This document shows positions 1-64,000 of a stretch of 64,000 bases of DNA, one piece after another (position 1 is the stretch's first letter; each line of letters opens with the position of its first letter). Source of the stretch: Escherichia coli (GTDB taxonomy: Bacteria > Pseudomonadota > Gammaproteobacteria > Enterobacterales > Enterobacteriaceae). The notes under the pieces are model-generated. The model was not told where the DNA came from. It saw only the letters and a list, made by a program, of their open reading frames with translations, and did not search any database. The stretch lies in the NCBI RefSeq assembly GCF_024700885.2, contig NZ_CP117016.1; one strand, given 5' to 3'. A program made the position numbers and the translations under genes.

Positions 1-7079: not shown

Positions 7080-7964
7080 TCAGATTTTCAATGTATCAAT
7101 GACCATCCGCAGGGCGGGGGAGACGTTGCGATGAGGGTAATAGAGAAACAATCCCTCCATTCGCAGGCTGTAACGCTGCAACACCCTGATAAGCTTACCG
7201 TGTTCTAAATCATCCGCGACCAGTTCAACAGGAACATAGGCCAATCCGAGGCCCAGCCGGGCTGCTTCTGCTTCCATATAGCTGTCGGATAAGGCCCATT
7301 GCCCTTCAGGGCGATGAGTGATTTTTTTATCATCCTGATTGAGTTCCCACTGGTATACGCTGCCGTCGGCAAACTGATAGGCGATACAGGGATGCGCCTT
7401 TAAATCCGCCGGGGTTTGCGGAAAACCATAGCGACGAAAATGTTCCGGAGTCCCCACAATTGCCATCTCCATATCGGGCGTGATGCGTACCGCGACCATA
7501 CCCTGGCCGACTTCAGGCCCCAGGCGGACACCTGCATCGAATCTTTCCTCGATGATATCGACGAACCGGCTCTCATTTATCAGTTCAAGCCGGATATCAG
7601 GATATCTCTGTTTAAATACCGCCAGCTTTGGCAGCAGGCATTTATCAATCGCGTGCTGGCTGGCATTGATACGCACCGTGCCGGAGGGCGTCTCTCGATA
7701 GTGCGCCAGCGTGGCAAGCCCAAGATCTAACATTTCAAATCCAGATGCCGTCTTCTGGTAGAGCTGCTCGCCTGCTTGTGTCAGCGACAGTTTACGCGTG
7801 GTGCGCACTAGCAGCTGGACGCCCAGCCTTTCTTCAAGCTCGCGAACAGAACGGCTGACTCCTGACTGAGCAAGACCCAGCCGCTGAGCCGCTGCGGTAA
7901 AGCTGCCTTCCCGCACCACCTGCATAAACAGGTACAGCTCGTTGTAGTTCTCCCTTTTCGCCAT
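7080..7964 (-). CDS. LysR-family transcriptional regulator (294 aa)
   Basis: N-terminal HTH FMQVVREGSFTAAAQRLGLAQSGVSRSV; C-terminal LysR substrate-binding domain; divergent from hydrolase gene. Confidence 0.85.
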   Translation of the reverse strand: MAKRENYNELYLFMQVVREGSFTAAAQRLGLAQSGVSRSVRELEERLGVQLLVRTTRKLSLTQAGEQLYQKTASGFEMLDLGLATLAHYRETPSGTVRINASQHAIDKCLLPKLAVFKQRYPDIRLELINESRFVDIIEERFDAGVRLGPEVGQGMVAVRITPDMEMAIVGTPEHFRRYGFPQTPADLKAHPCIAYQFADGSVYQWELNQDDKKITHRPEGQWALSDSYMEAEAARLGLGLAYVPVELVADDLEHGKLIRVLQRYSLRMEGLFLYYPHRNVSPALRMVIDTLKI

Positions 7965-8150
7965 TGAAACATCCCCCCTTCATGCCGGCAATCTCCGCAT
8001 TAATTTATAACAATATGGTATTAATCTTAGCATTAATCGCCCCCTAATCAGCACTAATTCTGCTCACTATAATGACCCCATCAAAGTAAAGCACCGCAGC
8101 GTTGTCCGTCGGAAACCTGTATCTCTCTGTTGTTTTTTATGGGGATTTTT

Positions 8151-9279
8151 ATGAAAGCCTTCACCCGCACGCTAAAAACCGCGATGCCGACCATGCTGCT
8201 TTTCGCATCATTAAGTGGAGTCACGACAATGAGTTATGCTGATTCAACCAATCCTAATGCCCCTGTGTCCATGACAGATAAATGGGATAAAACGTTCGCC
8301 GAGAGCCAGAAAGTCGATCACCGTAAAGTCTCGTTCCCGAACCGATATGGCATCACCTTAGTGGGCGATCTTTACCTGCCTAAAGACCGTGGCGATCGCA
8401 AGCTGGCGGCGATTGCGGTCAGTGGGCCATTTGGCGCGGTGAAAGAGCAATCCAGCGGCTTGTATGCGCAGACGCTGGCGGAACGAGGGTTTGTTACCCT
8501 GGCGTTCGATCCTTCTTACACCGGGGAAAGCGGCGGCTATCCGCGAAACGTCGCCTCACCGGATATCAACACTGAAGATTTCAGCGCGGCGGTGGATTTC
8601 TTAGGGCTGCAAAAAGAGGTAGATCGCAACCGTATCGGGCTGCTCGGTATTTGTGGCTGGGGCGGCATGGCGCTGAACGACGTGGCGATGGATACCCGCG
8701 TTAAAGCGGTAGCTACCAGCGTGATGTATGACATGAGCCGGGCGATGGGTCATGGTGTGGGGGATGGCAAAGACCGTTATTCTACCGCCGACCGTCGTGC
8801 CGTTCTGCAATATCTGAATGAACAGCGCTGGAAGGATGCGCAGAGCGGAACGTTCGCTCACGGTGGTCATGATATTAATGTCGACAGCAACGGCAAGGTC
8901 AGTGCGGGCGAGCGCATTCTGCCAGAAACGCTGCCGGCAAATCCTCATCCGGTACTGAAAGAGTTCTTTGACTACTATCGCATGCCGCGCGGCTTCCACG
9001 AACGTTCCGTTAACTCTACCGGGGCGTGGACGGCAACGATGCCGCTGGAATATGCCGCTGTTGAGCTACGCCAGTGAAATCACCATCCCGACGCTGATTG
9101 TGACCGGTGAGAAAGCGCATTCACGCTATTTTGCTGAAGATGCTTACAAGGTGGTTGGCAGTAACGACAAAGAGCTGGTGGTGGTACCAGGGGCAAATCA
9201 CGTGGACCTGTACGATAACGTGGCCGGAAAAATACCTTTCGCGAAGTTCGAACAATTTTTCCAGACCAAACTGAAATAA
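8151..9279 (+). pseudogene. Alpha/beta hydrolase (dienelactone hydrolase-like), secreted; disrupted by frameshift from a 13-bp tandem duplication
   Basis: Frame 0 ORF (8130/8151-9077) and frame +1 ORF (to 9279) together make one hydrolase with signal peptide and C-terminal GANH His motif. ATGCCGCTG occurs twice (9039-9047, 9052-9060) separated by GAAT; removing 13 bp restores one 371-aa frame. Paralog of 28049-28969. Confidence 0.65.
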
Positions 9280-9354
9280 AACCTCTCCTGAATTGATGCA
9301 AAGCCACCGGCCATAGGCTGGTGGCTTTTATCCTGATCTTTGTGAAATTTCACT

Positions 9355-10548
9355 ATGTCGACACTAAGCCAAACACTATCACCTCATCATCAGCGCGCAT
9401 ACTGGGGCGGTATTTTTGCCATGACCCTGTGCGTGTTTGTGCTGATTGCTTCTGAATTTATGCCCGTCAGCCTGCTCACGCCGATTACCCGCGATTTAGG
9501 CGTGACGGAGGGGCTGGCAGGGCAGGGGATTGCTATCTCCGGCGCGCTGGCGGTTCTGACCAGCCTGACGCTTTCAACGCTAGCTGGAAAGATGAATCGT
9601 AAGTTCCTGCTGCTGGGGATGACGGTTCTGATGGCCGTATCGGGGCTTATTATTGCGCTGGCTTCCAGTTATCTGATGTATATGGTCGGTCGTGCGATGA
9701 TTGGTGTGGCTATTGGCGGATTCTGGTCGATGTCAGCGGCAACGGCGATTCGTCTGGTGCCGCAGCATCAGGTCACGCGTGCGCTGGCAATTTTCAACGC
9801 CGGTAATGCGCTGGCGACGGTCGTGGCCGCACCGCTGGGAAGCTATCTGGGGGCTACGGTCGGATGGCGAGGCGCTTTCTTGTGCCTGGTGCCCATCGCG
9901 GTTGTCGCCTTTATCTGGCAGTGCATCAGCCTGCCAAGCATGGATGCGAATAAAAGCCACACTTCATGTGGCGCGGTATTCCGCTTATTTAGCCGCCGCA
10001 TGGTTGTGGTCGGCATGATAGCCTGCTGCCTGTTTTTCATGGGGCAGTTTGCACTATTCACCTATGTGCGCCCGTTTCTGGAGTCGGTGACACGGGTTAA
10101 TTCCTTAGGCTTGTCGTTGATTTTGCTGATTATCGGCGTGGCCGGTTTTATTGGCACGCTGGTTGTTTCGGCATTTCTCAACAGAAAATTCTACCCCACG
10201 CTGATGGCCATACCCGGACTGATGGCCGTCATTGCTATCGGTCTGATGCTGACCGGGCATCACGTCTGGACGGTCTCGCTGCTGTTAGGACTCTGGGGCA
10301 TGCTGGCCACCGCCGCGCCAACCGGATGGTGGACATGGATTGCGCGTACGTTGCCTGACAACGCCGAAGCCGGAGGCGGGCTCATGGTCGCGGTGATTCA
10401 GCTCTCCATCGCCCTTGGATCAACAGCAGGAGGCATCGTATTTGACCGCCTTGGCTGGCAGAGCACGTTTGCTATGAGTAGCGTGCTGCTCCTTTGCGCT
10501 GGCGTACTGACCTTTGTTACCGCACGCCAGAAGGCCGGTGCGCTTTAG
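9355..10548 (+). CDS. MFS transporter (397 aa)
   Basis: About 12 hydrophobic helices; MFS-like motif GRAMIGVAIGGFW. Confidence 0.8.
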   Translation: MSTLSQTLSPHHQRAYWGGIFAMTLCVFVLIASEFMPVSLLTPITRDLGVTEGLAGQGIAISGALAVLTSLTLSTLAGKMNRKFLLLGMTVLMAVSGLIIALASSYLMYMVGRAMIGVAIGGFWSMSAATAIRLVPQHQVTRALAIFNAGNALATVVAAPLGSYLGATVGWRGAFLCLVPIAVVAFIWQCISLPSMDANKSHTSCGAVFRLFSRRMVVVGMIACCLFFMGQFALFTYVRPFLESVTRVNSLGLSLILLIIGVAGFIGTLVVSAFLNRKFYPTLMAIPGLMAVIAIGLMLTGHHVWTVSLLLGLWGMLATAAPTGWWTWIARTLPDNAEAGGGLMVAVIQLSIALGSTAGGIVFDRLGWQSTFAMSSVLLLCAGVLTFVTARQKAGAL

Positions 10549-10727
10549 TCCGGCGAGGGCGCGCGTTGCTGAATAAGTTACACAAGGCGATGAGCGCCCA
10601 CTATGGGTTGGGTGCTCTTTTAAACGATTTAGGTGATTTTCTAAAACGGCTACTGCAGATTTTTCTCTTAATTTATGGGTATTTCCCCCGGAGGCGAGAA
10701 AGCGCTCTCCACGCCCGGCCGCAAGGA

Positions 10728-11684
10728 TCAGGACGACGGGGGCAGGCATGAATCCTCCTCCTGATGGAGACGTACAGAGGCGACTTCTGCCAGCACGGAG
10801 AGTGCCAGAGTATGCGCATCCCGGGCTTTGGGGAATATCCCGACGGGTGCCCGGATTTGCGCTGTCTCCTCCCTGGACCATCCCAGCTCGTGGAGCTTTT
10901 GCAGACGTAAAGTGTGGGTTCGATAGCTGCCCAATGCGCCGAGATAAAAGGGTTTTGCTTCTCGCGCGGCCTGCAACACTGGCAGCTCCCGGTTGAGATC
11001 ATGGCACAGCAAAATGACCGCCGTATCGGTATCGATCTGAGCGCTGGCTGAGGCCGGAAAAAGATCGAAGATATGGCTGTCATAGCCTGTGGCTGCTGCA
11101 AGACTCGCGGTTGCCTGCGCCTCAAGAGAACGTCCGTAAATCATCAGCCTGACGCATGGCCTGAACCCCACCTCAAAGCCATTGAGACTCCAGCCCGTCC
11201 GGGTTTGCGTGGGCAGGCACACCAGCGATTGAGCTTGCGGATCGTAGCGCAGACCCGCCGGTTTTCTCTGTTCCAGGCGGTTCAGCACGGCGAGCAGAGG
11301 CTGTGCCGAGCGTAGTTTATGGAGCGTCAGCGTGATCCCACCGCCGCAGGGCAGAACGATGTCAAACCACGGCGAACCTTCGCCATAGCGAACTTCGCGA
11401 TCGCGGCCTGAGCCCATCACCTCCAGCGCTTCAAAAGCGGCAGCGGCCTCCACGCAGCCGCCAGAGACAAAACCGCAGTAACGGCCATCTTCGCGCACCA
11501 CCATCTGCGCCCCGAGCGGGCGCGCCGCGCCGCCGCGTATCTCCACCAGCGTCACCAGCACCGCTCCTTTACCGGACATTAGCGCCTCTACGGCGAAGCG
11601 CAGAATGGTCCGGTGGTCATCGGTGAGAAACGCCTGCTCTGGCTTATGCCAGTGCTCGTCTTTATCAAAAAGCGAGTATGACAT
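10728..11684 (-). CDS. paoD: Periplasmic aldehyde oxidoreductase maturation factor PaoD (XdhC family), 318 aa
   Basis: Size and synteny with paoABC; gene order matches E. coli yagQRST. Confidence 0.85.
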   Translation of the reverse strand: MSYSLFDKDEHWHKPEQAFLTDDHRTILRFAVEALMSGKGAVLVTLVEIRGGAARPLGAQMVVREDGRYCGFVSGGCVEAAAAFEALEVMGSGRDREVRYGEGSPWFDIVLPCGGGITLTLHKLRSAQPLLAVLNRLEQRKPAGLRYDPQAQSLVCLPTQTRTGWSLNGFEVGFRPCVRLMIYGRSLEAQATASLAAATGYDSHIFDLFPASASAQIDTDTAVILLCHDLNRELPVLQAAREAKPFYLGALGSYRTHTLRLQKLHELGWSREETAQIRAPVGIFPKARDAHTLALSVLAEVASVRLHQEEDSCLPPSS

Positions 11685-11693
11685 TGTTCCTCC

Positions 11694-13892
11694 TTAAACC
11701 ACATCCGGCAGTTTATCGAGCAGCTTATCCAGAGTGATGGGATAATCCCGTACCCGAATACCGGTGGCGTTATACACCGCGTTGGCGATAGCCGCGCTCA
11801 CGCCGCACAGGCCCAGCTCACCGACACCTTTGGCCTTCATCGGGGAGGAGATGGGGTCGGTATCATCCAGGAAAATCACCTCCTGTTTTGGGATATCCGC
11901 ATGAACCGGCACCTCATACCCCGCCATATCGTGATTAACGAAGTAGCCCAAACGGTCATCTACCGCCAGCTCCTCCATCAGTGCCGCGCCCATGCCCATA
12001 GTCATCGCGCCAATGACCTGGCTACGTGCAGTTTTCGGATTCAGGATGCGTCCTGCAGCACACACAGCGAGCATACGCCGGACCCGAACTTCTCCCGTCG
12101 CGCTATGCACGCCGACCTCCACAAAATGCCCGGCAAAGGTCGACTGCTGGTACTCCTTGCTCAGTGTTCCGAATTCAATGCTCTCTTCCGCTGTCAGTCT
12201 GCCGCCTGCGGTGGCCTCATGTAGCGTGGCGCTTCGGGTACCGTTGGTAATCTTGCCGTCGGCAAACTGCGACTGCTCAGGATCAAACCCGACTGCCGAG
12301 GCAATCATTTCGCGAAGTTTCACACAGGCGGCGTAAACGCCGGAGGTGGAGGTATTCGCGCCCCATTGTCCACCAGACCCCGCAGAAACCGGGAAACTGG
12401 AATCGCCGAGGTGAACCGCAACCTGCTCCAGCGGTACGCCAAGCATTTCCGCTGCCGTCTGGGCCAGAATGGTGTAGCTGCCAGTGCCAATATCGGTCAT
12501 GTCCGTTTCCACGGTAACGGTGCCGTTTTGTTCGAGATGAACCCGCGCACCCGATTTTTCCAGCAGATTATTGCGAAAGCCCGCCGCAACACCGTGGCCG
12601 ACTAGCCACTCCCCGTCGCGTACCTGTCCGGGTGTGGCGTTGCGCTGCTTCCAGCCAAATTTATCCGCTCCGGTGCGCAAGCACTCAATAAGCTGACGGC
12701 GAGAGAAGCGGCGCGTCGGGTCGGCGGGGTCAACCTGAGTGTCATTCAGGATGCGAAACTCGACGGGATCGATGCCCGCTTTTTCCGCCAGTTCATCGAT
12801 CGCGATTTCGAGCGCCATCAGACCGGGGGCTTCGCCGGGCGCACGCATGGCGTTCCCTTCCGGCAAATCAAGCGTGGCGAGCCGCAGGCCGGTATGACGA
12901 TTCGCCCCTGCGTAAAGAAATTCGCTTTGCTGTACCGCCGTTTCCGGCGTGCCGCCGGGCAGGTTTCCGGACCAGCTTTCATGTGAGATAGCAGTGATTT
13001 TCCCGCTCTGGTCGGCACCGATACGCAGGTGCTGAAGGGTGGCGGGGCGGTGCGTTGTGTTATTGGGAATAGTGGGGCGGGGGAGCATCACTTTAACCGG
13101 ACGTTTCACCGCACGGGCGGCGAGGGCCGCCAGCAGCGCATCGCTTCTCAGGAACAGCTTGCCGCCAAACCCTCCACCGATATACGGGGAGATAATACGC
13201 ACATTCTCCACGGGCACTTTCAGCGTTTTTGCCAGATCGGTGCGGCACCAGTCAATCATCTGATTTGAGGTCCAGAGGGTAAGCTTATTTCCATCCCAGA
13301 CGGCCATCGAGGCATGCGGCTCCATCGCCATATGGCTCTGGTCCGGGGTCGTGTAGGTAGCATCAATCTTCACCGCAGCGGAGGTGAAAGCCCCGTCAAA
13401 GTCACCAACATTTTTATCGGGCGTGTCTTCCGGCGGCTGACTGACGGCCTGTTTCTCGTCCGCCAGGGAGTAAGCTCCTTTATTACGGCGATAGTGCGCC
13501 TGCACCAGCGAGGCCGCCGCTCGTGCCTGTTCGAAGGTCTCGGCCACTACCAGCGCAATGGCCTGATGATAGTGCTCAATAGTGGGGCCGCCTAACAGCC
13601 TGGCGGTGTTTTTGTCGCCTTTGCCGAGCACCCCGGCGTTACTGGCGGTAATGACAGCCAGTACGCCCGGCGCTTTTTGCGCGGCGTCCGTATCGAGGGC
13701 GGTGAGGCATCCTTTGGCAATGGCGGAACCGACGATATAACCATAGGCGGCGTTGGGGGCTTCTTCATGCCATTCGTAGGCGTAGCGTGCCGTGCCGGTA
13801 GTTTTCAGCGGTCCGTCGATGCGGTCATGGGGACGACCGACAACCTTCAGCTGATCGATCGGGTTTTCCCCTGCGGGTTTATCAAATTTCAT
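11694..13892 (-). CDS. paoC: Aldehyde oxidoreductase molybdenum-binding subunit PaoC, 732 aa
   Basis: 732-aa xanthine dehydrogenase/aldehyde oxidase family large subunit; translationally coupled to paoB. Confidence 0.9.
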
Positions 13893-14845
13893 GCCTGTGC
13901 CCTCGCTTCAGCCAGTACGGAGGCAAGCGTTCGCTTCGCCAACAGGAGTTTAAAGGTGTTTTCAGCGGTGGGATGGGCGCTGGCGAACAGCGCGTCATAT
14001 ACGGCCTGCGCCCCCTGGGATAGCTGAGCATCCGCAGCCTCAATGCGCCAGGGCTTATGTGCTACTCCGCCCAGCGCGACGCGCCCGCTGCCGTCAGGCT
14101 GAATAATCGCTGCGACCGATACCAGGGCAAAGGCGTAGGAGGCGCGATCGCGCACCTTACGGTAAATATGTTTTCCGCCGAGCGGCGGAGGTAACGTCAC
14201 CGCAACGATAAGCTCACCGGGAAGCAGGGCGGTTTCAATGTGCGGCGTTTTTCCCGGAGGGTGATAAAAATCAGCCAGTGTGATACTGCGAGTCTTTCCC
14301 TCCGGCGTGATGGTTTCCACCACCGCATCCAGCAACCGCATTGCGACCGCCATATCGCTCGGATGGGTGGCAATGCAGGCTTCGCTTACGCCTACCACCG
14401 CGTGCTGACGGCTAAAGCCTTCAAGTGCCGCGCAGCCGCTCCCGGGCAGGCGCTTATTGCAGGGCTGATTGGTGTCGTAAAAATAGGGGCAGCGCGTGCG
14501 CTGGAGCAGATTACCTGCGGTGGTTGCCTGATTACGTAACTGACCAGACGCGCCAGCGAGCAGGGCGCGGGAGAGTACCGCGTAATCACGACGCACGCGC
14601 TCGTGAGCTGCCAGGTCGGTGTTCCGTACCAGTGCGCCGATGCGCAGCCCACCCGCGTCGGTCACTTCAATCTTATCGAGCCCGAGCCCGTTCACATCGA
14701 TAAGGTGGGTTGGCGTTTCAATTTCCAGCTTCATCAGGTCCAGCAGATTGGTCCCGCCCGCGATAAATTTTGCGCCGGGTACGCGCTGAGCGCTAAGTGC
14801 CGCCTCGGCCGGGGTGTTCACTCGTTCATAGGTAAACGCCTTCAT
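13889..14845 (-). CDS. paoB: Aldehyde oxidoreductase FAD-binding subunit PaoB, 318 aa
   Basis: FAD-binding CO dehydrogenase medium-subunit-like; 4-nt overlaps with neighbours. Confidence 0.9.
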
Positions 14846-15531
14846 GATTTTATCTCCCCCGCAGCGTCTTCAATGGCGGCAAGGATGTTAGCGTATGCTC
14901 CACAGCGACAGATGTTGCCGCTCATACGTTCACGGATCTCATCGGCAGTTCTTTCTGGAGGGGAAACCAAATCGACCGTGACGTGACTGGGAATGCCGTC
15001 CTGAATCTCTTTTAGCACCGCTACTGATGAGCAAATTTGCCCGGAGGTGCAGTAGCCGCACTGGAAGCCATCATGCTTGATAAAGGCCGCCTGCATGGGG
15101 TGAAGATTCTCTGGTGAACCCAGGCCTTCAATGGTGGTGATCTCGGCCCCCTGATGCATGACTGCAAGCGTCAGGCAGGCATTAAGCCTGCGACCATTGA
15201 CCAGCACGGTACAGGCTCCGCACTGTCCGTGATCGCAACCTTTCTTGGTACCGAACAGATGCAGATTTTCACGCAAAGCGTCCAGTAGCGTGGTTCGGGT
15301 ATCCACCTCAAGCTGCTCGGTTTTGCCGTTCACCTTAAGTGTCAGGGGCATTATCTCTGGCGCGGGTGTAGCTGCCGGAACGCTTGCTGCAAGCGTAGAA
15401 TGAGGATAAACCACGGCGGTCGCCGCCGTTGCGGCGCTGACTTTAATCAGATCGCGACGGGTCAAACTAAAATCGTGCGGCTCGTGCTTCCCAACCCGAT
15501 TATCTTCGGGGTATTCGCCTTGGTTGCTCAT
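14842..15531 (-). CDS. paoA: Aldehyde oxidoreductase 2Fe-2S subunit PaoA with Tat signal, 229 aa
   Basis: Twin-arginine motif TRRDLIK and two [2Fe-2S] cysteine clusters ([20 protein letters not shown]). Confidence 0.9.
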
Positions 15532-15937
15532 ACCAGGCCTCCGGTATTCTAAAGGGGAAAATAAGAGAGCGTTGCGAGAGTGCTGATGCTTTTTTAAACG
15601 TTAAGCATAGTCGGTGAGAGCAGGAGGATTATTCTTAAAACGCGAATGCAGCTATGAGCCCGGCTAATTAATTCATATTCGCCGATGACGGGAGCTCGTT
15701 TATTGCTTTAGTTGTGCGATGCAAAAACCGATAAGGAAACCTGTGATTGTCAGCTCTGCATCACCCTACAAATCTTTGTCACTTCTAACATAAAAATAGG
15801 GAGAAATGATGGTGCTTATATTCATTGGCGATTAGGAAACTATCTTGTTATACAAAACAATACAGTTCTTTACATTTGTCTTGTTTTATGAATACTCCTG
15901 AAGAGGTGTATAACATAATGGTACAAGCAGGGTAGAT

Positions 15938-16552
15938 ATGAATATATTTGAACAAACTCCACCGAACCGCAGACGTTATGGTCTTGCTGCATTCATTGGG
16001 CTGATTGCTGGCGTTGTTTCCGCATTTGTGAAGTGGGGGGCTGAAGTTCCATTGCCGCCACGTAGCCCGGTGGATATGTTTAATGCAGCGTGTGGCCCGG
16101 AATCATTAATCAGGGCTGCTGGGCAAATTGATTGCTCCCGTAATTTTCTCAATCCTCCGTATGTTTTTCTTCGAGACTGGCTAGGGCTGACAGATCCCAA
16201 TGCGGCTGTTTATACCTTTGCCGGGCATGTCTTTAACTGGGTTGGCGTTACGCACATTATCTTTTCGATAGTGTTTGCTGTCGGTTATTGTGTGGTTGCT
16301 GAAGTATTTCCAAAAATTAAACTCTGGCAGGGCTTACTGGCAGGTGCTTTAGCCCAACTTTTTGTTCATATGATTTCATTCCCTCTCATGGGACTGACGC
16401 CACCTCTGTTTGATCTCCCGTGGTATGAGAATGTTTCTGAAATTTTTGGACATTTAGTCTGGTTCTGGTCCATTGAAATTATTCGCAGAGATTTACGAAA
16501 CAGAATTACTCATGAGCCAGACCCTGAGATCCCTTTAGGCTCAAACAGATAA
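15938..16552 (+). CDS. yagU: Inner membrane protein YagU (DUF1440), 204 aa
   Basis: Size, hydrophobic profile and position next to paoA. Confidence 0.85.
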
Positions 16553-16570
16553 TGCATTGAATAATAAAAA

Positions 16571-16596
16571 TGGCGCAAATGCAGCGCCATTTTTAT
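16571..16596 (+). terminator. Intrinsic terminator after yagU
   Basis: Stem TGGCGC / GCGCCA with 7-nt loop followed by TTTTTAT. Confidence 0.75.
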
Positions 16597-16800
16597 AGGT
16601 TAAAAACATTGCTTTTTACTTTCTGAAGCAGATAGCCAGTGAGTACATCGCGCTACTTCAGGATGCTGTAGATCCGGAGAACACTATAGAGGAAGATGCA
16701 TTGTTGCTGGCAGATGGAAGAAGTTTCGGGTTTTGTTATCCCTGAAAAACGAAGCCCCGCGGTTATAGCTGGCGGGGCAGTGCAATTAATTATTGCATAT

Positions 16801-17130
16801 TTATAACGGTGTCAGCCCGTATTTAGCTCTTGCACGATTGCAAGCCTCATTGACGACTCCGTTCTCACCAGACATGGCGAATTCTCTGCACGTGGACGAT
16901 CGATTTTTATATATCGTGCAGCAGGCATTTTTGCCCGGTGTTCCTGCAAGGGCAATACATCGGGGGTTTTTCTGATTGGTACCGCTCATGCATCGGTGAA
17001 AAGGGGATATTTGTTCAGTGAGCCTGGCGGGAATGGTACCGCCAGCATCGTCGGCTTCGGCCCAGTAAAAAGAGACGCGGAAAAATGCACAACAGGCACC
17101 ACACGTCATGCATGGATTCAGATTGCTCAT
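16801..17130 (-). CDS. ykgJ: YkgJ, Cys-rich zinc/iron-chelating domain protein, 109 aa
   Basis: CxxC-rich (CMTCGACC...CC) 109-aa ORF in conserved position. Confidence 0.85.
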
Positions 17131-17443
17131 AATTCACCAGTACAGCTATAAATCGTAAAGAGAACAACGGTACATCGTATGTAAGAACGTACCGCGGTTG
17201 GCTGGGGAACTTTCGATAGTGTGAGTATTGAATGATTTCCAGCCGTTACCGATTTTACGTACTAATTCGTGAATAAACCACTCGTTAGCAGGCTGCCTGG
17301 TACCTTTCCGTGTCTCCTGAACACTATGGTGTACATATGAGAAAGCCCATCGTTACAGGTGACATTGACGATCGCTTCCACATCATTTAATCGATTATTT
17401 GAGTCTCTGAGGTGGAATTCTTCCCTCGTCCGATGGATAAGTC

Positions 17444-18154
17444 TTAGTCCGCCGAAGGGGGCTTAGCAGGACAGGAATCGCTAATCTTAATGAATTTGTC
17501 GTTATAGACCAGATAATGATTCCCCGGCTGACGTAACTCAGGCTGATGAACCACGTCTCCCGGACGTAGATACCAGGCGTCGCCTTCCTCTTCGGTCGAA
17601 TCACATCCTGGTTTAATCAGTAGCTTAAACCACGTGTTGCCGGTGTTACTTACCGTTCCTTTCACCTGGTCGAAGGACCATCTAAACTGAACCTGACGAG
17701 GTCGTACTACCAGAATGGTATCCATCACCACCACCGGCTCCGTGCTGACCTCGCCGCCGGTCGGGCTACGTCTTGTCTGGTTGCGAGTGGGGACCTCGCG
17801 AAATGAGACCCGGTAGTAGCGCTCGCGGTTATCCCGTGGACCATGATAGTAAAATTTAAAATACTCGCTCTCACCAGCCTGCAACGCCAGCTGGCGGGGG
17901 GCGAAAAGCAGTTCACCATCCACCGGTCGGGTGCGCAATTCACTGCTGCCCGGGCTATCGATAGCACTGATGGCAATACGGTATATCCGTGCGCTTTTGT
18001 TGTTATTCACTACACGTTTGCTGACAAAGTCAGTCTCGGACGGCAGCGAAAATGTCAGATTGCCGACCGAAATCGCCTGTGTCAAAGGTGCCGCTAGCAT
18101 ACAGACCACTGTCAGCAGGGCCTTAGTTAATGTTACGCCACGTCGCCTGAACAT
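17444..18154 (-). CDS. ecpE: E. coli common pilus tip/adhesin-associated subunit EcpE (236 aa from internal Met)
   Basis: Last gene of the ecp operon; start taken at MFRRRGVTL (signal peptide) rather than the track start 18199. Confidence 0.8.
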
Positions 18155-19766
18155 GAATTTCTCCTGAAGCGCTGACTTCGCCAAACCAGCCGTTATCATC
18201 TACCGTACGCAGCGAAATGGCGTTATCCATTGGAATCGAAAATTTGACAGTGGTCTTATCCATCTGCCCCACTTCGCCAGAGATATCAGTCCACGGTGTA
18301 GTCAGCCACAGCGCATCGGTCATATCCCGCCAGCTATCATCGCACCCGGCATCGTAGGTTTTTGTAGCTCCGTTGCGGGTAATAAAGGAAAGCGTCGCCG
18401 GGAACGGTACTTTCGCCTTACCGTCATCGGAGCTGAAGACACAATAGGAGCGCCCGCCAATCACCTGCGCGGGTCCGGTCACCTTGATCAGCACTTCGTC
18501 GGCAGCTGTTTTACCGCTGGTGGTTACGATATAGCCGAAATCGAGTGCCGACTCGCCGCTGCCGACATATCCCTCCCGCGACGGTGTCTGAGTATATTCA
18601 TCGGAGATAATACTGATGCTGAAATCACGGGGTTTGATAATCAGCGTGTTGGAGGTAGAAAATTCATACCAGCCAGACTCCGGTGATGTCGTGTTCTGAA
18701 AGCGAAAGTTGAATAGATCTTTGGTGTTGATATCGCTGATCCCGAGGTTCACCATCTGCTTAAAGAAGTTGCTCGAGAAGAAAACATAGATCGAGTCTGC
18801 GCTCTTCATCTCGTTGAAGGTGTAGTAATAGGCAGTATTGCTCACCGGTTTCCATGAACTGCCATTCAGACTGAACTGCATATCGTACGCCCCGACGGCC
18901 GAGGCTAACGACGAGTTGGCGATCGCCGGGAATATATGGATTGAGATGTTGCTGAGTCCGTTTGTTTGCAGGGTGTAGTTGACCATCTTACAACTTAATC
19001 CTGAAAGGCTGCCGATGGTTTGCGTCCGGCAGTCGGCGTTCCCTTCGCCCAGAGTCGGTACTCCGTCGCTGTTGATAAATACCTCCGCCAGCGAGTGGGT
19101 ATTTATTAACCGCAGATTTGCTGCTTTCGTATGGGTGACATTGCGAACATACCAGTTGCCGGAGGCCTGATCCTTACAACGCGCGCCGCTGCTGGCGTCA
19201 TAGTTCACAGAGGTCTGACAGGCATTGATGGTCATTGTAAAGCTGCTGCCGACGGGCATTTGTTGCATATACTGGTAAAACGCGTCTGACAACATGCCGT
19301 GCATCCACTTCGCGCCGCCGCTGGTCACCGTCGCGCCATAAAATCCACTGGCGTCGGTGGTTTGCGGCAGGATAAGACTGGTGGTCATATTACACCCTGC
19401 GTACCAGTTGATGCAGCGCAAGCCAGTTAAAGGAGATGAAACTGGTGAATTTTCCAGCCACATATCAAACTTCCAGTTGGTATAAAGGCCGGTGTTGTAA
19501 CCGTTATCAATGTAGCCGAGGCTTTGCTGATAGATGGTTCCTGAACCATTGTATTTTAAACCGGTCCAGCGGTTGGCACCGGTCAGGCGCGGATCCAGCG
19601 CCCCGCCAGGCGTGACGAAAAAGTTGTCGTCTGAGTTGTTTTCGACAAACACAAACTCGCTTGCCGGTGCATCCGCCCAGGTTGTTTTGCTCACTGCAGC
19701 TCTGAGCGCGGTTGCAGGCCAGATTAGCGCAAATATTATCATCGCTATCAGTAGGTTAACTCTCAT
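18123..19766 (-). CDS. ecpD: E. coli common pilus tip adhesin EcpD, 547 aa
   Basis: Size and position in ecpRABCDE. Confidence 0.85.
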
Positions 19767-22281
19767 TCTCTTCTCCTGTCTGCGTCACCGCCGCCCACGA
19801 TGAGAGGCCGCTGCAGACCACATCACCGACCCAGACGGCACCGCGCGCCTGGCTGAGTTCCAGTGCCACTTCGCAGGTTTTATTGCCACTGTAGCGAAAA
19901 TCGATAGTGGGGTATTTCTTATCCACGTCCATGACAAACTCGCCGTTTTCATCGGTTCGGGTTCGGCCGATATGGTTGTTAATCCGTGCGTTAGCCAGCA
20001 GTGTGCCGTCTTCCGCACGGATACGACCGGAGACGGTAACCATCTGCTTCACCTCTGGCTCAATGACAGCGACATTGCCTGGATAGAGAGTCAGATGACT
20101 TTTGCGACCGCTGACGATATCGTAACTGTCGAGTGAGTTTTTGCTGTTCTGTAACTCCACCTCATATCTTCCATAGGGAGAGAGCGGGAGATAGTTACGC
20201 TTGCCGTTAAGCGGGAAAATCCGCCCGTTGATTTTGGCGCTGATCTGACCGTCGTCCTCCAGCCCGGTGTTGAATATCACCCCAGCGTTGCCATCAGTCC
20301 GCCCGCTGGCAGCAATGTTTTTACCCTGCCAGCCGACGCTGCCATTGGCGGTCAAGTTGGTATTGACGTAGCCGTCCGCCGCGCTATTGATGTTCAGCGT
20401 TCCGCTGGCGTAACGAGCGTCGAACTGTGCATACGCTCCACCGCTGAGGGTTTTGTCATCACCGGTATCGCCGGAGATGGCTCGTGACAGATTGGCACCA
20501 ACAGTGCGAATGGTCCCTTCATCAAACTGCTTGCGTGCTGACAGGTTTGCCATGGTGTAGCCGTTTTGATGGGTCATCCCTGCGCTAAACCAGTTGCCCA
20601 GTGGTAGCGAGAGATCGAGAGCGATATATTTTCCTGTATTGGCGCTGCTGTCGCCGTTGTTATAGCGCTGAATACCGGCCCGCAGGCCAAGCGTACCAAA
20701 GGTACCGCTGTAGACACTTTGATAGTAATCTGCCGTGTAATAATGGCTGTTGTAACGGCGGTCATCATTGTAGCTGATGCTGAATGTGCCCAGCTTCGAC
20801 CACAGTGAGTTCAGGTTGAGTGTGCCGCCGATAGCACGGTTGTCGGCATCGCTACGTCGCAATTGATTGCCAATGCGGGTTTTTTCCTGATTAACCCACA
20901 GCGAACTAAAGCCTCCCGGTAGAGTGGCGCTGATGCTGCCGATGCTGCTCCATGAGCTGTCACTGGCCAGCATATTTTGCAGGTTAACGTTGATCGCTCC
21001 CCCAAGCGGCAGCGTCAGACGGGTTTCACCCACCGCCTGATTATCGTATCCATATCCCGTTGCCGCCCAGCTAAGCGTACTCAGTGAGCCGGAGGTCGAG
21101 GCACCTGCCAGCCAACTCTCTTTGGCTGGTCGCGTCTTTTTCCCGTTTTCCGACCAGCGATCCATATGAAAGCTACCGCCCCATATCTGCCACGCCAGTG
21201 GTGCACCGACGCCGCGCCCCCGGCTAAACAGCTTATTGACCCGTTGAGTGCGTTTGCTGATCACGCGACCGTTAACGATGACCTCAACTTCCACATCGTA
21301 AATACCGTACGGTAGACCCCGGGTATCCACTTCATGATTGCCCATGGTGAAGTTCTGAACGCTTAGTAGCCGCCCATCACGGGTGAGATGTACTTCGCCC
21401 GCCGCCGGTAAAAAGGCGATCACTGGCGTGGCTGACTGGCTGCTGTCGAAGATGGTGGAGCTGGCCTGGTTTCCCCAGGAAAGGCCGTAAATCTTCCCTG
21501 CTGAAATGGCGGTCATCGGCCCTAAGGACTGCAAGTTCCAGGTGTCGAGCATTCCACCGGCAAATCGGTGACCGGCAAAATCGCGTTCATACATCGCTTT
21601 ATATAATTCACTGTCCTGTTGACCGCTACCGATCCCGTACAGCGAGCCGTCGAGCACCACGTGATGTTCGCGCAGTGCAGTAACGTTATTCAGCGACAGA
21701 TAGCTGGATGTGTTGCTCCCGCCGTTACGCAACTGGTTGTTATAGACGCCGAAGTTATAGCTCAGATTACTGCTGAGGGTGTTAACACTGGACTGCCCGA
21801 TGTCTTCGCTACGTGAGCGTAGTACGGTGCCCAGCGCTTCGCGCTTGACCACTAGCTGCAGCAGCAGTTGGCGCAAGCTGAGATCCAGCTGCGCGTTGTC
21901 AGTCAGGGGGATGGTAAGGGCCTCATTGAACGGGGCGTTCGCCAGAGCCATCAGCTGCTGTCGAGTTTGTTCGCTGACACTGGCGTTATCTTCACTCTCT
22001 TCCAGCTGTATTTTCCGGATGCGTAGCTGTCCATCATCCAGCCAGATAAAAGCGCTGCCGATTCGCTGATCGTCCTGGCGACCCTGGCTACCGGCGAGAT
22101 GAATATAAAGCGGGACGCTCATGCCGTCCTGGAGCGCCTGACTGAAGGCCTGCGGAATAATCACCCCACCTATTTGCTGCGCACTTATGTCAGCAGCGCT
22201 GGCATCGGGCTGAACGAACAAAAAGACCATGCCGAAGGCAAACTGGGCTTTCAGTCCTGGGGAGAACCGTCGTAAAGGCAT
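19756..22281 (-). CDS. ecpC: E. coli common pilus outer-membrane usher EcpC, 841 aa
   Basis: 841-aa usher-sized protein with signal peptide, between chaperone and adhesin genes. Confidence 0.85.
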
Positions 22282-22306
22282 TGTCGTTATCCATCTGCAC
22301 AGCTAT

Positions 22307-22975
22307 CTATTTCACGGGAATGAACTTATCACCCTGCCAAAGTGCAACCCGTCCTTTGTTATCCGCCGTGTCCACGCGGGTAAAACGACGCGACTTGCCC
22401 GGCATCAGGTAGTAATTCTCTTTACACTCCTTACCATTGGCGGCTTTCAGGCAGGGGCCGTAGGCGAGGATCCGCAGCGTCGCATTTCCTGTATTTGTCA
22501 GGGAGCCGTTGGCGTACTGAAAGCGGTAGTTCGCCTGGCGGGGGGCGACGACCAGAATGGTGCCGATGCGGGCGGAAGCAGTGGCTACAGCGCTGCGGTT
22601 GGCATTATCGCGCTGCGCATCACTGAGGGCCTGATCGAACCAGACAATGCGGTAATAGCGCTCTTTCTCATCTACTGGTCCCTTATAGAAGAAGCGGATC
22701 ACTTCGCTGGCTTGGGCGGGTAGCAGCAAGCTAGCGGGAGTGAGTAGCAACTCATCCGGCTTGTCCATTGAGATAACCTGCCCGTCGTCAAGCGGTGAAG
22801 AGAGCCGTTCGAGACGGATATTGATGAGGCGGCCACTGTCGGTACTGTTTTGGATCGTTTTGCTCAGCGTGCTGCTGTCACTGTTCATAAACGATGATAT
22901 ATCGCCGACATCCAGCGCCTGGGCCGGAGATATTCCGGAAAACAGCAGAGCGAGAGGCAGAAGGTGCTTTTTCAT
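22307..22975 (-). CDS. ecpB: E. coli common pilus periplasmic chaperone EcpB, 222 aa
   Basis: Signal peptide [20 protein letters not shown]; size and synteny. Confidence 0.85.
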
Positions 22976-22990
22976 AACAATTCCGTCCAG

Positions 22991-23016
22991 GAATAAAGCA
23001 GGGGGGCTACCCCTGC
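22991..23016 (-). terminator. Hairpin attenuator/terminator between ecpA and ecpB
   Basis: On the minus strand: stem GCAGGGG / CCCCTGC followed by TTTATTC. Confidence 0.6.
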
Positions 23017-23032
23017 TGGTACATCAGAGAGA

Positions 23033-23620
23033 TTAACTGGTCCAGGTCGCGTCGAACTGTACGCTAACGTCGCCGCTCCAGATGCCTTCCGGTAGAGTGC
23101 TGTAATCGGTTACTGCGGTGGTACCATTGGTGGTGCCGCTGATGATGGTGAAGGTGAAACCATCCTGTGCGGTGGTACGATTGCTGGCATTGTAACCGTT
23201 AGCCAGCGGGCTAAGGTTGCCGCCCAGTACGCCGTTGGCGGTATCGATCATCACGGTATCGCCAGTTTTTTCGACTGCCGCGCCGTTATAATCCACGCCC
23301 ACATTCAGTGTGGAACCTGAGGTATCCAACTGGGTTAATGTGTTGGTGATAAGACGTGAGGTCAGTTTAAAGGCGGTAGCCGTTGAGTCACCTTCGATAG
23401 CCACGTCAAATAGACCTTTCTGTGAGTTAAAACCTTTAATGCCTTCGGCATACTGGAACGCCAGGCTACCGAGTGGCGTCACAACCAGCTTACTGGTGGT
23501 GTCTTTTTTGGCTGTTGCTGACCAGGTCGCTACAGCCTGAGCTGTTACGTCAGCAGCCTGCGCCACACCCATGCCGGTAAACACCGTTACCAGAGCTATT
23601 GCCAGAACCTTTTTTTTCAT
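23033..23620 (-). CDS. ecpA: E. coli common pilus major subunit EcpA, 195 aa
   Basis: Signal peptide [22 protein letters not shown]; pilin-sized; first structural gene after ecpR. Confidence 0.9.
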
Positions 23621-23693
23621 TGCTTTTCTTCCCGAGTTGAATTGAGGACATGAAGTCCCGGTGAGTCATTTTTAAAACTAACTTGCCTGGAGT

Positions 23694-24305
<612 letters not shown>

Positions 24306-25228
24306 TTACAGGTGCATTCAGTTTCCTTAGTAAACCGGAGGTAAATAAGATACGTAGTACATATCAATAAAGGTTAAACGAGATTAAGTTTAATTATTTT
24401 CGATTGGGCTTAAATTTATGTTTTTTTCCCGATGAGTGTCAATATGTGAACGGAAAAGGAATTCAATGGTTAAGTCAATATTTAGAAAAACTGAAAATAT
24501 TGCTTTTTTGATAAGAAGAAAAAGACATTTAGTTTCATAAGGTTATTGGCAATATAACGTTCATTTCTTACTTGCATTTTATATTGGTCAGGAACTTTGC
24601 CCTGAAGTGTTAGGAATAGTCTTAATGCGCTGTGTGATGGACTAGTAAAAAAACAAGTTTTAAGGGTAAGGGATAGAATATAAAACTATTATGAGCTGTC
24701 ATTGAAGATGATTTGCCAATCAGTAAGATATTTTAATGGATTAACATGCCGCACAAAATGGTTATAGGTGTTCATTACAATAAGTGATGGAAAATTGAAC
24801 GGGTATAAGTACGTCATCTGTTCGGTAAGTCCCCCAAGAGCCAAATTAAGTGAAGTTAAACGAAGGCTGCCAGCTGTCACAGGAACGATGGCCTCTTTGT
24901 CAGGGCACTGCATTCAGTCATCTGTGCGCATTACTCTAACTGGCACTCGAACGTCAGCGACGGGGTTACCGGTGGATCAGGCTGTTCCTGTGGCGTAAAC
25001 GTTTTTATGTTAGTACCAACAGATTTACCACATTTATCATCTTAACAGTTTGAGTGAAAATGCAGGCTGCGCCGCAAAGGGAGGAGACTGATGGCGTGTT
25101 CAGTCTAAAAGAGGGTTGATGCCAGCATACAGGGGCGAAGCTGGTCAACACGTCAACATTAATATAATGGAATATTCGGAGAGAAACGTCAGGCAGTTGA
25201 CCTTAAATGAACAGGAAGATACATCCCC

Positions 25229-25268
25229 AGGAAAATTAATGCTGGTGTAATAAATACACCAACATTAA
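25229..25268 (-). terminator. Intrinsic terminator of the rpmE2-rpmJ2 operon
   Basis: 14-bp stem TTAATGCTGGTGTA / TACACCAACATTAA (one G-U) then, on the minus strand, TTTTCC. Confidence 0.6.
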
Positions 25269-25319
25269 TCCGGTCTGATTATTAATCAGACAAATATCGT
25301 TAATTCGTCGAATTTTAAA

Positions 25320-25460
25320 TCAACGTTTTTTCTTACGACCCTGAACGGCCTTAAAACGTGGATTAGATTTACAAATCACATACAGCCGTCCTTTTCGCTT
25401 CACAATCTGACAGTCTGGATGGCGTTCTTTTGCGGTACGCAGAGAGTTAAGGACTTTCAT
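25320..25460 (-). CDS. rpmJ2: 50S ribosomal protein L36 paralog (zinc-independent), 46 aa
   Basis: Hand translation [46 protein letters not shown]; below the track 60-aa cutoff; start overlaps rpmE2 stop (ATGA). Confidence 0.9.
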
Positions 25461-25723
25461 CATGCCTCCTTTTTCGTGCTAACAAAACGACCAAAACGTT
25501 GGGTGAACCGTGCAACATTTCCTTCTGATGCCACTGTTCTCAGCTTCCCTGTATAGAACGGGTGCGATTTCGAAGAGACATCAATTGTTACGTACGGATA
25601 CGTTACGCCATCCAGCTCAATCTCACGGTCTGTTTTGATAGTCGAGCCGATTTTAAAGTACTCATCAACACTGGTGTCATGGAACACCACAGTACGATAC
25701 TCAGGATGGATATTGGGTTTCAT
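25460..25723 (-). CDS. rpmE2: 50S ribosomal protein L31 type B paralog (zinc-independent), 87 aa
   Basis: [18 protein letters not shown]... lacks the CxxC zinc ribbon; preceded by a Zur box. Confidence 0.9.
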
Positions 25724-25731
25724 CATTTTTA

Positions 25732-25754
25732 CCGGTTATGTTATAACATAACCG
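25732..25754. promoter_or_regulatory. Zur box (zinc uptake regulator operator) upstream of rpmE2-rpmJ2
   Basis: Palindrome CCGGTTATGTTATAACATAACCG immediately upstream of the rpmE2 start. Confidence 0.8.
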
Positions 25755-26087
25755 CAAAGATACATGCTCATCCGGATCATTTCAACACCCAATCCCTGTG
25801 ACTATTTGTAGGATGTGGAATTTCCGCAACGGAGAAGTCTGGTATTGTTAGCAGCCATTGGCGACGCTCTCATAAACGCCTGGATGAGTGATTGATGATG
25901 GTTTCGCTGAGAGTATGAATTTTTCGAGAATGGAGGCTATCTCCACTTTACTGGCCGATGATTTATCGCAGTTTGATTGATTACCTGACAGCGTGTATTC
26001 CTCTCCCACGGATATAATAATTACTTACAAAAAAGGGAGAGGATGCATATTTTAAATATCACTGCAGTGAACAGTTTATTGCCGTTA

Positions 26088-26189
26088 TTAATAGAAATGG
26101 AGAAATAAATAGGCGTATTCTACAATTGCGACAAAAACAACGATATTAATCAGTTTATGACTGATTTGCTGTACTTTATTCTCTTTCAT
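26088..26189 (-). CDS. ykgR: Small membrane protein YkgR, 33 aa
   Basis: Hand translation MKENKVQQISHKLINIVVFVAIVEYAYLFLHFY; below track cutoff. Confidence 0.7.
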   Translation of the reverse strand: MKENKVQQISHKLINIVVFVAIVEYAYLFLHFY

Positions 26190-26661
26190 TGGTACTTCCT
26201 CGCTTTAAAAAAGAGTGCACTTCGTAAGTGCCCTTATATAAATAACGAGTTTGGTCAACCAATTTTTTGATATGTATCACAAATTTGAATAGATGTATTA
26301 CATCGGCTATCTTTTATTGCCCCAACGTCATTGATATATGTCGCCTGAAGTCAGTCCGGGAATGAGTCTGATCTCAAAACTGGCCCAGTCCGGGCGTTGA
26401 TTGGTGCTGAGGAGCATATCGCATCTCATCATAATGTCGTATCTCCTGGGGTGTTATACAAGATATCGTTGTTGGTGACCTGGGCGAGGAATTGAGTTCT
26501 ATTAAACCGTCAACTATGCTGGATACATACTGGATTACACTGCAGGCACGCCTTACGAGAGAACGTGCCGCAGTGACGGGTTAATTATCTGAAAGAATTT
26601 GCGAGACTGTATCGGTTACTCATTGATTTGATAGTTTTACTCTCGGGAGAGTAATAGATAT

Positions 26662-27804
26662 TTAATCTATTAACGGAAACCAGCCAGTTCCTTTCGATGC
26701 CTGAATTTGATCCCATAGTTTATCCGGAATGGTTAATTCAGGAACAAGTTGTGGATTAAGGGTTGTTTGAATTTCATGGCCTCTACCTGATTCAGCTAAA
26801 GTCACCCATTCTGGATTTATCACCAGCCCTTTACCGATCGCAACAAGTGGCAGGCCAGTGGAAATTGCTTCTTGAGCCTGAGACGGTGTGCGTATTTTAC
26901 CTGCAGCGATTACCGGCACTCTGCCTGCAATATGATTTAAAATCAATTCAATAGTTCGGGGGCCATTTGGCGACTCAACAGGGTAGCTATCGTTAATACT
27001 GACCAGCGAGGTATGTATATACGAAATACCGGATGAAATGAGCCGATCAAGGAGTTTATAAGTATCCTCTATCCGCAGCCCCCCTGTTACAGATTCTTCA
27101 GGAGATATTCTGTAACCGATAGCAAAGGGCTTTGTCGCATATTCATAGACTACATTTTTTACTTCCTGTAATACGGCCAGCGGGAAGCGCATACGTCCTT
27201 CAAGATCTCCTCCCCATCGGTCATTACGCTGGTTAAATAGAGGGGAGAAGAAATTCTGCAGAAGGAATCCGTGCGCACCATGAAGTTCAACGCCATCAAA
27301 ACCTGCTTTAATCGCCCTTTTTGTGACATCTCCGAATGCTCTAATGGTTTCCTGAATTTCGTTTTCAGTCATTTCCCTGCTTTGTACCACTCTCTTCATA
27401 AAGTCACCAGATTTTACGCTTGATGCGCTGGCACTAATAACATCGTTATTTGGTACAAGCTCCGGGATGGCTTTATTACCGGCGTGGAAAATCTGCAAAA
27501 TAGCCGGAGCCCCCCCACTTTGGGCTGCCGCTGCTAACTTTTCAAGGCTGTTAATGAAACGGTCGTCATATGCGGCAAATTCATGAGTAAACCCAATGCC
27601 GCTTGGCGTGACATAGGTACATCCTGTTATTACTAAACCAACATTTTGTGAGCGGCGTTTATAAAATTCGAGTTCTTGCTCAGAGATGGTTCCATCAGGA
27701 TTCGCTGACCAGGTCGTCATAGGGGCCATAACGATACGATTACGTAGCTTTATTTTTTCTGTCAGCATAAAAGGAGAAAACAATGATGGGTGTTTATTTG
27801 TCAT
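26662..27804 (-). CDS. Old Yellow Enzyme family NADH:flavin oxidoreductase (380 aa)
   Basis: OYE/NemA-like sequence including HGAHGFLL...F motif region. Confidence 0.8.
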   Translation of the reverse strand: MTNKHPSLFSPFMLTEKIKLRNRIVMAPMTTWSANPDGTISEQELEFYKRRSQNVGLVITGCTYVTPSGIGFTHEFAAYDDRFINSLEKLAAAAQSGGAPAILQIFHAGNKAIPELVPNNDVISASASSVKSGDFMKRVVQSREMTENEIQETIRAFGDVTKRAIKAGFDGVELHGAHGFLLQNFFSPLFNQRNDRWGGDLEGRMRFPLAVLQEVKNVVYEYATKPFAIGYRISPEESVTGGLRIEDTYKLLDRLISSGISYIHTSLVSINDSYPVESPNGPRTIELILNHIAGRVPVIAAGKIRTPSQAQEAISTGLPLVAIGKGLVINPEWVTLAESGRGHEIQTTLNPQLVPELTIPDKLWDQIQASKGTGWFPLID

Positions 27805-28048
27805 AACAATACCTCAAATGTTTATCTGATTTTGATGCGTATGTTTTAACTGGTTAGTTGTTGCCAGCTTTGGAACCAAGATTTCTGGCTTTATTTATAA
27901 TCCCTTCAAAGGGTTTCTAATAATCTTAATAATTGAGTTGCTGCTTTTTTGTTTCTTTAATGAAATTTCTTTTTGAGTAATTTTATTATTGTTGTGTAGT
28001 CAATAAAGGATAAATGTCAGGGAGATAAGGAATCTCCCTGTAAAATTA

Positions 28049-28969
28049 TTACAAATGTGTTTTATAAAAAGGAATTAATTTATCGAGTGCCTGTTTCACA
28101 GGTTCTGGCTTATCATACAGGTCGTAATGTGAATAACCTTCAACCACGACCAGCTCTTTATGTTTTGAGGCAGCGCGGCCAATAATTTCGCAGCCGTCAC
28201 GGTAGGCACCAAATGCGCCCACTCTATCGCCCACCACAACCATTATTGGTTGAGTTAACAGGACTTCTGCAAGATGAAATGCATCCCAACCCACGGCAAC
28301 AGTCTGATGTGAGAATAGCGAACGATTTACCCCATTAGGTGCACAGCCTCGTGGCGAACGATAATATTCTGTGGCTTCAAAAAGGTCTATTTCTGTTAAT
28401 CCCGCTTCAAGAGCTGCATCCGGAGAAGAGGGGAGTAAATCATCTACGCGAAGTTTTGCGCCGTTAGCTTCGTCTGTTCTTTGTTGCGCCATTGCTTCGA
28501 GTGCTCCGATAGGATTAAACGCTGTAAATCCCTCACGCATAAGACGCCCGTAGTTTGCACCCGTGACAGTACCAATAGCTTTAATTCGACGTTCTGTCAT
28601 TGCGGCATTAATGGCATATCCACCTCCACCACAAATACCCAGTACACCAATACGCCCGGCATCAACGTAAGGTAAGGTGGTAAGGTAATCAACGACAATG
28701 CTGAAGTCTTTTACTCGCATTGTTGGATCTTCCAGATAACGCGGTTCCCCACCGCTGCTTCCCTGAAAACTGGCATCAAAAGCAATGACGATAAAGCCAG
28801 CTTTTGCCAGGGCGGCACCATACACACTACCCGATGTCTGTTCTTTGCAGCTTCCAATTGGATGGGCGCTGATAATGGCAGGATACTTTTTTTCACTATT
28901 AAAATCGTCAGGGAAATAGATATCAGCAGCTATATCCCAGTAAGTGTGTTTTATCGAAACAGTTTTCAT
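28049..28969 (-). CDS. Alpha/beta hydrolase (dienelactone hydrolase-like), cytoplasmic paralog (306 aa)
   Basis: Shares GVLGICGGGGYAINAA and C-terminal VVVEGYSHYDLYD with the disrupted gene at 8151-9279. Confidence 0.8.
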   Translation of the reverse strand: MKTVSIKHTYWDIAADIYFPDDFNSEKKYPAIISAHPIGSCKEQTSGSVYGAALAKAGFIVIAFDASFQGSSGGEPRYLEDPTMRVKDFSIVVDYLTTLPYVDAGRIGVLGICGGGGYAINAAMTERRIKAIGTVTGANYGRLMREGFTAFNPIGALEAMAQQRTDEANGAKLRVDDLLPSSPDAALEAGLTEIDLFEATEYYRSPRGCAPNGVNRSLFSHQTVAVGWDAFHLAEVLLTQPIMVVVGDRVGAFGAYRDGCEIIGRAASKHKELVVVEGYSHYDLYDKPEPVKQALDKLIPFYKTHL

Positions 28970-29125
28970 TTCAAGCTCCGGGGATTTGCCTAAACAGATT
29001 TAAATATCATTTCTATTATCCGCAACTGGCATTCGTGTTCATATCGAGAACGGCGTAATAGTATGACTTGTATTGGTTATCATCAATGGTCTAATATCTA
29101 TCACAGTGTTAAGTTAAGGTTTACA

Positions 29126-30052
29126 ATGATGAAAATAGAGCCTTCAATTTTGCCTTCTCTTGCCTGGTTTGCGCATATTGTTCGTGCCGGCAGTTTTTCC
29201 AGAGCCGCTTCTGAAATGGGTATTACGCGGGCCGCATTGTCCCAGAATTTAAAATCTCTTGAGGAACGTCTTAACACCAAGCTGATATACCGTACGACCC
29301 GCAATATGTCGCTTACTGAGGAAGGACTGCGTCTGTATGAAGTGCTGGTGTCGGCTTTGGGGCAAATTGATGATGCTTTGAAAGATGTTGGTGATACCCA
29401 ACTTGAACCTACAGGCCTGTTGAGAATAAATTCCTCCCGTGTTGCAGCAAGGATGCTTATTGAGCCTCATATTGGCGAGTTTCTTACTCGTTACCCCAAA
29501 ACAAAGATAGAACTCATTATGGATGACGGTTTATCTAACATTATTGCGGACGGCTGTGATGTGGGCATACGTCTTGAGCAAGGACTGGATGAGCATATGA
29601 CTGCCGTTCCTGTTTCTCCGCTTATTAAACTGGTTACTGTGGCATCGCCAGATTATTTAAAAGAACACGGTATTCCTGAAACGCCTCAGGAACTGAGTAA
29701 CCATAATTGCCTTCGGTTGCGGCATAAAAGTAGCGGTGCACTCTCTGCATGGGAGTTTTCTAATGTTGCGGGCGGGAATGAAGAGTTCGAAATAGAGGTT
29801 TCAGGTAAGTATATTTCTAATGATGACGAAAGCATGATACGAATGGCGCTGAATGGAACGGGTATCATTCAACATCTGGATTTTGCAATCGCTGAACATA
29901 TCAATGCGGGCAAGTTACAGCCGATTCTTGAGGATTGGGCCGTTTCATTTCCTGGGTTTTATATATATGTTTCATCACGGGTGAGAATGCCCTCTAAAGT
30001 TCGTGCTTTTATTGATTTTATGGTGGAGAAAAGAGTAAAAATAGAAAGTTAA
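29126..30052 (+). CDS. LysR-family transcriptional regulator (308 aa from Met-22)
   Basis: HTH FAHIVRAGSFSRAASEMGITRAALSQ; start chosen at MMKIEP with AAGG RBS (track start 29063). Confidence 0.8.
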   Translation: MMKIEPSILPSLAWFAHIVRAGSFSRAASEMGITRAALSQNLKSLEERLNTKLIYRTTRNMSLTEEGLRLYEVLVSALGQIDDALKDVGDTQLEPTGLLRINSSRVAARMLIEPHIGEFLTRYPKTKIELIMDDGLSNIIADGCDVGIRLEQGLDEHMTAVPVSPLIKLVTVASPDYLKEHGIPETPQELSNHNCLRLRHKSSGALSAWEFSNVAGGNEEFEIEVSGKYISNDDESMIRMALNGTGIIQHLDFAIAEHINAGKLQPILEDWAVSFPGFYIYVSSRVRMPSKVRAFIDFMVEKRVKIES

Positions 30053-30134
30053 TGATGTGTGTCAGAATATCGGTAAGAAGAATGGCACAATCGTGAGGAT
30101 ACGTTTATTCATAATAAATCTCCTGAAAGTTTAG

Positions 30135-33058
<2,924 letters not shown>

Positions 33059-33608
33059 TTATCGTTCATGAGAAGCATAACGTAAAGGGAAAAGCTCGAT
33101 TAGACGGCAGGATTTGTCAGGGGTTATGAACGAAATTCATAAATCTGTTTGAGTGTTGCGATGAGTCGTGCAAGTTCGATATCCCTGCAATTCACAGTCT
33201 GATGAAGGAAAATGAATATCCATAAAAAATATATTGGTTTATCCTGGTGTATATACCTACTTCGACGTATTCCCAATAGCGATTAATTAAAGATAGGTCA
33301 TTATTATTCACTCTTAATAATGAATTATTCACTGCCCGCAGAGTAAGAAATATAACTTAAGTATCTATTTAATAACTTGCACAAAAAGCTAAATTTTTAC
33401 CCATAAATAAAAATATAATCCCGCGCCCAACCACCTGATGAGTGGCTACAGACACTGGATATATTAGGTGGCGGTGTACTTTCTTACATAAAGGTATTTC
33501 CTTTTCTGCGGAAAAGGAAATCGGGGATTTCCCGGTTTTTCTGACAAGCAGACGCCACTATTTGTGTCTGCCTATGTTCGTTAATTCGTTCATCAGGAAA
33601 TTATCTCA

Positions 33609-36600
33609 ATGTCACGTTATAAAACAGGTCATAAACAACCACGATTTCGTTATTCAGTTCTGGCCCGCTGCGTGGCGTGGGCAAATATCTCTGTTCAGGT
33701 TCTTTTTCCACTCGCTGTCACCTTTACCCCAGTAATGGCGGCACGCGCGCAGCATGCGGTTCAGCCACGGTTGAGCATGGAAAATACCACGGTAGCTGCT
33801 GATAATAATGTGGAGAAAAATGTCGCGTCGTTTGCCGCAAATGCCGGGACATTTTTAAGCAGTCAGCCAGATAGCGATGCGACACGTAACTTTATTACCG
33901 GAATGGCCACAGCTAAAGCTAATCAGGAAATACAGGAGTGGCTTGGGAAATATGGTACTGCGCGCGTCAAACTGAATGTCGATAAAGATTTCTCGCTGAA
34001 GGATTCTTCGCTGGAAATGCTTTATCCTATTTATGATACGCCGACAAATATGTTGTTCACTCAGGGGGCAATACATCGTACCGACGATCGTACTCAGTCA
34101 AATATTGGTTTTGGCTGGCGTCATTTTTCAGGAAATGACTGGATGGCGGGGGTGAATACTTTTATCGATCATGATTTATCCCGTAGTCATACCCGGATTG
34201 GTGTTGGTGCGGAATACTGGCGCGATTATTTGAAACTGAGCGCCAATGGTTATATTCGGGCTTCTGGCTGGAAAAAATCGCCGGATGTTGAGGATTATCA
34301 GGAACGCCCGGCGAATGGCTGGGATATTCGTGCTGAGGGCTATTTACCTGCCTGGCCGCAGCTTGGCGCAAGCCTGATGTATGAGCAGTATTATGGTGAT
34401 GAAGTCGGGCTGTTTGGTAAAGATAAACGCCAGAAAGACCCGCATGCTATTTCTGCCGAGGTAACCTATACACCAGTGCCTCTTCTGACACTGAGCGCCG
34501 GGCATAAGCAGGGCAAGAGTGGTGAGAATGACACTCGCTTTGGCCTGGAAGTTAATTATCGGATTGGCGAACCTCTGGAAAAACAACTCGATACAGACAG
34601 CATTCGCGAGCGTCGAATGCTGGCAGGCAGCCGCTATGACCTGGTTGAGCGTAATAACAATATCGTTCTTGAGTATCGCAAATCTGAAGTGATCCGTATT
34701 GCTCTGCCTGAGCGTATTGAAGGCAAGGGCGGCCAGACGGTTTCCCTGGGGCTTGTGGTCAGCAAAGCAACTCACGGTCTGAAAAATGTGCAATGGGAAG
34801 CGCCGTCTTTGCTGGCCGCAGGCGGAAAAATTACGGGGCAGGGCAATCAGTGGCAAGTGACGCTCCCGGCTTATCAGGCAGGCAAAGACAATTATTATGC
34901 GGTTTCAGCGATTGCCTACGATAACAAAGGCAATGCCTCGAAACGTGTGCAGACAGAAGTGGTTATTAGCGGAGCTGGTATGAGCGCCGATCGTACGGCG
35001 TTAACGCTTGACGGTCAGAGCCGTGTTCAAATGCTTGCTAACGGTAATGAGCAAAAGCCGCTGGTGCTGTCTCTGCGCGACGCCGAGGGTCAGCCAGTCA
35101 CGGGCATGAAAGATCAGATCAAGACTGAACTAACTTTCAAACCGGCTGGAAATATTGTGACTCGTTCTCTGAAGGCCACTAAATCACAGGCAAAGCCAAC
35201 ACTGGGTGAGTTCACCGAAACTGAAGCAGGGGTGTATCAGTCTGTCTTTACTACCGGCACGCAGTCAGGTGAGGCAACGATTACTGTTAGCGTTGATGGC
35301 ATGAGCAAAACCGTCACTGCAGAACTGCGGGCCACGATGATGGATGTGGCAAACTCCACCCTGAGCGCTAACGAGCCGTCAGGTGACGTGGTTGCTGATG
35401 GTCAGCAAGCCTACACGCTGACACTGACAGCGGTGGACTCCGAGGGTAATCCGGTGACGGGAGAAGCCAGCCGCCTGCGACTTGTTCCGCAAGACACTAA
35501 TGGTGTTACCGTTGGTGCCATTTCGGAAATAAAACCTGGGGTTTACAGCGCCACGGTTTCTTCGACCCGTGCCGGAAACGTTGTTGTACGTGCCTTCAGC
35601 GAGCAGTATCAACTGGGCACATTACAACAAACGCTGAAGTTTGTTGCCGGGCCGCTTGATGCAGCACATTCGTCCATCACCCTGAATCCTGATAAACCGG
35701 TGGTCGGCGGTACGCTTACGGCAATCTGGTCGACAAAAGATGCCAATGACAACCCTGTGACCAGCCTCACGCCGGAAGCGCCGTCATTAGCGGGTGCCGC
35801 TGCTGTTGGTTCTACGGCATCGGGCTGGACAAATAATGGTGATGGGACGTGGACTGCGCAAATTACTCTTGGCTCTACGACGGGTGAATTAGCGGTAATG
35901 CCGAAGCTCAATGGACAGGACGCGGCAGCGAATGCGGCTAAAGTGACCGTGGTGGCTGATGCCTTATCTTCAGGCCAGTCGACAGTCTCTGTGGCAAAAG
36001 ATCACGTAAAAGCAGGCGAAAGCACAACCGTGACGCTTATTGCAAAAGATGCACATGGCAACGCTATCAGCGACCTTTCCCTGTCGGCAAGCCTGACAGG
36101 TGCTGCATCTGAAGGGGCGACGGTATCCAACTGGACCGAGCAAGGCGATGGTTCCTATGTCGCTACGCTGACAACAGGCGGAAAGACAGGTGAGCTTCTT
36201 GTCATGCCGCTATTCAACGGTCAGCCAGCAGCCACCGATGCTGCGCGGTTGACTGTCGTAGCGGGGGATATGTCATCAGCGAACTCTACGCTTGTTGCGG
36301 ACAATGAGGCTCCGACCGTCAAAGCGACGACGAAACTCACCTTCACCGTGAAGGATGCGTATGGGAACCTTGTCACCGGGCTGAAGCCAGATGCACCGCA
36401 GTTTAGTGGTGCCGCCAGCACGGGGTCAGTGCGACCTTCAACAGGAGACTGGTCAGAAACAAGTAATGGGGTCTACGTGGCGACCTTGACTCTGGGATCT
36501 GCCGCGGGCCAGTTGTCTGTGATGCCGCGAGTGAACGGCCAAAATGCCGTTGCTCAGCCACTGGTGCTGAATGTTGCAGGCGACGCTTCCCGGGCAGTGA

Positions 36601-37862
36601 TCAGTGATATGGCGGTGAAGGTGAATAACCAACTGGCAAATGGACAGTCTGCTAACCAGGTAACCCTGACCGTCGTGGACAGCTATGGTAACCCGTTGCA
36701 GGGGCAAGAAGTTACGCTGACTTTACCGCAGGGTGTGACTAGCAAGACGGGGAATACAGTAACAACCAATGCGGCAGGTAAAGCGGATATTGAGTTGATA
36801 TCAACCGTTGCAGGGGAACTTGAAATCGCGGCCGCGGTGAAAAACTCTCAGAAGACGGTCACGGTGAAATTCAACGCGGATGCCAGCACCGGTCAGGCAA
36901 ACCTGCAGGTAGACACCGCCGTTCAAAAAGTGGCAAACGGCAAAGATGCCTTTACGCTGACGGCGACCGTTGAGGATAAAAACGGTAACCCTGTTCCAGG
37001 CACTCTGGTGACCTTTAATCTGCCCCGGGGTGTCAAGCCGCTTACTGGCGATAATGTCTGGGTGAAAGCCAACGATGAGGGGAAAGCAGAGTTGCAGGTG
37101 GTTTCCGTGACTGCCGGAACCTATGAGATCACGGCGTCGGCAGGAAATGACCAGCCTTCAGATGCGCAGACTATAACGTTTGTAGCCGATAAGGCTACCG
37201 CAACCGTTTCCAGTATTGAGGTGATTGGCAACTATGCACTGGCGGACGGCAAAGCCAAACAGACGTATAAAGTTACGGTGACTGATGCCAATAACAACCT
37301 GTTGAAAGATAGCGACGTGACGCTGACTGCCAGCCCGGCTTCGTTAAACCTGGAACCGAATGGCACTGCGACAACGAATGAGCAAGGGCAGGCTATTTTC
37401 ACCGCTACCACTACTGTTGCGGCGACATACACACTCAAGGCGCAAGTGAGTCAGACCAACGGTCAGGTATCAACGAAAACTGCCGAATCTAAATTCGTCG
37501 CGGATGATAAAAACGCGGAGCTCACCGCATCATCTGATGTGCAATCGCTGGTGGCGGATGGGAAATCGACTGCGAAGCTGGAGGTTACCCTGTTCTCGGC
37601 AAATAACCCTGTTGGGGGGAATGTGTGGGTCGACATTGAGGCTCCGGAAGGAGTGACGGAGAAGGATTATCAATTCCTGCCGTCGAAAAATGACCATTTC
37701 GTGAGCGGAAAAATCACGCGTACATTTAGTACCAGCAAGCCTGGTGTCTATACGTTCACATTTAACGCCCTGACCTATGGCGGGTACGAAATGAAGCCAG
37801 TGACGGTGACCATAACCGCGGTGGATGCCGATACGGCAAAGGGCGAGGAGGCGATGAAGTAA
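33609..37862 (+). CDS. fdeC: Intimin/invasin-family adhesin FdeC (EaeH), full length, 1417 aa
   Basis: N-terminal inverse-autotransporter beta-domain followed by many Ig-like repeats; uninterrupted ORF. Confidence 0.85.
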   Translation: MSRYKTGHKQPRFRYSVLARCVAWANISVQVLFPLAVTFTPVMAARAQHAVQPRLSMENTTVAADNNVEKNVASFAANAGTFLSSQPDSDATRNFITGMATAKANQEIQEWLGKYGTARVKLNVDKDFSLKDSSLEMLYPIYDTPTNMLFTQGAIHRTDDRTQSNIGFGWRHFSGNDWMAGVNTFIDHDLSRSHTRIGVGAEYWRDYLKLSANGYIRASGWKKSPDVEDYQERPANGWDIRAEGYLPAWPQLGASLMYEQYYGDEVGLFGKDKRQKDPHAISAEVTYTPVPLLTLSAGHKQGKSGENDTRFGLEVNYRIGEPLEKQLDTDSIRERRMLAGSRYDLVERNNNIVLEYRKSEVIRIALPERIEGKGGQTVSLGLVVSKATHGLKNVQWEAPSLLAAGGKITGQGNQWQVTLPAYQAGKDNYYAVSAIAYDNKGNASKRVQTEVVISGAGMSADRTALTLDGQSRVQMLANGNEQKPLVLSLRDAEGQPVTGMKDQIKTELTFKPAGNIVTRSLKATKSQAKPTLGEFTETEAGVYQSVFTTGTQSGEATITVSVDGMSKTVTAELRATMMDVANSTLSANEPSGDVVADGQQAYTLTLTAVDSEGNPVTGEASRLRLVPQDTNGVTVGAISEIKPGVYSATVSSTRAGNVVVRAFSEQYQLGTLQQTLKFVAGPLDAAHSSITLNPDKPVVGGTLTAIWSTKDANDNPVTSLTPEAPSLAGAAAVGSTASGWTNNGDGTWTAQITLGSTTGELAVMPKLNGQDAAANAAKVTVVADALSSGQSTVSVAKDHVKAGESTTVTLIAKDAHGNAISDLSLSASLTGAASEGATVSNWTEQGDGSYVATLTTGGKTGELLVMPLFNGQPAATDAARLTVVAGDMSSANSTLVADNEAPTVKATTKLTFTVKDAYGNLVTGLKPDAPQFSGAASTGSVRPSTGDWSETSNGVYVATLTLGSAAGQLSVMPRVNGQNAVAQPLVLNVAGDASRAVISDMAVKVNNQLANGQSANQVTLTVVDSYGNPLQGQEVTLTLPQGVTSKTGNTVTTNAAGKADIELISTVAGELEIAAAVKNSQKTVTVKFNADASTGQANLQVDTAVQKVANGKDAFTLTATVEDKNGNPVPGTLVTFNLPRGVKPLTGDNVWVKANDEGKAELQVVSVTAGTYEITASAGNDQPSDAQTITFVADKATATVSSIEVIGNYALADGKAKQTYKVTVTDANNNLLKDSDVTLTASPASLNLEPNGTATTNEQGQAIFTATTTVAATYTLKAQVSQTNGQVSTKTAESKFVADDKNAELTASSDVQSLVADGKSTAKLEVTLFSANNPVGGNVWVDIEAPEGVTEKDYQFLPSKNDHFVSGKITRTFSTSKPGVYTFTFNALTYGGYEMKPVTVTITAVDADTAKGEEAMK

Positions 37863-37982
37863 TATTAAGAATATGAAAGTAACATTCTAATAAACAATAA
37901 TGGCGTTGACATCTTCAACGCCATTATTTATTGAATTGCCTGACAGTAGTCTCGTTATAAATTCATGTAAACATCGTTACAG

Positions 37983-38873
37983 CTAAACCGGGCGAACGGG
38001 GATAAAAATTTCGCAAACAATGTTATTGCTATCAATTTCGACGAAGTTTTCATTGTAATAAAATCGCTCAATATCACTGCCGTTCACTCTGGCTAACCCC
38101 CTGGCAGGTAATTCCATCAGATAGAGGTTTCGCGCCCATTCAGGGTAGTGCTCCCACTCACCTTCATAGCGGAAAGAGGCATACAGTCCTCGGTTAATTG
38201 TCCACTCTTTCGACATCTCTGAATCGGTTTGTTTGCATACCGTACCGGAAAAAGTTTCAACTGTGAGCAAATCGACCGATTTTGTTGACGGTTCGAATGT
38301 GGAGACGAAATAGATATCCGTCTTAAAACTCTTCATACATCTGGCTAAATGATGACGTCGCAGTTTGACTTCTTCATCCGGTGATTTATTCGACACTTCA
38401 ATGTCATATTTAAATGAATCGCCAAAAATAGGTGTCTCAGGAAAGTTGACTAATTTACACTCCGTCTTTTGCTGTTGACGTATTAAAAAAGAAGGGAAGA
38501 TATTTGCGAGATCCCAATAATCACGGTGGCGGTATTCACGGGGAGAGCAGCCGAATAACTTTTTAAATTCACGGCTGAATGACTGCTGTGAATCAAAATG
38601 CAAAGAGAGTGCAATATCAAGCATAGATTTCGCGGTGAGCCGGACAAGAATGGCGGCACGACAAAGCCTTCGTTTGCGAATGTATTCTCCCAAAGGCACA
38701 TGCATGAAATTTCGGAACAGAAGCTGGATGTTGCGTCTGCTGTAGCCAGATTTCTGTGCGATATCTTCGATTGAAATAGGGTGCTCAAGATTGCACTCAA
38801 TCCACTCCAGGAGCTGCTGTAGAATCTTCTGCCTGATCATCACATTCTCCATTAATTCTTTGTCATATCGCAC
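37983..38873 (-). CDS. ykgA: AraC-family regulator with C-terminal GyrI-like domain (YkgA-like), 296 aa
   Basis: AraC HTH region IEDIAQKSGYSRRNIQLLF...FDSQQSFSREFKKLFGCSPREYR; alternative start at 38840. Confidence 0.7.
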   Translation of the reverse strand: MRYDKELMENVMIRQKILQQLLEWIECNLEHPISIEDIAQKSGYSRRNIQLLFRNFMHVPLGEYIRKRRLCRAAILVRLTAKSMLDIALSLHFDSQQSFSREFKKLFGCSPREYRHRDYWDLANIFPSFLIRQQQKTECKLVNFPETPIFGDSFKYDIEVSNKSPDEEVKLRRHHLARCMKSFKTDIYFVSTFEPSTKSVDLLTVETFSGTVCKQTDSEMSKEWTINRGLYASFRYEGEWEHYPEWARNLYLMELPARGLARVNGSDIERFYYNENFVEIDSNNIVCEIFIPVRPV

Positions 38874-39073
38874 ATTTTCGTTATGCCCTGGGCCCTAAGT
38901 GTATCAAAAACAGCAAGGCCCAAGGCAAAAGCACTGGTAGCGTCTGCTTCGTTGTCCCCGAAAATAGAGAGGTTTCAGCCCTACATTATTAATGAATTTT
39001 TTGCATAAGTGATATCAAAATCCACATACTAATTTGAGGTTATGTTTTAACGTAGACTCATTGTTCATGCCTA

Positions 39074-39958
39074 ATGGAGGGACTGACAGTGGAATTTTCC
39101 GTATTAAGTAACAATCTGAAAATGCCGATGATGGGATTTGGTGTTTTTCAGGTTACCGATAAAAACGTGTGCAAACAGTCAGTGTTGAATGCTATCCGCA
39201 CGGGTTATCGACTCATCGACACTGCAGCGGTATACGGTAATGAAGATGCCGTCGGTGAAGCCGTTCGTGAAGCTATATCTGAAGGTTTATGTACCCGAGA
39301 AGAGTTATTTATAACGTCTAAATTGTGGGTGCAGGATATGGTGAATCAGGATATTGCAGCAGCAGGTATTGAAGCATCATTAAAAAAATCGGGACTGGAA
39401 TACTTCGATCTCTTTTTATTGCACCAGGCCATGCGCGATTATTTCAGTGCGTGGCGTGCACTCGAAGATGCCTATGAAGAGGGCAAATTAAAAGCGATTG
39501 GGGTTTCCAATTTCTACCCTCATGTTCTGGCGAACTTTTGTGAAACGGTAAGAGTTAAACCGATGGTCAACCAGGTCGAGTTGCATCCCTATTTTGCCCA
39601 ACCAGAGGCGCTGGCAACCATGAAGTATTATAACGTGCAGCCTGAAGCATGGGCTCCGTTAGGTGGTGGACGACATAAACCCTTTGAAAATAATCTGCTT
39701 CAGAGTATTGCAGATGCCCATCAAAAATCGATTTCTCAGGTCATTCTGCGTTGGAATATTCAACGGGGAGTGGTCGTTATTCCGAAATCGACACATCAAC
39801 AGCGTATCGAAGAAAATTTTGCTATTTGGGATTTCTCACTGACAGAGAAAGAAATGGCGCAAATTAGTTCGCTTGATTTGGGTTATGTTGGGGAATCGGT
39901 AAAACATTTTAATCCTGAGTTTGTTCGTAGTTGTCTTGCTGTAAAAATACATGATTGA
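39074..39958 (+). CDS. Aldo-keto reductase, 294 aa
   Basis: MPMMGFGVFQ...LIDTAAVYGNE motif; start codon uncertain. Confidence 0.75.
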   Translation: MEGLTVEFSVLSNNLKMPMMGFGVFQVTDKNVCKQSVLNAIRTGYRLIDTAAVYGNEDAVGEAVREAISEGLCTREELFITSKLWVQDMVNQDIAAAGIEASLKKSGLEYFDLFLLHQAMRDYFSAWRALEDAYEEGKLKAIGVSNFYPHVLANFCETVRVKPMVNQVELHPYFAQPEALATMKYYNVQPEAWAPLGGGRHKPFENNLLQSIADAHQKSISQVILRWNIQRGVVVIPKSTHQQRIEENFAIWDFSLTEKEMAQISSLDLGYVGESVKHFNPEFVRSCLAVKIHD

Positions 39959-40117
39959 TATTAATCACTTATTTTACCTGAGATGACAAGAATCTTTTAA
40001 CAGGGGAGTGATATTGATCTTCACTCTGTCATATCTCCGGTAATATGGCGTCAGGCTTCATCATCAGAAAGGGGGCCTGACGCCTGAAAAAGTGAACAAC
40101 AGACAGTGTTCGGATTA

Positions 40118-40711
40118 TCAATATTCAGTTTTTAACGTTGAACTGGATTCATTACTGCGTTGTTTAAGAATGTCCCGCGCCGAATCTGCCATTATCATGA
40201 CAGCACCTGCCAGCATCAGAGTATCTTTCAATACCAGGCGACCAGCACCAGATAAATAAGGGAAACCATGATGAGCGTCACCCAATGCGGGTACCCATGC
40301 CTCCGGGGTGGTGATTAAAAATGAGAGTGTTACCAACGGTGTGGTAAATGCCATCAGCCCTCCCAATAAACCTAACCAGCGATTGACAGGATTAGCCAAA
40401 ACCAGCAGAGCAATAATCACCTCCACGACGCCAAGACCGTTGGAAAAACCATAGGTATTATTGGCCGATTGCCATGCCCTTGCTTCTGGTTTGTATTCGC
40501 CTTCGTGAGTCAGATACTGTTTATAGTCTTCCGGGTGTTCATAAAAGAACGACATTAGTGGACTGTTTGCGACGAATGGTGTAATGCTGTCTGCCTCGTA
40601 AGGGACAAACTTTAATAACCCAATCCACATAAAAACAATCGCAATACTCAGACGAATCAATGTCAGGCCAATTTTATCTCCCCGACTTAACAGGTGCAGG
40701 TATTTTTCCAT
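40118..40711 (-). CDS. rclC: Reactive chlorine resistance membrane protein RclC (YkgB), 197 aa
   Basis: Membrane protein downstream of rclA-rclB; start at MEKYLHLL. Confidence 0.8.
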   Translation of the reverse strand: MEKYLHLLSRGDKIGLTLIRLSIAIVFMWIGLLKFVPYEADSITPFVANSPLMSFFYEHPEDYKQYLTHEGEYKPEARAWQSANNTYGFSNGLGVVEVIIALLVLANPVNRWLGLLGGLMAFTTPLVTLSFLITTPEAWVPALGDAHHGFPYLSGAGRLVLKDTLMLAGAVMIMADSARDILKQRSNESSSTLKTEY

Positions 40712-40722
40712 TGTGAACATCC

Positions 40723-40959
40723 TTATTTATACAATACTGCTGTTGCGGTTGAATTATTATCAATTCGCATCGATGTGACTTTCCAGGATGAAGCATTATA
40801 TTTTCTGGCTATATCAGCAATGGCATCCTCCAGAACTGTCGGTGATGCTGATACTGACGAGACGCTGATATGTTTCAGAATTATTTTATCATCTGCATTG
40901 GTGGAAAATGCCATAACGCCAGATAATAGTGTTGCAAATAAAACGGATTTTTTAAACAT
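40723..40959 (-). CDS. rclB: Periplasmic protein RclB (YkgI), 78 aa
   Basis: Signal peptide MFKKSVLFATLLSGVMAFSTNA. Confidence 0.8.
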   Translation of the reverse strand: MFKKSVLFATLLSGVMAFSTNADDKIILKHISVSSVSASPTVLEDAIADIARKYNASSWKVTSMRIDNNSTATAVLYK

Positions 40960-41067
40960 ATAAAATACCATCAATGAAGTGATTAAGAATTTATAGAGTA
41001 ACAGAGAATTAATAAGATTCTTTTCTCTGAGACGCCAGAATATTTGTTCTGGCGTCTGATTTTGAGT

Positions 41068-42393
41068 TTATTTGACTAATGAAAATAGATCATTGAGTGA
41101 TTCGCTCATCGACGGATGAGTAAATATCTGATCGCGTAATATGCTATAAGGCAGCCCGGCATCCATCACCATTTTCACTATATTAATCATCTCGTGGGAG
41201 TCAACACACAGCAGTGATGCCCCTAATATACGTTGGGTTTTATTATCAATAATCGCTTTTAATACCCCACGAGTATCATTCATCACTCTGGCACGCGGAA
41301 TTGCAGCTACAGGCAATGTCACCACCTGAATATCAGCACCACTCTCTCTGGCTTGTTCTTCTGTCATACCAACCCTGGACAGGGGCGGTGTCATAAATAC
41401 GGAATAAGGCACATTTTTCCGATCATCAGTACTACGTTTGCCTTCACCCAGTAACTCATCACGTACAATGCGGTAATCATCCAGTGATATGTAAGTAAAT
41501 TGCAGCCCGCCGGTAACATCTCCCATCGCCCAAATATTGTCTGCGGTGGTATGTAATCGCTTGTCAACGACAATTGCCCCGCGCTCGTTTACTGCGATAC
41601 CGGCATTTTCTGGATGTAACGAAGCGGTAGCCGGTTGACGACCGGAAGCTATTAACAGTGCATCCACCGCCAGTTGGGCGTGCTCGCTATGCACTTGCAC
41701 TTGATTTTCATGGTGACTGATTCGCTCCACATGGGCATTGAGGATAATATCGACGCCCTGATCGCGTAAAATCGTCGCGATATTATCAGCAATATCCCGA
41801 TCTTCCCGAGGCAAAAACAGCGAAGCTGCCTCTAAAATGGTTACTTTGCTGCCAAAATTAGCGAACATAGAGGCGAACTCAACGCCAATATATCCGCCGC
41901 CCAAAATACCTAAATGCCCAGGCAATTCTTTTAGATTAAGTAATCCGGTGCTGTCATATACACCAGGCGTGGTGGTAATTCCAGTAATTGGCGGAACCAC
42001 GGTTTGTGCACCGGTATTAATAAAAATTTTCTCGCCATGAATTTCCAGATTTCCCTCAGGCCGATGAACACGCAGGCTATGATTATTGATAAACTCCGCC
42101 TGGCCGTCGATCACGTCGATATTGGGCATATCCGCAAGATTATGAAAATTCTTATTACGTAAAAAATTAACCACTTCATTTTTACGCTGTATGGCACGGA
42201 CAAAATCTGTGTGCTGCTGTGCGTCATGAACCAATGTTTTGGTTGGGATGCAGCCGATATTAATACAGGTCCCGCCATACATTGCATTTGATTGTTCGAT
42301 GAGAGCCACTCGCCAACCTGCTTTTGCCAGCGTGACGGCTAATGTTTTTCCAGCCTTGCCAAAACCAATAATCACTGCCTGATATTTATTCAT
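41068..42393 (-). CDS. rclA: Pyridine nucleotide-disulfide oxidoreductase RclA (YkgC), 441 aa
   Basis: FAD-binding GFGKAG and redox CxxxxC (GTCINIGC); start at MNKYQAV with AGGAAA RBS. Confidence 0.85.
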   Translation of the reverse strand: MNKYQAVIIGFGKAGKTLAVTLAKAGWRVALIEQSNAMYGGTCINIGCIPTKTLVHDAQQHTDFVRAIQRKNEVVNFLRNKNFHNLADMPNIDVIDGQAEFINNHSLRVHRPEGNLEIHGEKIFINTGAQTVVPPITGITTTPGVYDSTGLLNLKELPGHLGILGGGYIGVEFASMFANFGSKVTILEAASLFLPREDRDIADNIATILRDQGVDIILNAHVERISHHENQVQVHSEHAQLAVDALLIASGRQPATASLHPENAGIAVNERGAIVVDKRLHTTADNIWAMGDVTGGLQFTYISLDDYRIVRDELLGEGKRSTDDRKNVPYSVFMTPPLSRVGMTEEQARESGADIQVVTLPVAAIPRARVMNDTRGVLKAIIDNKTQRILGASLLCVDSHEMINIVKMVMDAGLPYSILRDQIFTHPSMSESLNDLFSLVK

Positions 42394-42618
42394 GATGATT
42401 TCCTGTCGAAACGCGTTCATTTGACATCATGACTATAGACGCAAAAGAGCAAATAACATTTCTTCACAACGCTTGATATTTTGTCTTATCGTCTGGTATT
42501 TTCTTTTTCTTAATCAGAATCACAAAACAAAAATCATGATTAACTATTTGATGGTATTACATTAATTATTTACTAAGATTGTTGGTATTTGTAATCAAAA
42601 ACCACTCAGGAGTCTGAT

Positions 42619-43473
42619 ATGGATGCCCTTAGCCGTTTGTTGATGCTTAACGCTCCACAAGGAACGATCGATAAGAATTGCGTGTTAGGAAGTGACTGGC
42701 AACTTCCACATGGTGCCGGGGAATTGTCGGTTATTCGTTGGCATGCGTTAACGCAAGGAGCGGCGAAGCTGGAAATGCCGACGGGAGAGATTTTTACATT
42801 ACGCCCGGGAAATGTGGTCCTGCTACCACAAAATTCAGCTCATCGCCTGAGTCATGTCGATAATGAATCGACCTGTATTGTCTGTGGCACTCTTCGGCTG
42901 CAACATTCGGCGCGTTATTTTTTAACGTCTTTGCCGGAAACGCTGTTTGTAGCACCAGTGAACCATAGCGTGGAATATAACTGGCTGAGGGAGGCGATCC
43001 CGTTTTTACAACAGGAATCCAGATCGGCAATGCCGGGAGTGGATGCTCTGTGTAGCCAGATCTGCGCTACATTCTTTACCCTCGCGGTGCGTGAGTGGAT
43101 TGCACAGGTTAATACAGAGAAAAACATTCTCAGTTTGCTTCTGCATCCACGTCTTGGTGCGGTAATACAGCAAATGCTGGAAATGCCAGGACACGCCTGG
43201 ACCGTCGAATCGCTGGCCAGCATCGCCCACATGTCCCGGGCAAGTTTTGCCCAGCTTTTCCGTGATGTTTCCGGAACCACGCCGCTAGCTGTATTAACAA
43301 AGTTGCGTCTACAAATAGCGGCCCAGATGTTTTCCCGGGAAATGCTCCCTGTTGTGGTGATCGCTGAGTCAGTAGGCTATGCCAGTGAATCATCTTTTCA
43401 CAAGGCGTTTGTCCGCGAGTTTGGTTGTACTCCGGGAGAATATCGGGAAAGGGTCAGACAGCTTGCACCCTGA
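42619..43473 (+). CDS. rclR: AraC-family redox-sensing regulator RclR (YkgD), 284 aa
   Basis: Divergent from rclABC; C-terminal AraC HTH. Confidence 0.85.
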   Translation: MDALSRLLMLNAPQGTIDKNCVLGSDWQLPHGAGELSVIRWHALTQGAAKLEMPTGEIFTLRPGNVVLLPQNSAHRLSHVDNESTCIVCGTLRLQHSARYFLTSLPETLFVAPVNHSVEYNWLREAIPFLQQESRSAMPGVDALCSQICATFFTLAVREWIAQVNTEKNILSLLLHPRLGAVIQQMLEMPGHAWTVESLASIAHMSRASFAQLFRDVSGTTPLAVLTKLRLQIAAQMFSREMLPVVVIAESVGYASESSFHKAFVREFGCTPGEYRERVRQLAP

Positions 43474-44000
43474 ATAAAACCGCCAGAAATCAGGGCAAAG
43501 ATAATCCGCATTCCGGGAGTTGTGAGCCTTTCAACTATTTCTATTTCCAACGGTGGTTTGGGCTTTATATATTTTTTTCTGATGGACTCTAGCTCAGTTT
43601 TTAAATAAAAATGCAAACTAAATTGCTTCAATTAAATAAAATGCCGATTATTACTTGATACGTAATTATTGTTGGTGATTTTGTTTGTACACCATCAGTG
43701 TATATCTCAATAACCCCTGAATAAGTAGCACTGAATAGGTATAAGGGATGTAGCCTTTTTAAATGGATTTCTTATGCCAAAAATGATCGTCGATTTCCCT
43801 ATAAAATGTGAGCGATGCCGAAAGAAATAAAATTAGTTATTGCATTTGAAGTTTGGATGAAAGATTATCATTTGTCATACAAATGAGGGGTGGTATGTTG
43901 CTAGCCAATTAAAAAAGAACGCCATATTTATTGATGATTGATCCCCCGGAAGGGGGGAACCATCGGGCATAAATGGGCATGAAGTAATGGAGTATTAGTT

Positions 44001-44720
44001 GTGAATGTCAATTTCTTTGTCACCTGTATTGGTGACGCCCTGAAATCAAGAATGGCACGAGACTCCGTGCTGCTACTGGAAAAACTCGGCTGTCGCGTAA
44101 ATTTCCCGGAGAAACAGGGATGCTGCGGTCAGCCTGCGATCAATAGTGGTTATATCAAAGAAGCGATTCCAGGGATGAAAAATCTGATCGCCGCACTGGA
44201 GGATAACGACGATCCCATTATTTCACCGGCTGGCTCCTGTACCTATGCCGTAAAAAGTTACCCAACGTATCTGGCGGATGAGCCTGAATGGGCATCACGT
44301 GCCGAAAAGGTTGCCGCGCGTATGCAGGATCTCACCTCTTTTATTGTTAATACATTAGGGGTAGTCGATGTAGGTGCCAGTTTGCAAGGGAGAGCGGTGT
44401 ATCACCCATCTTGTAGCCTGGCCCGTAAGCTGGGGGTGAAGGACGAGCCACTTATGCTGCTGAAAAATGTGCGTGGACTGGAGCTGTTGACCTTTGCTGA
44501 ACAGGATACCTGCTGCGGATTTGGCGGCACGTTCTCGGTCAAAATGGCCGAAATATCCGGCGAGATGGTGAAAGAAAAGGTTGCGCACCTGATGGAAGTC
44601 CGCCCTGAGTATTTAATTGGTGCTGACGTGAGTTGCCTGCTGAACATCAGTGGGCGATTACAACGGGAAGGGCAGAAAGTCAAAGTAATGCATATTGCCG
44701 AAGTGCTGATGAGCCGCTGA
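44001..44720 (+). CDS. ykgE: LutA-like Fe-S oxidoreductase YkgE, 239 aa (GTG start)
   Basis: Cys-rich CCG motifs (GCCGQP, CCGFGG); first gene of ykgEFG. Confidence 0.85.
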   Translation: MNVNFFVTCIGDALKSRMARDSVLLLEKLGCRVNFPEKQGCCGQPAINSGYIKEAIPGMKNLIAALEDNDDPIISPAGSCTYAVKSYPTYLADEPEWASRAEKVAARMQDLTSFIVNTLGVVDVGASLQGRAVYHPSCSLARKLGVKDEPLMLLKNVRGLELLTFAEQDTCCGFGGTFSVKMAEISGEMVKEKVAHLMEVRPEYLIGADVSCLLNISGRLQREGQKVKVMHIAEVLMSR

Positions 44721-44730
44721 GGATATAAAG

Positions 44731-46158
44731 ATGTCGATCAAAACCAGTAATACAGATTTTAAGACACGCATCCGTCAGCAAATTGAAGATCCGATCATGC
44801 GCAAAGCGGTGGCAAACGCGCAGCAGCGTATCGGGGCAAATCGGCAAAAAATGGTCGATGAATTGGGGCACTGGGAGGAGTGGCGCGATCGGGCCGCCCA
44901 GATACGTGATCATGTTCTGAGTAATCTCGACGCTTATCTGTACCAGCTCTCAGAAAAAGTGACGCAAAACGGCGGTCACGTCTATTTTGCAAAAACCAAA
45001 GAAGACGCTACCCGCTACATTTTACAGGTTGCCCAACGCAAAAATGCCCGGAAGGTGGTGAAATCTAAATCGATGGTGACCGAAGAGATTGGTGTCAATC
45101 ATGTGTTGCAGGATGCTGGCATTCAGGTGATTGAAACCGATCTGGGTGAATACATTCTCCAGCTGGATCAAGATCCGCCCTCTCATGTTGTGGTCCCGGC
45201 AATTCATAAAGATCGCCATCAGATCCGTCGGGTGCTACACGAACGTCTGGGCTATGAGGGGTCGGAAACGCCTGAAGCAATGACCTTATTCATCCGGCAA
45301 AAAATCCGCGAAGATTTCCTCAGTGCTGAAATAGGTATTACCGGCTGTAATTTCGCGGTGGCAGAGACCGGTTCGGTATGCCTGGTGACCAATGAAGGTA
45401 ATGCGCGAATGTGTACCACGCTGCCTAAAACGCATATTGCAGTGATGGGAATGGAGCGTATTGCCCCCACGTTTGCAGAGGTAGATGTATTGATCACCAT
45501 GCTGGCGCGCAGTGCCGTTGGTGCACGTTTGACGGGATACAACACCTGGCTGACAGGACCACGCGAAGCGGGGCACGTTGATGGTCCTGAAGAGTTTCAT
45601 CTGGTTATTGTCGATAACGGGCGTTCTGAGGTGCTGGCCTCTGAATTTCGGGATGTGCTGCGCTGTATTCGCTGCGGGGCTTGTATGAATACTTGTCCGG
45701 CATATCGCCATATTGGCGGTCATGGATATGGCTCTATTTATCCAGGGCCAATTGGTGCGGTGATTTCCCCGTTACTTGGCGGCTATAAAGATTTTAAAGA
45801 TTTACCCTACGCCTGCTCTTTATGCACAGCTTGTGACAGCGTGTGTCCGGTGCGTATTCCGCTGTCAAAACTGATTTTGCGTCATCGTCGGGTGATGGCT
45901 GAAAAAGGGATCACCGCAAAAGCAGAGCAACGGGCGATAAAAATGTTCGCTTATGCCAATAGTCATCCAGGATTGTGGAAAGTCGGGATGATGGCTGGTG
46001 CTCATGCGGCAAGCTGGTTTATCAATGGCGGCAAAACACCACTCAAATTTGGCGCGATTAGCGACTGGATGGAAGCACGCGATCTTCCTGAAGCTGACGG
46101 AGAGAGTTTCCGTAGTTGGTTTAAGAAACATCAGGCGCAGGAGAAAAAGAATGGATAA
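44731..46158 (+). CDS. ykgF: LutB-like 4Fe-4S protein YkgF, 475 aa
   Basis: Ferredoxin motifs CIRCGACMNTCP and CSLCTACDSVCP. Confidence 0.85.
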   Translation: MSIKTSNTDFKTRIRQQIEDPIMRKAVANAQQRIGANRQKMVDELGHWEEWRDRAAQIRDHVLSNLDAYLYQLSEKVTQNGGHVYFAKTKEDATRYILQVAQRKNARKVVKSKSMVTEEIGVNHVLQDAGIQVIETDLGEYILQLDQDPPSHVVVPAIHKDRHQIRRVLHERLGYEGSETPEAMTLFIRQKIREDFLSAEIGITGCNFAVAETGSVCLVTNEGNARMCTTLPKTHIAVMGMERIAPTFAEVDVLITMLARSAVGARLTGYNTWLTGPREAGHVDGPEEFHLVIVDNGRSEVLASEFRDVLRCIRCGACMNTCPAYRHIGGHGYGSIYPGPIGAVISPLLGGYKDFKDLPYACSLCTACDSVCPVRIPLSKLILRHRRVMAEKGITAKAEQRAIKMFAYANSHPGLWKVGMMAGAHAASWFINGGKTPLKFGAISDWMEARDLPEADGESFRSWFKKHQAQEKKNG

Positions 46159-46846
46159 TCGGAGCGAATTTTTGAATAACGTTGCTCAGGCACTGGGTCG
46201 CCCGCTGCGACTTGAACCGCAAGCAGAAGATGCGCCGCTTAACAACTATGCTAACGAGCGGCTTACCGAACTTAACCAACAGCAGCGCTGTGACGCGTTT
46301 ATCCAGTTTGCCAGCGATGTTATGTTGACGCGCTGTGAACTGACCAGCGAGGCGCAGGCCGCAGAAGCTGCAATACGTCTGTGTAAAGAGCTGGGAGATC
46401 AGTCGATCGTGATTAGCGGTGACACGAGGCTGGAGGAATTGGGGATTAGCGAACGTTTGCAGCAGGAATGCAATGCCGTTGTTTGGGATCCGGCGAAAGG
46501 TGCCGAGAATATCTCGCAGGCAGAGCAGGCTAAGGTGGGTGTCGTGTATGCTGAATATGGTTTAACCGAATCGGGAGGCGTGGTTCTTTTTTCCGCCGCC
46601 GAGCGCGGGCGTTCATTGAGCCTGCTCCCGGAATCTTCTCTTTTTATCCTGCGTAAAAGCACAATCCTGCCGCGTGTAGCGCAACTCGCAGAAAAATTGC
46701 ATCAGAAAGCGCAGGCCGGTGAACGAATGCCTTCCTGCATTAACATCATTAGCGGCCCCAGTTCAACGGCGGATATTGAGCTTATCAAAGTCGTCGGAGT
46801 TCATGGCCCGGTGAAAGCGGTGTATCTGATTATTGAGGATTGTTGA
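46151..46846 (+). CDS. ykgG: LutC-like protein YkgG, 231 aa
   Basis: Start ATG 46151 overlaps ykgF stop; the track ORF from 45998 is out of context. Confidence 0.8.
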   Translation: MDNRSEFLNNVAQALGRPLRLEPQAEDAPLNNYANERLTELNQQQRCDAFIQFASDVMLTRCELTSEAQAAEAAIRLCKELGDQSIVISGDTRLEELGISERLQQECNAVVWDPAKGAENISQAEQAKVGVVYAEYGLTESGGVVLFSAAERGRSLSLLPESSLFILRKSTILPRVAQLAEKLHQKAQAGERMPSCINIISGPSSTADIELIKVVGVHGPVKAVYLIIEDC

Positions 46847-46956
46847 GAGAGATATGAAGTCTGGACATAAACCTGAAGAAGGCATACGAGGTTGAAAATA
46901 GCGTTTAGGACAACCTGACTTAACCCCGTTCTGTCATGGTTATGCTCCTCTTCTTT

Positions 46957-46989
46957 AAATATCCTGGCATTAGTAATGCCAGGATATTT
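46957..46989. terminator. Bidirectional hairpin between convergent ykgG and ykgH
   Basis: Perfect 14-bp stem AAATATCCTGGCAT / ATGCCAGGATATTT with 5-nt loop. Confidence 0.5.
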
Positions 46990-47088
46990 ACAGTGAAAAA
47001 GACAGGCATCCATTCCTGAAAACGGGTTCCCTTCCCGGTCATTGTCACTTCAGTTTTATACAGGCACTCTCTATCAGAATGCTGTTTA

Positions 47089-47661
47089 TTACTGCCCAGA
47101 GTTTTGTTGGTATTCATCTACCATTTTTTTGACAAGGCAAAACATTACAGAAATCACAATGCTTAGAAAAAATCCCAGAATCAGGCAAATGGCAGCAGGA
47201 TATTTACTTTTTATTTCTAGTGAGCTTATAGTTACACAGCCATCACCGTTCGGATACAATGACCAGTTCCTGGTCAGGTATATCATTTTTGTATAAAGCT
47301 CACTGTTAATTGCTGAAGGTGTTTGTATCTCATCGAGAACTTGCCTGCCATTATGATATTCTGACGCATACCATTTGATAATAGACGCCTGCACGCGAGA
47401 TATTTCCGCTTCAGCAGTTGGTAAATCTCTCTTATCTCCTGACCATTCCAGCTTTATTTCTCTGTTCTTGACATCTGGGCTGGTGTGAAAAAATGTAGTA
47501 ATTCGCTGTATAACATCTTCAGTCATTGTGGTCTGACAGGCAAAGTTATTATTGCTATCACAGCTAACAAGTATGCCAGGTGTTGTCTGGTTTATTTTTA
47601 GACTGTAACTCACTTTTATATTATCTTTATTGATATACAGAAACAACAGCACCATTGCCAT
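47089..47661 (-). CDS. ykgH: YkgH membrane/periplasmic protein; N-terminal segment appears separated by a 1-nt frameshift (see findings)
   Basis: 190-aa ORF begins mid-TM-helix (MAMVLLFLY). Upstream 24-codon ORF (47673-47744) with ATG encodes MNEQIKQDINLIEILK and joins in frame if one T is added to the T5 run at 47696-47700. Confidence 0.6.
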   Translation of the reverse strand: MAMVLLFLYINKDNIKVSYSLKINQTTPGILVSCDSNNNFACQTTMTEDVIQRITTFFHTSPDVKNREIKLEWSGDKRDLPTAEAEISRVQASIIKWYASEYHNGRQVLDEIQTPSAINSELYTKMIYLTRNWSLYPNGDGCVTISSLEIKSKYPAAICLILGFFLSIVISVMFCLVKKMVDEYQQNSGQ

Positions 47662-47940
47662 ACAGATAGCTATAATAAAAAGGATAACACGAATCTTTTT
47701 AAAATCTCAATCAGATTGATATCCTGTTTGATTTGTTCATTCATAATATATCCAGAAAATGAAATCTGTCGCAGATAATATTGTATTAATAGTCTGTATC
47801 AGGAATGTTCGGGTTAAATATCAGCGAAAAACCAGCATCATGAATACTGGATATGAAGCATGAGAGTTACCTCAATGTTCTATATAACGATTCGGTCCCC
47901 ATACCTGGAACGGTAACTCTCAATCTGATAGGTTCCTGAG

Positions 47941-49629
47941 TTAGTTCAAATCACGACTCATTTTTTTCGCTCTTACTGGCATCCCATTTGCCACAAAATA
48001 TCTTGCCGTGCTCCTCGGCAACGCTTCCTGTCCACGAATCATGTCCGCTATTTTCTCGCCAATCATAATTGTCGTGGCGTTCAAATTCCCGGTGATAATC
48101 TGCGGCATAATTGACGCATCCACCACGCGCAGGCCTTCCAGCCCGTGTACGCGGCCTTCGGCGTCAACCACTGCCATCTCGTCATAACCCATTTTGCAGG
48201 TACCGCACGGATGAAACGCGGTTTCGGCGTGGTTACGCACGAACTCATCGAGCTGCTCATCCGTCTGACATTCCGCGCCGGGGCTGATTTCGCGGCCACG
48301 GTATTGATCCAGCGCGGGTTGATGCATGATCTCGCGGGTGATGCGAATTGCGTCGCGGAACTCCTGCCAGTCCTGCTCGTGCGACATGTAGTTAAACAGA
48401 ATTCCCGGATGCTGGTGCGGGTCGCGGGATTTAATCCGCACATGCCCACGGCTTGGCGAGCGCATCGATCCGACGTGGCACTGGAAGCCGTGCTCTTTCA
48501 CTGCGTTCGAGCCGTTATAGTTAATCGCCACTGGCAGGAAATGGTACTGAATATTCGGCCACGTAAATTCCTCACGGCTGCGAATAAATCCGCCAGCTTC
48601 AAAGTGGTTGCTGGCACCAACGCCGGTGCCGCCAAACAGCCACTCCGCACCGATTTTCGGCTGATTCCACCACTGCAGGGCAGGGTAGAGGGAAACCGGT
48701 TCTTTGCACTCATATTGCAGATACATCTCCAGGTGATCCTGAAGATTTTCGCCGACGCCAGGTAATTCATGCACCAGCGGAATATCAAACTCCGCCAGCA
48801 GTCCAGCGTTGCCGACGCCGGAGCGTTGCAGGATCTGCGGTGAAGCAATCGCGCCTGCACATAACAGCACTTCTTTATTCGCCGCCGCGCGGGTCGGAAT
48901 GGTGCTGTCGCCTTCCAGCCACTCGACGCCCACCGCGCGTTTGCCATCAAAAATGATGTGATCGGTCATGGCGTGAGTACGAATGGTCAGGTTAGGGCGC
49001 GATTTGGCCTGATCGAGATAGCCACGCGCGGTGCTGGCGCGACGGCCCTGCGGTGTGACGGTGCGATCCATCGGGCCAAAACCTTCCTGCTGATAGCCGT
49101 TGAGATCGTCCGTGCGCGGGTAGCCTGCCTGCACGCCCGCTTCAATCATCGCTTCAAACAGCGGATTGACGCCGGGTTTGGAGGTGGTGACGCTCACCGG
49201 GCCGTCGCCGCCGTGGTAGTCGTTCTCGCCCACGTCGCGAGTCTCGGCCTTGCGGTAGTAGGGCAGGCAGTCGAGATAACTCCAGTTCTCCAGGCCAGGT
49301 TCTTGCGCCCAGTTGTCGAGATCCAGCGCGTTGCCACGGATGTAGCACATGCCGTTGATCAGCGACGATCCACCCAGGCCTTTACCGCGTCCGCACTCCA
49401 TGCGGCGGTTATTCATAAACGGTTCAGGTTCCGTTTCATAGGCCCAGTTGTAGCGTTTACCCTGTAACGGGAATGCCAGCGCGGCGGGCATCTGGGTGCG
49501 GAAGTCAAAGCGATAGTCCGGGCCGCCTGCTTCAAGCAGCAGCACGGTTATGTTCGGATCTTCAGTCAGACGGGTAGCGAGGACGTTGCCGGCTGAGCCG
49601 GCACCAATAATGATGTAGTCAAATTGCAA
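47941..49629 (-). CDS. betA: Choline dehydrogenase BetA
   Basis: FAD motif [14 protein letters not shown] start with perfect AGGAGG RBS assumed; start uncertain. Confidence 0.85.
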
Positions 49630-49642
49630 ATAAACCTCCTGG

Positions 49643-51115
49643 TTAGAATATGGACTGGAATTTAGCCATCTCAACCTGGATGGACTTCACCTGGGTGTAA
49701 CTCTGGAGCGTCATCACGCCGTTCTCGCGACCAATGCCGGAGTGTTTGTAGCCGCCAACGGGCATCTCAGCAGGGGATTCGCCCCAGGTGTTGATCCAGC
49801 AAATACCCGCTTCCAGCTGATGAATGACGCGATGCGCGCGGTTCAGGTCCGCCGTCACGATGCCCGCCGCCAGGCCGTAGTCGGTATCATTGGCGCGGCG
49901 AATCACTTCGTCCTCAGATTCATAAGTGAGAAGCGACATCACCGGACCGAAGATCTCTTCGCGCACGATGGTCATTTCGTCGCGGCAATCGGTGAACACG
50001 GTCGGTGCAACCCATGCGCCGTTATCGAAGCCATCGCCTTTCAATACATCGCCGCCGCGCAGTACGCGCGCGCCTTCCTCTTTGCCTTTAGCGATGTAAC
50101 GCAGCACGTTATCGCGATGCGGGAAGCTGACCAGCGGGCCGAAGTTAGTTTGCGGATCGAAAACGTCGCCCGCGCGAATGCGCTCAACGCGCGCCAGAAT
50201 CTTTTGTTCAAATGCGGCTTTGCATTTCGCCGGAACGAAGACGCGGGTGCCGTTGGTACACACCTGACCGGAGCTGAAGAAGTTCGCCATCATGGCGATA
50301 TCAGCGGCGAGATCGAGATCTGCATCGTCGAAAACGATCAGCGGTGATTTACCGCCCAGCTCCATGGTCACTTCTTTCAGGGAGGAAGCCGCCGAGTTAG
50401 CCATCACTTTTTTGCCGCTGGCGACACCGCCGGTAAATGACACTTTGGCAATGCCCGGATGCTCGGTCAGATACTGCCCGGTTTCCGCACCTACGCCCGG
50501 CAGCACGTTAAATACACCGTCCGGCAGGCCCGCTTCGCTGTAAATTTCAGCCAGCTTTAACGCGGTAAGCGGGGTGACTTCGCTCGGTTTGAAAATCATC
50601 GCGTTGCCTGCCGCCAGCGCCGGTGCGGATTTCCACAAGGCAATCTGGATCGGGTAGTTCCATGCGCCAATCCCTGCCACTACGCCCAGCGGTTCGCGGC
50701 GGGTATAAACAAATGACGTCTCACGCAATGGGATCTGGCTGCCTTCCAGCGACGGGATCAGCCCGGCGTAGTACTCGAGCACGTCCGCGCCGGTAACGAT
50801 ATCGACGGTTGATGTTTCCGAATACGCTTTTCCGGTGTCGAGGGTTTCCAGTTTTGCGAGTTCGTCATTGCGTTCACGCAGAATATCAACGGCCCGACGC
50901 AGAATACGCGAGCGCTCCATAGCGGTCATCGCCGCCCAGATTTTTTGCCCTTGTTGGGCACTCTTCACGGCGCGATCGACATCCTCACGCCCGGCGGCCT
51001 GCACGGTCGCCAGCACGTTACCGTTGGCCGGGTTAATGGTCTCGAAGGAGCGACCACTGGTGGCGGAGGTATAACCACCATGTATATAAAGCTGCTGTTC
51101 TGCCATTCGGGACAT
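49643..51115 (-). CDS. betB: Betaine aldehyde dehydrogenase BetB, 490 aa
   Basis: Aldehyde dehydrogenase family; start at [14 protein letters not shown]. Confidence 0.9.
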
Positions 51116-51128
51116 CACGTCTCCTCAG

Positions 51129-51716
51129 TTAATCGGTGGGTAAATGCTGAGTAATAAAGTGACGGGTCAGCGAGTGTGCGAGAGGTTTATCCAGCGCTTT
51201 GCCGCTCAGTGCCGCGCGCAGCCATAATCCGTCAATTAGCGCGGCAAGGCCGTAGCCCGCTTCCTGTGCCTGTTGGCGCGGTAACTCGCGGCGAAATTCG
51301 CTCACCAGATTCGACAGCAAGCGGCGGCTACTGACCTGCTGCAAGCGATAGAGCATCGGCTGATGCATACTGCTGGCCCAGAACGCCAGCCAGGCTTTCA
51401 TCGCCGCGCCGCTCACCTGAGTCTCATCGAAGTTTCCACCAACAATCGCCTGTAATCGCAGCTCTGCACTGCCCTGCGGAAGTGCATGTAAGCGGTTCAA
51501 AACCGCGTCACGCAGCTGACTGGTGATATCGCGCATGGTTGCTTCCAGCAGACCATTTTTGTCCCTGAAATAGTGGCTGATGATCCCCGTAGAAACGCCT
51601 GCACGGCGGGCGATCTGCGCGATCGTTGCATCGTGCATGCCCACCTCATTGATTGCTTCCAGCGTGGCGTCGATCAGTTGTCTGCGCCGGATCGACTGCA
51701 TCCCCAATTTGGGCAT
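51129..51716 (-). CDS. betI: TetR-family repressor BetI, 195 aa
   Basis: Start at [14 protein letters not shown]; TetR HTH. Confidence 0.9.
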
Positions 51717-51760
51717 TTTCGCCACTCCATTCATCAGCGTTGTTTATCTATTAAAGCGGT

Positions 51761-51783
51761 TATTGATTGGACGTTCAATATAA
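51761..51783. promoter_or_regulatory. Candidate BetI operator in betI-betT divergent promoter region
   Basis: Near-palindromic TATTGATTGGACGTTCAATATAA between divergent betI and betT. Confidence 0.4.
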
Positions 51784-51844
51784 AATGTGTCTTAATTGTT
51801 ACGAATTTGATTTTAAATGGTAACAATAACAGTGGGGATACTGG

Positions 51845-53878
51845 ATGACAGACCTTTCACACAGCAGGGAAAAGGACAAAATCAATCCGGTGGTGTTTTA
51901 CACTTCCGCCGGACTGATTTTGTTGTTTTCCCTGACAACGATCCTGTTTCGCGACTTCTCGGCCCTGTGGATTGGCCGCACGCTGGACTGGGTTTCTAAA
52001 ACCTTCGGTTGGTACTATCTGCTGGCGGCAACGCTCTATATTGTCTTTGTGGTCTGTATCGCTTGTTCGCGTTTTGGTTCGGTGAAGCTCGGGCCAGAAC
52101 AATCCAAACCGGAATTCAGTCTGCTGAGTTGGGCGGCGATGCTGTTTGCTGCCGGGATCGGTATCGACCTGATGTTCTTCTCCGTAGCCGAACCGGTAAC
52201 GCAGTATATGCAGCCGCCGGAAGGCGCGGGACAGACGATTGAGGCCGCGCGTCAGGCGATGGTCTGGACGCTGTTTCACTACGGCTTAACCGGCTGGTCG
52301 ATGTATGCGCTGATGGGCATGGCGCTCGGATACTTTAGCTATCGTTATAATTTGCCGCTCACTATCCGCTCGGCGCTGTACCCGATCTTCGGTAAACGGA
52401 TTAACGGGCCGATAGGTCACTCAGTGGATATTGCTGCGGTGATCGGCACCATCTTTGGTATTGCCACTACGCTCGGTATCGGTGTGGTGCAGCTTAACTA
52501 TGGCTTGAGCGTACTGTTTGATATTCCCGATTCGATGGCGGCGAAAGCGGCACTGATCGCCTTGTCGGTGATCATCGCAACGATCTCTGTCACCTCCGGT
52601 GTCGATAAGGGCATTCGCGTGTTATCGGAACTCAACGTTGCGCTGGCGCTGGGGCTGATCCTGTTCGTGCTGTTTATGGGCGACACCTCGTTCCTGCTTA
52701 ATGCGCTGGTGCTGAACGTTGGCGACTATGTGAATCGCTTTATGGGAATGACGCTCAACAGTTTTGCCTTCGACCGTCCGGTTGAGTGGATGAATAACTG
52801 GACGCTCTTCTTCTGGGCATGGTGGGTGGCATGGTCGCCGTTTGTCGGCCTGTTTCTGGCGCGTATCTCGCGCGGGCGCACCATTCGCCAGTTCGTGCTG
52901 GGCACGTTGATTATTCCGTTTACCTTCACGCTGTTATGGCTCTCGGTGTTCGGCAATAGCGCGCTGTATGAAATCATCCACGGCGGCGCGGCATTTGCCG
53001 AGGAAGCTATGGTCCATCCGGAGCGCGGCTTCTACAGCCTGCTGGCGCAATATCCGGCGTTTACCTTTAGCGCCTCTGTCGCCACCATTACTGGCCTGCT
53101 GTTTTATGTGACCTCGGCGGACTCCGGCGCGCTGGTGCTGGGGAATTTCACCTCGCAGCTTAAAGATATCAACAGCGACGCCCCCGGCTGGCTGCGCGTC
53201 TTCTGGTCGGTGGCGATTGGTCTGCTGACGCTTGGCATGCTGATGACCAACGGGATATCCGCGCTGCAAAACACCACGGTAATCATGGGGCTGCCGTTCA
53301 GCTTTGTGATTTTCTTCGTGATGGCGGGGTTGTATAAATCTCTGAAGGTAGAAGATTACCGCCGTGAAAGTGCCAACCGTGATACCGCGCCGCGACCGCT
53401 GGGGCTTCAGGATCGCCTGAGCTGGAAAAAACGTCTCTCGCGCCTGATGAATTATCCGGGCACGCGTTACACTAAACAGATGATGGAGACGGTCTGTTAC
53501 CCGGCAATGGAAGAAGTGGCGCAGGAACTGCGGTTGCGCGGCGCGTACGTGGAGCTAAAAAGCCTGCCGCCGGAAGAGGGGCAACAGTTGGGGCATCTGG
53601 ATTTGTTGGTGCATATGGGCGAAGAGCAAAACTTTGTCTATCAGATTTGGCCGCAGCAATATTCGGTGCCGGGCTTTACCTACCGCGCACGTAGCGGTAA
53701 ATCGACCTACTACCGGCTGGAAACCTTCCTGTTAGAAGGCAGCCAGGGCAACGACCTGATGGACTACAGCAAAGAGCAGGTGATCACCGATATTCTCGAC
53801 CAGTACGAGCGGCACCTTAACTTTATCCATCTCCATCGTGAAGCGCCGGGCCATAGCGTGATGTTCCCGGACGCGTGA
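51845..53878 (+). CDS. betT: Choline BCCT transporter BetT, 677 aa
   Basis: 677-aa multi-helix BCCT-family transporter. Confidence 0.9.
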   Translation: MTDLSHSREKDKINPVVFYTSAGLILLFSLTTILFRDFSALWIGRTLDWVSKTFGWYYLLAATLYIVFVVCIACSRFGSVKLGPEQSKPEFSLLSWAAMLFAAGIGIDLMFFSVAEPVTQYMQPPEGAGQTIEAARQAMVWTLFHYGLTGWSMYALMGMALGYFSYRYNLPLTIRSALYPIFGKRINGPIGHSVDIAAVIGTIFGIATTLGIGVVQLNYGLSVLFDIPDSMAAKAALIALSVIIATISVTSGVDKGIRVLSELNVALALGLILFVLFMGDTSFLLNALVLNVGDYVNRFMGMTLNSFAFDRPVEWMNNWTLFFWAWWVAWSPFVGLFLARISRGRTIRQFVLGTLIIPFTFTLLWLSVFGNSALYEIIHGGAAFAEEAMVHPERGFYSLLAQYPAFTFSASVATITGLLFYVTSADSGALVLGNFTSQLKDINSDAPGWLRVFWSVAIGLLTLGMLMTNGISALQNTTVIMGLPFSFVIFFVMAGLYKSLKVEDYRRESANRDTAPRPLGLQDRLSWKKRLSRLMNYPGTRYTKQMMETVCYPAMEEVAQELRLRGAYVELKSLPPEEGQQLGHLDLLVHMGEEQNFVYQIWPQQYSVPGFTYRARSGKSTYYRLETFLLEGSQGNDLMDYSKEQVITDILDQYERHLNFIHLHREAPGHSVMFPDA

Positions 53879-53891
53879 TTGTTATTGCATA

Positions 53892-53926
53892 AAACCGCGC
53901 CATGTCTGCATATGGCGCGGTTTCTC
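53892..53926 (+). terminator. Intrinsic terminator after betT
   Basis: Stem AAACCGCGCCAT / ATGGCGCGGTTT then CTCTT. Confidence 0.7.
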
Positions 53927-54755
53927 TTACCTCTTGATACGTTATATCTGTGTACAGTTAAGCCCTTAGTATCGATTGATGATTGCCAGGCAACAGATAA
54001 TAAAAAAGAAAAGAACTATTGAAGCCCAAAACCTACGCTTGGACTGTTGTGAATGTTCAATAAGCTTAGTCTTATTTAATGTAAATATTGGTGCTAATTT
54101 GAAATGACGCTTTATTCATGGGAAACGCGTAGCGCAAATCAACTAAAATCAATGTAACTGTTTGTTGTTTAAGGTTTAATTGTCTGTGTCTGATATTTTA
54201 TTGATTGTTTTAAATATTGTTTTTATTGTCATTGTTATAATGTTGGCCATCTATTGCTGAATGGATTCAGCCTTAAAAAGCAGGTTGTTAAGGGATAGGC
54301 ATAGAGTAATGACGTGTATGCATAACCAACATCTTTACTCATTATGTCATTGAATGTTGACGCTATGTGTTTATGAGGTTGAGGTATTTTCAGTTGATCT
54401 GGATTGTTAAATTCATATAATGCGCCTTTACTCATGAATGGGCGTCAATACGTAGTGGGAAATTATAAATATTGAAATAGTCCAACTACTTCTTTATTAC
54501 CAAAAATGAGTATCTGAATTTTAATATTGCATTCTTGCGTGATTATCTCCTGAGTTTGACTTGTGATTACCTTTTTAAGGTATTTAGCGTAACTGTTTTT
54601 GAGCGAGCATCAGAGGTAAAGATAATCTTTTTGATAGTGATGTGGGATGTTATGCGTATGGCATCGCTGATGTTTATGGTTACCCCTTATGTGTGCTCAG
54701 GAATCCACAGGTAATCACTCATACTGAACAGCGATAAAAGATAAAAGGTGTGTTC

Positions 54756-55844
54756 ATGAATTCATGTGATTTTCGTGTTTTTCTGCAAGAGTTCGGTACA
54801 ACGGTTCATTTGTCATTGCCTGGTAGCGTATCCGAGAAAGAACGACTGCTACTCAAGCTGCTGATGCAGGGAATGTCTGTAACAGAAATATCACAGTACA
54901 GAAATCGCAGTGCAAAGACCATTTCACATCAAAAGAAACAGCTCTTTGAGAAACTGGGGATTCAGAGTGATATTACTTTCTGGCGGGATATTTTCTTTCA
55001 GTACAATCCGGAGATCATATCCGCCACGGGTAATAATAGTCACAAATATATTAATGATAATCACTATCACCATATCGTCACGCCTGAAGCCATCAGTCTG
55101 GCGTTGGAAAACCATGAGTTTAAACCGTGGATCCAACCGGTTTTCTGCGCGCAGACTGGGGTACTGACGGGCTGTGAGGTGCTTGTCCGCTGGGAACATC
55201 CACAAACGGGAATTATCCCACCGGATCAGTTTATTCCTCTGGCGGAGTCATCTGGTCTTATCGTCATAATGACTCGCCAGTTGATGAAACAGACTGCGGA
55301 TATTCTGATGCCGGTAAAACATTTGCTGCCGGACAATTTCCATATTGGCATCAACGTCTCGGCGGGTTGTTTTTTGGCTGCGGGATTTGAAAAAGAGTGT
55401 CTGAACCTGGTTAAGAAATTAGGTAACGATAAAATCAAACTGGTTCTCGAGCTAACGGAACGTAACCCTATTCCGGTAACGCCAGAAGCCAGAGCGATAT
55501 TTGACAGCCTTCATCAGCACAACATTACCTTTGCGCTGGATGACTTTGGTACGGGTTATGCGACCTATCGTTACTTGCAGGCGTTCCCGGTCGATTTTAT
55601 TAAGATCGATAAGTCATTTGTGCAAATGGCGAGCGTGGACGAAATATCCGGTCATATTGTGGACAATATTGTCGAACTGGCGCGTAAGCCTGGTCTGAGT
55701 ATCGTGGCGGAAGGGGTAGAAACCCAGGAGCAGGCGGATTTAATGATCGGCAAAGGCGTTCACTTTTTACAGGGCTATTTGTACTCCCCGCCAGTTCCGG
55801 GTAATAAATTTATCTCTGAATGGGTAATGAAAGCAGGTGGTTGA
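54756..55844 (+). CDS. pdeL: c-di-GMP phosphodiesterase PdeL (YahA), LuxR HTH plus EAL domain, 362 aa
   Basis: N-terminal LuxR HTH (LSEKERLLLKLLMQGMSVTEISQYRNRSAKTI) and C-terminal EAL domain (ELTER, DDFGTGY). Confidence 0.9.
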   Translation: MNSCDFRVFLQEFGTTVHLSLPGSVSEKERLLLKLLMQGMSVTEISQYRNRSAKTISHQKKQLFEKLGIQSDITFWRDIFFQYNPEIISATGNNSHKYINDNHYHHIVTPEAISLALENHEFKPWIQPVFCAQTGVLTGCEVLVRWEHPQTGIIPPDQFIPLAESSGLIVIMTRQLMKQTADILMPVKHLLPDNFHIGINVSAGCFLAAGFEKECLNLVKKLGNDKIKLVLELTERNPIPVTPEARAIFDSLHQHNITFALDDFGTGYATYRYLQAFPVDFIKIDKSFVQMASVDEISGHIVDNIVELARKPGLSIVAEGVETQEQADLMIGKGVHFLQGYLYSPPVPGNKFISEWVMKAGG

Positions 55845-55885
55845 TGTAAACCGCTATTCACAGCGCATCGGGAGGTTGGCAGCGA

Positions 55886-56818
55886 TTAATTCTCCCGATG
55901 CAGTAAATCCTGATAGATCCCCGTTAATATGCCATTTGGCGCAAATTGTTTTTTAATCCACTGCGTCACCTGACCCGTAGCAGAATGCTGAGTCGCCAGT
56001 AACATGCGCGAATCCTGGCGCGGATTATGGATTTGTCGGGTAACCAGCAGGGATTGCGTCATCGCCTCACGGACCATGTAATCCGGCAAAAAACCAATCC
56101 CTTCACCTAAAATCTGGCACTGACATTTGGTGTTGAAATCTGGCACCAGAATCGACTCCTGCCCATGCAGCAACCAGCCCACTTTTTTATTAATCGTATG
56201 CGCGGTGTCCTCCACCATGATATTAGGATAGAGACGCAGTTGGCTTTCGGCGATCGGCTCCGGCACAAAGGCTAATGGGTGATCCGGGGCGATAGCAAAA
56301 GCCCAGCGAATTGCGCCAATCTCCGTGTAATCAATGCCGCCGCCGTCCAGCAGTGTGTCGGGCGCGCCGATAGCAATATTCGCCTGATTATTAATAATCG
56401 CATCCCAGACGCCGTTATACACTTCGGTCGTCACGGTAATCTGGCAGGTTGGAAACTGCTTTTTCAGTACCTGTAATAAGCGTGCGGTGTGTTTGGGCGT
56501 ATAAAGCAGTTGGTTAATACAAATGCGCACCCGTGCTTCTATACCCTGCGAAATAGTATCGATGCTGCGTTTGATGGCGTGAAAATCATTCAGCAGGTCG
56601 GTAGCTTTGCGGAAAAAATAACGCCCGGACTCCGTTAACTCAATGCTTCGGGTACTGCGAGTGAACAGCACCACATCCAGCCCTGTTTCCATTCGCTTGA
56701 TGGTGTAGCTAATGGCGGAAGTGGTTAAACCCAACTCTTCTGCGGCTTTACTGAAGCTGCCAAAACGCGCAGCGGTAGTAAATGCCAACAGATTCTCTTC
56801 GGTAAAAATTGAGTTCAT
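55886..56818 (-). CDS. yahB: LysR-family regulator YahB, 310 aa
   Basis: HTH FTTAARFGSFSKAAEELGLTTSAISYTI. Confidence 0.85.
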   Translation of the reverse strand: MNSIFTEENLLAFTTAARFGSFSKAAEELGLTTSAISYTIKRMETGLDVVLFTRSTRSIELTESGRYFFRKATDLLNDFHAIKRSIDTISQGIEARVRICINQLLYTPKHTARLLQVLKKQFPTCQITVTTEVYNGVWDAIINNQANIAIGAPDTLLDGGGIDYTEIGAIRWAFAIAPDHPLAFVPEPIAESQLRLYPNIMVEDTAHTINKKVGWLLHGQESILVPDFNTKCQCQILGEGIGFLPDYMVREAMTQSLLVTRQIHNPRQDSRMLLATQHSATGQVTQWIKKQFAPNGILTGIYQDLLHREN

Positions 56819-56909
56819 TAAACCATTCCCGCCATTATCGAATATGAATTTCTCCAGCCATGACTGTAGAGGTATCGGTTAAAGATAGATAATCATTTTT
56901 GAATAACTT

Positions 56910-57407
56910 TTAATACCCGTCGCGTTTAGTCGTCGCTTCGCTTAATTTTTGTCCGCCATATTCTGAAATTATCCCCACGCAGTTACCCGCCAGAAAACCC
57001 AGTAATGTCACCGTCCAGTTCATCCCGCTGGCAAAAAATAGCGTCATGCCGAGAAAGCCTCCGGGAATAAAAGACAATAAACCGAAACGTCCTTGCCAGA
57101 CCACCACCGCCGAGAAGGGTACAGTCATAATCACGCTCGCCCAGAACGTGGACAATCCACTCACCGAGGCCAGCCAACCGGCAGCCAGCGCGGCGAAAAA
57201 CGCCCACACCATCCCGGAATAATTAACCGCCAGGCTTCTGATAAACCCCGATTTACCGCCGCCTGCGGCATAAAAACTGCAAAAGGCGACGAAGCCAATA
57301 GTTCCTAATAATTCCCATCCCTGAGAGAGCCCGACATGTGAAGACACTAACTGCCAAAGCCCTGCACAAATACCGACGGTGACACCCGTTGCCGTGAGTC
57401 CGTTCAT
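56910..57407 (-). CDS. yahC: Membrane protein YahC, 165 aa
   Basis: Hydrophobic, Gly-rich, 4-5 TM segments. Confidence 0.8.
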   Translation of the reverse strand: MNGLTATGVTVGICAGLWQLVSSHVGLSQGWELLGTIGFVAFCSFYAAGGGKSGFIRSLAVNYSGMVWAFFAALAAGWLASVSGLSTFWASVIMTVPFSAVVVWQGRFGLLSFIPGGFLGMTLFFASGMNWTVTLLGFLAGNCVGIISEYGGQKLSEATTKRDGY

Positions 57408-57664
57408 CTTGTTCCCCTCTGGTTAGACATGGACGAAAGCTACTCTTACATGTGCAGACTATAGAGAAATAAAACCTGATTGAGTGAAAGGGTATCGGGT
57501 CAAAGAAACAAATATTGCACTACCGCACACTGCGAAAAGATTGTTGAACATCATTCAACAAAAAGGCGAAATACGGCGAATTAAATTTAAGCGGGTTCTT
57601 TTATCAGATTATCGTTGCTATTCTCAATTCATCGAAAACAGCCACAAAAACCAGGGGAATGTGA

Positions 57665-58270
57665 ATGACTATAAAAAATCTACCTGCCGACTATTTATTG
57701 GCTGCGCAACAGGGTGATATCGATAAAGTAAAAACATGCCTTGCGCTGGGTGTCGATATTAATACCTGCGATCGTCAGGGGAAAACGGCAATTACGCTGG
57801 CAAGTTTATATCAGCAATATGCTTGCGTTCAGGCATTAATTGATGCCGGAGCGGATATTAATAAGCAAGATCAAATATGTTCAAATCCTTTTTTAATTAG
57901 CTGCCTGACCGGCGATTTAACCCTGTTACGGATTATTTTACCGGCTAAACCTGATCTTAATTGCGTCACCCGTTTTGGCGGTGTCGGCCTGACGCCTGCC
58001 TGTGAAAAAGGCCATTTAAGTATTGTAAAAGAGCTTTTGGCGCATACGGAGATTAACGTTAACCAGACCAACCATGTTGGCTGGACGCCGCTACTGGAAG
58101 CAATTGTGCTTAATGATGGCGGGATTAAACAGCAGGCGATTGTCCAGTTATTGCTGGAACACGGTGCCAGCCCGCACATGACGGATAAATATGGCAAAAC
58201 GCCGCTGGAACTGGCGCGGGAACGAGGCTTTGAAGAGATTGCGCAGTTACTGATTGCCGCAGGTGCATAA
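57665..58270 (+). CDS. yahD: Ankyrin-repeat protein YahD, 201 aa
   Basis: Repeated ankyrin motifs (GKTAITLAS, GWTPLLEAIV, GKTPLELA). Confidence 0.85.
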   Translation: MTIKNLPADYLLAAQQGDIDKVKTCLALGVDINTCDRQGKTAITLASLYQQYACVQALIDAGADINKQDQICSNPFLISCLTGDLTLLRIILPAKPDLNCVTRFGGVGLTPACEKGHLSIVKELLAHTEINVNQTNHVGWTPLLEAIVLNDGGIKQQAIVQLLLEHGASPHMTDKYGKTPLELARERGFEEIAQLLIAAGA

Positions 58271-58309
58271 TCCGGGAGGCTTGCTATCAACACACCAGAA
58301 AGACGGTGT

Positions 58310-59173
58310 GTGTGGGCGCTAACTGCGGATGCTGATTTTCTGGCGCATCGGGGGCAAGGTCAGGTTGAACAGGTCTTTGCCAGAGCGGTAAATATCGCAC
58401 TTCCGGCCCGCCAGCAGTTGCTGACGCTGCTTTGTGAAGAGTACGACAATGCGCCAAACAGTTGTCGGTTGGCACTCACTCACTTTGATGGTCTGTTCCG
58501 GCATGGTGATAAGGTTCAGTTTGACGATCAAGGCATTACGGTTGGTCAACATCTTCATATAGAGATGAGTCATTGCCTGCGTTGGCTGTCCCCAACCTTG
58601 CAAATGGCCGCTGTGAATTTTCATCTTATCGCCTGGCAACAGTGGCATGACATTATTCATCAGCACCTGGGGGAAAATGAAACCCTGTTTAATTATTGCG
58701 GCGATAATCCGTTTTATCAGGCGTTAAATAAAGAATTACATATTAAACGACGGGCAGTTATTCAGGCCGTAAACGATAAACAAAATATCGCCTCAGCAGT
58801 CGCCAGTATGATGGGCTTAGGGATTGGCCTTACGCCATCAGCCGACGATTATTTAACAGGTCTGGCGCTTATTTTATTTATTTCCGGACATCCGGCGGAA
58901 AAATACAAAGAGGAATTTTATATCGGTCTGCAACGCGGCAGAAATAATACCACGTTATTAAGTGCCATAACGCTGGAAGCCGCATTACAACAACGCTGCC
59001 GGGAAAATATTCATCATTTTATTCACGATATTATTTATGGTGTCCCTGGGAATTCAACCCAGGCAATAGAAAAAATTAAACATATTGGCTCCAGTTCCGG
59101 CTGCGACATGCTGTATGGCATGGCCGATGGTTGTGCGCTGAGCCAAACCTACGGAGGGAATTATGTCAGTTAA
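58310..59173 (+). CDS. yahE: YahE (DUF2877), 287 aa
   Basis: Size and synteny upstream of yahF. Confidence 0.8.
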   Translation: MWALTADADFLAHRGQGQVEQVFARAVNIALPARQQLLTLLCEEYDNAPNSCRLALTHFDGLFRHGDKVQFDDQGITVGQHLHIEMSHCLRWLSPTLQMAAVNFHLIAWQQWHDIIHQHLGENETLFNYCGDNPFYQALNKELHIKRRAVIQAVNDKQNIASAVASMMGLGIGLTPSADDYLTGLALILFISGHPAEKYKEEFYIGLQRGRNNTTLLSAITLEAALQQRCRENIHHFIHDIIYGVPGNSTQAIEKIKHIGSSSGCDMLYGMADGCALSQTYGGNYVS

Positions 59174-60710
59174 AATAGTCATTAAACCGAATACCTATTT
59201 TGATTCTGTCTCGCTGATGTCTATCTCCACGCGTGCAAATAAACTCGACGGCGTCGAGCAGGCATTTGTGGCGATGGCGACCGAAATGAACAAAGGCGTA
59301 CTGAAGAATTTAGGGCTGCTGACGCCGGAGCTGGAGCAGGCGAAAAACGGCGACCTGATGATTGTCATCAATGGTAAATCGGGTGTGGACAACGAGCAGT
59401 TGCTGGCGGAGATTGAAGAACTGTTCAACACCAAAGCGCAAAGCGGCTCGCACGAGGCGCGTTACGCCACTATTGCCAGCGCCAAAAAGCATATCCCGGA
59501 AAGTAACCTGGCAGTGATTTCGGTCAACGGTCTGTTTGCCGCTCGCGAAGCGCGTCAGGCGCTGCAAAACGATCTTAACGTGATGCTGTTTTCCGATAAC
59601 GTCTCGGTTGAAGATGAACTGGCGCTCAAACAGTTGGCCCATGAAAAAGGGCTGCTGCTGATGGGGCCGGACTGCGGCACGGCGATTATCAACGGCGCGG
59701 CGCTCTGCTTTGGTAACGCCGTGCGTCGCGGCAACATCGGTATTGTTGGCGCATCCGGCACCGGCAGCCAGGAGCTGAGCGTCCGCATTCATGAATTTGG
59801 CGGCGGCGTTTCACAACTGATCGGCACCGGCGGGCGCGACCTGAGCGAGAAAATCGGCGGCCTGATGATGCTCGACGCTATCGGGATGCTGGAAAACGAT
59901 CCGCAAACTGAAATCATTGTGCTTATCTCCAAACCGCCAGCGCCTGCGGTGGCCCGCAAAGTGCTGGAACGCGCACGCGCCTGCCGTAAGCCAGTGGTGG
60001 TCTGCTTCCTCGGTCGTGGCGAAACGCCAGTGGATGAGCAGGGGCTACAGTTTGCTCGCGGCAGCAAAGAGGCGGCACTAAAAGCGGTGATGCTCTCCGG
60101 TGTGAAACAAGAACATCTCGACTTGCATACCCTGAACCAGCCGTTGATTGCGGATGTGCGTGCGCGTCTGCAACCGCAGCAGAAATACATTCGTGGCCTG
60201 TTCTGCGGCGGCACGCTGTGTGACGAAACCATGTTCGCGGTGATGGAAAAACATGGCGATGTCTACAGCAACATTCAGCCCGATCCTGAATTCCGCCTGC
60301 AAGATATCAACCGCAGCATCAAACACACCTTCCTAGACTTTGGCGATGACGACTTCACCAACGGCAAGCCGCATCCAATGATTGACCCCACCAACCGTAT
60401 CAGCCGCTTGATCGAAGAGGCGCGCGATCCAGAAGTGGCGGTGATCGTGATGGATTTTGTGCTCGGGTTTGGATCGCATGAAGATCCGGTCGGTTCCACC
60501 ATCGAGGCGATCAAAGAGGCGAAAGCGATCGCCGCTGCCGAAGGACGTGAGTTGATCATTCTCGCCTATGTGCTGGGTACCGATCTTGATACGCCATCAT
60601 TAGAACAACAAAGCCAGATGCTGCTTGATGCCGGAGTGATTCTGGCAAGCAGCAGCACCAATACCGGATTGCTGGCGCGTGAATTTATCTGCAAAGGGGA
60701 GGAAGCCTGA
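59163..60710 (+). CDS. yahF: FdrA/YahF acyl-CoA synthetase-like protein, 515 aa
   Basis: Succinyl-CoA synthetase alpha-like CoA-binding fold motifs; overlaps neighbouring genes. Confidence 0.85.
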   Translation: MSVKIVIKPNTYFDSVSLMSISTRANKLDGVEQAFVAMATEMNKGVLKNLGLLTPELEQAKNGDLMIVINGKSGVDNEQLLAEIEELFNTKAQSGSHEARYATIASAKKHIPESNLAVISVNGLFAAREARQALQNDLNVMLFSDNVSVEDELALKQLAHEKGLLLMGPDCGTAIINGAALCFGNAVRRGNIGIVGASGTGSQELSVRIHEFGGGVSQLIGTGGRDLSEKIGGLMMLDAIGMLENDPQTEIIVLISKPPAPAVARKVLERARACRKPVVVCFLGRGETPVDEQGLQFARGSKEAALKAVMLSGVKQEHLDLHTLNQPLIADVRARLQPQQKYIRGLFCGGTLCDETMFAVMEKHGDVYSNIQPDPEFRLQDINRSIKHTFLDFGDDDFTNGKPHPMIDPTNRISRLIEEARDPEVAVIVMDFVLGFGSHEDPVGSTIEAIKEAKAIAAAEGRELIILAYVLGTDLDTPSLEQQSQMLLDAGVILASSSTNTGLLAREFICKGEEA

Positions 60711-62128
60711 TGAGCCAGTCACTGTTTAGCCAACCGTTGAACGTTATTAACGTCGGCATCGCCATGTTTAGCGATGATCTGAAAAAGCAGCATGTAGAAG
60801 TGACCCAACTCGACTGGACGCCGCCGGGGCAGGGCAATATGCAGGTGGTGCAGGCGCTGGACAACATTGCCGATTCCCCGCTGGCGGACAAAATCGCCGC
60901 CGCGAATCAGCAGGCGCTGGAGCGCATTATTCAGTCACATCCGGTGCTGATTGGTTTTGATCAGGCGATTAACGTGGTGCCGGGCATGACGCCGAAAACC
61001 ATTCTTCACGCCGGGCCGCCGATCACCTGGGAAAAAATGTGCGGCGCGATGAAAGGCGCGGTCACCGGGGCGCTGGTGTTCGAAGGGCTGGCGAAAGATC
61101 TCGACGAGGCGGCTGAACTGGCGGCCTCCGGGGAGATCTCCTTCTCGCCGTGCCACGAGCACGACTGCGTGGGATCGATGGCGGGTGTTACTTCGGCCTC
61201 GATGTTTATGCACATCGTAAAAAACAAAACCTACGGCAACATCGCTTACACCAATATGAGCGAGCAGATGGCGAAGATTTTGCGTATGGGCGCTAACGAC
61301 CAGAGCGTGATTGACCGCCTCAACTGGATGCGCGATGTGCAGGGGCCCATGCTGCGCGACGCGATGAAAATTATCGGCGAAATCGATCTGCGCTTAATGC
61401 TGGCGCAAGCGCTGCATATGGGCGATGAATGCCATAACCGCAATAACGCCGGGACGACGCTGTTGATTCAGGCGTTGACGCCAGGGATTATTCAGGCGGG
61501 TTATTCCGTCGAGCAACAGCGCGAAGTGTTTGAGTTTGTCGCCAGCAGCGACTACTTCTCCGGCCCGACGTGGATGGCGATGTGTAAAGCGGCGATGGAT
61601 GCGGCGCACGGCATCGAATACAGCACCGTGGTCACCACCATGGCGCGTAACGGCGTCGAGTTCGGCCTGCGGGTCAGCGGCCTGCCGGGGCAATGGTTTA
61701 CCGGTCCGGCGCAGCAGGTGATCGGGCCGATGTTTGCCGGTTATAAGCCGGAAGATTCGGGGCTGGATATCGGCGACAGCGCCATCACCGAAACCTACGG
61801 CATTGGCGGATTTGCTATGGCGACCGCGCCCGCGATCGTCGCGCTGGTGGGCGGCACGGTGGAAGAGGCTATCGATTTCTCCCGCCAGATGCGTGAAATC
61901 ACTCTCGGTGAAAACCCCAACGTCACCATTCCGCTGCTCGGTTTTATGGGCGTGCCGTCGGCAATCGACATCACCCGCGTGGGCAGCAGCGGCATTCTGC
62001 CGGTGATCAACACCGCCATCGCCCATAAAGATGCGGGCGTCGGCATGATTGGTGCGGGCATTGTGCATCCACCATTCGCCTGCTTCGAGAAAGCCATTCT
62101 CGGCTGGTGCGAACGTTACGGCGTCTGA
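60710..62128 (+). CDS. yahG: YahG (DUF1116), 472 aa
   Basis: Size and synteny; ATGA overlap with yahF. Confidence 0.85.
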   Translation: MSQSLFSQPLNVINVGIAMFSDDLKKQHVEVTQLDWTPPGQGNMQVVQALDNIADSPLADKIAAANQQALERIIQSHPVLIGFDQAINVVPGMTPKTILHAGPPITWEKMCGAMKGAVTGALVFEGLAKDLDEAAELAASGEISFSPCHEHDCVGSMAGVTSASMFMHIVKNKTYGNIAYTNMSEQMAKILRMGANDQSVIDRLNWMRDVQGPMLRDAMKIIGEIDLRLMLAQALHMGDECHNRNNAGTTLLIQALTPGIIQAGYSVEQQREVFEFVASSDYFSGPTWMAMCKAAMDAAHGIEYSTVVTTMARNGVEFGLRVSGLPGQWFTGPAQQVIGPMFAGYKPEDSGLDIGDSAITETYGIGGFAMATAPAIVALVGGTVEEAIDFSRQMREITLGENPNVTIPLLGFMGVPSAIDITRVGSSGILPVINTAIAHKDAGVGMIGAGIVHPPFACFEKAILGWCERYGV

Positions 62129-62222
62129 CCTGCAAACGCACCTTACGATCCCTTCTCCCTTCTGGGGAGAGGGGCAACCTCACTCTCATAACCCCATCAC
62201 CCTCTGTAGCGGACATAACAAC

Positions 62223-63173
62223 ATGAAAGAGCTTGTGGTCGTTGCCATTGGTGGCAACAGCATTATCAAAGATAACGCCAGCCAGTCGATTGAGCATCAG
62301 GCGGAGGCGGTGAAAGCCGTGGCCGATACGGTGCTGGAAATGCTGGCTTCCGATTACGACATTGTGCTGACCCACGGCAACGGGCCGCAGGTCGGTCTGG
62401 ATTTACGCCGCGCGGAGATAGCCCACGAGCGCGAAGGGCTGCCCTTAACGCCGCTGGCGAACTGTGTGGCGGATACGCAAGGCGGCATTGGCTATCTGAT
62501 CCAACAGGCGCTGAATAACCGACTGGCGCGTCACGGTGAGAAAAAAGCCGTCACCGTGGTGACTCAGGTGGAAGTGGATAAAAACGATCCGGGGTTTGCC
62601 CATCCCACCAAGCCCATCGGCGCATTCTTTAGTGAAAGCCAGCGTGACGAATTACAAAAGGCAAACCCTGACTGGCGTTTTGTTGAAGATGCCGGACGGG
62701 GCTATCGCCGCGTGGTCGCCTCGCCGGAACCGAAACGTATTGTCGAAGCACCTGCCATTAAGACTCTGATCCAACAAGGCTTTGTGGTGATTGGCGCGGG
62801 TGGCGGCGGAATTCCGGTGGTGCGCACAGAAGCAGGGGATTACCAAAGCGTGGACGCAGTTATCGACAAAGATCTCTCTACCGCGCTACTGGCTCGCGAA
62901 ATTCACGCCGACATTTTGGTGATCACTACTGGCGTGGAAAAAGTGTGTATTCACTTTGGCAAGCCGCAGCAGCAGGCGCTTGATCGGGTGGATATTGCCA
63001 CCATGACCCGCTATATGCAGGAAGGGCATTTCCCGCCTGGCAGCATGTTGCCAAAAATCATCGCCAGCCTGACGTTCCTGGAACAGGGCGGCAAAGAAGT
63101 GATTATCACCACGCCGGAATGCCTGCCTGCGGCGCTGCGCGGTGAAACGGGCACCCATATTATTAAAACGTAA
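62223..63173 (+). CDS. yahI: Carbamate kinase-like protein YahI, 316 aa
   Basis: Amino-acid kinase family start MKELVVVAIGGNSI; the track ORF from 62049 is an upstream extension without RBS. Confidence 0.85.
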   Translation: MKELVVVAIGGNSIIKDNASQSIEHQAEAVKAVADTVLEMLASDYDIVLTHGNGPQVGLDLRRAEIAHEREGLPLTPLANCVADTQGGIGYLIQQALNNRLARHGEKKAVTVVTQVEVDKNDPGFAHPTKPIGAFFSESQRDELQKANPDWRFVEDAGRGYRRVVASPEPKRIVEAPAIKTLIQQGFVVIGAGGGGIPVVRTEAGDYQSVDAVIDKDLSTALLAREIHADILVITTGVEKVCIHFGKPQQQALDRVDIATMTRYMQEGHFPPGSMLPKIIASLTFLEQGGKEVIITTPECLPAALRGETGTHIIKT

Positions 63174-63182
63174 GGACGTAAG

Positions 63183-64000
63183 ATGAAAGAAAGCAATAGC
63201 CGCCGTGAGTTTCTGAGCCAGAGCGGTAAGATGGTCACCGCCGCCGCGCTGTTTGGTACCTCTGTGCCGCTCGCCCATGCGGCAGTCTCTGGCACAACCC
63301 ACTGCGACGCGAATAACACCATGAAAATCACTGACCCGCACTACTATCTCGACAACGTGTTGCTGGAAACCGGTTTTGACTACGAAAATGGCGTGGCGGT
63401 GCAGACCCGCACGGCGCGCCAGACTGTGGAAATTCAGAACGGCAAAATTGTTGCACTGCGCGAGAACAATCAGCATCCGGACGCCACGCTGCCGCACTAT
63501 GACGCTGGCGGTAAGCTGATGCTGCCCACCACCCGCGACATGCATATTCATCTCGACAAAACCTTTTACGGCGGGCCGTGGCGCTCGCTCAATCGCCCGG
63601 CAGGCACCACCATCCAGGACATGATCAACCTCGAGCAGAAAATGCTGCCGGAGCTGCAACCGTACACTCAGGAACGAGCGGAAAAACTGATCGATTTATT
63701 GCAGTCGAAAGGCACTACCATTGCCCGCAGCCACTGCAATATCGAACCGGTTTCCGGCCTGAAAAATCTGCAAAATTTGCAGGCGGTGCTGGCGCGACGT
63801 CAGGCGGGCTTCGAGTGTGAAATCGTCGCCTTCCCGCAGCACGGTTTGCTGCTGTCGAAATCGGAACCCTTAATGCGTGAAGCAATGCAGGCGGGCGCGC
63901 ATTACGTCGGCGGTCTGGACCCGACCAGTGTTGATGGCGCGATGGAAAAATCCCTCGACACCATGTTTCAGATTGCGCTGGACTACGACAAAGGCGTCGA
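63183..64000 (+). CDS. yahJ: Amidohydrolase/deaminase YahJ with Tat signal (partial, continues past window end)
   Basis: Not in track because there is no stop in the window; hand translation MKESNSRREFLSQSGKMVTAAALF... has a twin-arginine motif and an HIHLDK metal-binding motif. Confidence 0.8.
   Translation, partial: MKESNSRREFLSQSGKMVTAAALFGTSVPLAHAAVSGTTHCDANNTMKITDPHYYLDNVLLETGFDYENGVAVQTRTARQTVEIQNGKIVALRENNQHPDATLPHYDAGGKLMLPTTRDMHIHLDKTFYGGPWRSLNRPAGTTIQDMINLEQKMLPELQPYTQERAEKLIDLLQSKGTTIARSHCNIEPVSGLKNLQNLQAVLARRQAGFECEIVAFPQHGLLLSKSEPLMREAMQAGAHYVGGLDPTSVDGAMEKSLDTMFQIALDYDKGV

What the first reader, a model, noticed from the sequence alone, without database searches (positions are those of the whole stretch)
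9039..9060. 13-bp tandem duplication frameshifts an alpha/beta hydrolase gene
ATGCCGCTG-GAAT-ATGCCGCTG: the second copy shifts the reading frame, so the catalytic C-terminus (GANH) is only encoded in frame +1. Deleting 13 bp restores a single 371-aa ORF. This is either a recent inactivating mutation or an assembly artefact.
Basis: seen in the sequence. Interest (0 to 1): 0.45.

Follow-up and report, generated by a model that had tools for sequence, protein, structure and literature searches.

The report
Eight-base deletion breaks a hydrolase gene
An accessory E. coli hydrolase gene is inactivated in this strain by a real 8-base deletion shared with a small lineage, not by a 13-base duplication or an assembly error, which is ordinary gene decay already flagged in the public annotation.

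Summary
The 22 bases at 9039-9060 read as described (ATGCCGCTG-GAAT-ATGCCGCTG), and the hydrolase gene is frameshifted there. The proposed cause is wrong.

- **Not a duplication.** Intact orthologs carry both ATGCCGCTG copies, 21 bp apart and in frame: ATGCCGCTG-TCATTTAT-GAAT-ATGCCGCTG, encoding MPLSFMNMPL. The window lacks the 8 bases TCATTTAT. That pulls two pre-existing copies to a 13-bp spacing.
- **Rare allele.** The window is exactly E. coli MLI114 (NZ_CP117013.1). Of the 912 complete genomes with the gene, only MLI114 matches across the site without a gap. Twenty-one genomes are identical over 4.5 kb apart from one 8-bp gap.
- **Not an artefact.** The exact 308-aa truncated product is indexed in 42 blocks of unrelated Logan and ENA assemblies. 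Four fetched contigs carry the identical junction. One has a different upstream island and one has a SNP.
- **Consequence.** The protein belongs to the PA2218/YcjY group of alpha/beta hydrolases. The truncation removes 79 native residues, including the GANH histidine. Intact alleles show dN/dS of about 0.16.

NCBI's PGAP annotation pipeline (RefSeq) already marks the gene "frameshifted". Low interest.

The parts
8151..9279 (+). The whole frameshifted alpha/beta-hydrolase pseudogene. NCBI's PGAP pipeline annotates it from 8229 to 9279 as NL414_RS20535, 'frameshifted'.
   Evidence: The window is an exact match to MLI114 NZ_CP117013.1. The restored protein matches PA2218 (PDB 2HDW) at E 9e-125 and YcjY (PDB 5XB6) at 4e-43.
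8151..9077 (+). Truncated ORF: 299 native residues plus 9 aberrant residues (EYAAVELRQ) and a stop, giving a 308-aa product.
   Evidence: The exact product (P0003) is found in Logan and ENA assemblies.
8151..8240 (+). Putative Sec signal peptide, MKAFTRTLKTAMPTMLLFASLSGVTTMSYA. It has basic residues at the N-terminus, a hydrophobic core and an S-Y-A cleavage-type motif.
   Evidence: Read from the sequence. This is an inference; no signal-peptide predictor was available. The N-terminus is retained in the 378-aa Citrobacter homologs.
8652..8654 (+). Codon for Cys168 in the GICGWGG motif, the presumed nucleophile.
   Evidence: The residue aligns with Cys in PA2218 (GICGWGG) and YcjY (GICAGAG). 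The catalytic role is inferred.
9039..9047 (+). First ATGCCGCTG copy (Met297-Pro-Leu299). It is ancestral.
9047..9048 (+). Deletion junction. Intact alleles carry TCATTTAT between these two bases (codons Ser300, Phe301 and two bases of Met302).
   Evidence: Alignment A1. Inserting TCATTTAT here restores the 378-aa protein. The placement is unambiguous and there is no flanking microhomology (read from the sequence).
9052..9060 (+). Second ATGCCGCTG copy (Met304-Pro-Leu306 of the intact protein). It is ancestral and now lies in the +1 frame.
9052..9279 (+). Residual 75-aa ORF in the +1 frame holding the native C-terminus: strand IPTLIVTGEKAH and the GANH histidine.
   Evidence: (P0016). Gene callers list it as a separate 75-aa gene.
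9199..9201 (+). Codon for His353 (intact numbering) in GANHVDLYD, the presumed catalytic histidine. It is out of frame with the N-terminal part.
   Evidence: The motif is conserved in PA2218 (GASHVDLYD) and YcjY (GANHMDLYD).
9309..9334 (+). Terminator-like hairpin followed by a T run after the hydrolase stop codon.
   Evidence: This is a consensus scan only.
7080..7964 (-). Divergently transcribed LysR-family regulator of the cassette. It is intact (294 aa).
9421..10548 (+). MFS transporter downstream. It is intact (375 aa as called by PGAP).

Best explanation
The site is a real 8-bp deletion (TCATTTAT) inside an accessory gene. The deletion is confined to one lineage.

**The gene.** It encodes a probably periplasmic alpha/beta hydrolase of the PA2218/YcjY group, with a cysteine at the nucleophile position.

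**How the repeat pattern arose.** The deletion sits between two pre-existing ATGCCGCTG (Met-Pro-Leu) codon triplets of the conserved motif MPLSFMNMPL. It brought them from a 21-bp to a 13-bp spacing, which mimics a duplication.

**Effect on the protein.**
- The reading frame shifts after Leu299.
- Nine wrong residues are added and translation stops.
- The 308-aa product lacks the last 79 native residues. These include the strand IPTLIVTGE and the GANH histidine.
- The allele is therefore expected to be a null, that is, a pseudogene. This step is inferred from the alpha/beta-hydrolase fold and was not assayed.

**Origin.** The deletion arose once, on a haplotype that is otherwise identical to intact alleles. 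It is carried by a small clade that includes MLI114.
For: **Shown**
1. The window equals MLI114 chromosome NZ_CP117013.1 4047569-4111568, reverse complement, base for base. RefSeq labels the gene 'frameshifted'.
2. Alignment with intact alleles shows one gap of 8 columns, TCATTTAT, with both 9-mers present in the intact genes. Adding these 8 bases rebuilds the 378-aa protein.
3. Of the 912 complete genomes with the gene, only the MLI114 record matches the 121-bp junction query without a gap. Another 910 records fall in the 90-95% identity band, and all other listed rows span 129 bp.
4. Twenty-one genomes score as 4501 identical bases plus one 8-bp gap over 4.5 kb.
5. The exact truncated product and the exact 75-aa C-terminal ORF are in the 15-billion-protein collection, on 25 and 26 contigs. 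They are indexed in 42 blocks.
6. Contigs from DRR481270, SRR30129151, ERZ28646433 and SRR35176401 all carry the junction. One has a different upstream island (CbeA/CbtA genes instead of the retron) and one has a SNP, so they are different strains.
7. MLI114 was assembled with Trycycler, medaka and Polypolish, using both Nanopore and Illumina reads (PMC10198576).
8. Family placement: PDB 2HDW at E 9e-125 and 5XB6 at 4e-43. Pfam PETase scores 33.4 bits against a cut-off of 28.
9. MPLSFMNMPLL is identical in the intact E. coli, Citrobacter and Serratia homologs sampled. PA2218 has PLSFMNMP.
10. dN/dS among intact alleles is 0.15-0.17, from small counts.

**Inferred**
- Loss of activity.
- Periplasmic location.
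- The catalytic roles of Cys168 and His353.
Against: - No reads of MLI114 itself were inspected. The allele is real in other strains, but its presence in this isolate rests on the published polished assembly.
- The molecular cause of the deletion is unexplained. There is no flanking microhomology, and no hairpin beyond chance (z -0.5).
- Loss of function was not measured.
- Only MLI114 among 5,426 complete genomes has the allele. Its frequency is therefore known only from short-read and metagenome assemblies.
Confidence: 0.93

Rival explanations
1. A 13-bp tandem duplication (ATGCCGCTGGAAT copied) inserted a second ATGCCGCTG and shifted the frame.
For: Two exact 9-mers lie 13 bp apart. Deleting 13 bp gives an open 371-aa frame.
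Against: Intact orthologs already have both 9-mers and are 8 bp longer, not 13 bp shorter. Only 9 of the 13 positions repeat, and Tandem Repeats Finder finds nothing. The 371-aa 'repair' would lack SFMNMPL, which is identical in all intact homologs sampled.
Confidence: 0.01
2. An assembly or polishing artefact of the MLI114 genome. On this reading the real strain has the intact gene.
For: MLI114 is the only complete genome of 912 with the allele. The window is that same assembly, so it cannot confirm itself. The close relative MLI121 is not in the searchable collection.
Against: The identical junction and the exact truncated protein appear in independent Logan and ENA assemblies of other runs, including different strains. 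The assembly pipeline combined a consensus of 20 long-read assemblies with Illumina polishing. An 8-bp loss outside any homopolymer is not a typical Nanopore error; this last point rests on general knowledge.
Confidence: 0.03
3. The gene is still functional. Either a +1 ribosomal frameshift near 9048-9075 joins the frames, or the 308-aa and 75-aa products reassemble as a two-piece enzyme.
For: The +1 frame stays open from 8968 and starts with the ATG of the second repeat copy at 9052, overlapping the upstream stop by 26 bases. Gene callers list both ORFs.
Against: The intact single frame is the state in every other complete genome that has the gene, so the split is derived and rare. No known +1 shift motif and no well-spaced Shine-Dalgarno sequence precedes 9052 (read from the sequence). 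Only the N-terminal piece has the putative signal peptide, so the two pieces would lie in different compartments (inference). Any joined product would still lack conserved residues Ser300-Met302.
Confidence: 0.02
4. A reversible, phase-variable switch at a contingency locus.
For: Short repeats flank the frameshift site.
Against: There is no simple-sequence tract. The lost 8 bases are not a repeat unit and cannot be regenerated by slippage. Carriers show one fixed junction.
Confidence: 0.01

Closest known systems
Pseudomonas aeruginosa PA2218 (PDB 2HDW, a structural-genomics 'hypothetical protein')
   Same: Full-length similarity: E 9e-125 over residues 23-375. It shares GICGWGG, PLSFMNMP, GE(K/R)AHSRYF and GA(N/S)HVDLYD.
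   Different: PA2218 is intact and has no assigned substrate. The window's copy is truncated after residue 299.
E. coli YcjY (PDB 5XB6), an uncharacterised paralogue-like alpha/beta hydrolase
   Same: It matches in two stretches, E 4e-43. It has Cys at the nucleophile position (GICAGAG) and the GANHMDLYD histidine motif.
   Different: YcjY is shorter (306 aa) and aligns only from residue 58 of this protein. It lacks the MPLSFMNMPL motif. It is a different locus.
Strain-specific frameshift pseudogenes in E. coli accessory genes, flagged 'frameshifted' by NCBI's PGAP pipeline
   Same: A small indel, a premature stop, intact orthologs in related strains, and an existing RefSeq annotation as frameshifted.
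   Different: Nothing of substance. The only peculiarity is that the deletion brings two ancestral 9-mers together and so imitates a duplication.
Dienelactone hydrolase family (Pfam PF01738), Cys-His-Asp alpha/beta hydrolases
   Same: A cysteine at the nucleophile elbow, and a weak local match around it: residues 139-188, 18.7 bits.
   Different: The score is below the Pfam cut-off of 21. The protein is larger, with a long insertion at roughly 200-290. The acid residue was not identified.

Membership tests
Alpha/beta-hydrolase fold, PA2218/YcjY group | Significant full-length sequence similarity to solved members | tested here: met
   2HDW at E 9e-125 and 5XB6 at E 4e-43. Pfam PETase scores 33.4 against a cut-off of 28, and Hydrolase_4 scores 27.3 against 27. 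The test used the restored 378-aa sequence.
Alpha/beta-hydrolase fold, PA2218/YcjY group | Nucleophile-elbow motif with the nucleophile before the histidine | tested here: met
   GICGWGG at 166-172, with Cys168 aligned to Cys in PA2218 and YcjY. GANH lies at 350-353. Catalysis was not tested.
Alpha/beta-hydrolase fold, PA2218/YcjY group | One continuous reading frame that encodes both the nucleophile and the histidine (a functional member) | tested here: not met
   The frame breaks after codon 299. His353 is read only in the +1 frame.
Dienelactone hydrolase (PF01738) | Score above the Pfam gathering threshold | tested here: not met
   18.7 bits against a cut-off of 21, over a local stretch only.
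UilS quorum-quenching AHL lactonase (NF047920) | Score above the NCBIfam equivalog cut-off | tested here: not met
   62.1 bits against a cut-off of 400.
Tandem duplication | Two complete head-to-tail copies of the unit, with a single copy in the ancestral allele | tested here: not met
   Only 9 of the 13 positions repeat. Tandem Repeats Finder finds nothing. Ancestral alleles have both copies and are 8 bp longer.
Slipped-strand deletion between direct repeats | The deleted segment is bounded by microhomology, so its placement is ambiguous | tested here: not met
   Shifting the 8-bp gap by one base either way does not reproduce CTGGAAT (read from alignment A1). Slippage between the two 9-mers would remove 21 bp, not 8.
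Programmed ribosomal frameshift | The split frame is conserved across orthologs and a shift-prone motif is present | tested here: not met
   The split occurs in 1 of 912 complete genomes. No known shift motif is visible in the sequence.
Assembly artefact | The variant is absent from independent data | tested here: not met
   The junction is present in L006-L009, which come from four unrelated runs.

The most novel reading that the evidence does not exclude
The deletion may be more than neutral decay. Loss of this periplasmic hydrolase could be favoured in, or at least mark, a spreading E. coli clade. The allele is seen in assemblies from Mali, in a run with a DDBJ (DRR) accession, in other runs and in a metagenome, and beside two different neighbouring islands.

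Alternatively, the overlapping 308-aa and 75-aa ORFs might be co-expressed as a split enzyme.

Neither reading is excluded by the data, and neither is supported beyond the allele's persistence.
Probability: 0.05. Interest if true: 0.3.

Novelty: already known. Interest (0 to 1): 0.07.

Why it matters
The biological importance is small. One accessory gene of unknown substrate is dead in one lineage.

Two practical points follow:
- A short direct repeat next to a frameshift does not show a duplication. Comparison with orthologs reversed the direction of the event, from a 13-bp gain to an 8-bp loss.
- The 8-bp deletion is a clean, single-origin marker. It could be used to trace the clade that includes the ESBL-positive (extended-spectrum beta-lactamase-producing) isolate MLI114.

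Tried and rejected
- **Tandem Repeats Finder** on 8900-9200 at minimum score 30 found nothing.
- **Hairpin-mediated deletion.** DNA folds of the intact and deleted sites are no better than shuffles, z -0.5 and -0.8. Rejected as an explanation.
- **Microhomology at the deletion borders.** None was found by inspection of alignment A1.
- **The sister isolate MLI121.** It differs from MLI114 by 14 core-genome MLST alleles. I guessed from the order of the paper's accession list that its chromosome is CP117016. That accession is not in the collection, so the closest relative could not be checked.
- **Literature.** Searches for PA2218 and YcjY gave no functional characterisation in the held library. 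The substrate stays unknown.
- **Heavy searches not run.** I did not run homolog searches or structure prediction. The 2HDW and 5XB6 matches already place the protein, and the finding is a simple lesion.
- **Promoter scan.** No convincing sigma-70 site was found for the hydrolase. This was uninformative.

Full report
**Observation**

The 9-mer occurs four times in the window, twice here.

- The ORF starting at ATG 8151 (MKAFTRTL...) runs to a stop at 9075-9077 and ends ...TATMPLEYAAVELRQ.
- The +1 frame from 9049 reads NMPLLSYASEITIPTLIVTGEKAHSRYF...VVPGANHVDLYD...TKLK and stops at 9277-9279.
- Removing 13 bp does produce a single 371-aa ORF.

So the sequence, the frames and the arithmetic are all correct. 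The label "13-bp tandem duplication" is not. Only 9 of the 13 positions repeat, and Tandem Repeats Finder reports no array even at its lowest score.

Short repeats of this kind are common. The window holds 13 exact direct repeats of at least 9 bp at offsets of 9-30 bp, three of them 9-mers at offset 13. Composition-matched simulations gave about 4.6 on average, range 1-10.

**Source**

The window is base-for-base identical to the reverse complement of E. coli MLI114 chromosome NZ_CP117013.1, positions 4047569-4111568. MLI114 is an ESBL-positive (extended-spectrum beta-lactamase-producing) stool isolate from Mali. NCBI's PGAP annotation pipeline already annotates the gene (NL414_RS20535) as "alpha/beta hydrolase, frameshifted".

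**What actually happened**

A 1.2-kb query covering the gene matches 912 of 5,426 complete E. coli genomes. Nearly all matches span 1,209 bases against the query's 1,201, so the orthologs are 8 bp longer, not 13 bp shorter.

Aligning the window with intact alleles shows a single gap (alignment A1):
- Intact genes read ...ACG ATG CCG CTG TCA TTT ATG AAT ATG CCG CTG TTG..., encoding T-M-P-L-S-F-M-N-M-P-L-L.
- The window lacks TCATTTAT.

Both ATGCCGCTG copies are therefore ancestral. They are two in-frame Met-Pro-Leu triplets 21 bp apart. They use the same codons, which to my knowledge are the commonest E. coli codons for Pro and Leu. The deletion merely brought them to a 13-bp spacing.

Re-inserting the 8 bases rebuilds the 378-aa protein of the intact alleles. 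The gap cannot be shifted by even one base without changing the result. There is therefore no microhomology at its borders. Slippage between the two 9-mers would have removed 21 bp, not 8. DNA folding shows no hairpin beyond chance. The molecular cause of the deletion remains unexplained.

**How widespread it is, and whether it is real**

- With a 121-bp query across the junction, only MLI114 among the 912 genomes matches without a gap. Another 910 records fall in the 90-95% identity band, and the other listed rows span 129 bp.
- Over 4.5 kb, 21 genomes from varied hosts score as 4,501 identical bases plus one 8-bp gap. The deletion is thus the only difference on this haplotype and must be recent.

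MLI114 is the window's own source, so this comparison cannot exclude an assembly error. I therefore looked up the exact predicted products in the 15-billion-protein collection.
- The 308-aa truncated protein is present on 25 contigs and the 75-aa C-terminal ORF on 26, all from Logan and ENA assemblies.
- The position index lists the 308-aa product in 42 blocks.
- Four contigs were fetched: DRR481270, SRR30129151, the metagenome assembly ERZ28646433, and SRR35176401. All carry the identical junction and none carries the intact form.
- One contig has a different upstream island, with CbeA/CbtA genes in place of the retron. Another differs by a SNP. These are different strains, not re-assemblies of MLI114.

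The MLI114 assembly itself was a Trycycler consensus of 20 long-read assemblies, polished with medaka and with Illumina reads through Polypolish (PMC10198576). The artefact reading is effectively excluded for the allele and is very unlikely for this isolate.

The sister isolate MLI121 differs from MLI114 by 14 core-genome MLST alleles. It could not be examined, because the accession I guessed for its chromosome is not in the collection.

**What the gene is**

The restored protein matches Pseudomonas aeruginosa PA2218 (PDB 2HDW) over its full length at E 9e-125. It matches E. coli YcjY (PDB 5XB6) at 4e-43. Both are structurally solved but functionally uncharacterised alpha/beta hydrolases.

- Pfam gives PETase-like and Hydrolase_4 matches just above their cut-offs. 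The dienelactone-hydrolase match is below its cut-off.
- The best NCBIfam hit, the UilS lactonase family, is far below its cut-off at 62 bits against 400.
- The nucleophile position holds a cysteine: GICGWGG with Cys168, aligned with Cys in both PA2218 and YcjY.
- The histidine motif GANHVDLYD (His353) is conserved in both.
- The N-terminal 30 residues look like a Sec signal peptide. This is an inference from the sequence.
- MPLSFMNMPLL is identical in the intact E. coli, Citrobacter koseri, C. braakii and Serratia marcescens homologs sampled. PA2218 has PLSFMNMP.
- dN/dS among three intact E. coli alleles is 0.15-0.17, based on 6-17 substitutions. This is consistent with a working gene elsewhere.

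**Context**

The gene sits in a cassette of about 4.2 kb: a divergent LysR regulator, the hydrolase, a terminator-like hairpin, and an MFS transporter. The cassette lies between a yagP-like LysR fragment and paoD. K-12 MG1655 lacks window 6512-10672 and joins yagP almost directly to paoD. The cassette is accessory, present in about 17% of complete genomes.

**Consequence (inferred)**

The product keeps 299 native residues with Cys168. It loses 79, including the strand IPTLIVTGE and His353. By the standard nucleophile-acid-histidine order of the alpha/beta-hydrolase fold, it should be inactive.

- Rescue by a +1 ribosomal frameshift is unlikely. The split is derived and rare, and no shift motif is visible.
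- Rescue as a two-piece enzyme is also unlikely. There is no well-placed ribosome-binding site before 9052, and only the N-terminal piece would be exported.
- The terminator-like hairpin after the gene suggests little polar effect on the transporter.

**Verdict**

It is an 8-bp loss between two ancestral 9-mers, not a 13-bp gain. The artefact alternative fails. This is ordinary pseudogene formation in an accessory gene and is already flagged in RefSeq.

Noticed in passing
window 1-5900: A defence and satellite island lies upstream of the cassette. By RefSeq annotation it holds a TOPRIM/DUF927 primase-like gene (1-736), a hypothetical gene, a phage polarity suppression (psu) gene (1877-2428), an ogr/Delta zinc-finger gene (2434-2706), a retron St85 effector (3530-4498), a retron St85 reverse transcriptase (4485-5417) and a RipA-family octameric membrane protein (5412-5894, minus strand). 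This looks like a P4-like satellite carrying a retron. One carrier of the deletion (L006) has CbeA/CbtA toxin-antitoxin genes here instead.
   Followed up: partly
window 6138-6511 and 6800-6868: Both flanking fragments look like scars. The LysR substrate-binding-domain fragment is 96% identical to K-12 yagP. The 69-bp 'YkgR, missing N-terminus' fragment lies in a stretch (about 6746-6868) that is 91% identical to the ykgR region at window 26034-26156. K-12 lacks window 6512-10672 altogether.
   Followed up: partly
window 25060-25285 and 47089-47744: RefSeq annotates two more 'frameshifted' pseudogenes in the window: ykgL, and a hypothetical protein next to betA. I did not check whether these are private to MLI114 or common in E. 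coli.
   Followed up: no
window 8151-8228: PGAP starts the hydrolase at Met27 (MSYAD..., 352 aa in intact strains). This drops a plausible signal peptide. GenBank submitters and gene callers use the upstream ATG (378 aa), and the Citrobacter homologs keep the same N-terminus. The RefSeq start is probably too short.
   Followed up: partly
window 28049-30052: A second pair of a LysR regulator and an alpha/beta hydrolase lies about 19 kb downstream. It maps to record positions 4081517-4083520, and the hydrolase is 306 aa by the length of its annotated CDS. Its relationship to the cassette studied here was not examined.
   Followed up: no
other E. coli genomes (H24/P0014, H40, H112): Some other genomes differ at this locus. 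O145 RM9872 spans 1,210 bases instead of 1,209, and GenBank holds a 367-aa call for that strain. One genome covers only 76% of the gene, in two pieces. One has an IS150 element within the 4.5-kb region. None of these was examined further.
   Followed up: no

Follow-up and report, generated by a model that had tools for sequence, protein, structure and literature searches.

The ykgM-ykgO (rpmE2-rpmJ2) operon of Escherichia coli, which encodes the zinc-starvation ribosomal paralogs bL31B and bL36B under the control of Zur, occupies positions 25320-25754 of the window, the 64-kb stretch of DNA analyzed here. We put the probability of this identification at about 0.97. Reading of the sequence places the entire operon on the minus strand, and the ends of the region are exact, with the ykgO stop codon at 25320 and the outer edge of a palindromic operator at 25754. 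E. coli strain 1190 is 100% identical at the DNA level over a 701-bp region, in which RefSeq annotates ykgM and ykgO. The K-12 MG1655 operon (b0296-b4506, also designated L31p/L36p) represents the same locus. K-12 and the window have in common the gene order ecpA, ecpR and ykgL, followed on the opposite strand by ykgO, ykgM and ykgR. They also share an identical 18-19 bp operator core, the promoter hexamers and YkgO, and the YkgM proteins are 99% identical. The locus is found in 5061 of 5426 complete E. coli genomes (~93%), where it is annotated as ykgM (type B L31) and ykgO (type B L36).

The initial annotation had described a Zur-controlled operon of zinc-independent L31 and L36 paralogs with precisely these coordinates. 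This observation is confirmed and its interpretation is supported. The only adjustments concern the strand, which was left unstated and is minus, the overlap between the two genes, which is likely 1 nt, the agreement with the 23-bp Zur consensus, which reaches only 15/22, and the status of the 22-bp palindrome as a rare allele. The operon is already known in full mechanistic detail, and the present copy contains nothing new. It is a textbook example of zinc sparing through ribosome remodelling, and its promoter serves as a zinc-starvation reporter. The importance of this copy beyond correct annotation is small, though it does mark the window as the ecp-ykg region of the E. coli chromosome.

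Loss of zinc ligands in bL31B and bL36B

The first gene, ykgM (25460-25723, minus strand; RefSeq coordinates transferred via strain 1190), encodes the 87-residue zinc-independent bL31B. The predicted protein aligns with K-12 YkgM at 99% identity with a single change, G86E, and its residues 1-68 are identical to chain D7 of ribosome structure 6i7v ("L31 type B"). With the NCBIfam model for type B L31 (NF002462) the protein reaches 122.8 bits (cut-off 86), and the two type A equivalogs, NF000612 and NF001809, give 58.9 and 53.7 bits, both under their cut-off of 70. Pfam PF01197 also matches, with 87.1 bits. The RT-PCR primers that Gilston et al. designed for "L31p" find exact matches at 25615-25634 and 25520-25539. 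In the alignment with K-12 RpmE, the L31A residues C16, C18, C37 and C40 correspond to T17, V19, S50 and S53. No Cys remains anywhere in YkgM, which has an insertion of 12 residues relative to RpmE. As judged from these alignments, bL31B is without all four zinc cysteines (CxC...CxxC) of L31A.

An additional in-frame ATG at 25726, one codon upstream of the annotated start, gives the longest ykgM ORF (25460-25726, 88 residues). Both the NCBIfam and Pfam profiles begin at residue 2 of this 88-residue frame, and the start is likely at 25723, as annotated, rather than at 25726. The window allele lacks a strong Shine-Dalgarno sequence ahead of the ykgM start, where it reads CGGT instead of the AGGT of K-12.

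The second gene, ykgO (25320-25460, minus strand), encodes the 46-residue bL36B according to the RefSeq annotation, profile matches and identity to K-12. The protein is 100% identical to K-12 YkgO in the alignment, and also to chain C5 of 6i7v ("L36 2"). It scores 90.9 bits with the NCBIfam type B L36 model NF002021 (cut-off 70) and 68.5 bits with Pfam PF00444. Alignment to K-12 RpmJ pairs residues C11, C14, C27 and H33, which we take to be the zinc ligands of the CCCH zinc-ribbon of L36A, with H14, C17, C30 and F36 of YkgO. By this comparison the CCCH zinc site of L36A (CxxC...C...H) is lost in bL36B, where CxxC has become HxxC and the His has been exchanged for Phe. The protein is CxxC-less yet not cysteine-free, as C17 and C30 are kept and a His is gained at the first ligand position. 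Three potential ligands are thus left (H14, C17 and C30), and we regard weak metal binding by these residues as unlikely.

The identity of the two genes and the changes at the zinc-ligand positions are direct observations, and they bear out what the initial annotation had proposed. The alignment to E. coli ykgM-ykgO that it suggested returns the K-12 proteins, and the CxxC-less L31 and L36 signatures are present (T17/V19/S50/S53 in one protein, H14-x-x-C17 and F36 in the other). The match of YkgM to chain D7 of 6i7v gives indirect support to its incorporation into the ribosome instead of L31A.

The two genes are co-oriented, their stop and start codons overlap, and a Shine-Dalgarno sequence for ykgO, AGGAGG (25465-25470, minus strand), is located within the 3' end of ykgM. 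A sequence scan reveals no promoter-like or terminator-like site between ykgM and ykgO. The bicistronic geometry is plain from the sequence, and co-transcription is expected by analogy with the K-12 locus (PMC9825181, PMC7297116). With the annotated starts, the genes overlap by 1 nt in the sequence TGATG, and translation of ykgO is probably coupled to that of ykgM through TGATG and the AGGAGG at 25470-25465.

The initial annotation reported an ATGA overlap. This sequence is literally present at 25463-25460, where the longest-ORF versions of the genes meet, and it would place the ykgO start at an upstream ATG (25463), producing a 47-residue protein and a 4-nt overlap with ykgM. ATGA overlaps are a common coupling arrangement. 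The upstream ATG exists in the window allele and in strain CB6837, it defines the longest ykgO ORF (25320-25463, 47 residues), and the equivalent K-12 codon is a GTG that is still able to serve as a start. We nonetheless consider initiation at 25463 improbable. RefSeq annotates ykgO from the second ATG in all of the genomes examined, the profiles of NCBIfam and Pfam begin at residue 2 of the 47-residue ORF, and the bL36B chain in 6i7v starts with MKVLN. In addition, the AGGAGG motif lies only 1 nt from the upstream ATG compared with 4 nt from the annotated ATG at 25460, and the upstream codon is unconserved, being GTG in K-12, O157 and EH41. These starts, profile alignments, the structure, the Shine-Dalgarno spacing and the GTG codons all favour the 1-nt overlap that follows from the conserved, annotated start. 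The two genes would be coupled under either ykgO start, so the biological conclusion is unchanged.

The Zur operator and the putative promoter and terminator

The palindrome that the initial annotation placed ahead of rpmE2 is present as a perfect 22-bp inverted repeat, CGGTTATGTTATAACATAACCG, at 25733-25754, identified through inverted-repeat and motif comparison. Its 11-nt arms (CGGTTATGTTA|TAACATAACCG) are 100% complementary and spacer-free. It ranks as the second-longest perfect palindrome of the window, and when the same stretch was simulated 200 times with a first-order Markov model, only 3 runs reached arms of at least 11 nt. The 18-bp conserved core, GTTATGTTATAACATAAC (25735-25752), is unique in the window even when three mismatches are allowed, with 0.01 occurrences expected. 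Gilston et al. (2014, PMC4219657) derived the Zur motif RxxxYRxxR*YxxYRxxxY from crystallography. The core, written as GTTATGTTA*TAACATAAC, agrees with 8/8 of its positions, is self-complementary at 18/18 and has TATA at its center. No other 18-mer in the window combines 8/8 skeleton matches with more than 14/18 palindromic positions. On its own, the 18-nt skeleton is not specific (it matches at 237 places in the window) and discriminates only in combination with palindromicity. A 22-nt purine/pyrimidine pattern was also tried and discarded as uninformative (525 matches against 523 expected).

Agreement with the 23-bp consensus for gamma-proteobacteria, GAAATGTTATANTATAACATTTC (Panina et al. 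2003, in the form quoted by PMC4219657 and PMC2706843), is modest: the best alignment matches at 15/22, a level that two unrelated AT-rich sites of the window also reach. The operator has a compact, even-centred form, and it is closer to the 18-bp form GATATGTTATAACATATC quoted for alpha-proteobacteria (PMC2706843), which it matches at 16/18. The core and the promoter hexamers are invariant in eight E. coli strains, and the bases flanking the core vary, with GC, AT, GT or AC on one side and C or A on the other.

The limited fit to the textbook consensus, together with the non-specific skeleton, could be taken to mean that the palindrome arose by chance in AT-rich DNA or is the operator of another Fur-family regulator such as Fur, given that Fur and Zur boxes are alike AT-rich palindromes. 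Several observations make this very unlikely. The L31p operator of K-12 has an identical core, and it binds purified Zur and acts in a zur-dependent manner in vivo (PMC4219657). The central TATA, which is contacted by Tyr45 and sets Zur boxes apart from Fur boxes, is Zur-specific and absent from the Fur box (PMC4219657). Furthermore, the core is unchanging among strains while its flanks vary, and in 92 of the 120 loci listed from other genomes the 18-mer adjoins genes for zinc uptake or zinc sparing rather than iron genes. A non-Zur reading is effectively refuted, and by its sequence the palindrome is a real Zur operator type. The sequence of the operator and its conservation are observed directly; binding of, and repression by, Zn-Zur at this particular site would follow by analogy with the K-12 operator of identical core.

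The cross-species evidence comes from an exact scan for the 18-mer in one genome per bacterial species, which returned at least 120 loci. For each, the first gene reading away from the box on either side was taken, these genes were clustered, and cluster representatives were classified with Pfam. Among the matches listed, 92 of 120 loci have a neighbor of zinc-regulon type, a category that comprises CobW/COG0523, Fur-family, ZnuA, ZnuC-type ABC ATPase, TonB-dependent receptor, FolE2, ZinT, peptidase M15 and L31B/L36B. In the 120 loci listed, the neighbors include 29 CobW/COG0523 GTPases, 14 Fur-family regulators, 13 ABC ATPases, 10 TonB-dependent receptors, 8 ZnuA, 7 L31B, 7 periplasmic binding proteins, 6 FolE2, 4 ZinT and 4 M15 peptidases. 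An L31B and/or L36B gene has its start 11-37 nt downstream of the box in Escherichia albertii, a divergent Escherichia, Aliivibrio, Enterovibrio, two Moritella, one Acinetobacter MAG, Morganella and another MAG. These neighbors independently identify the palindrome as a zinc-regulon operator, without recourse to consensus sequences.

All of the loci listed are from Proteobacteria but one, a Brevinema andersonii MAG (L117), for which chance, contamination or horizontal transfer are possible explanations. In Morganella psychrotolerans (L044) and a proteobacterial MAG (L025), the gene directly behind the 18-mer box is an L36B homolog, not L31B, which suggests a reversed gene order or an arrangement with L36B only.

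The putative ykgM promoter is composed of a -35-like hexamer, TTGAAA (25780-25785), and a -10-like hexamer, TATCTT (25757-25762), both on the minus strand and separated by 17 nt. This 9/12 combination is the only sigma-70-like match in 25000-26100, a count that is not significant alone (1 found, 3.0 expected). Two nucleotides separate the predicted -10-like hexamer from the palindrome, and nine separate the palindrome from the ykgM ATG. Because the palindrome is only 2 nt past this hexamer, a transcription start near 25750 would fall within the operator, and with a 30-bp footprint both the -10 and +1 positions would be covered and RNA polymerase blocked. The literature searched contained no mapped ykgM transcription start for E. 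coli.

At the other end of the operon, inverted-repeat and RNA-fold analysis reveals a candidate terminator hairpin at 25231-25269 (minus strand), whose 15-bp stem is followed by a short U run. Its arms (25255-25269 and 25235-25249) are 93% complementary. The hairpin is situated 51 nt beyond the stop codon of ykgO, within the ykgL pseudogene, which is convergent with ykgO. RNA folding of 25222-25322 gives -33.8 kcal/mol with a z-score of -6.7. The stem is kept in K-12, where a U.G wobble of the window becomes U-A, and Aseev et al. (2020) draw a terminator after ykgO. A terminator scan did not call the hairpin distal to ykgO because its T-tract is short, and the sole hit of that scan (25076-25061, 244 nt past the stop) is no better than those in shuffled sequences. 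An Rfam search of 24300-26700 (E<=1) produced a single hit, to folP-RNA at 25206-25307 (minus strand), which overlies the terminator hairpins. Its 20 bits compare with a gathering score of 99 (E=0.47), and we dismiss it as chance.

Zinc-dependent control and related systems

Studies of the K-12 locus provide the basis for a mechanism in the present copy. When zinc is sufficient, zinc-loaded Zur would occupy the operator at 25733-25754 as a dimer of dimers. Since the operator abuts the -10 element and covers the predicted transcription start, RNA polymerase would be blocked and the operon kept silent. On the K-12 operator, two Zn-Zur dimers protect ~30 bp, and ykgM is repressed 560- to 1000-fold (PMC4219657, PMC7297116). 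Among the four E. coli operators tested, that of L31p has the most palindromic sequence and binds Zur most tightly, with 560-fold repression in vivo and a Kd-app of 0.025e-18 M^2 (PMC4219657). For comparison, the znuC and pliG operators of E. coli are less palindromic and repressed 7- to 8-fold (PMC4219657).

Upon exhaustion of zinc, Zur would leave the operator and a single short-leadered mRNA would be made. Derepression of ykgM in K-12 has been obtained by chelation with TPEN or EDTA or by deletion of zur, and a ykgM-lacZ reporter rises ~1000-fold in a zur mutant or with TPEN (PMC7297116). From this transcript bL31B would be translated, with bL36B translation coupled via TGATG and the internal Shine-Dalgarno sequence. 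The zinc-free proteins would then take the place of the zinc-binding bL31A and bL36A in the 50S subunit, as YkgM and YkgO replace L31 and L36 in the ribosome (PMC9825181, PMC7297116), an exchange thought to free zinc for other uses. bL31B would also repress expression of rpmE (L31A) through the rpmE 5'UTR, by which L31p represses L31 synthesis (PMC9825181). For the window, the analogy to K-12 thus extends to Zur binding, repression, incorporation into the ribosome and rpmE feedback.

A close parallel outside E. coli is the ykgM-rpmJ2 operon of Yersinia pestis (YPO3134-3135), which has the same two genes for C- paralogs and is directly repressed by Zur (PMC2706843). There, Zur protects a region that includes the Zur box and extends over the -10 element (PMC2706843), in agreement with the geometry predicted for the window. 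The Y. pestis start was mapped by primer extension, whereas that of E. coli is predicted. Bacillus subtilis ytiA (rpmEB) and the mycobacterial alternative ribosomal protein operon follow the same logic, in which C- paralogs repressed by Zur substitute for zinc-binding ribosomal proteins during zinc starvation (PMC7297116, PMC6094098). The Bacillus Zur box consensus, TAAATCGTAATNATTACGATTTA (PMC2706843), differs from the site described here, and the gene sets vary from single genes in Bacillus to two in E. coli and four or five paralogs in mycobacteria. In Proteobacteria, the exact 18-mer is found directly upstream of znuA/znuC, zinT, COG0523 GTPase, FolE2 and TonB-dependent receptor genes. Those operators control uptake or zinc-sparing enzymes, whereas the window operator controls ribosomal paralogs.

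Strain variation and genomic setting

The window carries a minority allele of the operon. Its promoter allele appears in about 23 of 5045 records, and the 22-bp palindrome is rare, as most strains have 18-19 bp and the perfect palindrome of K-12 measures 18 bp. The difference from K-12 arises because flanking GC..C replaces AT..A, and since the core flanks vary among strains, the perfect 22-bp palindrome is specific to the window allele. At 25733-25734, ACAGGT of K-12 becomes ACCGGT, which lengthens the palindrome and removes the AGG before the ykgM start. At 25458-25470 (minus strand), K-12 GGGGGCGTGATG is replaced by GGAGGCATGATG, which yields the perfect AGGAGG Shine-Dalgarno sequence (GGGGG in K-12), the G86E substitution and the new in-frame ATG upstream of the ykgO start (GTG in K-12).

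The longer palindrome, the change from AGG to CGG, the AGGAGG motif and the new ATG could in principle tighten Zur repression and shift the bL31B:bL36B translation ratio relative to K-12. We find such a quantitative alteration doubtful. The allele differences are minor natural variation, with no evidence of a functional consequence.

We find it scarcely credible that this strain retains the operon only as a decaying remnant without function. Its convergent neighbor ykgL is frameshifted (intact in K-12), the region upstream of the operon differs from that of K-12, and the A-to-C change both extends the palindrome and leaves a weaker AGG ahead of the ykgM start. Neither the ykgM nor the ykgO ORF is disrupted, however, and their products share 99-100% identity with the functional proteins of K-12. 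The promoter hexamers and the operator core are preserved, and the annotation of the identical strain 1190 lists ykgM and ykgO as intact CDSs.

The pseudogene itself, ykgL (25060-25285, plus strand), is convergent with ykgO and frameshifted in the window lineage. It is annotated as frameshifted in strains 1190 and CB6837, and it is intact in K-12 and EH41. On the other side of the operon, a 33-codon ORF at 26088-26189 (minus strand) is identical to the small membrane protein YkgR and lies ~360 nt upstream of ykgM on the same strand. Beyond ykgR, the window contains genes for an NADH-dependent flavin oxidoreductase (380 residues; 26662-27804 and beyond, minus strand) and an alpha/beta hydrolase, in contrast to ykgP, an eaeH pseudogene and IS3 in K-12. 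The junction upstream of ykgR is thus strain-variable. There are also 13-14 matches to the ykgMO region on E. coli records labelled as plasmids, which may reflect either mobilisation or the labelling of assemblies.

Some E. coli genomes possess a second, orphan type B L31 gene, which accounts for ~630 extra matching places. In O111:H8 SF26 102-1, this gene (L009:1500-1763) shows 94% protein and ~82% DNA identity to ykgM and sits among traT, integrase and IS421 fragments without an L36B partner. Its upstream region is not homologous and contains no inverted repeat or palindrome, and being non-homologous it is uninformative on the ykgM operator. The sole candidate Zur site nearby is a weak skeleton match at L009:1375-1392.

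The longest perfect palindrome of the window, TAAATATCCTGGCATTAGTAATGCCAGGATATTTA (17-1-17), is located at 46956-46990, in the interval that separates the 3' end of ykgG (LutC family) from a convergent hypothetical gene, and in a region conserved in more than 5100 E. coli genomes. It may act as a bidirectional terminator or as a protein-binding site.

What the first reader, a model, noticed from the sequence alone, without database searches (positions are those of the whole stretch)
33609..37862. Intact full-length fdeC (eaeH) adhesin gene
A single 1417-codon ORF encodes an intimin/invasin-like adhesin. From memory, in K-12 this gene is a pseudogene interrupted by IS3; here there is no IS and no interruption, so this strain may express the adhesin.
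Basis: established knowledge. Interest (0 to 1): 0.3.

Follow-up and report, generated by a model that had tools for sequence, protein, structure and literature searches.

The report
Intact fdeC adhesin gene, ordinary
The window carries a complete copy of fdeC, a well-studied E. coli surface adhesin gene; the complete form is the normal state in about 85% of sequenced E. coli, and the broken copy in laboratory strain K-12 is the exception, so the finding is correct but ordinary.

Summary
Window 33609-37862 (+) is one uninterrupted 1417-codon ORF, and RefSeq annotates the identical CDS as fdeC (WP_000092568.1). It encodes a type Ve (inverse autotransporter) adhesin: a signal peptide, a 12-strand-type IAT beta-barrel (aa 76-350) and ten Ig-like modules (aa 358-1412). 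It has no LysM domain and no C-terminal lectin domain. It sits at the canonical fdeC locus, between two aldo/keto reductase genes and ykgA-rclCBA. Twenty-four complete genomes carry a copy at least 99% identical over gene plus flanks (21 listed at 100.0%). 4585 of 5426 complete E. coli genomes carry at least 80% of the gene, so the intact state is the norm. K-12 keeps the promoter and codons 1-292, but IS3A replaces 3695 bp (codons 293-1417 plus the 3' end of ykgA). That is an IS3-associated deletion, not a simple interruption. The gene is under purifying selection (dN/dS 0.15-0.23), with a conserved membrane-proximal half and a mosaic, variable distal half. Having the gene does not mean it is expressed: published work shows H-NS silencing, with induction at 39 C or above or on host-cell contact. 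A predicted helix in the conserved leader that sequesters the Shine-Dalgarno site is a weak, unconfirmed lead. Verdict: already known, low interest.

The parts
33609..37862 (+). fdeC (eaeH) coding sequence, 1417 codons plus stop, intact
   Evidence: same CDS annotated as fdeC WP_000092568.1 in NZ_CP023386.1
33609..33749 (+). Extended N-terminal signal peptide (aa 1-47): basic n-region (K5, H8, K9, R12, R14), hydrophobic core about aa 17-44, A-R-A motif at aa 45-47
   Evidence: Hydropathy scan and inspection; aa 9-57 invariant among six alleles. No signal-peptide predictor was available, so the cleavage site is inferred.
33834..34658 (+). Inverse-autotransporter beta-barrel domain (aa 76-350)
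   Evidence: Pfam PF11924 IAT_beta, E 4e-109, profile positions 3-279 of 279; matches the invasin and intimin barrel structures 4E1T and 4E1S, E 2e-82 and 9e-71
34680..34985 (+). First (D00-like) Ig-like module next to the barrel (aa 358-459)
   Evidence: PDB 6TQD intimin match over aa 358-480, E 6e-12
34986..37844 (+). Nine tandem Ig-like (Big_1 / Invasin_D3) repeats of about 100 aa each: aa 460-583, 580-685, 685-788, 788-890, 890-995, 998-1095, 1094-1198, 1200-1303, 1301-1412
   Evidence: Iterative self-HMM; Pfam Invasin_D3 with 9 stretches and Big_1 with 4 stretches; PDB 4E9L (FdeC fragment) covers aa 595-1008
35709..37859 (+). Variable, mosaic distal passenger (aa 701-1417): 83-96% aa identity to other alleles, against 97-99% for aa 1-700
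   Evidence: dS 0.27-0.36 against ST131, O157 and NCTC10973 and 0.11 against PCN033; dN/dS 0.22-0.29; against PCN033, dS is 0.26 for codons 701-1000 but 0.007 for codons 1001-1417
33044..33608 (+). 565-bp divergent intergenic region holding the fdeC promoter and leader. It contains an AT-rich trough (27.5% GC at 33200-33399), a perfect TATAAT at 33414-33419, and the SD AGGA at 33595-33598.
   Evidence: About 96% mean column identity across phylogroups and retained in K-12. No strong sigma-70 consensus in the intergenic region by the scan. The promoter position is not mapped here.
33537..33600 (+). Predicted leader helix UUUUCUGA (33537-33544) pairing with UCAGGAAA (33593-33600), which sequesters the Shine-Dalgarno site; hypothesis only
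   Evidence: all pairs invariant, no covariation
37896..37928 (.). Hairpin with a 13-14-bp stem between the convergent fdeC and ykgA genes; probable bidirectional intrinsic terminator
   Evidence: Terminator scan; RNA fold -21.1 kcal/mol, z = -5.0, 0 of 200 shuffles fold as well
34485..38179 (.). The 3695 bp absent from K-12 MG1655, where IS3A stands in their place: fdeC codons 293-1417, the intergenic terminator, and the 3' 197 bp of ykgA
   Evidence: blastn of the window against NC_000913.3: window 33058-34484 = K-12 313807-315232, and window 38180-39104 = K-12 316482-317400; K-12 annotation
37983..38840 (-). ykgA-like AraC-family regulator with a GyrI-like ligand domain, convergent neighbour of fdeC. 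It is truncated in K-12 by the same IS3 event. No link to fdeC regulation is shown.
   Evidence: Pfam HTH_18, HTH_AraC and GyrI-like; RefSeq annotation

Best explanation
This is the intact chromosomal fdeC (eaeH) gene, encoding a type Ve (inverse autotransporter) adhesin. The following mechanism is taken from characterised orthologues, not shown for this strain. The extended signal peptide takes the 150-kDa precursor through Sec. The N-terminal domain (aa 76-350) is inserted into the outer membrane as a beta-barrel, with help from BAM and TAM. The C-terminal passenger is threaded out through the barrel and forms a rod of ten Ig-like domains. This rod binds collagens and epithelial cells and promotes bacterial aggregation and biofilm. 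Transcription starts in a conserved, AT-rich divergent intergenic region. It is normally silenced by H-NS and is relieved at 39 C or above or on host-cell contact. The membrane-proximal half of the protein is strongly conserved. The surface-distal half is a recombining mosaic of old alleles, as expected for an exposed antigen. The K-12 'eaeH' pseudogene is the 292-codon stump left by an IS3A-associated 3.7-kb deletion specific to the K-12 lineage.
For: Shown here:
- The ORF is intact and matches the RefSeq fdeC CDS.
- 24 complete genomes are at least 99% identical over gene plus flanks, and 4585 of 5426 carry at least 80% of the gene.
- Pfam gives a full-length IAT_beta match plus 9 Invasin_D3 and 4 Big_1 stretches.
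- The PDB search matches the FdeC fragment 4E9L (E 4e-230, 89.4% identity) and the intimin and invasin barrels.
- A self-HMM resolves nine repeats.
- Synteny is conserved in ST131, O157, PCN033 and NCTC10973.
- dN/dS is 0.15-0.23 overall and 0.04-0.11 in the barrel region.
- The K-12 junctions are mapped.
- NCTC10973 shares K-12's flanking deletions but has an intact fdeC.
- The upstream region is AT-rich and 96% conserved.

From the literature:
- Adhesion, collagen binding, expression on host-cell contact, and the K-12 pseudogene (PMC3324786).
- TAM-assisted assembly and 10 Big domains (PMC4943183).
- H-NS and temperature control (Easton 2014, as cited in PMC11143625).
- Contact-activated eaeH in ETEC (PMC4309559).
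Against: Nothing contradicts the identification. Expression, surface display and binding were not and cannot be tested here. The promoter and transcription start are not mapped, and the simple sigma-70 scan finds no strong promoter in the intergenic region. The distal passenger differs by up to 17% from characterised alleles, so ligand specificity could differ. In APEC IMT5155, deleting fdeC increased adhesion at 42 C (PMC11143625), so 'adhesin' does not fully describe its role in every background.
Confidence: 0.96

Rival explanations
1. The gene is intact but effectively cryptic in this strain. It is permanently silenced by H-NS and contributes nothing, so 'intact' has no phenotypic meaning.
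For: FdeC is not detected under standard culture in ExPEC or EHEC (PMC3324786; PMC11143625 citing Easton 2014). The upstream region is AT-rich at 27.5% GC. No strong sigma-70 consensus was found. The SD is predicted to be mostly paired.
Against: Purifying selection acts on the whole gene (dN/dS 0.15-0.23). The leader is conserved well below synonymous divergence: about 3.5% in the last 229 nt against O157, compared with dS 0.155 for codons 1-350. The gene is retained intact in about 85% of genomes. Infected patients make antibodies to EaeH (PMC4309559).
Confidence: 0.1
2. It is an intimin or invasin proper: a Tir-binding or integrin-binding inverse autotransporter, not FdeC.
For: It shares the barrel and Ig-like domains. 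NCBIfam intimin_all matches at E 2e-112, and the PDB intimin and invasin barrels match.
Against: The intimin_all score of 376.5 is far below the 1400 cutoff, and the invasin model scores 307 against a cutoff of 710. There is no LysM hit and no Intimin_C lectin domain hit. Only about 28 residues lie between the signal peptide and the barrel. The gene sits at the fdeC locus, not in the LEE.
Confidence: 0.01
3. The uninterrupted ORF is an assembly or sequencing artefact that hides a real lesion.
For: None specific. The window does differ from its closest genome by an 8-bp indel elsewhere, at about 9048.
Against: The gene with 200-bp flanks is listed at 100.0% identity in 21 independently sequenced complete genomes from humans, chickens, a dog and water, with three more at 99% or above. 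The length agrees with all other intact alleles.
Confidence: 0.01

Closest known systems
FdeC of ExPEC IHE3034 (ECOK1_0290; crystal structure 4E9L; Nesta et al. 2012, PMC3324786)
   Same: Same gene, same locus and same architecture (1416 aa against 1417 aa). The crystallised fragment aligns without gaps to aa 595-1008.
   Different: Identity over that fragment is 89.4%. Identity to the B2-type allele of ST131 is 92.4% overall and 86.6% over aa 701-1417. The last residues also differ (…KGEEAMK here, …TEGAEEK in ST131).
EaeH of ETEC H10407 and FdeC of EHEC O157:H7
   Same: Orthologues. The O157 allele is also 1417 aa and 93% identical. The promoter and leader are nearly identical, including the SD and start codon.
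   Different: The distal passenger is 89.3% identical to O157. The upstream neighbourhood also differs: O157 SS17 has lost or truncated one LysR gene and one aldo/keto reductase gene.
K-12 eaeH pseudogene (b0297)
   Same: The first 876 nt are homologous (97.8% over the coding part; 96.5% when the upstream region is included), with 4 aa differences in 292 residues. The promoter region is retained.
   Different: K-12 lacks codons 293-1417. IS3A replaces 3695 bp, including the 3' end of ykgA. K-12 also lacks the 6.3-kb six-gene block upstream and most of the downstream aldo/keto reductase gene. Those two deletions are shared with NCTC10973, which nevertheless has an intact fdeC.
Intimin (Eae) and Yersinia invasin
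   Same: Same secretion type (Ve), homologous barrel, and an Ig-like passenger.
   Different: FdeC has no LysM domain and no C-terminal C-type lectin-like receptor-binding domain. Its passenger is much longer, with ten Ig-like modules. It has no Tir partner and is not in the LEE.

Membership tests
Inverse autotransporter (type Ve secretion) family | N-terminal Sec signal peptide | tested here: met
   Basic n-region, hydrophobic core at aa 17-44 and an ARA motif at aa 45-47, by hydropathy and inspection. No dedicated predictor was available.
Inverse autotransporter (type Ve secretion) family | IAT beta-barrel domain (PF11924) placed N-terminal to the passenger | tested here: met
   PF11924 at aa 76-350, profile positions 3-279 of 279, E 4e-109, 364.8 bits against a cutoff of 22.3; PDB 4E1T and 4E1S barrels
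Inverse autotransporter (type Ve secretion) family | C-terminal passenger built of bacterial Ig-like domains | tested here: met
   Invasin_D3 with 9 stretches, Big_1 with 4 stretches; nine repeats plus a D00-like module
Inverse autotransporter (type Ve secretion) family | Outer-membrane insertion and surface display of the passenger (BAM/TAM dependent) | not testable with these tools
   Shown for CFT073 FdeC in PMC4943183, not for this allele
FdeC/EaeH orthologous group | More than about 90% aa identity to characterised FdeC alleles (Nesta 2012 reports more than 91% among strains) | tested here: met
   97% to PCN033, 93% to O157, 92% to ST131, 90% to NCTC10973; 89.4% to 4E9L across the most variable region
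FdeC/EaeH orthologous group | Conserved chromosomal position between the aldo/keto reductase genes and ykgA-rclCBA | tested here: met
FdeC/EaeH orthologous group | Curated naming of the identical protein | tested here: met
   WP_000092568.1, 'inverse autotransporter adhesin FdeC'. No FdeC-specific NCBIfam HMM appeared among the hits, and every related model scored below its cutoff.
FdeC/EaeH orthologous group | Binding to collagen and epithelial cells; induction on host contact or at 39 C and above | not testable with these tools
   Literature only
Intimin (Eae) | NCBIfam intimin_all equivalog score at or above the cutoff | tested here: not met
   376.5 bits against a cutoff of 1400
Intimin (Eae) | Periplasmic LysM domain and C-terminal lectin-like Intimin_C domain | tested here: not met
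   Neither appears among the Pfam hits. The linker between signal peptide and barrel is only about 28 aa.
Yersinia-type invasin | Invasin equivalog score; integrin-binding C-terminal domain | tested here: not met
   Ve_Inv_Crono_N scores 307 against a cutoff of 710. 1CWV matches only an Ig-like stretch, aa 1006-1141.

The most novel reading that the evidence does not exclude
The highly conserved fdeC 5' leader may contain a fourU-like element that sequesters the Shine-Dalgarno site. In this reading, UUUUCUGA (33537-33544) pairs with UCAGGAAA (33593-33600). The helix would add a post-transcriptional, possibly temperature-sensitive, layer to the known H-NS silencing and help explain why FdeC is seen only at 39 C or above. 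The evidence does not exclude this but supports it only weakly. The helix is predicted in the MFE and consensus folds, and the leader is conserved well below synonymous divergence. Against it, the predicted melting between 25 and 45 C is shallow (P(unpaired) rises from 0.09 to 0.14, or from 0.24 to 0.41). The pairing partner changes with the assumed 5' end. There is no covariation, no Rfam match, and the transcription start is unknown.
Probability: 0.06. Interest if true: 0.4.

Novelty: already known. Interest (0 to 1): 0.07.

Why it matters
It matters little beyond correct annotation. FdeC/EaeH is a broadly conserved E. coli adhesin and a vaccine candidate. This strain has the usual intact gene, in an allele shared at 99% identity or above by about 24 sequenced genomes. 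Two points are useful. First, K-12 is the atypical reference here: its copy is the stump left by an IS3-associated deletion. Second, the surface-distal half of the protein is a recombining mosaic, which is relevant to vaccine coverage and has already been described in the literature.

Tried and rejected
1. Simple IS3 interruption in K-12: rejected. No fdeC sequence lies beyond IS3A, and 3695 bp are deleted.
2. The intact state as a pathogen-specific or unusual feature: rejected. About 85% of complete genomes carry it, including NCTC10973, which shares K-12's flanking deletions.
3. Gene decay or relaxed constraint in the divergent distal half: rejected. dN/dS is 0.2-0.35 with raised dS, and relatedness switches abruptly, which points to recombination among old alleles.
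4. Intimin or invasin membership: rejected.
5. A sigma-70 promoter scan of the intergenic region found no strong site, so the promoter is not located.
6. Rfam found nothing in 32900-38100 at E up to 1.
7. RNA-thermometer test: the in-silico temperature response was shallow and depended on the assumed 5' end.
8. Search for orthologues to test covariation: a degenerate DNA pattern scan of genome contigs returned a single locus, Escherichia sp. E1V33, whose leader is nearly identical and therefore uninformative.
9. Easton et al. 2014 (PMC4249167) could not be read. Its findings are cited second-hand.
10. Technical: loci fetched in the same turn are written into one sandbox file, which caused three failed or empty scripts.
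Full report
**Observation**

Window 33609..37862 on the + strand is a single ATG-initiated ORF of 1417 codons with no internal stop. From my own arithmetic, a stop-free run of that length has a chance probability of about 1e-30. A megablast of the ORF with 200-bp flanks against 5426 complete E. coli genomes found 24 records at 99% identity or above, 21 of them listed at 100.0%. In all of these, PGAP annotates the gene as 'fdeC: inverse autotransporter adhesin FdeC'. In strain 1190 (NZ_CP023386.1) the annotated CDS has exactly the same start and stop as the window ORF, and its protein is WP_000092568.1. The window is collinear with that genome. It is 100% identical over window 25409-46062, and identical apart from one 8-bp indel over window 1-25490.

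**What the gene encodes**

- Pfam gives a full-length inverse-autotransporter beta-barrel (PF11924) at aa 76-350, E 4e-109, followed by nine Invasin_D3 stretches and four Big_1 stretches. There is no LysM hit and no Intimin_C hit.
- NCBIfam models for intimin, invasin, SinH, YchO and IatC all match through the shared barrel, but every one scores far below its curated cutoff. For example, intimin_all scores 376.5 against 1400.
- The PDB search gives the crystallised FdeC fragment 4E9L as best hit (E 4e-230, aa 595-1008). It also matches the invasin and intimin barrels 4E1T and 4E1S (aa 113-357) and intimin D00 (6TQD, aa 358-480).
- An iterative self-HMM resolves nine repeats of about 100 aa between aa 460 and 1412. 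With the D00-like module this makes ten Ig-like modules, the number given for FdeC by Heinz et al. 2016 (PMC4943183).
- The N-terminus has a basic n-region, a hydrophobic core (aa 17-44) and an ARA motif at aa 45-47. Only about 28 residues separate it from the barrel, which leaves no room for a LysM domain.

**Genomic context**

fdeC lies downstream of two divergently oriented aldo/keto reductase genes and converges on a ykgA-like AraC/GyrI-like regulator gene. Beyond that come another aldo/keto reductase gene and rclCBA/rclR. The same arrangement is found in ST131, O157:H7 SS17, PCN033 and NCTC10973. It matches the 'fdeC cluster' of Nesta et al. 2012 (PMC3324786). A stable hairpin at 37896-37928 lies between the convergent genes and looks like a bidirectional terminator (z = -5.0).

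**The K-12 comparison**

I aligned the window against MG1655.

- Window 33058-34484 matches K-12 313807-315232 at 96.5%. This covers the upstream region plus the first 876 nt (292 codons) of fdeC.
- Window 34485-38179 (3695 bp) has no counterpart in K-12. IS3A (K-12 315229-316483) stands in its place.
- Homology resumes at window 38180, inside ykgA.

K-12 eaeH (b0297) is therefore the stump left by an IS3-associated deletion. That deletion removed codons 293-1417, the terminator and the 3' 197 bp of ykgA.

K-12 also lacks a 6.3-kb six-gene block upstream (window 26754-33057, leaving the ykgP remnant) and most of the downstream aldo/keto reductase gene (the ykgQ remnant). NCTC10973 shares those two flanking deletions yet has an intact 1418-aa fdeC. 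The fdeC loss is therefore specific to the K-12 lineage. In the spread listing, the 876-nt remnant appears only in K-12-type laboratory strains (4FA, NEB Turbo, HT-947, C600).

**How common the intact state is**

5078 of 5426 genomes have some match, and 4585 (84.5%) have a single place covering at least 80% of the gene. In 60 rows sampled evenly down the ranking:

- 53 were full-length, single-piece fdeC.
- 2 carried IS insertions (ISEc23 and IS1).
- 2 were partial.
- 4 were the K-12 stump.
- 1 was a trace.

Nesta et al. found the gene in 99% of ExPEC, 83% of commensal or faecal isolates and 29% of 'nonpathogenic' (mostly laboratory) strains. The intact state is the rule, and K-12 is the exception.

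**Allele and selection**

This allele is uncommon. Over the coding sequence, 25 records are at 99% identity or above, 684 at 95-99% and 4313 at 90-95%. The divergence is concentrated in one half of the protein.

| Region | aa identity to PCN033, O157, ST131, NCTC10973 |
|---|---|
| aa 1-700 | 97-99% |
| aa 701-1417 | 96%, 89%, 87%, 83% |

Nei-Gojobori estimates give:

- dN/dS of 0.15-0.23 for the whole gene.
- dN/dS of 0.04-0.11 for codons 1-350.
- dN/dS of 0.22-0.29 for the distal half, where dS is also raised (0.27-0.36 against ST131, O157 and NCTC10973).
- Against PCN033, dS is 0.26 for codons 701-1000 but 0.007 for codons 1001-1417, which is a clear recombination mosaic.

The gene is therefore under purifying selection, and its exposed distal part is a shuffled set of old alleles. 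This agrees with the subtype conservation map in Heinz et al. and the variant analysis in PMC11143625.

**How it most likely works**

This is inferred from characterised orthologues.

1. Sec exports the precursor.
2. The barrel is inserted into the outer membrane with BAM and TAM assistance.
3. The Ig-like rod is exported through the barrel.
4. The rod binds collagen and epithelial cells and promotes aggregation and biofilm.

Expression is conditional. FdeC appears on host-cell contact in ExPEC and ETEC. It is H-NS-repressed and seen only at 39 C or above in EHEC (Easton 2014, read only through PMC11143625). It is induced at 42 C in APEC.

The window's 565-bp upstream region is consistent with this. 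It has an AT-rich trough of 27.5% GC. It is about 96% conserved across phylogroups, with an identical SD and start codon. The simple scan finds no strong sigma-70 consensus in it. 'May express' is therefore fair, but only under inducing conditions.

**A side lead in the leader**

Folding the 5' leader predicts three stem-loops and a closing helix in which UUUUCUGA (33537-33544) pairs with UCAGGAAA (33593-33600), covering the SD (z = -3.1). This brings a fourU-type thermometer to mind. The tests I could run give it little support.

- Predicted SD accessibility is low: 0.09-0.36 at 37 C, depending on the assumed 5' end.
- It rises only slightly between 25 and 45 C, and the pairing partner changes with the assumed 5' end.
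- All pairs are invariant in five E. coli alleles and in the one non-E. coli orthologue I could retrieve, Escherichia sp. E1V33.
- Rfam has no match.

The leader is conserved well below synonymous divergence: about 3.5% against O157 over the last 229 nt, compared with dS 0.155 in codons 1-350. That shows constraint, but a promoter or H-NS and regulator binding sites would explain it equally well. I keep it as a low-probability lead.

**Verdict**

The finding is an already-known, ordinary feature of E. coli genomes. Novelty: already known. Interest: low.

Noticed in passing
window 1-5894: The left end holds a remnant of a P4-like satellite prophage: a TOPRIM/DUF927 primase (cut, 1-736), psu (1877-2428) and ogr/delta (2434-2706). 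It carries a complete type II-A retron. The msr RNA is at 3296-3365 (Rfam RF00170, 53.4 bits against a gathering score of 52). The NDT-type effector is at 3530-4498 (PADLOC NDT_II-A, E 2e-79) and the reverse transcriptase at 4485-5417 (RT_II-A, E 7e-123). RefSeq calls it 'retron St85 family'. An adjacent RipA-family membrane protein (5412-5894, minus strand) has no PADLOC hit.
   Followed up: partly
window 8229-9279 (indel at about 9048): The only difference between window 1-46062 and strain 1190 is an 8-bp deletion (TCATTTAT) in an alpha/beta hydrolase gene. It splits the 352-aa ORF into 8130-9077 and 8968-9279. This is either a strain-specific frameshift pseudogene or a sequencing error.
   Followed up: partly
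window 26754-33057 and 39105-39829: A 6.3-kb block of six genes lies upstream of fdeC: a flavin oxidoreductase, an alpha/beta hydrolase, two LysR regulators and two aldo/keto reductases. The downstream aldo/keto reductase gene is also present here. Both are deleted in K-12 and NCTC10973, which retain only the ykgP and ykgQ remnants.
   Followed up: yes
window 33470-33611: The fdeC 5' leader is predicted to fold into three stem-loops plus a helix that sequesters the SD. It is almost invariant across E. coli phylogroups and in Escherichia sp. E1V33. There is no covariation and no Rfam match.
   Followed up: partly
window 6746-6868 and 26034-26156: A 123-bp partial duplicate of the ykgR region (91% identity) lies about 19 kb from the intact ykgR. 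RefSeq annotates the copy as an incomplete ykgR, next to a LysR fragment. It may mark an old rearrangement or insertion boundary next to the P4-like element.
   Followed up: no
window 17444-24236 (minus strand); 16558-16758; 25060-25285: The ecpRABCDE operon (E. coli common pilus), a second adhesin system, lies about 9 kb from fdeC. An IS009 sRNA (Rfam RF02111, 190.7 bits) is at 16558-16758. RefSeq marks ykgL as frameshifted in the identical genome.
   Followed up: no
window 37896-37928: A perfect hairpin with a 13-14-bp stem lies between the convergent fdeC and ykgA genes (-21.1 kcal/mol, z = -5.0). It is a probable bidirectional terminator, and the IS3 event deleted it in K-12.
   Followed up: partly

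What the first reader, a model, noticed from the sequence alone, without database searches (positions are those of the whole stretch)
47662..47744. ykgH N-terminus split by a 1-nt frameshift in a T5/A4 homopolymer
A 24-codon ORF with a good ATG (47744) encodes MNEQIKQDINLIEILK. The main ORF starts at MAMVLLF in the middle of what would be one TM helix (KKIRVILFIIAICMAMVLLFLYI). Adding one T to the run at 47696-47700 joins the two into a roughly 218-aa protein. This is a possible pseudogene, slippage-prone site or sequencing error.
Basis: seen in the sequence. Interest (0 to 1): 0.35.

Follow-up and report, generated by a model that had tools for sequence, protein, structure and literature searches.

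The report
ykgH killed by 13-bp deletion
In this E. coli window the small membrane-protein gene ykgH is a pseudogene, broken by an inherited 13-base deletion near its start rather than by a one-base slip or a sequencing error, and the public annotation already flags it as frameshifted.

Summary
A 24-codon ORF (47744..47670, -) and a 190-codon ORF (47661..47089, -) lie in different frames on either side of a T5/A4 run (47696-47704, +). One added base would fuse them into 218 aa.

The proposed cause does not hold. Intact ykgH alleles (K-12 and more than 4,600 complete genomes, 221-222 aa) carry 13 extra bases, ATTTTATCTGAAG, exactly at this point. The lesion is therefore a 13-bp deletion that removes codons 15-19 (LFYLK). 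The homopolymer pair is simply the new junction.

The same deletion occurs in 27 of 5,426 complete E. coli genomes: 21 with an identical junction and 6 of an O7:H15/ST70-like lineage. They come from different hosts and countries. None has a ±1 variant of the run, and one also carries IS2 in the dead gene. This rules out sequencing error and phase variation. PGAP already marks the locus "frameshifted".

The missing segment lies in the most conserved motif of the family (IDLxELxxFLKxK, just before TM1). The 190-aa remnant has no Shine-Dalgarno sequence and only half of TM1. Loss of function is the best reading.

A side result: YkgH looks like a miniature polysaccharide co-polymerase (Wzz/Wzc/KpsE fold).

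An unproven curiosity: the junction forms U UUA AAA, a heptamer in the correct frame for a -1 ribosomal slip. No stimulatory element accompanies it.

The parts
47089..47744 (-). ykgH pseudogene (656 nt, against 666-669 nt in intact alleles), lying between betA and ykgG
   Evidence: It is 94-96% identical over its full length to annotated ykgH in more than 4,800 genomes. Synteny betA|ykgH|ykgGFE matches K-12. PGAP annotates exactly this span as 'hypothetical protein, frameshifted' in strains 1190 and MLI114.
47670..47744 (-). 5' fragment: original start codon plus 14 native codons, L15 kept by a changed codon (TTA), then 9 out-of-frame codons and a TAG stop
   Evidence: 24-aa ORF. Alignment with K-12, O128:H27 and 33F4 alleles.
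47696..47704 (.). Deletion junction. The 13 bp ATTTTATCTGAAG of intact alleles are missing between 47701 and 47700, or equivalently one base further (1-nt microhomology, A). The T5/A4 run (plus strand) is the scar.
   Evidence: Searches show a 13-column gap shared only by the window, L001, L004 and L005. Placement ambiguity was read directly from the alignment.
47697..47703 (-). U UUA AAA: a heptamer of X XXY YYZ form in the zero frame of the 5' fragment. A -1 slip here enters the long ORF frame. Hypothetical bypass site, not shown to work.
   Evidence: heptamer found in frame; the -1 product is 218 aa. (no downstream structure, z = 0.13).
47089..47661 (-). 3' remnant ORF (190 aa) covering the distal half of TM1, the periplasmic domain and TM2. 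No Shine-Dalgarno sequence precedes its ATG. The upstream ORF's TAG lies 8 nt before it.
   Evidence: The upstream sequence is tatagctatctgtATG. The best 19-residue hydropathy window falls from 3.17 in the intact protein to 0.82.
46956..46990 (.). 35-nt perfect palindrome (TAAATATCCTGGCATTA-C-TAATGCCAGGATATTTA) between the convergent genes ykgH and ykgG. Probably a shared terminator hairpin.
   Evidence: Read. The Rfam scan gave only spurious sub-threshold miRNA-type hairpin hits here. The terminator function is inferred.

Best explanation
The window carries a lineage-specific, vertically inherited pseudogene of ykgH. A single 13-bp deletion with only 1 nt of microhomology removed ATTTTATCTGAAG from codons 15-19 (L-F-Y-L-K). 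This shifts the frame, so translation from the native ATG ends after 24 codons.

Shown:
- the deletion itself;
- its presence in 27 complete genomes;
- its position inside the conserved N-terminal motif that precedes TM1.

Inferred:
- Loss of function. The only long ORF left begins in the middle of TM1, has no ribosome-binding site, and would lack the signal-anchor needed to place the roughly 130-aa middle domain in the periplasm.
- Dispensability. The gene seems to be expendable, so the dead allele persists and has picked up an IS2 in one carrier.
For: - **The deletion.** A 13-nt gap is present relative to K-12, O128:H27, 33F4, PCN033 and 50579417 alleles. The intact proteins are 221-222 aa.
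- **Distribution.** A junction-spanning 96-nt query found 21 genomes at 100% and 6 at 99% with no gap. About 4,680 others aligned at 80-90% identity; every such row listed is 87.2% over 109 record bases, that is, with the 13-nt gap. The carriers come from dog, human, chicken, lake water and seawater, and from the UK, Japan, Mali, Italy and France.
- **Existing annotation.** PGAP labels the locus 'frameshifted' in all five carrier genomes inspected.
- **A second hit.** IS2 is inserted in the same dead allele in isolate F344.
- **Conservation of the deleted segment.** Remote homologues at 20-30% identity keep the motif IDLxELxxFLKxK with no length variation between it and TM1.
- **Weakness of the remnant.** It has no Shine-Dalgarno sequence and only 10 hydrophobic residues at its N-terminus. 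It gives no Pfam or NCBIfam signal.
- **Dispensability.** The gene has no match in 266 of 5,426 genomes and only a partial match in about 280 more. It is used as a neutral chromosomal integration site (PMC9923381).
Against: - Loss of function was not measured.
- The remnant ORF is still fully open over 190 codons in both carrier lineages.
- The upstream ORF's stop codon lies 8 nt before the remnant's ATG, so some re-initiation is conceivable.
- The junction forms a slippery heptamer in the correct frame, which could give a trace of full-length (delta-4) protein.
- The window allele and the ST70-like allele differ mostly by synonymous changes. Taken at face value this suggests continuing constraint. 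However, those differences are also found in intact alleles of other strains, so they are recombined standing variation, not change that accumulated after the deletion.
Confidence: 0.88

Rival explanations
1. One-base homopolymer slip or sequencing/assembly error in the T5/A4 run. On this view the true gene is intact or differs by a single base.
For: Adding one base does restore a 218-aa ORF. Homopolymers are typical sites of such errors (general knowledge).
Against: Intact alleles differ by 13 bases, not 1. The restored 218-aa protein would still lack 4 conserved residues. The identical junction is found in 27 complete genomes from many laboratories and in two diverged lineages. A 13-bp loss in non-repetitive sequence is not a typical platform error.
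Confidence: 0.02
2. Leaky pseudogene or recoding. Ribosomes slip -1 on U UUA AAA (47703-47697), or terminating ribosomes re-initiate at ATG 47661. Either way some YkgH-like protein is still made and the allele stays under selection.
For: The heptamer has X XXY YYZ form in the correct zero frame, and the required shift is -1. The remnant ORF is uninterrupted in both carrier lineages. The upstream ORF's stop is 8 nt from the next ATG.
Against: There is no downstream stimulatory structure (-11.4 kcal/mol against a shuffle mean of -11.7, z = 0.13). No Shine-Dalgarno-like element lies 10-14 nt upstream (sequence read). In E. coli an A-site AAA is a much weaker shifter than AAG (general knowledge of dnaX-type sites). 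The heptamer is a by-product of the deletion; by my own rough estimate (not a tool result) a chance occurrence in the roughly 10-codon overlap window has a probability of about 4-10%. One carrier has IS2 in the gene. The re-initiation product lacks half of TM1. The apparent low dN/dS is explained by recombination mosaicism.
Confidence: 0.06
3. Phase-variable switch: the short A/T runs change length reversibly to turn ykgH on and off.
For: Two adjacent homopolymers sit at the frame break.
Against: The runs are only 4 and 5 nt. All 27 carriers have exactly the same lengths, and no full-length, near-identical hit with a 1-nt gap appeared among 5,426 genomes. Restoring the frame would not restore the lost residues.
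Confidence: 0.02

Closest known systems
ykgH (b0310) of E. coli K-12 and its orthologues ('protein YkgH', 221-222 aa, uncharacterised inner-membrane protein)
   Same: Same locus (betA | ykgH | ykgGFE) and 94-96% nucleotide identity over the whole gene. The start codon position, stop region, TM1, TM2 and middle domain are the same.
   Different: 13 bp (codons 15-19) are missing, so the reading frame is broken. N2 replaces R2 as in the 33F4 allele, and the 3' third carries the PCN033-type variants S184 and I193; L180 is specific to the carrier lineage.
Frameshifted ykgH alleles already annotated by PGAP in RefSeq (for example CNQ48_RS19155 in strain 1190, NL414_RS20365 in MLI114, NQZ80_RS18740 in O7:H15 ST70)
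   Same: Identical lesion and identical coordinates; the window is 100% identical to these over the locus.
   Different: No difference in sequence. The annotation says only 'frameshifted' and does not say that the cause is a 13-bp deletion.
Polysaccharide co-polymerases (Wzz/FepE PCP-1, Wzc PCP-2a, KpsE PCP-3)
   Different: YkgH is much shorter (222 aa against 300-720 aa) and has no long periplasmic helical hairpin. E. coli YkgH itself is below the Pfam gathering scores (20.1 against 25.5 bits for Wzz). There is no adjacent polysaccharide gene cluster, and no chain-length function has been shown.
dnaX / IS-element type -1 programmed frameshift sites
   Same: A heptamer of X XXY YYZ form with a Lys codon in the A site, where a -1 shift gives the long product.
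   Different: The A-site codon is AAA, not AAG. There is no upstream Shine-Dalgarno-like stimulator at the right spacing and no downstream hairpin. The site is created by a deletion rather than conserved.

Membership tests
ykgH orthologue (E. coli core-genome gene b0310) | Position between betA (or the hyxAB/upaB island) and ykgG, convergent with ykgG | tested here: met
ykgH orthologue (E. coli core-genome gene b0310) | Full-length nucleotide similarity to annotated ykgH | tested here: met
   94-96% identity over 801 nt to more than 4,800 genomes
ykgH orthologue (E. coli core-genome gene b0310) | Single uninterrupted ORF of 221-222 codons | tested here: not met
   The ORF is split into 24 + 190 codons by a 13-bp deletion. 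It is therefore a pseudogene of this family, not a functional member.
Homopolymer ±1 frameshift (slippage or sequencing error) | Differs from intact alleles by one base within the run | tested here: not met
   The difference is 13 bases
Homopolymer ±1 frameshift (slippage or sequencing error) | Run length varies between closely related genomes or reads | tested here: not met
   All 27 carriers have an identical junction and no ±1 variant exists. Raw reads cannot be tested here.
Programmed -1 ribosomal frameshift site | Slippery heptamer X XXY YYZ in the zero frame, with the downstream ORF in the -1 frame | tested here: met
   U UUA AAA at 47703-47697; the -1 product is 218 aa
Programmed -1 ribosomal frameshift site | Stimulatory element: a downstream hairpin or pseudoknot, or an upstream Shine-Dalgarno-like sequence | tested here: not met
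   Folding the 91 nt downstream gives z = 0.13 against shuffles. No AGGAGG-like element lies 10-14 nt upstream.
Programmed -1 ribosomal frameshift site | Measured frameshift product | not testable with these tools
   Needs a reporter assay, Ribo-seq or mass spectrometry
Polysaccharide co-polymerase (Pfam Wzz PF02706 / GNVR PF13807) | Score above the Pfam gathering threshold | tested here: not met
   E. coli YkgH scores 18.5-20.1 bits on Wzz against a cut-off of 25.5, and 10.6 on GNVR against 27.7. Some remote relatives match GNVR at E = 6e-10.
Polysaccharide co-polymerase (Pfam Wzz PF02706 / GNVR PF13807) | PCP fold: TM1, periplasmic alpha/beta base domain, TM2 | tested here: met
   [not shown]
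Polysaccharide co-polymerase (Pfam Wzz PF02706 / GNVR PF13807) | Controls polysaccharide chain length or export; encoded with a Wzy, Wzx or ABC-transporter pathway | tested here: inconclusive
   E. coli has no polysaccharide genes next to ykgH. One remote relative lies next to a PglL/Wzy_C-type enzyme. Function cannot be tested here.

The most novel reading that the evidence does not exclude
The 13-bp deletion happened to create a working -1 recoding site (U UUA AAA). Carrier lineages would then still make a small amount of a 218-aa YkgH lacking four residues (F-Y-L-K), and the 'pseudogene' would really be a down-tuned allele kept open by selection.
Probability: 0.04. Interest if true: 0.35.

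Novelty: already known. Interest (0 to 1): 0.1.

Why it matters
It matters little biologically. This is one more dispensable accessory-like core gene lost in a minor E. coli lineage, and RefSeq already flags it.

It has three practical uses:
- It corrects the mechanism: a 13-bp deletion, not a homopolymer slip. The locus should therefore not be 'repaired' as a sequencing error or counted as a phase-variable site.
- The deletion is a clean lineage marker. It is present in 27 of 5,426 complete genomes, including O166:H15 and O7:H15/ST70 strains.
- It shows that a frame-restoring single-base edit can be a misleading diagnosis when no comparison is available.

The side observation may deserve its own follow-up. 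YkgH, a gene with no assigned function, has a miniature Wzz/Wzc/KpsE-like fold, and it or its relatives sit next to adhesin loci.

Tried and rejected
1. **dN/dS as evidence that the frameshifted gene is still under selection.** The window and the ST70-like carrier differ at 15 sites in the gene, about 9 of them synonymous. Most of the 3'-end differences are also present in intact alleles of PCN033 and 50579417. The alleles are recombination mosaics, so the comparison does not measure evolution after the deletion. Rejected as evidence.
2. **Stimulatory RNA structure downstream of the heptamer.** None was found.
3. **Rfam scan of 46500-48200.** Only sub-threshold eukaryotic miRNA/snoRNA noise on the palindrome.
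4. **Consensus promoter and terminator scan.** Many weak AT-rich promoter-like matches, none informative. One terminator-like hairpin lies at 47850-47832 (-), upstream of ykgH and downstream of betA.
5. **Direct-repeat or slipped-mispairing mechanism for the deletion.** Only 1 nt of microhomology at the junction, so no repeat-mediated mechanism is supported (read).
6. **Word-index protein search.** It found only Escherichia sequences at 73% identity or more. The exhaustive HMMER search was needed to find the roughly 10 remote relatives.
7. **Direct PDB sequence search with one sequence.** Nothing found. The family profile was needed to reach Wzz.
8. **Exact identity of the window with strain 1190.** It is not identical: 1 SNP and an 8-bp indel. 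The 8-bp deletion, seen in only one complete genome, points to strain MLI114; whole-window identity to MLI114 was not checked.

Full report
**1. What is in the sequence**

The window is E. coli chromosome. The region reads, on the minus strand, betA – ykgH – (convergent) ykgG-ykgF-ykgE.

- An ATG at 47744 opens a 24-codon ORF, MNEQIKQDINLIEILKRFVLSFLL* (47744..47670).
- A 190-codon ORF runs 47661..47089 and begins MAMVLLFLYINK.
- The plus strand has T5 at 47696-47700 and A4 at 47701-47704.
- The long ORF's frame is open upstream through DFKKIRVILFIIAICMAMVLLF.
- One added base yields a 218-aa protein.

**2. What the lesion really is**

A megablast of the locus against 5,426 complete E. coli genomes hits 5,160 of them. 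Almost all align 801 window bases to 810-814 record bases and are annotated 'ykgH: protein YkgH'.

I aligned the window with K-12, O128:H27 strain 90-9281, 33F4, PCN033 and 50579417. The window lacks 13 consecutive bases, ATTTTATCTGAAG, between ...GAGATTTT and AAAAAGATTCG.... Intact proteins read MxEQIKQDIDLIEILFYLKKKIRVILFI... and are 221-222 aa long.

The deletion takes out codons 15-19 (L-F-Y-L-K) and shifts the frame. The T5/A4 run is the scar of that deletion, not a pre-existing homopolymer that slipped. Placement is ambiguous by only one base (a single A of microhomology), so no repeat-mediated mechanism is indicated.

**3. Real or artefact, and how widespread**

- A 96-nt query spanning the junction matches without a gap in 21 genomes at 100% and in 6 more at 99%. 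About 4,680 other genomes fall in the 80-90% identity band; every such row listed is 87.2% over 109 record bases, that is, with the 13-nt gap.
- The carriers come from dog, human, chicken, lake water, seawater and a marsupial. Countries recorded for the carriers inspected include the UK, Japan, Mali, Italy and France. They include O166:H15 strains and an O7:H15 strain named ST70.
- The two carrier groups differ by 1.5-3.5% across the surrounding genes.
- PGAP labels the locus 'hypothetical protein; frameshifted' in all five carrier genomes I opened.
- No carrier or other genome shows a ±1 variant of the run.
- In isolate F344 the dead allele has also acquired an IS2 insertion.

Sequencing error and phase variation are therefore excluded. 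The window itself is probably from strain MLI114 (human stool, Mali), the only complete genome that shares an 8-bp deletion elsewhere in the window; I did not align the whole window against it.

**4. Is the gene dead?**

This part is inference, on five grounds:
- **(a) Early termination.** The native start now terminates after 24 codons.
- **(b) A weak remnant.** The remnant's ATG has no Shine-Dalgarno sequence (tatagctatctgtATG). Its N-terminus keeps only 10 hydrophobic residues of TM1. The best 19-residue hydropathy window drops from 3.17 to 0.82.
- **(c) A conserved target.** An exhaustive HMMER search found about ten full-length relatives at 20-30% identity. In their alignment the N-terminal motif IDLxELxxFLKxK is the best conserved stretch of the N-terminal third, and no sequence has an indel between it and TM1. 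Even a frame-restored protein would therefore lack conserved residues.
- **(d) Dispensability.** The gene has no match in 266 of 5,426 genomes and only a partial match in about 280 more. It is routinely used as a neutral chromosomal integration site (PMC9923381).
- **(e) A second hit.** IS2 has inserted into the dead allele in F344.

**5. Checks on the more interesting alternative**

The junction forms U UUA AAA (47703-47697). This heptamer has X XXY YYZ form in the zero frame of the 5' fragment, and the long ORF lies in the -1 frame. A -1 slip would give MNEQIKQDINLIEILKKIRVILF..., 218 aa.

I looked for support and found none:
- The 91 nt downstream fold no better than shuffles (z = 0.13).
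- No Shine-Dalgarno-like element sits at the stimulatory distance upstream.
- An A-site AAA is a poor shifter in E. coli compared with AAG (established knowledge of dnaX-type sites).
- The two carrier alleles differ mostly by synonymous changes. This is not evidence of continuing selection. Most of the window's distinctive 3' variants, including N184S and A193I, occur in intact alleles of PCN033 and 50579417. The alleles are recombination mosaics; only P180L there is private to the carrier lineage.

I keep this reading as a low-probability novel case.

**6. What the intact gene is (side result)**

The papers found give YkgH no function. They list it as a predicted inner-membrane protein, as a hit in a curli screen, as mutated in an L-form strain, and as a candidate 3'UTR sRNA host.

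Results here:
- An AlphaFold2 model built on the 15-sequence alignment has pLDDT 84. It consists of a short N-terminal helix (residues 11-20, which contains the deleted segment), TM1 (22-42), an alpha/beta domain and TM2 (188-220).
- The family profile matches the Wzz N-terminus at E = 2.9e-5.
- Nine of 15 members weakly match Pfam Wzz and 7 of 15 match GNVR, best E = 6e-10. E. coli YkgH itself stays under both gathering thresholds.

YkgH therefore works like, or at least folds like, a miniature PCP. Membership in the Pfam families is not established.

The genomic context is suggestive but thin:
- One relative lies downstream of a large autotransporter.
- Another lies next to a PglL/Wzy_C-type enzyme inside a fimbrial cluster.
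- In many E. coli strains the hyxAB/upaB autotransporter island sits directly upstream of ykgH (PMC4844996). That island is absent from the window.

**7. Verdict**

This is an ordinary lineage-specific pseudogene that is already flagged in RefSeq. Interest is low.

Noticed in passing
window 8130-9279 (+), indel at about 9047: An alpha/beta-hydrolase gene is split into 315-aa and 103-aa ORFs by an 8-bp deletion (ATAAATGA or equivalent) relative to strain 1190. Among 912 genomes carrying the gene, only strain MLI114 shares the deletion, and PGAP marks the gene 'frameshifted' there. It could be a strain-private mutation or an assembly error, and it suggests the window comes from MLI114.
   Followed up: partly
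[not shown]
   Followed up: partly
L012 1213-8136; L015 5062-8663; L003 and L006 1-3775: YkgH-family genes keep turning up beside surface-adhesin loci. One is downstream of a 1,608-aa autotransporter (L012). One is next to a PglL/Wzy_C-type O-oligosaccharyltransferase-like gene and a DsbA-like gene in a fimbrial cluster (L015). In many E. coli strains ykgH lies directly downstream of the hyxAB/upaB island, which the window lacks.
   Followed up: no
L011 1671-3662 (isolate F344, NZ_OY754421.1): One carrier of the 13-bp deletion also has an IS2 inserted in the middle of the dead ykgH.
   Followed up: yes
window 46956-46990: A perfect 17+1+17-nt palindrome lies between the convergent genes ykgH and ykgG, probably a shared terminator. 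The ykgH 3'UTR was proposed from RIL-seq as an sRNA candidate but was not confirmed by northern blot (PMC8175672).
   Followed up: partly
window 47089-47850 compared with L004, L006, L009, L010: ykgH alleles are recombination mosaics. The window's 5' end and promoter region match the ST70-like carrier. Its 3' third matches intact PCN033-type alleles with 1 SNP, against 9 SNPs to the ST70-like carrier.
   Followed up: yes
window 3530-5417 (+): Two overlapping ORFs (322 and 310 aa) correspond to a retron St85-family effector and reverse transcriptase in strain 1190's annotation. They lie next to P4-like satellite genes: polarity suppression protein, an ogr/Delta-like protein and a TOPRIM/DUF927 primase.
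   Followed up: no
window about 25060-25285 (+): ykgL is also annotated 'frameshifted' in the near-identical strain 1190. I did not check it in the window sequence itself.
   Followed up: no
L010 6031-6749 (strain 50579417): ykgE, the (Fe-S)-binding subunit of the neighbouring lactate-utilisation operon, is annotated as frameshifted in this unrelated strain.
   Followed up: no
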